Shown here: piece by piece, positions 1-24,293 of the stretch
How the letters are laid out: each line of letters begins with the position of its first letter
Position numbering within the stretch: position 1 is the first letter of the stretch
Source of the DNA: a virus
Lineage: Duplodnaviria; Caudoviricetes
Length of the DNA: 24,293 nt
Direction: 5' to 3' (one strand)
Virus record (IMG/VR): IMGVR_UViG_3300048598_000221
Coordinates: 1 to 24,293 of that record
Notes under the pieces: model-generated
What the model saw: only the letters and a program-made list of their open reading frames with translations
Databases searched by the model: none
Told to the model about the DNA's origin: nothing
Position numbers and translations under genes: made by a program

Positions 1-1
1 T

Positions 2-631
2 GGCGCCGAAACTATCGGGCAGGTATGGACGGAGTGGGTTCGAGATACATTCACCAACCACGATCTGAGTAGGCCTGGAAACATGGTTTGCTTCGCCTGC
101 CAGCATGCCTGCACTTACTACAGCGATGGGCTCAAAGAGAGAGCCGGCGGCAGCCGGATGATGAACTACAGCCACTTTGTTTTGAATGGGGAATGGACCG
201 CGATCTCGAAGGGCAATAAGCCGCAGATGTTGGGTCTACTACGCCAAACCCCGGAGGTTGCAATTTTTGCCCTGAGCGGCCAAAAGCATTTGGTTCTACG
301 GGCTCGGATTGGATGGTGGCAAATCGAGGAGCACGCCATCCGTCCAGATATGCCGAAATTCAACCACATTTATTCAGTCGTCGATGAACTATACCAAGGA
401 GGATTTTCAAAGACAGAGATCGAATCTGGAACTTATAGCCACCGAAGGGTCCTAGACTTTGGACTCGAACGCTGGATTGAGCTCGACGGGATTGTTAAAG
501 AGAGCAGATCGACGCCGGTGTTCGATCTTGCTTTGTTTCTAGTCACGAAACAGGAAGAGAAAGGCGAAAAGCATGGTGACACGCGACGAGTTGGTGAGCA
601 AACTTCTCTACCCTTGCTGGCGTGGGATTGA
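2..631 (+). CDS. csf1: Type IV-B CRISPR-associated large subunit Csf1 (Cas8-like), 5' partial
   Basis: Frame is open from base 2 (GAETIGQVWTEWVRDTFTNHDLSRPGNMVCFAC...), so the track start at 83 is internal; TFTNxD..CxxC Zn motif and later SGQKHL motif; directly upstream of cas11/csf2. Confidence 0.75.
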   Translation, partial: GAETIGQVWTEWVRDTFTNHDLSRPGNMVCFACQHACTYYSDGLKERAGGSRMMNYSHFVLNGEWTAISKGNKPQMLGLLRQTPEVAIFALSGQKHLVLRARIGWWQIEEHAIRPDMPKFNHIYSVVDELYQGGFSKTEIESGTYSHRRVLDFGLERWIELDGIVKESRSTPVFDLALFLVTKQEEKGEKHGDTRRVGEQTSLPLLAWD

Positions 632-1064
632 CGAATCGTACAAGTCGAAATATCGACAGACGATCTGGCAGCAGTTCGAAGACGCGATAAAGTCCGCCAG
701 CTACACGGATGATCTCGCTAAGTTCTGGGAGCGCCTATCGCGGCGGCTCTACTGCGCGCCGCGGGCGGCAGATTCGAGCGCGATCGCGGAGATCGTGAAT
801 AGTAACGACGGTGGAATTTTGCCGATGTTGCGCGAGCAGACCGGCATCCTCGTGCTGATGGTGCGGGTAGCGAACGACGCACGAAGAAGCGCCGCGCGGG
901 AGCAGCGCCTGGTGGATGAAGAGGTCGAACGCGAAGCGCGATCGGGTAGTTTATTCTCACAACCCTTGCCGGGCGAGTTGAGCGAAGACAACGAAAGGAC
1001 AGACGAAGGTGAAGACATACGAACTGAACGTGAAGCTAACGGCTCTCTCTTCGATTTCTCATAA
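573..1064 (+). CDS. cas11: Type IV-B small subunit (Cas11-like), helical
   Basis: 163 aa helical-looking protein (IWQQFEDAIKSASYTDDLAKFWERLSRRL) between csf1 and csf2, the small-subunit position in IV-B loci. Confidence 0.7.
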   Translation: MVTRDELVSKLLYPCWRGIDESYKSKYRQTIWQQFEDAIKSASYTDDLAKFWERLSRRLYCAPRAADSSAIAEIVNSNDGGILPMLREQTGILVLMVRVANDARRSAAREQRLVDEEVEREARSGSLFSQPLPGELSEDNERTDEGEDIRTEREANGSLFDFS

Positions 1065-1974
1065 CGGTGGAGAGAGTTTTGGAACGGCATCGAAGTTCCG
1101 CCGCATTAAAGTCGTTGACCCGTGCGGAACGGTAGTAGAAGTCCCGGAAGTCAGCGGCAATGCAATGCGCGGACTGCTGCGGGATCTGGTGCATTCCAAC
1201 CTTTGCCAGGCGCTCGGGTTTGGAGAAGACGGGAATGGGCTGACGCTTCCAGCGTTTCATTTCCTATTTTCCGGTGGAGGACTGAACGCGGCGAGTAACG
1301 GTCTTGACATTGATTACTACAAGCGGCTGCGAAACCTGCTTCCTACGGTATCGGTTTTCGGCGGAGGCGTGGGCAATGCGCTGCTTCCTGGAAAGCTGTG
1401 TTGCGGCGCCTTGATTCTGGTCTGCGCCGAAAATGCCGGGCGGCTACCTGAGATGTACAGAGAGTCGGCCGCGACAGGTCAGAGTTGCTGGACGTTCCTT
1501 CAAGAAGAGATGAACACACGGAAGGACGACAGTAAGAACCCGCAGCGGCAGAGCCTGCTCACTGCGATGGACCGTTTGATGTTGGAGGAATCGGAGCGCG
1601 CGAAAAAGGCAAAGCGCGACGCCGGCGACGACGTGGCGGGCGCGACCGGCGCGGCTACGCAGATGATGTACACGACCGAGACGCTGATCGCCGGTTCGAT
1701 TTTCTCCTGGCGCCTGGTGCTTCGGGATGTGACGGATGTGGAGTTTGAAGCATTTATGGTCGCGCTCGCGGAGCTCGCCAAGCACCCATACCTCGGGGGT
1801 AAATCTGGGACCGGGCATGGCCAAGTCCAGATGGAAATGCCGGACTGGCGCGAACTCGGCGTCGCGCTCGCGCCGACAGACTCCGCGGTCGCCTCGCCGC
1901 TGGGACGGCTATACAGCGAGCATCTGAAGGCAAACGCCGCATCTATCCGGCAGGTCCTGCGGGAAATGAAATGA
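1009..1974 (+). CDS. csf2: Type IV CRISPR backbone RAMP Csf2 (Cas7 family)
   Basis: RAMP motifs LTALSSISH, VPEVSGNAMRGLLRD, FLFSGG, VSVFGG and Gly-rich loop LGGKSGTGHG; GTG start. Confidence 0.9.
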   Translation: MKTYELNVKLTALSSISHNGGESFGTASKFRRIKVVDPCGTVVEVPEVSGNAMRGLLRDLVHSNLCQALGFGEDGNGLTLPAFHFLFSGGGLNAASNGLDIDYYKRLRNLLPTVSVFGGGVGNALLPGKLCCGALILVCAENAGRLPEMYRESAATGQSCWTFLQEEMNTRKDDSKNPQRQSLLTAMDRLMLEESERAKKAKRDAGDDVAGATGAATQMMYTTETLIAGSIFSWRLVLRDVTDVEFEAFMVALAELAKHPYLGGKSGTGHGQVQMEMPDWRELGVALAPTDSAVASPLGRLYSEHLKANAASIRQVLREMK

Positions 1975-2714
1975 AGGGACTGAAGCGGGAGCGCGCTCTG
2001 CTGCACGCGAGAACGAGTAGATTTCTTTCCGCGGTGGTCGCGGCGCGCCACAATGTTGACCAGGCGCTCCGGGCCTGCGCGACCTGGTATATCGCGCTCA
2101 GCGGCGGGAAGGACTCGACGGTTGTTCTGGATCTTGTTCGCAGCGCGTGTGCGGAAGTGCCCGCAACCCATTCACAACGACAATGGGAACTTCCGGAGAC
2201 GGCGGCTTATTTGAGCCGTGTCGGGAATGTCCGGCGCGTTTCCTACTTTGGTCTGGATGGAACTGACTGGGCGAGAAGCTGGGATTCAAAGGAGAGCGCG
2301 GAGCAGGCCGGCGTCGTATGGCTGGATGATGCTAATGCCATTGCCTGTCGGGGCGCAGTAGAGGATGGGGTTTTTCTTGGGCTCCGGGCCGATGAGAACG
2401 GCTACCGGCGTGTGCACCTAAGAACACTGGGCCCGCTGCATAACTTGAAGGGCACGAAGAAGTGGCATGCGAACCCGATCGCTTTTTGGTCGGTGTGGGA
2501 CGTCTGGGCCTATATCTACAGCCGGGGGATCGATTATAACCTCGCTTACGACCGTTTGGATGATCTGGGAATCGAGCCGGAGCGGCAGAGAATCGGTCCG
2601 CTCGCCGTAGAGCGCGCCTTGGGGTACGGACAGATCGCCATCCTGAAGCGGGGCTGGCCGGAGCTCTGGAATCGTTATGCGGCCGAACATCCGGAAGCGA
2701 GGCAGTATGCGTAG
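1971..2714 (+). CDS. cysH: CysH/PAPS-reductase-like PP-loop protein associated with type IV-B
   Basis: ALSGGKDS PP-loop, FLGLRADE, NPIAFWSVWDVWAYI; ATGA overlap with csf2 stop. Confidence 0.88.
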   Translation: MKGLKRERALLHARTSRFLSAVVAARHNVDQALRACATWYIALSGGKDSTVVLDLVRSACAEVPATHSQRQWELPETAAYLSRVGNVRRVSYFGLDGTDWARSWDSKESAEQAGVVWLDDANAIACRGAVEDGVFLGLRADENGYRRVHLRTLGPLHNLKGTKKWHANPIAFWSVWDVWAYIYSRGIDYNLAYDRLDDLGIEPERQRIGPLAVERALGYGQIAILKRGWPELWNRYAAEHPEARQYA

Positions 2715-3132
2715 TAGCCGATACAGCCTGCATGAGGAGGTGCTACTCACTGGCGGTTCTGCCGTTAGGCACTCGCCGGCCGCCTTGGGCCATCAAATCG
2801 GCAAGTCAGAGAGCGCAGTTTTGCACTGGTGGTGGAGATGGCATCAGTCACCGGCAGTGCGCTGGATGACGTCGGGACGGGCTGCGCGCGAGGCGGGAGT
2901 CAGCCAGCAGTATCTGACGGCGGAGGTTCGACGAGGACGGCTCCGGGCCTACCGGATGCCACCAAGGTCAGGAAATCGAACTGCCAGGACTTGGTGGCTG
3001 TTTGATTGGGAGGAAGTGGAAAGGTGGAAGCATGCGAGAGTACAGTCGTCTGCCGCGCGCCATCATGCGCCCGCTGCAAATTACAGCAATGTTGCAGTCC
3101 CCAGTGATCTCCGACGAGTCTCTGCCGATTGA
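2707..3132 (+). CDS. Helix-turn-helix DNA-binding protein (Xis/MerR-like domain)
   Basis: WMTSGRAAREAGVSQQYLTAEVRRGRLRA...WLFDWEEVERW matches the excisionase-like HTH pattern; ATG at 2707 overlaps the cysH end and the ORF fills the gap to csf3. Confidence 0.7.
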   Translation: MRSSRYSLHEEVLLTGGSAVRHSPAALGHQIGKSESAVLHWWWRWHQSPAVRWMTSGRAAREAGVSQQYLTAEVRRGRLRAYRMPPRSGNRTARTWWLFDWEEVERWKHARVQSSAARHHAPAANYSNVAVPSDLRRVSAD

Positions 3133-3745
3133 CGGAATTCTGCGGGCGGCGATGATGCGTGACGCTTACGGCGAACAAACTTACACGGTTGCCGGGGATG
3201 GCCGGGAACACGGTTCCGGTGTCAGCCTGCCAATTGCGCGTTGCGAAGAGCAGGGGCCGCAATGGTATTACGCGGCCTCGTGGGCGCAATGGCCGCAAGC
3301 GGTCGCGTATGGGAAGGATCACTGGAATAAACGGATCGACATGCCGCTTTCGGGGATGATCGACTTCACAGGGAAGCGCGGCCGCATCGAGGTGTCTTCG
3401 GGCAGATACAAGAGCTTCCATATGCCAGTGTTTTATCGGCACGCGCAGATTGTGTGGTGGTACGTCCTCGGGCATGCGCCGGCTTTACGCCTGATCCTTC
3501 CGCATTGCACGCATCTGGGAAAGAAAGTGTCGCAAGGATGGGGCAGTGTGCTGAGTTGGAGCGTCGACGAAATCGAGGCGGATCTCAGTGTGCGCCAGCG
3601 GTCGGGCGAGCCTAATAGGGCGATTCCGAGCCCGGCGGGCACCGTCTTGATCGGCTTCCGGCCATCGTACTGGAATCCGCAGAACCAGGCGCTTTGCGAG
3701 ATTCCGCCGTTGCGCGACGGCTGCGGATCTGAGGAGACAAACTGA
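3032..3745 (+). CDS. csf3: Type IV CRISPR RAMP Csf3 (Cas5 family)
   Basis: PLQITAMLQSPV, LPIDGIL, C-terminal Gly loop LGKKVSQGWGSV, RAIP and RPSYW; start either ATG 3032 (AAGGTGG upstream) or ATG 3065. Confidence 0.85.
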   Translation: MREYSRLPRAIMRPLQITAMLQSPVISDESLPIDGILRAAMMRDAYGEQTYTVAGDGREHGSGVSLPIARCEEQGPQWYYAASWAQWPQAVAYGKDHWNKRIDMPLSGMIDFTGKRGRIEVSSGRYKSFHMPVFYRHAQIVWWYVLGHAPALRLILPHCTHLGKKVSQGWGSVLSWSVDEIEADLSVRQRSGEPNRAIPSPAGTVLIGFRPSYWNPQNQALCEIPPLRDGCGSEETN

Positions 3746-4098
3746 TGGCGGTGTATATGCACACGCCCGCTCGGTACGACGGCGTCGACGGGCCGCGCTG
3801 CTTTCATGGTCGCGAGTTCAGCCATCTGTCGGCAGACACCGAGGAGGAGTTGCGCGCATACGCCTTCGCCGTCTGCCTGCCGTTGCGATGGCTCCAGGAT
3901 GCGGGCACGCCGTCGTTTCACTTCGACGTAACCGGGCAGTGGCTGAAGTTCTGCCTCCAGGATCATGCGGTGGAGAAAATCGACCGCCGGGAGTTCATCC
4001 AACGACTGCGAGCAAAGCGCGGCGAGCCGCGAACGGCCGAGCCGCCGGTGCCCGAGGCGGGCAGCTTCGATTTCGAATCGGGAGGCGAAGCAGAGTGA
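3745..4098 (+). CDS. DUF4031-like protein
   Basis: MAVY...SHLSADTEEELRAYA...WLQ...HFDVT pattern; TGATG coupling to csf3. Confidence 0.72.
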   Translation: MAVYMHTPARYDGVDGPRCFHGREFSHLSADTEEELRAYAFAVCLPLRWLQDAGTPSFHFDVTGQWLKFCLQDHAVEKIDRREFIQRLRAKRGEPRTAEPPVPEAGSFDFESGGEAE

Positions 4099-4283
4099 TC
4101 CTTCTGGCAACGAATCGCGGTGGCACTGTTGTCGATCGCCATGAGGAGACCGCGGCGGCCGAATGCTTCGAATGGATGGCCCAGCAGAAGGCGCAAGGGC
4201 GCATCCTGCACCGGGTGAGCGTGGAAGAGGCGGAGACAATCCGGAACGGGGCGCGCTACGTTCCGGAGAAGCACAAGGGATAG
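4095..4283 (+). CDS. Small hypothetical protein (62 aa)
   Basis: GTG at 4095 overlapping upstream TGA, GGAGG at 4081-4085. Confidence 0.6.
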   Translation: MILLATNRGGTVVDRHEETAAAECFEWMAQQKAQGRILHRVSVEEAETIRNGARYVPEKHKG

Positions 4284-4374
4284 AAAGCGCGCGGAGAGCG
4301 TTGAGAGACTCCGGCCGGTCGCCGAAAGTTTGGCGACCGAAGCGGCCGACCGGAGCGGAGCCCAAGGAGGGCCC

Positions 4375-4935
4375 ATGTCATTTTTGCAGAATCATACAGC
4401 GGCCTGGGAAACGGGGAACGCGGAAAGTGCTCGACGATTCCGACTGCTAGGATCCGGCGAACCTCGCAAGGTTTACGTTGCATCGAGTTGGCGCAATCAG
4501 ATCCAACCGGAAGTTGTCGCGCGGCTTCGCGCGGCCGGTCATAACGTCTATGACTTTCGCAATCCGAAACCGGAAGAGCATGGATTCTCGTGGTCGGAGG
4601 TGAATCCGGCCTGGCTGGGATGGACACCGGAGCAATTCATCGAAGACCTCTATTCGGGCCATCCAGCCATCGAGCGCGGCTTTTCGAACAATAAAGCGGC
4701 TCTGGACTGGTGCGACACCTGCGTCTGCGTGCTTCCGTGCGGGCGAAGCGCGCACTTGGAAGCCGGTTATGCGGCGGGACAGGGAAAGCTGGTGCTCTTC
4801 TTGCTCCAGCCCGAGGCCTTCGAGCCTGAACTGATGTATCTACTGGGGCACTATTGCGTGAGCTCGATTGACGAGCTGCTGAAGACGGTGGCCGAGGAAT
4901 GGGTTCTCGGCGAGCCGGAAGCTGAACGCGGCTGA
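4375..4935 (+). CDS. Nucleoside 2-deoxyribosyltransferase-like / nucleotide N-glycosidase fold protein
   Basis: KVYVASSWRN, ALDWCDTCVCVLPCGRSAHLEAGYAAGQGK (Glu of ExGY motif retained); AAGGAGG at 4364-4370 before ATG 4375. Confidence 0.78.
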   Translation: MSFLQNHTAAWETGNAESARRFRLLGSGEPRKVYVASSWRNQIQPEVVARLRAAGHNVYDFRNPKPEEHGFSWSEVNPAWLGWTPEQFIEDLYSGHPAIERGFSNNKAALDWCDTCVCVLPCGRSAHLEAGYAAGQGKLVLFLLQPEAFEPELMYLLGHYCVSSIDELLKTVAEEWVLGEPEAERG

Positions 4936-4947
4936 AGGGGCGCAGCT

Positions 4948-6789
4948 ATGAAGAAACCATGCGAACCACTCAGCGGCGAAATTGCGCCTGATGAACTGAT
5001 CGCCGATAACCGCGTCGACGGAGGACGCAGAGGACATCGCTCGATCGAGGAGAAGGACGGAATGACGGAAATGCAAACGAGCTCAATGGAAAGCACTGCG
5101 ATGCCACCGGTTCCGGCGACGCCTGCGCCGGCAGCCTACCGATTGGTCGCGATCGAAGAGATCGTGGAATCGGCGTGGAACCCTCGCCGCCATTATGATG
5201 AGGCCGCTCTGGCGGAACTCGCCGAGAGCATCCGTAAGCACGGCATCCTGACGCCACTACTAGTGCGCCCGGTGGCTGGAAGTCGGTTCGAGATTGCCGC
5301 CGGTCACCGGCGGTACCGCGCGGCGAAACTTGCAGGTCTTGTTCAACTGCGCGTGATCGCCCAGGAGATGAGCGATCGGGAATTCTGCGAAATCTTGACC
5401 ATCGAGAACCTGCAACGCGCCGACGTGCACCCGCTCGAAGAGGCTGAAGGGTATCAACGGCTGATCGAGATGTACGGCTACACTCCGGTCGCGTTGGCTG
5501 AACGAGTCGGCCGAAGTGAGAGCTATGTACAAAAGCGCCTGGTGCTTCCAAGGCTGATAGAGCCGCTGAAGGACGCGTTCCTGAAAGGCGAACTGGAGCT
5601 TGGGCACGCGTTGCTGCTTTGTCGGCTTCCGGAGCCAGACCAGCAGCGTGCACTCAAGGAAGCCCTATTTGAGGACGTCACGAAATGGGACCAGAGGACC
5701 GGCGCGCGGGTTCGGATGGGTAGGACTACCGCGTCAGTCAGCGAGCTGCGCGTTTGGATCGAGTCCGATGTGATGCTCGATCTCTCGACTGCGCCCTGGA
5801 ATCCCGAGGACTTGAAGCTTGTGAAGAAGGCCGGGCCGTGCACTCAGTGTGCAAAGCGGACCGGCAGCAATCTCACACTGTTCGATGATGCCAAGAAGGG
5901 TGATCACTGTCTCGATCGCGCCTGCTGGCACCAGAAGATGAACGCCAGCATTCAGCGGACGGAAGCGCAATTCAAGTCGGGCGGTAAGCCTCTCTTGAAG
6001 ATTTCCAGCCAGTACTCGAGCGAGAAAGGCGTCCTTTCGAATCACGAATACCACCGAGCTCTCGACGGCAAGAAGATAAAGAACTGCCCAAACCTCGAAA
6101 AGGCTTTGGTCGTCGACGGCCGGGATAAGGGGTTCGTGGTTGACATCTGCCGTACGACGTCTTGCGCGGTTCACTTCGACCAGCGATCGCACGGATACGT
6201 GGTTGCGAAGCGCGACAAACCATTCGCAGACATCTGGAAGGACAAGAAGACCCGTCTCGACGAGAGGATCGCCATTGAGCTCAAGCGCGAGCTGTGGCGC
6301 CAGGTAGTGCATGATGTCCCCGAGGAATTCAACCGGCCCGAGATGGAACTTGTCGGCCGCAAGCTCATCCAACGCGCCGGCCATGATGGACGCCAGGCGC
6401 TGTGCGGTGTCCTTTCGCTAGCGGGCGAGAAGCACAAAGAATACGCGGGCTACGATTTCGAGAAGCCGCTTGTCGCGCACATGGAGGCGTTGGCCGAGAA
6501 GGATCTTCCAGGGTTCCTCGTCGGACTATCGCTCTATGGAGCGCTTTGCTACGACGATGCGGATCTGATCACCGTCGCTGAGCTCTACGAGATCGACGTC
6601 AAGGCCGTTGAGGCGACGATCGCTGGCCCGCTGCGCGCCGACTTCGAAAAGAAGAAAGCGAAGGCAGCGGCCAGCCACGCTGCCAAGGAGAAAGTTGAAA
6701 AGGCGGCGGCGAAGAAAACAGCGCCCGCGGAGAAGACCACGAAGCGCAGAAAGAGCGCCCCGGCAGCCAAGAAGACGAAGGTCAGTTGA
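4948..6789 (+). CDS. Large ParB/RepB/Spo0J-family protein with Cys cluster and Lys/Ala-rich tail
   Basis: NPRRHYD, LAESIRKHGILTPLLVRP, AGHRRYRAA, ENLQRADVHPLEEA, HTH ALAERVGRSESYV; alternative start ATG 5062 with GAGGAG/AAGGA upstream. Confidence 0.9.
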   Translation: MKKPCEPLSGEIAPDELIADNRVDGGRRGHRSIEEKDGMTEMQTSSMESTAMPPVPATPAPAAYRLVAIEEIVESAWNPRRHYDEAALAELAESIRKHGILTPLLVRPVAGSRFEIAAGHRRYRAAKLAGLVQLRVIAQEMSDREFCEILTIENLQRADVHPLEEAEGYQRLIEMYGYTPVALAERVGRSESYVQKRLVLPRLIEPLKDAFLKGELELGHALLLCRLPEPDQQRALKEALFEDVTKWDQRTGARVRMGRTTASVSELRVWIESDVMLDLSTAPWNPEDLKLVKKAGPCTQCAKRTGSNLTLFDDAKKGDHCLDRACWHQKMNASIQRTEAQFKSGGKPLLKISSQYSSEKGVLSNHEYHRALDGKKIKNCPNLEKALVVDGRDKGFVVDICRTTSCAVHFDQRSHGYVVAKRDKPFADIWKDKKTRLDERIAIELKRELWRQVVHDVPEEFNRPEMELVGRKLIQRAGHDGRQALCGVLSLAGEKHKEYAGYDFEKPLVAHMEALAEKDLPGFLVGLSLYGALCYDDADLITVAELYEIDVKAVEATIAGPLRADFEKKKAKAAASHAAKEKVEKAAAKKTAPAEKTTKRRKSAPAAKKTKVS

Positions 6790-7497
6790 GTGCCGCGCCG
6801 ATTGTGGTCGCAAGACGAAGTGCGTCAGTTTGTAGCGCTGTACCCGCAGCGCGCGACGAAGGACATCGCCAAACTGCTGGGGCGGACCGTCTCTAGCGTA
6901 TACGGAATGGCCGAGAAGCTCGGGTGCGTGAAGTCGCCGGAGTTTCTTGCGAGCGAGGAATCCGGGCGATTCCGCAAGGGACAGTCACGGCCAGGCACGG
7001 AAGGGACGCAGTTTCAGAGAGGTCACGTGCCGGCGAACAAGGGTCTGCGACGACCTGGCTATGCTCCGGGCCGAATGAGGGAGACGCAATTCCAGCGTGG
7101 CAACCGCACTGGCGTGGCTGCCACGAACTGGGTGCCCATTGGGACGATCCGAACTGACGCGGATGGGTATCTCAGGATCAAAGTCAGAGACGCGGTGTAT
7201 GGCAAGGAGCCAACCGGCTACGGCAACGTGAGGGGCTGGCCGCTATACAGCCGTTGGCTGTGGGAGCAGCACCATGGTCCCATCCCGCCGAAACACATCG
7301 TCACGTTCAAGGACGGCGATCGGGCGCACTGCGTAATTGAAAACTTGGAGCTGTTATCTATGGCGGACAATGCCCGCCGGAACTCGATGTGGAGCACGCT
7401 TCCGCGCGAGCTGGCCGAACTGATCCAGTTGAACGGAGCTTTGAAAAGAAAGTTGAGAACAGCGAGTGGCAAAGAACAAAATCACAGACTTGCGTGA
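6790..7497 (+). CDS. Phage HNH endonuclease-like protein
   Basis: WEQHHGPIPPKHIVTFKDGDRAHCVIENLELLSMADNARRN; repeated TQFQRG motifs; N-terminal HTH-like segment. Confidence 0.8.
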   Translation: MPRRLWSQDEVRQFVALYPQRATKDIAKLLGRTVSSVYGMAEKLGCVKSPEFLASEESGRFRKGQSRPGTEGTQFQRGHVPANKGLRRPGYAPGRMRETQFQRGNRTGVAATNWVPIGTIRTDADGYLRIKVRDAVYGKEPTGYGNVRGWPLYSRWLWEQHHGPIPPKHIVTFKDGDRAHCVIENLELLSMADNARRNSMWSTLPRELAELIQLNGALKRKLRTASGKEQNHRLA

Positions 7498-7759
7498 CCA
7501 CCTCTTCGAAACTCTCGAGGCGCTGAAAGATCCTGACAATCCAATGGAACTGGATCGGGCCAAGGCGATCAGCGAGGTAGCGCAGACGATCATCAACGCG
7601 GCCAGAGTTGAGGTTGACCTGGTGAAGGCTATGAACGCGAGCGCTCCCGGCAGCGCTTCGTTCTTCAACCTGCCCGAGGAACATGGTGACCTGGCCAAGC
7701 TGCCCCCGGGCAATGAGCGATGGCGAAACCCTAGAATGCTGCGTACGAGGGAAGGCTGA
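7466..7759 (+). CDS. Phage hypothetical protein (helical)
   Basis: KNKITDLRDHLFETLEALKD...RAKAISEVAQTIINAARVE resembles small phage proteins that follow this HNH type. Confidence 0.75.
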   Translation: MAKNKITDLRDHLFETLEALKDPDNPMELDRAKAISEVAQTIINAARVEVDLVKAMNASAPGSASFFNLPEEHGDLAKLPPGNERWRNPRMLRTREG

Positions 7760-7766
7760 TTCGAAC

Positions 7767-8114
7767 GTGAGCGCACTACCGATCTCTGCGACCGCGTGCG
7801 GCGAACTGCTGCCTGGATGGGCTGAGGTAAAGCCCGGCCTCTACTGGCGCCGTGGTGAGCCCGGGGCGACCTACGCGGCTGTGACACTCGATTTGGCCAA
7901 GCCTGCGAATGCAGGCATCTATCTGGTCGCGTTCTACGCTCCGGACGGTACGGCCATTCAGCGTCGCCCGGTGGCAGGACTCGACAGGGCGCTGCAGATC
8001 GCCGACGCGCTCTATCGCGGCCATGGCACGCCCGCCGTTGTCGGTTGTGCGGCGCCCCGGCGAGAGGCCACGAGGGGCCGCAGCACGCTGCGATTTGATT
8101 GGGCGGTGGTGTGA
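7767..8114 (+). CDS. Hypothetical protein
   Basis: GTG at 7767 just after upstream stop with purine-rich SD-like GAGGGAAGG; TGATG coupling to next gene. Confidence 0.55.
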   Translation: MSALPISATACGELLPGWAEVKPGLYWRRGEPGATYAAVTLDLAKPANAGIYLVAFYAPDGTAIQRRPVAGLDRALQIADALYRGHGTPAVVGCAAPRREATRGRSTLRFDWAVV

Positions 8115-8356
8115 TGCGGCGACACGCTCGCAAGCCCATCTCGATGCACGGCGTTCCAGTGACGCCTGGCTCGGAGTGGATCATTAAGCGCCTGTGGGTG
8201 GATACGCGCATCAAGATCATCGCGCGGTGCCGGGACGGGCCGGGATGGTGGGCTTACGTGCTCGAGACGCGGGAGACCATCCGCGTGCGCCACGCCTGGC
8301 AGCTACTGCGGCCAGCGCGAGCGGAGGGCGAGATATTCAGCGATCGCCGCGACTGA
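8114..8356 (+). CDS. Hypothetical protein
   Basis: ATG overlapping upstream TGA; fills the gap before the replication gene. Confidence 0.55.
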   Translation: MRRHARKPISMHGVPVTPGSEWIIKRLWVDTRIKIIARCRDGPGWWAYVLETRETIRVRHAWQLLRPARAEGEIFSDRRD

Positions 8357-8383
8357 GGCGAAACGATCGCCGGAGAGAGTGAA

Positions 8384-9414
<1,031 letters not shown>

Positions 9415-9418
<4 letters not shown>

Positions 9419-9711
9419 AATGCGAACTGTGTGGTGGATCCGGCCTGCAGATGGAATATTCTCTGCGCCCAGTCCGCCCATCACCTGGCGGACAAACCAT
9501 CATCGGGCCGGCTCGGCCGCTCACGCGGGAGCAGTTCGAAGATCTCCGCCAGCGCGGCCTGCCGAGCTCGGTGTTGGAATGGCGTCCGGGTGCTGAGGGT
9601 TGGATCTCCGAAAGCGCACGGATCTGCCAGTGTCGGATTGATGCGGCGCGCAGGGACAAGGAAAAGCCGGCGCGCAGACGTCACGCGACGAAGGGAGGGC
9701 AGGAGGCGTGA
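9415..9711 (+). CDS. Small Zn-finger protein (CxxC...CxC)
   Basis: MKCELCGGSG...ARICQCR; ATGA overlap with replication gene. Confidence 0.72.
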
Positions 9712-9923
9712 CCGGGCAATGGATTCCCGCGAAAGAAGCGGCGGAAAAACTCGGCGTCAGCGAGCGCACGGTGCGCCGGTCAATCCAAGATGGAACGATC
9801 CCTGGAAGGCGAATTGGCAAGCGGCTGTTGTTCGTCGAGCGGGCGTACGTGGAGGCGAAGGAACAGAGTAATCATCGGTACTTATTGGCACACAACGGTA
9901 CATATCGGACAGAAAATGCTTAA
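9708..9923 (+). CDS. Excisionase-like (HTH_17-type) DNA-binding protein, candidate late-gene activator
   Basis: WIPAKEAAEKLGVSERTVRRSIQDGTIPGRRIGKRLLFV; GTGA overlap, GGAGG SD. Confidence 0.85.
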   Translation: MTGQWIPAKEAAEKLGVSERTVRRSIQDGTIPGRRIGKRLLFVERAYVEAKEQSNHRYLLAHNGTYRTENA

Positions 9924-9946
9924 AACAGATCATGCTGTGGTAGGTT
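9874..9946 (+). promoter_or_regulatory. Putative late promoter: four 10-bp-phased direct repeats plus extended -10
   Basis: ATCGGTACTT/ATTGGCACAC/AACGGTACAT/ATCGGACAGA at 9874, 9884, 9894, 9904; TGgTAGGTT at 9938-9946; no good -35. Confidence 0.6.
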
Positions 9947-9953
9947 TTTGAGC

Positions 9954-10046
9954 AGGGCTTCGGCTCTTCGACGCCAGTATCAGACGAGGCATCTGGCGCG
10001 CACCTCCTCGCATCAGTCCGCGCAAGCGGACGATGCAAATCCGTCT
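9954..10046 (+). ncRNA. Candidate structured leader or small RNA
   Basis: AGGGC-UUCG-GCUCU hairpin (9954-9967), CGCCAG/CUGGCG stem (9972-9998), GCAUC-a-GUCCGC-GCAA-GCGGAC-GAUGC hairpin (10010-10036). Confidence 0.55.
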
Positions 10047-10050
10047 TTCG

Positions 10051-10356
10051 ATGAACATCCCAATCTATTCCGCGAATGGGCACTTGCTGCACTGGGCACC
10101 CGAGGAAGGCGTGCTCGAGAATGCGCGGCACTTCACCCTGGTGCGCAACCGGCGCGGGCATCTCAAGCGGGCGGTCCTGAAGCCGGCCGACTTGTCGCTC
10201 GATCTGCGGCCGACAAGTAGCGTGGGCCTTGCCTTCCGGCAGCCACTCAGCGCGGGCAGTTGCTATGCCCTGCACGGTGTGGCCGGGTCGGGCGAGTCGG
10301 ACGTGATTGTGAGGGTGGCCAATGAGCACGGCCGGAGCGAGATGGTTGGCTGCTGA
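10051..10356 (+). CDS. Hypothetical protein, first gene of the late region
   Basis: ORF with ATG at 10033 or 10051; 10033 is buried in a hairpin; no clear SD. Confidence 0.6.
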   Translation: MNIPIYSANGHLLHWAPEEGVLENARHFTLVRNRRGHLKRAVLKPADLSLDLRPTSSVGLAFRQPLSAGSCYALHGVAGSGESDVIVRVANEHGRSEMVGC

Positions 10357-10516
10357 TCAACGAGTGATGGAGCCGACGACGCGAGCGGAAGACGTTGAAC
10401 TGTTCTGGCCGATGGGCGGCCCGCTGGTCGAGCGTCTGAGTGCCGAGAGCTTGGCAGCGTTGGCGAGCGTGACGGGTGAGACGGTCGCGGAGTTGGTCGC
10501 TCGCGTGTGTGCCTGA
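10322..10516 (+). CDS. Small hypothetical protein (64 aa)
   Basis: GAGGGTGG upstream of ATG 10322; stop 1 nt before the HNH start. Confidence 0.5.
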   Translation: MSTAGARWLAADQRVMEPTTRAEDVELFWPMGGPLVERLSAESLAALASVTGETVAELVARVCA

Positions 10517-10517
10517 T

Positions 10518-10958
10518 ATGCCGAACCTTCCAGCGCGTGCATGCAGTACTCCCGGTTGCGGCGGATCCAGCCAGACCGGCGATAGCCTCTGCACTGCCTG
10601 CCGGCAGAAGCGGGAGCAACGCCGCGGAAACTCGGCAGAGCGAGGCTACGACAAGCAACATCGGCAGCTCCGAGTGCAGTGCTTCCTGCGCGATGAATGG
10701 CGTTGCCGCGAGTGCGGGTGGGAACCGGAGATCGTGAGCCAGTTTCGATTGGCGGGGCTCGGCCTGCCGGATCCGGATGTAGTGCTCGATGAGTTGCGCC
10801 GGGCTTTCCTGTGCGGCAACCGGCATCTGCATGCGGATCACGTGGTGCCTATCGAGTCCGATGCCAGCCAGCGTCTAGACCTGGGCAACCTCCAAACACT
10901 CTGTGATCTCTGCCACCGGCGCAAGACCCAGGCAGAGGGGGCCCTGGCGGCGAGATGA
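10518..10958 (+). CDS. Terminase-associated HNH endonuclease (HK97 gp74-like)
   Basis: SAERGYD, CRECG, ADHVVP, NLQTLCDLCHRRKT; immediately upstream of terS. Confidence 0.9.
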   Translation: MPNLPARACSTPGCGGSSQTGDSLCTACRQKREQRRGNSAERGYDKQHRQLRVQCFLRDEWRCRECGWEPEIVSQFRLAGLGLPDPDVVLDELRRAFLCGNRHLHADHVVPIESDASQRLDLGNLQTLCDLCHRRKTQAEGALAAR

Positions 10959-11087
10959 CCGGGCGACCGGGTAGGGTGGGTCGAATACCTACGGCTCCAA
11001 GTGCCGTGACCAAGCTGGCTTCATCCGCAAACATCCGCAGGTTTTCAGAATTTTTTCGAAGTTCGACGATTTTGAACTGAAGGGATT
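10959..11087. other. Probable cos/packaging-initiation region
   Basis: Non-coding gap between HNH and terS with G-rich start, CATCCGCA repeated at 11022 and 11032, T-rich tract; position expected for cos phages with this gene order; exact cut site not determinable. Confidence 0.5.
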
Positions 11088-11660
11088 ATGGGACTGAGAG
11101 GGCCCGCACCGAAGCCGACGGCACTACGCGTGATGGAGGGCAATCCATCCAAGCGCGCACTGCCGGAGAACGAGCCCGCATACGCGGCCGGAATTCCGGA
11201 CCTGCCGAAGCGCGCGAGCGCGGCGGCCCGCAGGATCCACGCCGAGCTGGCGCCGGAAATGATGGACGCGCGCGTGCTGCGCCGCGTCGACAAGCGCGCT
11301 CTCTGGCAGCTCTGCGAAGACGAGGCCCTGCTCGAGGAACTCTATGCGGGCATCACGGTACGTGTGCGCGAGCTGAAGGATGAGCGGAAGCGCCCCGCGG
11401 CATCGCAACCGGCGGGGCAGCCCGATGCACAGACCACCGAAGAGAGCGCGACGCATCCTCGCAATCCAGCGACGGCGCTCCTCGATCTGCTTTCGACGCA
11501 TGAGGGCCGGCGGCTCATGAATTCGCTGAACAACCTGGGCGGCCGCATCATCCTGGAGCGGCGCGAATTTGGATTGACGCCGAGCGCGCGAACGCGTATC
11601 AACACGGATTACGATCGCGGCCCGGCCGCCGACAACCTGGAACTCGATTTGTGTGGCTGA
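11088..11660 (+). CDS. terS: Terminase small subunit (P27 family)
   Basis: MGLRGPAPKPTALRVMEGNPSKRAL and EFGLTPSARTRI signature motifs. Confidence 0.93.
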   Translation: MGLRGPAPKPTALRVMEGNPSKRALPENEPAYAAGIPDLPKRASAAARRIHAELAPEMMDARVLRRVDKRALWQLCEDEALLEELYAGITVRVRELKDERKRPAASQPAGQPDAQTTEESATHPRNPATALLDLLSTHEGRRLMNSLNNLGGRIILERREFGLTPSARTRINTDYDRGPAADNLELDLCG

Positions 11661-13359
11661 GTACAAGCCGGATACCTGTGCATACTGTCAGACGGACACC
11701 TGGTGCGAGACGCGCAGCAACGGCAAACCGATGTGCCGGGCGTGCAAGGTCGAGCGCTTCTATTCCCGCATTCTGTACCCGCCGCTTGGCCTCACGCTCA
11801 TGGGGTGGCAGTCGAAGGCGCTGCGCGAGCTGGTCGGCACTGTACGTCCGGAGAATGGGCTCCGCCTTTATCACCGTGGTTACATCAGCACGGGCAAGCA
11901 AAACGGCAAGTCCTTCCTATCGGGTGGACTGCCCATCTATCACATCCTCATGGATGACGAGGAATACCCGGAAGCCTACGGCGCCGCGGCTGCAAAAGAG
12001 CAGGCGGGCATCGTTTTCAAGGCCGCGGCGATTCTGGTAAATGCGAACGTCGATCTGCGCGACCGGCTGAAGATCATTCCATCGATGAAGCGGATTGTCC
12101 GGCGCGATGGCGGCGGGCTGTACCAGGTACTCTCGGCGGATGGCGACGTGCAGGATGGTATCCGACCCTCGCTGCTGATCCGTGATGAGATGCACCGCTG
12201 GAAAACGAGCAAGGCGCAGACCCTGTACGACGTCACGACGAAGGGCCAGATTTCGCGGACAGAGCCACTTGACCTCGCAATCACTACCGCCGGCGCAGAG
12301 TACGAATCGCCGCTCTGGTATGGGGAATATGAATTCGCAAAACGCGTCCTGGATGGTTCGATCAAATCGGAGACGTTCTACGCGTTGATTTTCGAAGCGA
12401 ATCGAAAGCGGCTCGAAGCGGAGCCCGAGTATTGGAAGTCCCGGGAGGCGCGAGTGGCGGCGAATCCCAGCCATGAGGACCATGGCGGATTCTTGAAGGA
12501 TGCGTCGCTTGTGCGGGAACTCGAAAAGGCGATTGCGCAGCCGGCAGACAAGAGCAAGTATCTGCGCTACCACCTAAACGTGCCGATTCAAACGCAGGAA
12601 GATCCGGTCGTCGATATGGCCAAGTGGCAACTCTGCGGCGGCGACGTCGATCTCCGGAAATGGACCGAGTGGGCAGGCTATGACGTCGACCGCCTCGTTG
12701 AAAAGTGGAATCTCAAGGGGAAGCCATGCTGGGCCGGAGTCGACGCGAGTTGGACCACGGATATGACGGCCGTCGTGTTCGTGTTCCCGCCCGAGGAGGA
12801 GGCCGGGCCCTGGACGCTGCTTCCGTTTTTCTGGATGCCCAAGAGTCGCGTTCCAGAAATCGAGCGAGTCTGCCGCATGCCGTTTTCCGATTGGATCGAG
12901 CGCGGATTCGTCGCGGCGACGCCGGGAAATGCGATCGACATGCGTGCCATCGAGGACCGTTTGAAGTGGGGCGACGGCGTGTTTGACTTGCAGGAAATCG
13001 ACTATGACCGCTGCAATTTCCGGTCAGAGGCGATGGATTTGGCGGACCAGGGGCTGCCGACGATGGAAGTCACGCAGTCCTTCATGCATTTGAGCGCGCC
13101 GACAAAATTTTTCTTGCGCTGTATCCCCGATCTGCAGTTTCGGCACGGCAATCATCCAGTGCTGAACTGGATGGCCGGGTGTCTGCAACTGCAATACGAC
13201 CACAAGGACAATTGCCAGCCGGTCAAACCGGAGCGGCTGAAGAGCACCAAGCGGATCGACGGCATTGCCGCCATCGTGAACGCGCTCAGCCGCGCAGTGA
13301 CGAATGAATCAAGCCGGTCGCTGTTTAGCGCCTACACCGGATTGAGGAGCGTGGGCTAG
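11653..13359 (+). CDS. terL: Terminase large subunit
   Basis: Walker A GKQNGKS, Walker B LLIRDEMH, ITTAG, nuclease AGVDAS and KRIDGIAA. Confidence 0.96.
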   Translation: MAEYKPDTCAYCQTDTWCETRSNGKPMCRACKVERFYSRILYPPLGLTLMGWQSKALRELVGTVRPENGLRLYHRGYISTGKQNGKSFLSGGLPIYHILMDDEEYPEAYGAAAAKEQAGIVFKAAAILVNANVDLRDRLKIIPSMKRIVRRDGGGLYQVLSADGDVQDGIRPSLLIRDEMHRWKTSKAQTLYDVTTKGQISRTEPLDLAITTAGAEYESPLWYGEYEFAKRVLDGSIKSETFYALIFEANRKRLEAEPEYWKSREARVAANPSHEDHGGFLKDASLVRELEKAIAQPADKSKYLRYHLNVPIQTQEDPVVDMAKWQLCGGDVDLRKWTEWAGYDVDRLVEKWNLKGKPCWAGVDASWTTDMTAVVFVFPPEEEAGPWTLLPFFWMPKSRVPEIERVCRMPFSDWIERGFVAATPGNAIDMRAIEDRLKWGDGVFDLQEIDYDRCNFRSEAMDLADQGLPTMEVTQSFMHLSAPTKFFLRCIPDLQFRHGNHPVLNWMAGCLQLQYDHKDNCQPVKPERLKSTKRIDGIAAIVNALSRAVTNESSRSLFSAYTGLRSVG

Positions 13360-14738
13360 TGTTTCCAGGCATTCGCTCGGTGATGAAGGAATGGGCCGGC
13401 CGGGACCGCGGCCTCACTGCGCTGGATATCGAGCAAAAGGCGGCTGGCGGCATCACTTTCGATGCGGTAAGCGTCGGTTGGTATGCACGGAACGGCTACC
13501 CGGGCATCTACTCGATTATGTCGGGCGGAATGCCCGCCTGGTCGGGCGAGCCCGTATCGACTGAGACAGCCCTGAATCACTCCGTTGTCTGGGCCTGCAA
13601 CCGGCTCATTTCGGAATCCGTCGGACTCATTCCGTGCCTGATGTATCGCCAAGCCGGAAACGCAAAAGATCAGGCTGCCCGGCATCCGATGTTTCGCGCG
13701 CTCGCCAAAGGGAACGATGACGAGGCCGCGCAGGCGATGACCGAGCGCCAGACGACGCATTGCGTGCTCGGTGGAAATGCCTATAGCCAGATACTTCGTC
13801 GCAGCGGTGTGGGGACGGCGGTCGAATTGATTCCGCTGGAACCGACCGAAGTAACTCCGGACCGGGAGGTCGGCGGCGCAAGGCGGCTCGTCTATGTGGT
13901 CAAGGCCGGCAATGCGGCGGCGAAGACGTACACGATCGAGCGGAACAAGCCGCATCCGATTTTGCACGTACGGGGCTTCAGTTGGGACGGATTGCGCGGC
14001 TTCAGCGTGGTCACGATGGCGCGGCAATCCATCGGTACCGCGACGAGCATGGAGCGCAACGTGGCGAGGTTTTACGCCAACGGGGGCCGCGTTCCCTACT
14101 TGTTGGAACTTGCGAGCAAGTTCAAAACGGATGCCGAATACGAGAGGTTCCGCACCGACTGGGAAAAGCTTTACCAGGAACCGCACCGGGCTCCAATCCT
14201 AGAGCCCGGGATGACATATAAGCAGACTGGGATGTCCATGGTGGACGCCCAGCTGCTGGAAAGCCGGGTCTTCACGATCCAGGAGATCTGCCGGTGGTTT
14301 TCGGTCAACCCAACCATGGTTGGCGAACTGTCGCGCGCTACGTTTAGCAACATCGAGCACCTATTTCTGCAGTTTTTGAAACTCACCCTCAACTCATGGC
14401 TGACCAGGTGGGAACAGGATCTCTGGCGCTGCGTTCTGACGCCAGACGAAAAGGACGAGGGGTATTTCTTCCACCATGATGTGCGGGCTCTGTTGCGCGG
14501 CGACTTCGCCAGTCGCATGGCCGGCTACGCCTCGGCGCTCCAAAATGGACATCTCTCGATCGACGAAGTCCGAGATGAAGAAGATCGCAATCCGCTGCCC
14601 GACGGGGCTGGCTCGCATTATCACATTCAACTGAACATGCAGACCGTCCGCGGCGGTGACGAGACGCTGGCGAGCGATGCACAGGCTGCCGAGGGGACCG
14701 GCAAATCCGGCAGCTCGCAACTGGTGCGAATCAAATAG
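13359..14738 (+). CDS. Portal protein, HK97 family
   Basis: VWACNRLISESVG, GNAY, DGLRGFS, ICRWFSV, TFSNIEH, LLRGD, DEVRDEED. Confidence 0.96.
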   Translation: MFPGIRSVMKEWAGRDRGLTALDIEQKAAGGITFDAVSVGWYARNGYPGIYSIMSGGMPAWSGEPVSTETALNHSVVWACNRLISESVGLIPCLMYRQAGNAKDQAARHPMFRALAKGNDDEAAQAMTERQTTHCVLGGNAYSQILRRSGVGTAVELIPLEPTEVTPDREVGGARRLVYVVKAGNAAAKTYTIERNKPHPILHVRGFSWDGLRGFSVVTMARQSIGTATSMERNVARFYANGGRVPYLLELASKFKTDAEYERFRTDWEKLYQEPHRAPILEPGMTYKQTGMSMVDAQLLESRVFTIQEICRWFSVNPTMVGELSRATFSNIEHLFLQFLKLTLNSWLTRWEQDLWRCVLTPDEKDEGYFFHHDVRALLRGDFASRMAGYASALQNGHLSIDEVRDEEDRNPLPDGAGSHYHIQLNMQTVRGGDETLASDAQAAEGTGKSGSSQLVRIK

Positions 14739-14765
14739 TGCTCGACTTTTCGAGGTGAACCGACA

Positions 14766-15785
14766 ATGACACTTTTCACGCATAAGAATCATGGGGCCCG
14801 AGGAAAGAACGCCGGCCTGCAAACCAAAGATATGATGCGGCTGGAGATCAAAGAGATCTCCGAGCAAGGCGTTTTCGAAGGGATTCTCTCGCCCTATGGC
14901 AACGTCGACGAGGGCGGCGATGTTGTTGAGTCGGGCGCGTTCACGAAGACGCTCAAAGAGCAGGGCAATGAGCGCCCACTGTTGTGGCAGCATCGGCCTG
15001 GCGAACCAATCGGTAAGCTGACTCTCACCGATACGGAAGAGGGATTGCTCTGCAAAGGGCAGCTCCTGCTCGATGACGCGCTGCCGGAAGCGCGCAAGGC
15101 CTATTTGCTGATCAAGAACAAGATCGTCAAAGGCCTGTCGATCGGCTTTGAGTCGATTCGAGATTCCGTCGAGGGAACGGTCCGGCACCTCAAAGAGGTC
15201 AAGCTCTACGAAGGCAGTGTCGTCACGTTCCCTATGAATGAGCTGGCGCTGATTACATCCGTGAAGAAGCGCGAGACAAAGAGCCACGAGGCGAAGGGCG
15301 ACTTTAGCGAAGAGCTCGAGGAGCGCCAGTTGCTCGACGCCTGGTATCAGATGAAATCGGCGCTGAGCGATGCGCTGTGCTCGATGCTCTACAGCGGCGC
15401 CAGCCGGGAGGACAAGCTGGTGATGGCGGAGACCATCATCCAGCAATTCCATGACGCTTTCATGGATTTCCTGCCTGACTACCTCGATGCCGCCGCCGAG
15501 GTGTACGGCATCAAGGGCCGGAAGCCCTTCGAAACGAAGGAGGGGCGTACCATCAGCGCCTCCACTCGCGAGACTTTGGCGACCGCGCACAAGTGCGTAA
15601 AGGACGCCGTTGACATTCTGTCGGCACTTTTGGAATCGGACGCCGGCGAGACCGACGAGGGCAAACCCAAGTCGGCGGCCACCTCCGAGAAAAAAGCCGC
15701 CACCGAATCTGCCGCGCCGGGTGACCACTCGGCAGTGTTGCGTGGAATTGATGAACTGAAGGAGACGATGATATGGACCCGGTAG
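14766..15785 (+). CDS. Prohead protease, HK97 family, with C-terminal extension
   Basis: LLWQH, GLSIGF, LYEGSVVTFPMN; GAGGTG SD at 14752-14757. Confidence 0.94.
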   Translation: MTLFTHKNHGARGKNAGLQTKDMMRLEIKEISEQGVFEGILSPYGNVDEGGDVVESGAFTKTLKEQGNERPLLWQHRPGEPIGKLTLTDTEEGLLCKGQLLLDDALPEARKAYLLIKNKIVKGLSIGFESIRDSVEGTVRHLKEVKLYEGSVVTFPMNELALITSVKKRETKSHEAKGDFSEELEERQLLDAWYQMKSALSDALCSMLYSGASREDKLVMAETIIQQFHDAFMDFLPDYLDAAAEVYGIKGRKPFETKEGRTISASTRETLATAHKCVKDAVDILSALLESDAGETDEGKPKSAATSEKKAATESAAPGDHSAVLRGIDELKETMIWTR

Positions 15786-16984
15786 AAACCAAGATCCACG
15801 AACTGGCCGAGTTGCAGAGCAAGTTTCTCGCGCAGGCCAAAACCGATATCGACAGCTTCGGGCGCGTGGCGCAAGATACCAAGACTGCGCTCGAGGAGAC
15901 GCGCGGCGAGTTGAAGAAGCTGCAGACGCAGACCGACGCGATCGACCTGCAGCTCAAAGAGCGCCACGCCGCCGGCGCCGCGAGCGAGACGAAGTCGTTG
16001 GAGGACGTGCTGAAGGACGATCCGCAGATCAATGAAGTCGTCACGAAGAACCGCCGCAGTGGCAGCATCACACTCACCGGGAAGCAGATGGCCCGCGTGA
16101 TGCAATACAAGGACATCATCACGTCCACGGCGGTGGGTGTAGCGACGTCCGGCGTCCTGCAGATCGATCGCATCCCCGGCATCACGCCCGAGGCGCGGCA
16201 GGATCTGACGGTCCGCGATGCTCTGACTGCGCGGCCGACGAACATGCAGGTGATCGATTTCGTCCGCGTTAAAACAGCGCCGGTCAAGGGCTCTCCGCAG
16301 GTCGAGGCGAGCGACAAGCTCCAGAACAAGGTCGAATTCGAATCGAAATCCGAAAAAGTCAGAACTCTGGCGACCTGGATTCCAGCATCGCGTCAGATTC
16401 TCGATGACTTCACCGAGTTGGCGGGCTATCTGAATACGGCGCTGCCGTACTACGTCAACCTCGACGAAGAGGTGGAACTCCTCTCGGGAGACGGCACCGG
16501 CGAGCATCTCGACGGCCTCATTACGCAGGCCAGTCAGTTCAGCACCGCTTACCTGTCCGTGAGCAAGGGCTGGAACAAGATCGACATCATTGGCCGGGTA
16601 ATCGAACAGATCACCGTTGCCAAGGAAACCCAGCCCACCTTCATCATGCTCAATCCAATCGATTGGTGGGACGTCCGCTTGACCAAGGACGGATTCGGCC
16701 GCTACATCCTCGGCGATCCGCAGATCACCGCGCCTCCGTCACTGTTCGGCAAACAGGTCATCGTGACGACGTCCGTAGCGTCCGGAACCTTCCTGGTCGG
16801 CAGCGGCCTGCCGATCGCCTCGGAAATCCGCGACCGCATGGAGATGCAGATCGAGATCAGCCGCGAGCACAGTGACTACTTCGTGAAGAACCTGGTCGCA
16901 ATCCGTGCTGAAAAGCGCCTCGCGCTTGTCGTCAAGCGCCCGGCCTCCTACATTACGGGCAGCTTCACCACTTCCCCCGCCTGA
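15773..16984 (+). CDS. Major capsid protein, HK97 fold
   Basis: Coiled-coil N-terminal delta-like domain, ASRQILDD, LLSGDG, KDGFGRYI, FVKNLVAIRAEKRL; AAGGAG SD. Confidence 0.96.
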   Translation: MDPVETKIHELAELQSKFLAQAKTDIDSFGRVAQDTKTALEETRGELKKLQTQTDAIDLQLKERHAAGAASETKSLEDVLKDDPQINEVVTKNRRSGSITLTGKQMARVMQYKDIITSTAVGVATSGVLQIDRIPGITPEARQDLTVRDALTARPTNMQVIDFVRVKTAPVKGSPQVEASDKLQNKVEFESKSEKVRTLATWIPASRQILDDFTELAGYLNTALPYYVNLDEEVELLSGDGTGEHLDGLITQASQFSTAYLSVSKGWNKIDIIGRVIEQITVAKETQPTFIMLNPIDWWDVRLTKDGFGRYILGDPQITAPPSLFGKQVIVTTSVASGTFLVGSGLPIASEIRDRMEMQIEISREHSDYFVKNLVAIRAEKRLALVVKRPASYITGSFTTSPA

Positions 16985-17006
16985 ACCGCAGCTTCCATTT
17001 AAGGCA

Positions 17007-17040
17007 CCTGGGCCGCCCTAGTGACGGCCCAGGATTTTTT
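17007..17040 (+). terminator. Intrinsic terminator after the capsid gene
   Basis: 9-bp stem CCTGGGCCG (17007-17015)/CGGCCCAGG (17025-17033) followed by A and TTTTTT. Confidence 0.85.
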
Positions 17041-17073
17041 CAAATCCGCGAGTTGAATTGTTTCTCAACGACC

Positions 17074-17412
17074 ATGCGACTGATAGCTACTAGAGCACTG
17101 GCCGGAGATTACGGTCATGTCGTACCCGGCCAGCAATTCGAAGCAAGCGATGAAACGGCGCGCAATTTGATCGCCCGCGCATTGGCGCGCAAGCCCGATC
17201 CGCCGCGAATCGAGTATGAAACGAAGGTGATCGTTCCGGAAGCCCCCGAGGTGGGCGCGCGGCAGCGGTTTCATCAGCTGCCTGTGCTTGACACGGAACC
17301 GTCGCCAGTGGCTGCCGCAAGCGATCCAGTGCTTCCAAGCGCAGACTTATCCGCTACGCGAACTACTGATCCTGGCCGACGGCGCAGACGTTCGCGACCT
17401 GGTTCCATCTGA
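17074..17412 (+). CDS. Small post-capsid protein (112 aa); probable N-terminal partner of a frameshift fusion
   Basis: MRLIATRAL...PGQQFEASDETARNLIARALA resembles small head-associated proteins found after capsid genes; last ~46 codons overlap the glycosyltransferase. Confidence 0.7.
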   Translation: MRLIATRALAGDYGHVVPGQQFEASDETARNLIARALARKPDPPRIEYETKVIVPEAPEVGARQRFHQLPVLDTEPSPVAAASDPVLPSADLSATRTTDPGRRRRRSRPGSI

Positions 17413-17863
17413 CGGCCGGATTCGCCTTGTGGTTCTGTCTGGCGCCGCGGAGATCGGGATGAAGCGAAACGTGGGTTGCGAGCTGGCGGCCGGCGACGTG
17501 ATCGCGCACTGGGATGACGACGATTGCAGTGCTCCCGGGAGGCTGTCCGATCAGATCGGGCGGATGGAGGAGACGGGCGTGGCGGTCACCGGCTACCACT
17601 CGATGCGATTCACGGACGGAGTGCGGTGGTGGCTCTATGAGGGAAGTCCAAACTACGCTCTTGGGACGTCGCTATGCTATCGCCGCGAGTGGTGGGCAGC
17701 GCACAAGTTTAAGTCTGTTCAGGTTGGAGAAGACAATCAGTTCGTTGCGGAAGCCAACCACGCCCGGCAACTTTCTTCGGTAGACGCGCGCGACTTGATG
17801 TACGCGACCATCCACAACGCGAATACGAGTCCGCGAAACATGGCTGGATTTAGACAACTATGA
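17270..17863 (+). CDS. Family 2 glycosyltransferase (GT-A); no start codon upstream of its first beta strand
   Basis: FISCLCLTRNRRQWLPQAIQCFQAQTY, ILADG, KRNVGC, IAHWDDDD, GEDNQF; in-frame TGA at 17228 and first TTG only at 17288. Confidence 0.88.
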   Translation, partial: FISCLCLTRNRRQWLPQAIQCFQAQTYPLRELLILADGADVRDLVPSDGRIRLVVLSGAAEIGMKRNVGCELAAGDVIAHWDDDDCSAPGRLSDQIGRMEETGVAVTGYHSMRFTDGVRWWLYEGSPNYALGTSLCYRREWWAAHKFKSVQVGEDNQFVAEANHARQLSSVDARDLMYATIHNANTSPRNMAGFRQL

Positions 17864-18039
17864 CCACAGGACAAAAGCTCGCCCGCAAACTGCGAAAACT
17901 GGCCGACCTCATCGACCCGCGAGTCTTGCCATCGCAAGAACAGACGATCCGCCTCAATGTGGACGCGGCCGACGCTGAGAAGGTTCTCGAAGCGTTCGCG
18001 GAGCGCGTCAGGGCGTTGAAAAAGGATCTTCCCCGATGA
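17860..18039 (+). CDS. Small hypothetical protein (59 aa), absent from the ORF track
   Basis: MTTGQKLARKLRKLADLIDPRVLPSQEQTIRLNVDAADAEKVLEAFAERVRALKKDLPR; ATGA overlaps at both ends. Confidence 0.7.
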   Translation: MTTGQKLARKLRKLADLIDPRVLPSQEQTIRLNVDAADAEKVLEAFAERVRALKKDLPR

Positions 18040-18494
18040 AGCTCAACCTCGGCGCGTCGGACCAGGCAATCCCGGGTTTTCTCTCGGTGGATATCTGCCC
18101 TCCCGCCGATATCGTTGCTGACCTTTCGAAACCCTGGCCCTGGCCGGACTCAAGCGTGGATGAAGTGCTCTCGTCGCACCTGTTTGAGCACCTACCATCC
18201 AGAGTTCACACGATGAACGAGCTTCACCGCGTGTTGAAGCCGGGTGCCCGCGCGCGGATTATCGTGCCCAGCGCAACCAAAGGCGCGGGCTATGCGCAGG
18301 ACCCGACGCATGTCTCGCCGTGGTGCATGAACTCCTTCCAGTATTTCGAGGCGGGCACGCTCGCTCATACGCGGCTGGCGCGGGCCTACGGCATCACCGC
18401 GGCCTTTCGCGTGATCGAACTGCGAGAGGACTCGTATCAGGACGTGAGGGAACCGGTCTACGTGGTTTCGGCGCTCTTGGAGGCTGTGAAATGA
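18036..18494 (+). CDS. Class I SAM-dependent methyltransferase
   Basis: KLNLGAS, VD, WPWPDSSVDEV, HLFEHL, ELHRVLKPG, DPTH. Confidence 0.88.
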   Translation: MKLNLGASDQAIPGFLSVDICPPADIVADLSKPWPWPDSSVDEVLSSHLFEHLPSRVHTMNELHRVLKPGARARIIVPSATKGAGYAQDPTHVSPWCMNSFQYFEAGTLAHTRLARAYGITAAFRVIELREDSYQDVREPVYVVSALLEAVK

Positions 18495-18736
18495 ATTGGT
18501 TTCTAGGAACTGAAACAAGGAAGAAAAGTATTAGATTGTCTCTGGAAGACGCGATGAAAATCGCTAACCTTTCCTGCCCGACGACGACCTACTCTGACGA
18601 CGGCAGGGCAGTCTGCAGTGAATGTGGCGGTGTTTCCCTGTGCGCCTCCCCAATCATTGAGCAGCATGCAAAAGACTGCCCGGGCCTGCTGAGATCTGAA
18701 ACAACCAGACGGTTGCTTATCGAGGCGCTGAAGTAA
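18491..18736 (+). CDS. Small putative Zn-binding protein (81 aa)
   Basis: ATGA overlap upstream, TAATG downstream; CSECGG...HAKDC. Confidence 0.65.
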   Translation: MNWFLGTETRKKSIRLSLEDAMKIANLSCPTTTYSDDGRAVCSECGGVSLCASPIIEQHAKDCPGLLRSETTRRLLIEALK

Positions 18737-19395
18737 TGGGCCTGTCCGTCATCATCCCGAGCAAGTCGGCGTCGAACCTGATTCCCTGTCTGGGCGCGAT
18801 TCACGCGAATGATCCCCGTGCGTGGTCGCGGGTAATCGTAATGGATGATGGGACCGGGCTATCTCAAGATGAACTCTTCCCGGCAATCAGCCAGGCCTGC
18901 CCCAAGCCATTCATCTTCGCCCGTAACTGCAACCTTGGCATCGTTGCGGCTGGCGATGACGACGTGATCCTTTTGAACGACGACGCTCTGCTGCACACGC
19001 CGGGTGGGTTCACGTCGATGCAACGGGCCGCGCAAGAGCACCCGGAGTTTGGCGTGATCTCCGCCACGACTAATGTCGCGGGCAATCCGGAGCAATTTCC
19101 CCGTCGCGTTGGGCTTCGTGAGGTGTCGGGCCCGGTCGCCTTCATCTGCGTTCTGATCCCACGCCGAACCATCGAATTGGTTGGGCTGCTCGACGAGCGC
19201 TTTACCGCCTACGGCTGGGAAGACAACGATTACTGCCGGCGGGTGAGAATGGCGGGATTGAAAGTGGGCGTTTTTGACGGTTGCTACGTTGATCATGGCT
19301 CGCTCGCAAGTACGTTCCGCGGCGCCCCGCATGCCGCGGGCGACATTTCGCAGGGTGCGACGATCTATCAACAAAAATGGGGCGATCTGCTATGA
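18736..19395 (+). CDS. Family 2 glycosyltransferase
   Basis: LSVIIPS, VIVMDDG, FARNCNLG, ILLNDD, LLDERF, GWEDNDYCRR. Confidence 0.92.
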   Translation: MGLSVIIPSKSASNLIPCLGAIHANDPRAWSRVIVMDDGTGLSQDELFPAISQACPKPFIFARNCNLGIVAAGDDDVILLNDDALLHTPGGFTSMQRAAQEHPEFGVISATTNVAGNPEQFPRRVGLREVSGPVAFICVLIPRRTIELVGLLDERFTAYGWEDNDYCRRVRMAGLKVGVFDGCYVDHGSLASTFRGAPHAAGDISQGATIYQQKWGDLL

Positions 19396-19958
19396 GCCTC
19401 ACGTTGGTTGTGGTCGCGAAAGACCTCGCCGATCTCCGGGCGTTCGACCTTGCGAATTGCGACGCCGAAGAGACCGTGCTCGTAGCGAACACCGGACGGA
19501 CGCCATTGTCGGTGATTGGCAACCATTACCTGGATCATGCCCGCACACCGATCGTGGGGCTGGTGCATGCGGATACCTGGTTCGGGCCGGGTGCGCTCTG
19601 CGCGTTCACGATGGAGGCCTTCGCCGGATCGGTCTGTGGGCTGGTCGGCATCGACTCGGATGCGACCTATCGCTGGTCGGACAAGAACCCCGGCGCCGTG
19701 TCGACGCTCGATTCCTGCAGTGTCTTTTTGCGCCGCGATTTGGGCTTGCATTTCGATGAACAGACGCTCAATTCATTGCATCTTCACGTCGAGGATCTGT
19801 GCCTGTCGGCGCACCTGTCCGGGGTTCCCGTCGTAGTGCCGAAGGCGCAAGCCCAGCACCGCAGTGCAGCGCCGCGGCCCGAATGGTTGGAGGAGTATTG
19901 GCGTTACCGGAATCTTCTCGGGGCCAAGTGGTCGGGGATGGAGTTCAGAACGACATGA
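19392..19958 (+). CDS. GT-A fold glycosyltransferase-like protein
   Basis: IVGLVHADTWF (DxD-like), GLVG, VSTLDSC, HFDE, HLHVEDLCLSA; ATGA overlap. Confidence 0.7.
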   Translation: MSLTLVVVAKDLADLRAFDLANCDAEETVLVANTGRTPLSVIGNHYLDHARTPIVGLVHADTWFGPGALCAFTMEAFAGSVCGLVGIDSDATYRWSDKNPGAVSTLDSCSVFLRRDLGLHFDEQTLNSLHLHVEDLCLSAHLSGVPVVVPKAQAQHRSAAPRPEWLEEYWRYRNLLGAKWSGMEFRTT

Positions 19959-20662
19959 CCTGGGGATTGCTTCGCGTGAAAAATGAGGCGCGGTGGATTG
20001 AGCGGGCGATTGTCTCAATCTGCCCGATCTGCGATCGCATCCTGGTTCTCGACGATCACTCGACCGACGGGACGCCGGAAATCTGCGCCGCCGCCGGGTG
20101 CACAGTCTTCCGCTCGGAGTTCGAGGGCGTTCGGGAAGCGCGCGATAAGGACTGGCTCCTTGCCCGCTGCTGGGAGGCGGGCGCGGCCGTCGGCGACTGC
20201 TGTTTGATGATTGACGGCGACGAGGCCCTGCACCTCGATGACGTTGGCGAGCTGCGAAAGGCGATTGCGCGCGGGGTGATCTGTGGCTCCATGCGCATCG
20301 TCTACCTCTGGGATCGCGAGGACCAGGCGCGCGTCGATGGAGTCTATCGTCGTTTCCGCCGGCCGTCGCTATTCCGGCTGACCCATCGCGGGCTCTCGTT
20401 CCTGCGCACTGGGAACGGCGGCGAGTTCCATTGCTCTTCCGTGCCGGCCGACCTGTTGCAGTTCTCCGAGGCACTCCCGGTGCGGTTGCTGCACTACGGC
20501 TACATGTTGGGCGAGGATCGAATTCGAAAATACAACTGGTACAACCAGATCGATCCGCGCAACCGCTTTGAGGATGGCTATCGCCACATCGTGATCGGAG
20601 ACATTTTCCCCGCGGAGTCGGTGTTTCGTCACGCCGGGCCGCTCGAATTGGAGAAGATCTGA
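19955..20662 (+). CDS. Family 2 glycosyltransferase
   Basis: RVKNEARWI, VLDDHSTDGT, MIDGDE, LLHYGY; ATGA overlap gives start 19955. Confidence 0.9.
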   Translation: MTWGLLRVKNEARWIERAIVSICPICDRILVLDDHSTDGTPEICAAAGCTVFRSEFEGVREARDKDWLLARCWEAGAAVGDCCLMIDGDEALHLDDVGELRKAIARGVICGSMRIVYLWDREDQARVDGVYRRFRRPSLFRLTHRGLSFLRTGNGGEFHCSSVPADLLQFSEALPVRLLHYGYMLGEDRIRKYNWYNQIDPRNRFEDGYRHIVIGDIFPAESVFRHAGPLELEKI

Positions 20663-21360
20663 TGTTTCCTGCATTCGGCGGAATCGGTCCCTACGGCAGC
20701 TACGGGAATCTGGGGATCTACGGCGCTCTGGTCGCCTACGGCAGTGAATCACTCACCGAGACTTCGCCTCGTCAGATCTTTAATGAGCCGTTGACGGTGG
20801 CGCAGGTCAAAGCCTACCTGCATCTGCCGGAACGCTCGCCCGTCGATCCGGAGGAAGAGGACCTTCTCGCCGGGATGATTATGGCCGCGCGCGAGCAGGC
20901 CGAGATCCTGCAGGGCCGCGACCTGGTGGTAAAGCAATTCGATCGAGCGCATGACTATTGGCCGTCGTATCGAATCGAGCTGCGTGCTCCGCTCGTCTCG
21001 GTCGACCGTGTCGAATATAAGAATTCTGACGGCATTGTCACGGTCATGACAGAGAACGATGACTATGTTGTGGACTGTTCGAAGCAGCCAGGCATCATCG
21101 TGCCCCCGTACAATGCGACGTGGCCCGTCTTCGCGTGCTGGCCATCCTCTGCGATTCTGATCAGGTTCAAGAGTGGATACTCGCCGGATTCGGCATTCTG
21201 GTCGGACGCCGGCGCGCGCATCAGGATCGGGATGCGGCTGCTCATCTCCGCGTGGTTCAACGGCCGGCTCCCGTTTGAAAAAGGCGTAGACGCAACGAGC
21301 GAATACCCCTACGCGGTGACGTCCTGCCTCAGTTACGGATCGATGGTGAGGGCCCGTTAG
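20662..21360 (+). CDS. Head-tail connector (gp6-like) with Gly/Tyr-rich N-terminal extension
   Basis: EPLTVAQVKAYL, AAREQAE, PLVSVDRVEY, IRFKSGY, LLISAWFNGR. Confidence 0.88.
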   Translation: MFPAFGGIGPYGSYGNLGIYGALVAYGSESLTETSPRQIFNEPLTVAQVKAYLHLPERSPVDPEEEDLLAGMIMAAREQAEILQGRDLVVKQFDRAHDYWPSYRIELRAPLVSVDRVEYKNSDGIVTVMTENDDYVVDCSKQPGIIVPPYNATWPVFACWPSSAILIRFKSGYSPDSAFWSDAGARIRIGMRLLISAWFNGRLPFEKGVDATSEYPYAVTSCLSYGSMVRAR

Positions 21361-21361
21361 G

Positions 21362-21697
21362 ATGAGTTGGCCAGCGATAGATCCCGGCCGGATGGTGCAT
21401 CAGATCCGGATCCAGCGCCAGCAGGCGTCGTCCGACATTTCCGGGGCGACCACAGTGTGGGTTGATTTTCTGGCCTGCCGTGGCGCGATCGATCCGGTGC
21501 GCGGAGCGGACGTCATCAAAAGCGGGCAGGACACTACGCAGCTCTTCTCGATCGTCACGATTTGGTGGCAAGCGGGCATTCTGCCCAATATGCGCCTCGT
21601 TGCGAACGGCCGCACACATATCATTCAGTCGGCCGACGACCCGGGCGAGCGCCACGTGATCCTCAAGCTGAACTGCCTGGCGTTGGGCAACCAATAG
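21362..21697 (+). CDS. Head closure / head-tail adaptor
   Basis: PGRMVHQIRIQR, size 111 aa, position after connector. Confidence 0.85.
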   Translation: MSWPAIDPGRMVHQIRIQRQQASSDISGATTVWVDFLACRGAIDPVRGADVIKSGQDTTQLFSIVTIWWQAGILPNMRLVANGRTHIIQSADDPGERHVILKLNCLALGNQ

Positions 21698-22135
21698 ATG
21701 GACCTAAGCATCAAGGTCGACGGGTTGAAAGAGCTGGAGGATTCGCTGGCGTCGTTTGCGCCCAACCTGGTGCGCGCGTGCTTTCGCGAGGCGATGAAGG
21801 AAGCCGCGGCGCCTCAGGTAACTGCCGCCAAGCTGCGGGCCCCCGTGATGCGTAAGAGCACCAAACGGCGTCGGGCCGGGGCGTTGCGAGACTCCATCAT
21901 CGCCAACGTGAAGCTCTATCGGGGTTCGGTCTACGCTACTGTCGGTCCCGAGAGGAAGCCCGGCGAGGGCCGTCAAGGACCCGGAACATGGGGCTTGATG
22001 GAAGAGTTTGGCAGCGTGCACAATCCACCGCAGCCGTATCTGCGGCCCGGGTTCGACAGTGCGAAGCATGAATCGGTAAGCCGATTCGCCGCGGTTCTGA
22101 AAGAACGCATCGCCAGGATGAAGAGTCGCAAATGA
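21698..22135 (+). CDS. HK97 gp10-family neck protein
   Basis: IKVDGLKEL, GALRDSI, EFGSVHNPPQPYLRPGFD. Confidence 0.9.
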   Translation: MDLSIKVDGLKELEDSLASFAPNLVRACFREAMKEAAAPQVTAAKLRAPVMRKSTKRRRAGALRDSIIANVKLYRGSVYATVGPERKPGEGRQGPGTWGLMEEFGSVHNPPQPYLRPGFDSAKHESVSRFAAVLKERIARMKSRK

Positions 22136-22527
22136 TAGAGCAGGGTTTGTCGCTCCTGATCCAAGCGGATCCCACTGTGCGCGCTCTCTGCCCCGAGGGT
22201 GGATTCATGTCGATCCTGCCCGAAGGCCAGAGGCTCCCGGCATGGACCTACTTTGTTGTTTCCGATCCTGGACACTACGTTCTGGACCAGGTGAACAAAT
22301 TCGGCGACGCCAGGATCCAGATCGATTGCTATGGGAACACGGCGGCCGAGGCGATGGCGCTCGCAACTGCAATCGACGACGTGCTGAGCGGGTATAAGGG
22401 CGTGCTCGCTGATGCCGACGCGACTCGCGTCGCCGGGGCCTTTCGCAACAACAAAATCGACTTTTTTGACGACGCCTCGCGCACTTACAGGCGCCTGCTG
22501 GAATACACCGTCTGGTCGTACGACTGA
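22132..22527 (+). CDS. Tail completion/terminator protein (DUF3168-like)
   Basis: PAWTYFVVS, RIQIDCYG, position before tail tube. Confidence 0.85.
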   Translation: MIEQGLSLLIQADPTVRALCPEGGFMSILPEGQRLPAWTYFVVSDPGHYVLDQVNKFGDARIQIDCYGNTAAEAMALATAIDDVLSGYKGVLADADATRVAGAFRNNKIDFFDDASRTYRRLLEYTVWSYD

Positions 22528-22541
22528 CTGAAGGAGAAAAT

Positions 22542-22988
22542 ATGTCCGCCACACAAGGAACCACTGGCTACGGAGCAACGCTTTGGATTGGAGCGACTAT
22601 CTCCAGTCCGCAGACGTTCGTTCAAGTGCTCGAGATCAAGTCGATCAAGATGCCGGACCGCGCCCTCGGTACGGTCGACGCGACGACGCTGCAATCGCCG
22701 GGGGCAATTCAAGAAAAATTGCCGACGACCATCGCGCCGGGCACGCTGGAAATCACCGGCAACTACATCGCCGATGCGACGCAGCAGATCTTTGATACGG
22801 CACAGTACGGGCGCACGCTGATCGCATGGAAGACCACCGCCCCTGTCGCCGGCGGGACGAAGGTCAGCACCCATAGCGGCGTTGGCTATGTGGCCAAGGT
22901 TGGCAAGGGACCATACGAGATCGACAAGCCGATCGACATCACGGTCAGCATCGAAGTCACCGGCGTTGTTACCGAGGTGGTCGCGTAA
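22542..22988 (+). CDS. Major tail tube protein
   Basis: TVDATTLQSPG...PGTLEITGNY, GYV, SIEVTG; AAGGAG SD; expected position. Confidence 0.85.
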   Translation: MSATQGTTGYGATLWIGATISSPQTFVQVLEIKSIKMPDRALGTVDATTLQSPGAIQEKLPTTIAPGTLEITGNYIADATQQIFDTAQYGRTLIAWKTTAPVAGGTKVSTHSGVGYVAKVGKGPYEIDKPIDITVSIEVTGVVTEVVA

Positions 22989-22989
22989 C

Positions 22990-23340
22990 ATGCCCCAGAC
23001 TGACAAGCTGATCCGGAAGGTCGAACTGAAAATCGATGGACGGCTCTGGCCCATCGTGGTCGATCACGAACTGCTCATCGAACTCGAAGACCTTACCGGG
23101 CTCAACGTCTTGACCGGCCAGGTTAATTTGTCAAAGCCGAGCGCGAGGCTATTGCGCGACTTCCTCTATCTCGCGCTGAAGCGCGCCGGCGCCAATTACT
23201 CGCAGAAAGACGTGTCGGGTCGAATCAATCCAGGAAACATCATCCGGATCCAGGAGGCGCTGCTGGCCGCCTGGTCGGCGTCGATGCCAGAGCCCGAGCC
23301 CGAACCGCCTGAAAACCCTACCCCAGCGGCGGGCGCATAA
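22990..23340 (+). CDS. Tail assembly chaperone (gpG-like)
   Basis: ATG 1 nt after tail tube stop; lies between tail tube and tape measure; slippery site near its 3' end. Confidence 0.8.
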   Translation: MPQTDKLIRKVELKIDGRLWPIVVDHELLIELEDLTGLNVLTGQVNLSKPSARLLRDFLYLALKRAGANYSQKDVSGRINPGNIIRIQEALLAAWSASMPEPEPEPPENPTPAAGA

Positions 23341-23657
23341 GCCCACCGCTCACCTGGACCGACGCGTGGGCCATCGCTCGCCATGATTTCGGGCTGACAA
23401 CCGAGGAATGGCTGGCGATGACCCCACGCATGATTCACGCGCTGCAGAAGCGGCGGCTTGAGCAGATGCAACGCGAAGAAATACTGGTCGGCATTGTGGC
23501 CAGCACGACGGCGAATTTTTCCATGGGCGCGCCAAAGCGTCCCTTGCGCGCCGAAGACTTCATGCTCCACCCGATCAAAAACACCATCGAATCGAAGGCT
23601 GTTACCGCCGAAGAGATTCGCGCGGTGTTCGCTCACTTCAAGCAACCGGAGGCGTAA
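23313..23657 (+). CDS. Tail assembly chaperone extension (gpT-like), read by -1 frameshift
   Basis: -1 frame open from 23313 (TGA at 23310): KPYPSGGRISPPLTWTDAWAIARHDFGLTTEEWLAMTPR...; heptamer A AAC CCT at 23313-23319. Confidence 0.78.
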   Translation, partial: KPYPSGGRISPPLTWTDAWAIARHDFGLTTEEWLAMTPRMIHALQKRRLEQMQREEILVGIVASTTANFSMGAPKRPLRAEDFMLHPIKNTIESKAVTAEEIRAVFAHFKQPEA

Positions 23658-24293
23658 TGGCTGTTACCGTTGGGTCACTCATCATCGATCTGGCCGCCAA
23701 TACCGCTTCGTTTTCGAAGTCGATGGACAAGGCTTCGCAGTTGTCCGCGAAGACTGCGAACGACATCAAGCGTTCACTGGAGCGCATTGCGGTCGCCGGC
23801 ATTGCCATGGGCACGGCCATCGCCACCGGGACGACCGCTCTGGTAACGCATACGACGAACACGATCGCCGCGCTCGCGCATCTCAGTGAGGCGTCCGGCG
23901 CGGCGATCGCGACGTTGTCCGTCATGAACCGGGCAGCCGAGGATGTCGGTGTTTCGACGGAAGATCTAGGCAAGGGACTGGTCAAGCTGGCGAAATCGGC
24001 GTATGCCGCGCAGTCAGGCAATGCCGACCTGGCGAAAACGTTCAAGGAAACCTTGGGAGTCAGCGTTGCGGACGGCAATGGACGTTTGAAAGACACCGGG
24101 ACCATCATGTCCGAGATCGCGCCGCGCTTCGCCGATATGGCAGAGGGGACCGGGAAGACCGCGCTTGCCCTCCAGTTGTTTGGGAAGGCGGGCGCGGGGC
24201 TGATCCCATTCCTCAACGAATGGGGCCGCAACCAGGACGAAATCACCGAGTCCAGCCAGAGGCTCGGACTGGTGATCGGAAGCGAAACGGCAG
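23657..24293 (+). CDS. Tail tape measure protein, 3' partial
   Basis: TAATG overlap, GGAGG SD; MAVTVGSLIIDLAANTASFSKSMDKA..., Ala-rich, ALALQLFGKAGAGLIPFLN; open to window end. Confidence 0.92.
   Translation, partial: MAVTVGSLIIDLAANTASFSKSMDKASQLSAKTANDIKRSLERIAVAGIAMGTAIATGTTALVTHTTNTIAALAHLSEASGAAIATLSVMNRAAEDVGVSTEDLGKGLVKLAKSAYAAQSGNADLAKTFKETLGVSVADGNGRLKDTGTIMSEIAPRFADMAEGTGKTALALQLFGKAGAGLIPFLNEWGRNQDEITESSQRLGLVIGSETA

Follow-up and report, generated by a model that had tools for sequence, protein, structure and literature searches.

A subtype IV-B CRISPR-Cas module in a tailed phage and the exchangeable enzyme at its core

What does a tailed phage do with an array-less CRISPR effector module? 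The question is raised by a 24,293-base contig, which is the whole of IMG/VR virus record IMGVR_UViG_3300048598_000221 (Duplodnaviria; Caudoviricetes) and is called the window here. Six ORFs, csf1-cas11-csf2-cysH-like-HTH-csf3 in that order and all on the + strand (2-3745), sit upstream of the phage replication, head and tail genes. As recently as 2026 the function of such modules was called unclear, according to the introduction of PMC13676074.

The locus and its phage setting

The contig starts inside csf1 (2..631, +), so that this gene for a Cas8-like large subunit (PADLOC Csf1_0_IV, 4.5e-17) is 5'-truncated and the sequence ends there on the upstream side. About 25 residues of the family consensus, including the first Cys pair, are absent; the second cluster, CFACQHAC, is retained. 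The small subunit gene cas11 (573..1064, +; Cas11_1_IV, 4.1e-26), the Cas7 backbone gene csf2, which has a GTG start (1009..1974, +; Csf2_0_IV, 5.7e-66), and the Cas5 gene csf3 (3032..3745, +; Csf3_0_IV, 4.7e-43) all match PADLOC profiles, with the matches of Csf2 to TIGR03115 (3.7e-16) and of Csf3 to TIGR03116 (5.4e-15) falling under the curated cutoffs. Csf2 has 479 homologs, the best non-self one 63% identical, and against the PDB the family profile finds IV-B Csf2 best (7jhy_e, 1.6e-35), with IV-C Cas7 (3e-25) and IV-A Cas7 (~1e-10) behind. The top fold match of the Cas11 model is 7jhy_g (E 0.07, probability 1.00, TM 0.50/0.56). With Csf2 as signature gene, Csf1 (cut at the contig end), Csf3, a separate Cas11 and a cysH-like gene whose product lacks the catalytic cysteine, the locus is canonical subtype IV-B, and its operon looks intact apart from the cut in csf1. 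These profile matches, that of the cysH-like gene included, and the matches to 7JHY chains uphold a preliminary description, which had recognised a type IV-B effector module, without an array, in the DNA of a tailed phage and had named such searches as a check. It had also reported no array, cas1/cas2, cas6 or dinG, and indeed no array, Rfam family, tRNA, cas6, helicase or adaptation gene was found in the 24.3 kb, which begin inside csf1. Subtypes IV-A and IV-D were considered and rejected, since the window holds no DinG/RecD helicase, cas6 or array and has both CysH and Cas11, the latter being missing from IV-A. Subtype IV-C was rejected because its large subunit is Cas10-like with an HD domain, whereas that of the window is a short Csf1.

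The module genes had been described as linked by overlapping start and stop codons. This is correct for csf2/cysH (4 nt) and cysH/HTH (8 nt), but the other three joints are long out-of-frame overlaps of 59 nt (csf1/cas11), 56 nt (cas11/csf2) and 101 nt (HTH/csf3). The unbroken run into phage genes is likewise seen in the shared orientation and in the csf3 stop, which has 1 nt in common with the ATG of a DUF4031 gene at 3745, but intervals of about 90-130 nt separate genes further on (4283-4375, 9923-10033 and 10958-11088). Presumed early and replication genes occupy 3745..9923 (+): DUF4031, nucleoside deoxyribosyltransferase-like, ParB-like, HNH, replication initiator and excisionase-like HTH. 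Within 10521..24292 (+) lie HNH, terminase small and large subunit, portal, prohead protease and major capsid genes, together with a glycosyltransferase/methyltransferase block, head-tail connectors, major tail and a cut tape measure gene. Could the Cas/phage joint be an assembly chimera, or the module a decaying passenger? None of the 23 terminase relatives of this phage shows the module in its fetched DNA, which reaches 10 kb upstream in just three of them, and csf1 has the lowest G+C of the window genes (0.52). However, csf3 overlaps the next start codon, the frames are all intact, GC3 of cas11, csf2, cysH and csf3 (0.67-0.71) lies inside the early-gene range (0.61-0.80), and the same module occurs in many phage genomes, including that of an isolate, Skermania phage SPI1, where the IV-B locus is unannotated. 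We consider such an artefact or relic extremely improbable.

Virus-borne IV-B loci have been published for Fuxiviridae (PMC10848311), a Methanoperedens virus (10.1101/2023.08.02.551345) and prophages (10.1101/270033), and they are common: we found 136 IMG/VR stretches. In 36 of 64 groups of at least 12 kb, the fetched DNA also includes a terminase large subunit. The locus itself is therefore of limited surprise. It is ordinary for its subtype and incomplete, and its value lies in comparison across relatives. The locus of the Mycobacterium sp. JS623 Csf complex (PDB 7JHY; PMC7937560) and plasmid loci of Rhodococcus share csf1-cas11-csf2-csf3 and a cysH-like gene with the window; adaptation genes, dinG, cas6 and an array are not seen in them, nor in the window as far as it reaches, from inside csf1 onwards. 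The window Csf2 is ~31-33% identical to plasmid homologs; Csf2 and Cas11 match 7JHY chains best, and the assembly of a Csf2/Cas11 ribonucleoprotein filament is known from JS623 only. Unlike its actinobacterial plasmid counterparts, the module is carried by a tailed phage and has an inserted HTH gene and overprinted tail motifs, and its cysH is co-oriented between csf2 and csf3, whereas that of pROB01 is divergent and upstream. The Fuxiviridae, Methanoperedens virus, prophage and SPI1 loci carry the same five genes. An array is absent from the Methanoperedens virus, whereas the Fuxivirus, whose host is an archaeon, has a mini-array; for the prophage loci, a figure legend of 10.1101/270033 mentions HTH and N6-methyltransferase neighbours.

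The enzyme slot beside csf2 and csf3

The CysH-like PP-loop protein, CasCysH (1971..2714, +; PF01507, 3.8e-14), carries SGGKDS at residues 44-49 (2100-2117). Among 86 CasCysH sequences S44, G46, K47, S49, G137, E142, R146, P169 and R207 are invariant and the PP-loop and Arg-loop residues are kept, but the alignment contains no conserved catalytic cysteine. The missing Cys was remarked in PMC8175902, where CasCysH was proposed to modify RNP-bound nucleic acid; by the argument made there, its absence renders sulfate reduction or phosphorothioation by known chemistry unlikely. Phage cysH-like genes of this sort should not be annotated or counted as sulfur-metabolism genes. DndC, SspD, BrxP and IbrA, which belong to DNA-modifying or defence systems, and true CysH have the same PAPS-reductase fold and PP-loop region, and differ from CasCysH in that cysteine. 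PADLOC matches are to BrxP (8e-12), DndC (3.8e-6) and SspD (0.007), and NCBIfam scores are all far under the curated cutoffs (TIGR00434, 18 bits against 165; DndC, 26.9 against 290). Given these scores and the lack of a conserved Cys, identity with true PAPS reductase (CysH) or DndC was rejected. TtuA and TilS are among the relatives of CasCysH, whose profile also weakly matches Cap9, which we take to be a protein-modifying QueC relative. The model (pLDDT 93.7) has as its nearest folds the FAD synthase PAPS domain and PAPS/APS reductases, small-molecule enzymes whose proximity counts against base modification.

Of 84 complete, non-redundant loci, all of which include csf3 and 900 nt or more of downstream sequence, none has an empty slot: it holds CasCysH in 73, a TGT/DpdA-like protein in five, and a radical SAM enzyme, a SAM methyltransferase or an IbrA/IbrB-like pair in two each. 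Every locus thus has an occupant, and the occupants, swapped repeatedly, are unrelated predicted modifying enzymes. The TGT/DpdA-like family is dedicated to IV-B operons. In a reciprocal search, all 20 viral loci found with it (14 groups at 90% identity, four of which were search seeds) lie inside IV-B operons, none with cysH in the operon; we found no earlier description of this dedication in the literature. Its predicted structure agrees with DpdA and TGT clusters at TM 0.74-0.80. In the Csf2-led set the two enzymes do not co-occur (TGT in 0/73 loci with CysH against 5/11 others; Fisher p 1.5e-5, loci counted as independent). In a quick Csf2 tree, where the window Csf2 sits on a long branch, TGT loci are sister to CysH loci with SH-aLRT of 98-99 (L060/L069 and L085/L022), which forces at least three changes, and a single TGT clade is rejected in a 37-row subset. 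A beta-glucosyltransferase-like gene adjoins the TGT-like gene in four loci (phrog_7922 at 5e-5 and 1.3e-6 in two of the four), SpoU-family genes occur in L010 and L062, L021 has RrnaAD/TRM5-like matches, and N6/N4 DNA methyltransferase genes neighbour relatives' modules.

Next to cysH, the small HTH protein (2707..3132, +) has an excisionase/MerR-like domain with weak matches (phrog_66, 1.1e-4; PADLOC mad1, 5.1e-5; ESM Atlas HTH clusters, 0.89-0.91). Of 99 candidates none is a homolog of it at E<=0.001, and it matches only itself among related loci, many of whose operons contain other, unrelated HTH genes. It is likely a regulator and stands outside the conserved core.

Overprinted tails of Csf1 and Cas11

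Bacterial beta-clamp clients such as Hda, Pol III/IV/V, TnsE and MuC carry short motifs, either Q-x-x-L-F or hexameric, at the ends of disordered tails. Similar candidates occur in IV-B proteins, where they overprint the following gene in another frame. In 62 of 117 loci, csf1 still reads open where the Cas11 anchor lies. Of these 62 tails, 51 extend at least 25 codons past the anchor (shuffles: mean 10.1, maximum 19) and 26 terminate in QxxLF (mean 0.065, maximum 1), in tests that count related loci as independent. Judged from these sequences, the Csf1 tail motifs overprinted on cas11 are under selection across relatives, and many relatives have a tail that finishes in a predicted grip for the clamp of DNA replication. 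For Cas11, [LM]F is present in 22 of 90 tails (shuffled mean 3.9, maximum 9) and in 5 of the 7 loci that share the cas11/csf2 type of overlap (mean 0.22, maximum 2), a pattern picked in both cases after inspection of the data. Across loci, a Cas11 motif does not stand in for a missing Csf1 motif, or the reverse (Fisher p 0.40). Neither tail motif is present in 51 of the 117 loci, which counts against a clamp tether; in SPI1, Csf1 stops before the Cas11 anchor and has no QxxLF.

The window itself has weaker versions. Its Csf1 lacks the long QxxLF tail, and the candidate clamp hexamer QTSLPL (599..616, +), out of frame over the cas11 start, agrees with the clamp-binding pattern Q-aliphatic-x-[LM]-x-[FL] save for Thr at position 2. 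Q..[LM][FL] or Q..[LM].[FL] arises there in 270 of 20,000 synonymous cas11 shuffles (1.35%). The Cas11 model has a helical core to about residue 128 (pLDDT 95-98) and an acidic, low-confidence tail (residues 131-163, pLDDT 58-60); SGSLF (942..956, +) stands at the end of the last helix and NGSLF (1038..1052, +) out of frame over the csf2 start, the latter overprint arising in 93 of 20,000 synonymous shuffles (0.5%). Both lack the canonical Gln. Compared with the client consensus (Q-aliphatic-x-[LM]-[FL] or the hexamer) and the Hda motif, as given in PMC11139829, QTSLPL, SGSLF and NGSLF each depart from it.

A proposed clamp-tethered scaffold and its alternatives

Based on these comparisons, we propose that Csf1, Cas11, Csf2 and Csf3 likely need no dedicated guide to form a filament on single-stranded nucleic acid. 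Short tail motifs are predicted to attach the complex to the sliding clamp of the host, and this attachment would carry the CysH-like, ATP-using enzyme, presumably in contact with the complex, to newly replicated phage DNA. The chemistry is probably activated by adenylation, the substrate would be DNA rather than RNA, and the modified phage DNA would likely be shielded from host nucleases. We hold that a clamp-tethered scaffold brings a base-modifying enzyme to replicating phage DNA with a confidence just short of even, because relatives swap the partner among predicted base-modifying enzymes and because tails are often clamp-like. Of the three functions offered beforehand, targeting of the CysH-like enzyme is thus the one favoured, with a slot filled in every locus and exchanged among unrelated enzymes. 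It is a more doubtful, though possible, extension that IV-B systems overall are CRISPR-derived, clamp-tethered machines for phage and plasmid DNA hypermodification and not guide-RNA immunity. A Cas7/Cas11 filament would then trail the replication fork with a plug-in writer, which may be CasCysH, a methyltransferase, a radical SAM enzyme or a dedicated base exchanger of the TGT/DpdA-like kind, the last accompanied in some cases by a glucosyltransferase; the present locus would be the CasCysH version, with clamp grips on Csf1 and Cas11.

What if the bound RNA is the point? The RNP might deliver the enzyme to RNA (a tRNA, a phage mRNA or the bound RNA itself) and alter its stability or translation. 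The JS623 complex assembles on heterogeneous RNA of 55-60 nt and is similar to type III-A Csm, which targets RNA (PMC7937560); this counts against DNA as substrate, as does the fact that several partner families (TGT, SpoU, RrnaAD/TRM5-like) are best known on RNA; the TtuA/TilS kinship of CasCysH is in keeping with this. Delivery to RNA nevertheless leaves the selected QxxLF tails and the beta-glucosyltransferase-like and N6/N4 DNA methyltransferase neighbours unexplained, and we judge it unlikely. With a borrowed guide (a crRNA of the host, a mini-array of its own or an RNA encoded elsewhere in the phage genome) the complex might instead silence or mark one particular DNA or RNA, a rival element for instance, much as IV-A does with DinG. 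The complete Cascade-like subunit set, the Cys clusters of Csf1, cas6 in 5 of 94 operons, two-repeat mini-arrays directly upstream of csf1 in L031 and in the Fuxivirus (PMC10848311), and upstream DNA beyond the contig leave room for this, which we rate as slightly less likely still. The preliminary suggestion of a dedicated phage RNA finds no support, as 90 upstream and 91 downstream regions of relatives contain no conserved flanking RNA.

A clamp-tethered complex could also act on proteins or on the replication or transcription machinery and not on bases. It might adenylate a protein or conjugate a nucleobase to it, make a second messenger, or control late genes through the clamp. The introduction of PMC13676074 proposes AMPylation or messenger synthesis, the clamp motif of phage Mu MuC serves late transcription (10.1101/2025.01.04.631326), and both the Cap9 match and the recurrent HTH genes are consistent with such roles. 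However, four unrelated chemistries in one slot fit any protective nucleic-acid mark better than one protein target, and we deem this account distinctly improbable. The crRNA sequestration suggested earlier, an anti-CRISPR sponge for host crRNAs or other small RNAs, is a published hypothesis that suits sequence-independent RNA binding and the placement among phage early genes. Yet it does not account for the obligatory, swappable enzyme or the selected clamp-like tails, crRNAs make up ~0.12% of the reads bound by the JS623 complex (PMC7937560), and PMC7038947 itself judged it unlikely; we find it very hard to credit.

By analogy, a module that marks DNA in the manner proposed likely works like phage DNA hypermodification systems, namely DpdA 7-deazaguanine exchange, T4-type glucosyltransferases and DNA methyltransferases. 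Relatives' slots hold DpdA/TGT-like and beta-glucosyltransferase-like genes, whereas the window has CasCysH alone and no such enzyme in the slot. We know of no phage DNA-modifying enzyme or hypermodification system that needs a Cas scaffold, so that the need for a filament is unexplained. If clamp-tethered modification is true, a CRISPR effector would have been reused as a replication-coupled DNA-marking machine. The always-filled, exchanged slot, and above all the TGT/DpdA-like family found only in IV-B operons, makes modified bases the product to expect under this model, and in the TGT version their chemistry should be readable by mass spectrometry. DNA methyltransferase-like genes also lie in the terminase region of 12 of the 23 terminase relatives of this phage.

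The locus in the window and its phage context

The contig carries a real, canonical and incomplete type IV-B locus on a phage. The preliminary description had read csf1-cas11-csf2-cysH-HTH-csf3, and PADLOC profiles together with PDB and fold matches bear out this arrangement, which lies on the plus strand, and its IV-B identity: csf1 (2-631; Csf1, 4.5e-17), cas11 (573-1064; Cas11, 4.1e-26; top fold match of the model, the IV-B Cas11 7jhy_g), csf2 (1009-1974; Csf2, 5.7e-66), the cysH-like gene (1971-2714), a small HTH gene (2707-3132) and csf3 (3032-3745; Csf3, 4.7e-43). The NCBIfam models for Csf2 and Csf3 also match, with scores under their cutoffs. A Csf2 family profile compared with the PDB placed the solved IV-B Csf2 7jhy_e first (1.6e-35), above IV-C and IV-A Cas7. 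The 24,293-base contig is the entire genome record and its 5' end falls within csf1, so that csf1 is present as described, but with about 25 N-terminal residues cut off. Linkage by overlapping start and stop codons, also claimed at first, fails for three of the five internal joints, which are long out-of-frame overlaps of 59, 56 and 101 nt. From position only, the module would be co-transcribed and early; a promoter scan gave 5 hits against 2.6 expected by chance and a terminator scan 18 against 9.6, most of the latter on the minus strand; both counts are close to chance or in modest excess of it. Searches of the 24,293 bases for an array, an Rfam RNA or a tRNA found none.

Downstream of the module lie early genes (DUF4031, nucleoside deoxyribosyltransferase-like, ParB-like and HNH genes, a replication initiator and an excisionase-like HTH gene), followed by morphogenesis genes for terminase, portal, protease, capsid, connectors, major tail and tape measure. 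Could the joint between the Cas and phage genes be an artefact? We regard this as highly improbable. The csf3 stop and the next ATG have one base in common and every frame is intact; GC3 of cas11, csf2, cysH and csf3 (0.67-0.71) lies inside the early-gene range of 0.61-0.80 and is lower than in most head and tail genes (0.73-0.81), with csf1 lower still (0.57). The module was not seen in any of the 23 terminase relatives (56-71% identical), of which only three extend 10 kb upstream. No sequencing run was listed for positions 1-6000, which is neutral as evidence. Gene context and terminase relatives fit an accessory cassette gained by this phage lineage.

Other features of the contig include a (Pro-Glu)n hexanucleotide repeat within the replication initiator gene, in its linker (8902-8964) and, between the capsid and head-tail adaptor genes, a block of three GT2 glycosyltransferases, a methyltransferase and an unknown gene (17053-20662), partly common to the terminase relatives L178, L197 and L199 (54-70% identity); by analogy with other phages, it possibly serves virion glycosylation. 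No viral relative of the ParB-like gene was found. Weak hints of an Acidobacteriota host come from 59% identity with a partial Csf2 in the related locus L093 and from some HTH clusters.

The exchangeable enzyme slot

The CysH-like protein of the window has a confident predicted fold (pLDDT 93.7), nearest to the FAD synthase PAPS domain, PAPS/APS reductases, CysD and TtuA. With a PP-loop and no conserved cysteine, it agrees with CasCysH as described in the available part of PMC8175902, where ATP alpha-hydrolase chemistry acting on nucleic acid in the complex is proposed. Among 86 aligned CasCysH sequences PP-loop residues S44, G46, K47 and S49 are invariant, as are G137, E142, R146, P169 and R207, and no cysteine is conserved. 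The nucleotide-binding site looks to be under selection, so that the term 'inactivated', used in the accessible text of PMC11656645, seems to us limited to the reductase activity. Phage PAPS-reductase homologs are treated in PMC11437467, as far as its available text goes.

The enzyme in this slot, beside csf2 and csf3, is exchanged. The 175 sequences fell into 125 groups at 90% Csf2 identity, 84 of them with csf3 and at least 900 nt past it; the remaining 41, truncated or mislabelled, were left out (22 with CysH, 1 with TGT, 18 with nothing visible). Across the 84, the slot holds CasCysH in 73, a TGT-like protein in five, a radical SAM protein in two, a small SAM methyltransferase in two and IbrA/IbrB-like proteins only in two, one of which has a short cysH further on; no group is enzyme-less. 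Radical SAM genes lie 3' of csf3 (L015:11585-13126, L056:11712-13253) and small methyltransferase genes between csf2 and csf3 (L021:4167-4649, L044:3826-4290, L222:3776-4261), in each case with no CasCysH. Extra genes seen in some CysH-bearing operons code for HTH proteins, IbrA/IbrB-like pairs, SpoU methyltransferases and Cas6. Pairs of IbrA-like (PAPS reductase + DUF3440) and IbrB-like (ParB) genes occur in or beside seven operons (L032, L039, L049, L076, L108, L112, L153), mostly alongside CasCysH and not instead of it, and cas6 occurs in 5 of 94 operons (L002, L051, L060, L070, L081), where no array was detected. The accessible text of 10.1101/270033 mentions an ADP-ribosyltransferase-family enzyme and an N6-methyltransferase in some IV-B loci.

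In the TGT/DpdA-like loci (L023, L059, L060, L061, L085, L173, L200-L219) this gene replaces CasCysH, at varying positions in the operon. The family matches PHROG 887 weakly, and its predicted structure matches DpdA and TGT clusters of the ESM Atlas (TM 0.74-0.80). Two aspartates, D42 and D193, are invariant, in motifs that we take to resemble the catalytic motifs of TGT. A beta-glucosyltransferase-like gene adjoins the TGT-like gene in four loci. Neither alignment gave a PDB sequence match or a fitting Pfam family, and both names are putative because they rest on weak PHROG matches and, for TGT, on the ESM Atlas. Reciprocal searches placed 20 of 20 viral TGT-like loci (14 groups, four of them seeds) inside IV-B operons. 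For the smaller families they contributed little: 3 of 3 glucosyltransferase loci, all seeds, lie in such operons, and so do 3 of 4 methyltransferase loci, two of them seeds and the fourth locus a weak partial match. None of the 20 TGT-like loci has cysH inside the operon; in two of them a cysH-like match precedes csf1, by 1.4 and 3.3 kb. A quick Csf2 tree requires six changes for the six TGT loci, at least three of them forced by starred branches, and gives these loci CysH-bearing sisters with support of 98-99. A single TGT clade is rejected by an AU test run on 37 self-chosen rows (6 TGT, 31 CysH); part of its very large likelihood gap may be due to a constrained search that performed poorly. 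These operons probably form a separate IV-B variant, worth a study in its own right; we found no such replacement in the literature, and loci of this kind may be listed in the supplements of PMC7038947, 10.1101/270033 and PMC12669027.

Tail motifs, guides and a proposed mechanism

In 62 of 117 groups the csf1 frame has no stop before the conserved Cas11 tryptophan, and the motifs of these overprinted tails are under selection. As measured by 200 synonymous shuffles of cas11, with related loci among the groups not independent, 51 of the 62 open tails extend at least 25 codons further (shuffle mean 10.1, maximum 19) and 26 end in QxxLF (mean 0.065, maximum 1). [LM]F is enriched in Cas11 tails (22 of 90 against 3.9, maximum 9), where the glutamine is missing; neither motif occurs in 51 of 117 groups. 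Substitution of the Csf1 and Cas11 motifs for each other was not supported (p 0.40). The Csf1 variants agree with the clamp-binding consensus in the available part of PMC11139829, and no report of a clamp motif in IV-B was found. Csf1 of the window has no long tail: it stops four codons after the anchor and ends in QTSLPL, close to the Hda motif given in the same text, an overprint reproduced by 270 of 20,000 shuffles. Its Cas11 has SGSLF plus an overprinted NGSLF (93 of 20,000 shuffles), located within or ahead of a tail modelled at pLDDT 58-60.

CRISPR-like repeats were found in 2 of 95 sequences, as a mini-array of two 28-nt repeats with a 35-nt spacer just upstream of csf1 (L031:127-217) and, 9 kb before csf2, an array of four repeats of 38-40 nt (L001:937-1195). 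No motif is common to 90 upstream or 91 downstream flanks, and any cross-match is confined to 11 upstream and 7 downstream loci, mostly pairs of close relatives. These results agree with the accessible text of PMC7038947 ('no arrays, mini-arrays or single repeats' for IV-B) and with the available part of PMC7937560, where the RNA of the JS623 complex is heterogeneous.

What might such a complex do? Tentatively, and at somewhat under even confidence, we propose that Csf1, Cas11, Csf2 and Csf3 would build a filament on single-stranded nucleic acid with no dedicated guide, that their putative clamp-binding tails would grip the host sliding clamp, and that an exchangeable writer, here CasCysH, would thereby be carried to newly replicated phage DNA, which, once marked, would be protected from host nucleases. 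We infer the clamp binding, the substrate, the chemistry and the benefit in this scheme. That the complex instead serves RNA modification is unlikely, and targeting with borrowed guides a little more so. Action on proteins, or clamp-coupled control of genes, is slightly less probable again; the latter has a precedent in 10.1101/2025.01.04.631326, as far as its available text goes. A sponge for crRNAs seems decidedly improbable. As described in the accessible parts of PMC12669027 and PMC13676074, IV-B systems are without nucleases and of unclear function, and what is of interest here lies in testable family-level clues more than in the window locus itself.

Spread and gene order of type IV-B modules

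A viral scan with the single Csf2 sequence as query found no relative. The Csf2 alignment search returned 136 stretches in IMG/VR and 167 in metagenomes, 80 of each being taken on for analysis, besides 13 in species genomes; Csf2 also matches 69 plasmids, mostly of Rhodococcus, and one phage isolate. By two self-built profiles, 46 of the 125 non-redundant groups, and 36 of the 64 that reach at least 12 kb, have a terminase large subunit gene in the DNA fetched for them. Phage carriage of IV-B is not new, since IV-B on prophages or viruses is already reported in the accessible parts of 10.1101/270033, PMC7038947, PMC11656645, PMC10848311 and 10.1101/2023.08.02.551345.

The order csf1-cas11-csf2 is fixed in the first 94 sequences, after which csf3 and cysH come in one order or the other, the two plain arrangements counting 41 and 26 sequences. 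No core-gene fusion was found among these 94; L020, L059 and L074 have long ORFs that seem to result from read-through upstream, as far as an early start codon. At L217:4677-5951, L061:10001-11230 and L078:4656-5837 the Csf2 ORF exceeds its usual length by about 70-100 residues; no separate cas11 was seen in L217, whose long Csf2 may hold a Cas11 insertion. Duplicated csf3 genes lie inside single operons at L145:6863-9371, where a second csf1 is also present, and L020:11411-13444. Decayed modules exist as well, with a shortened csf2 and no csf3 or cysH 3' of it (L057:6372-6920, L058:178-726). The phage isolate, Skermania phage SPI1 (L094; KR011061.1), is cultured and carries a complete five-gene module at orf40-44, annotated as hypothetical proteins only, which makes it a ready test system for IV-B.
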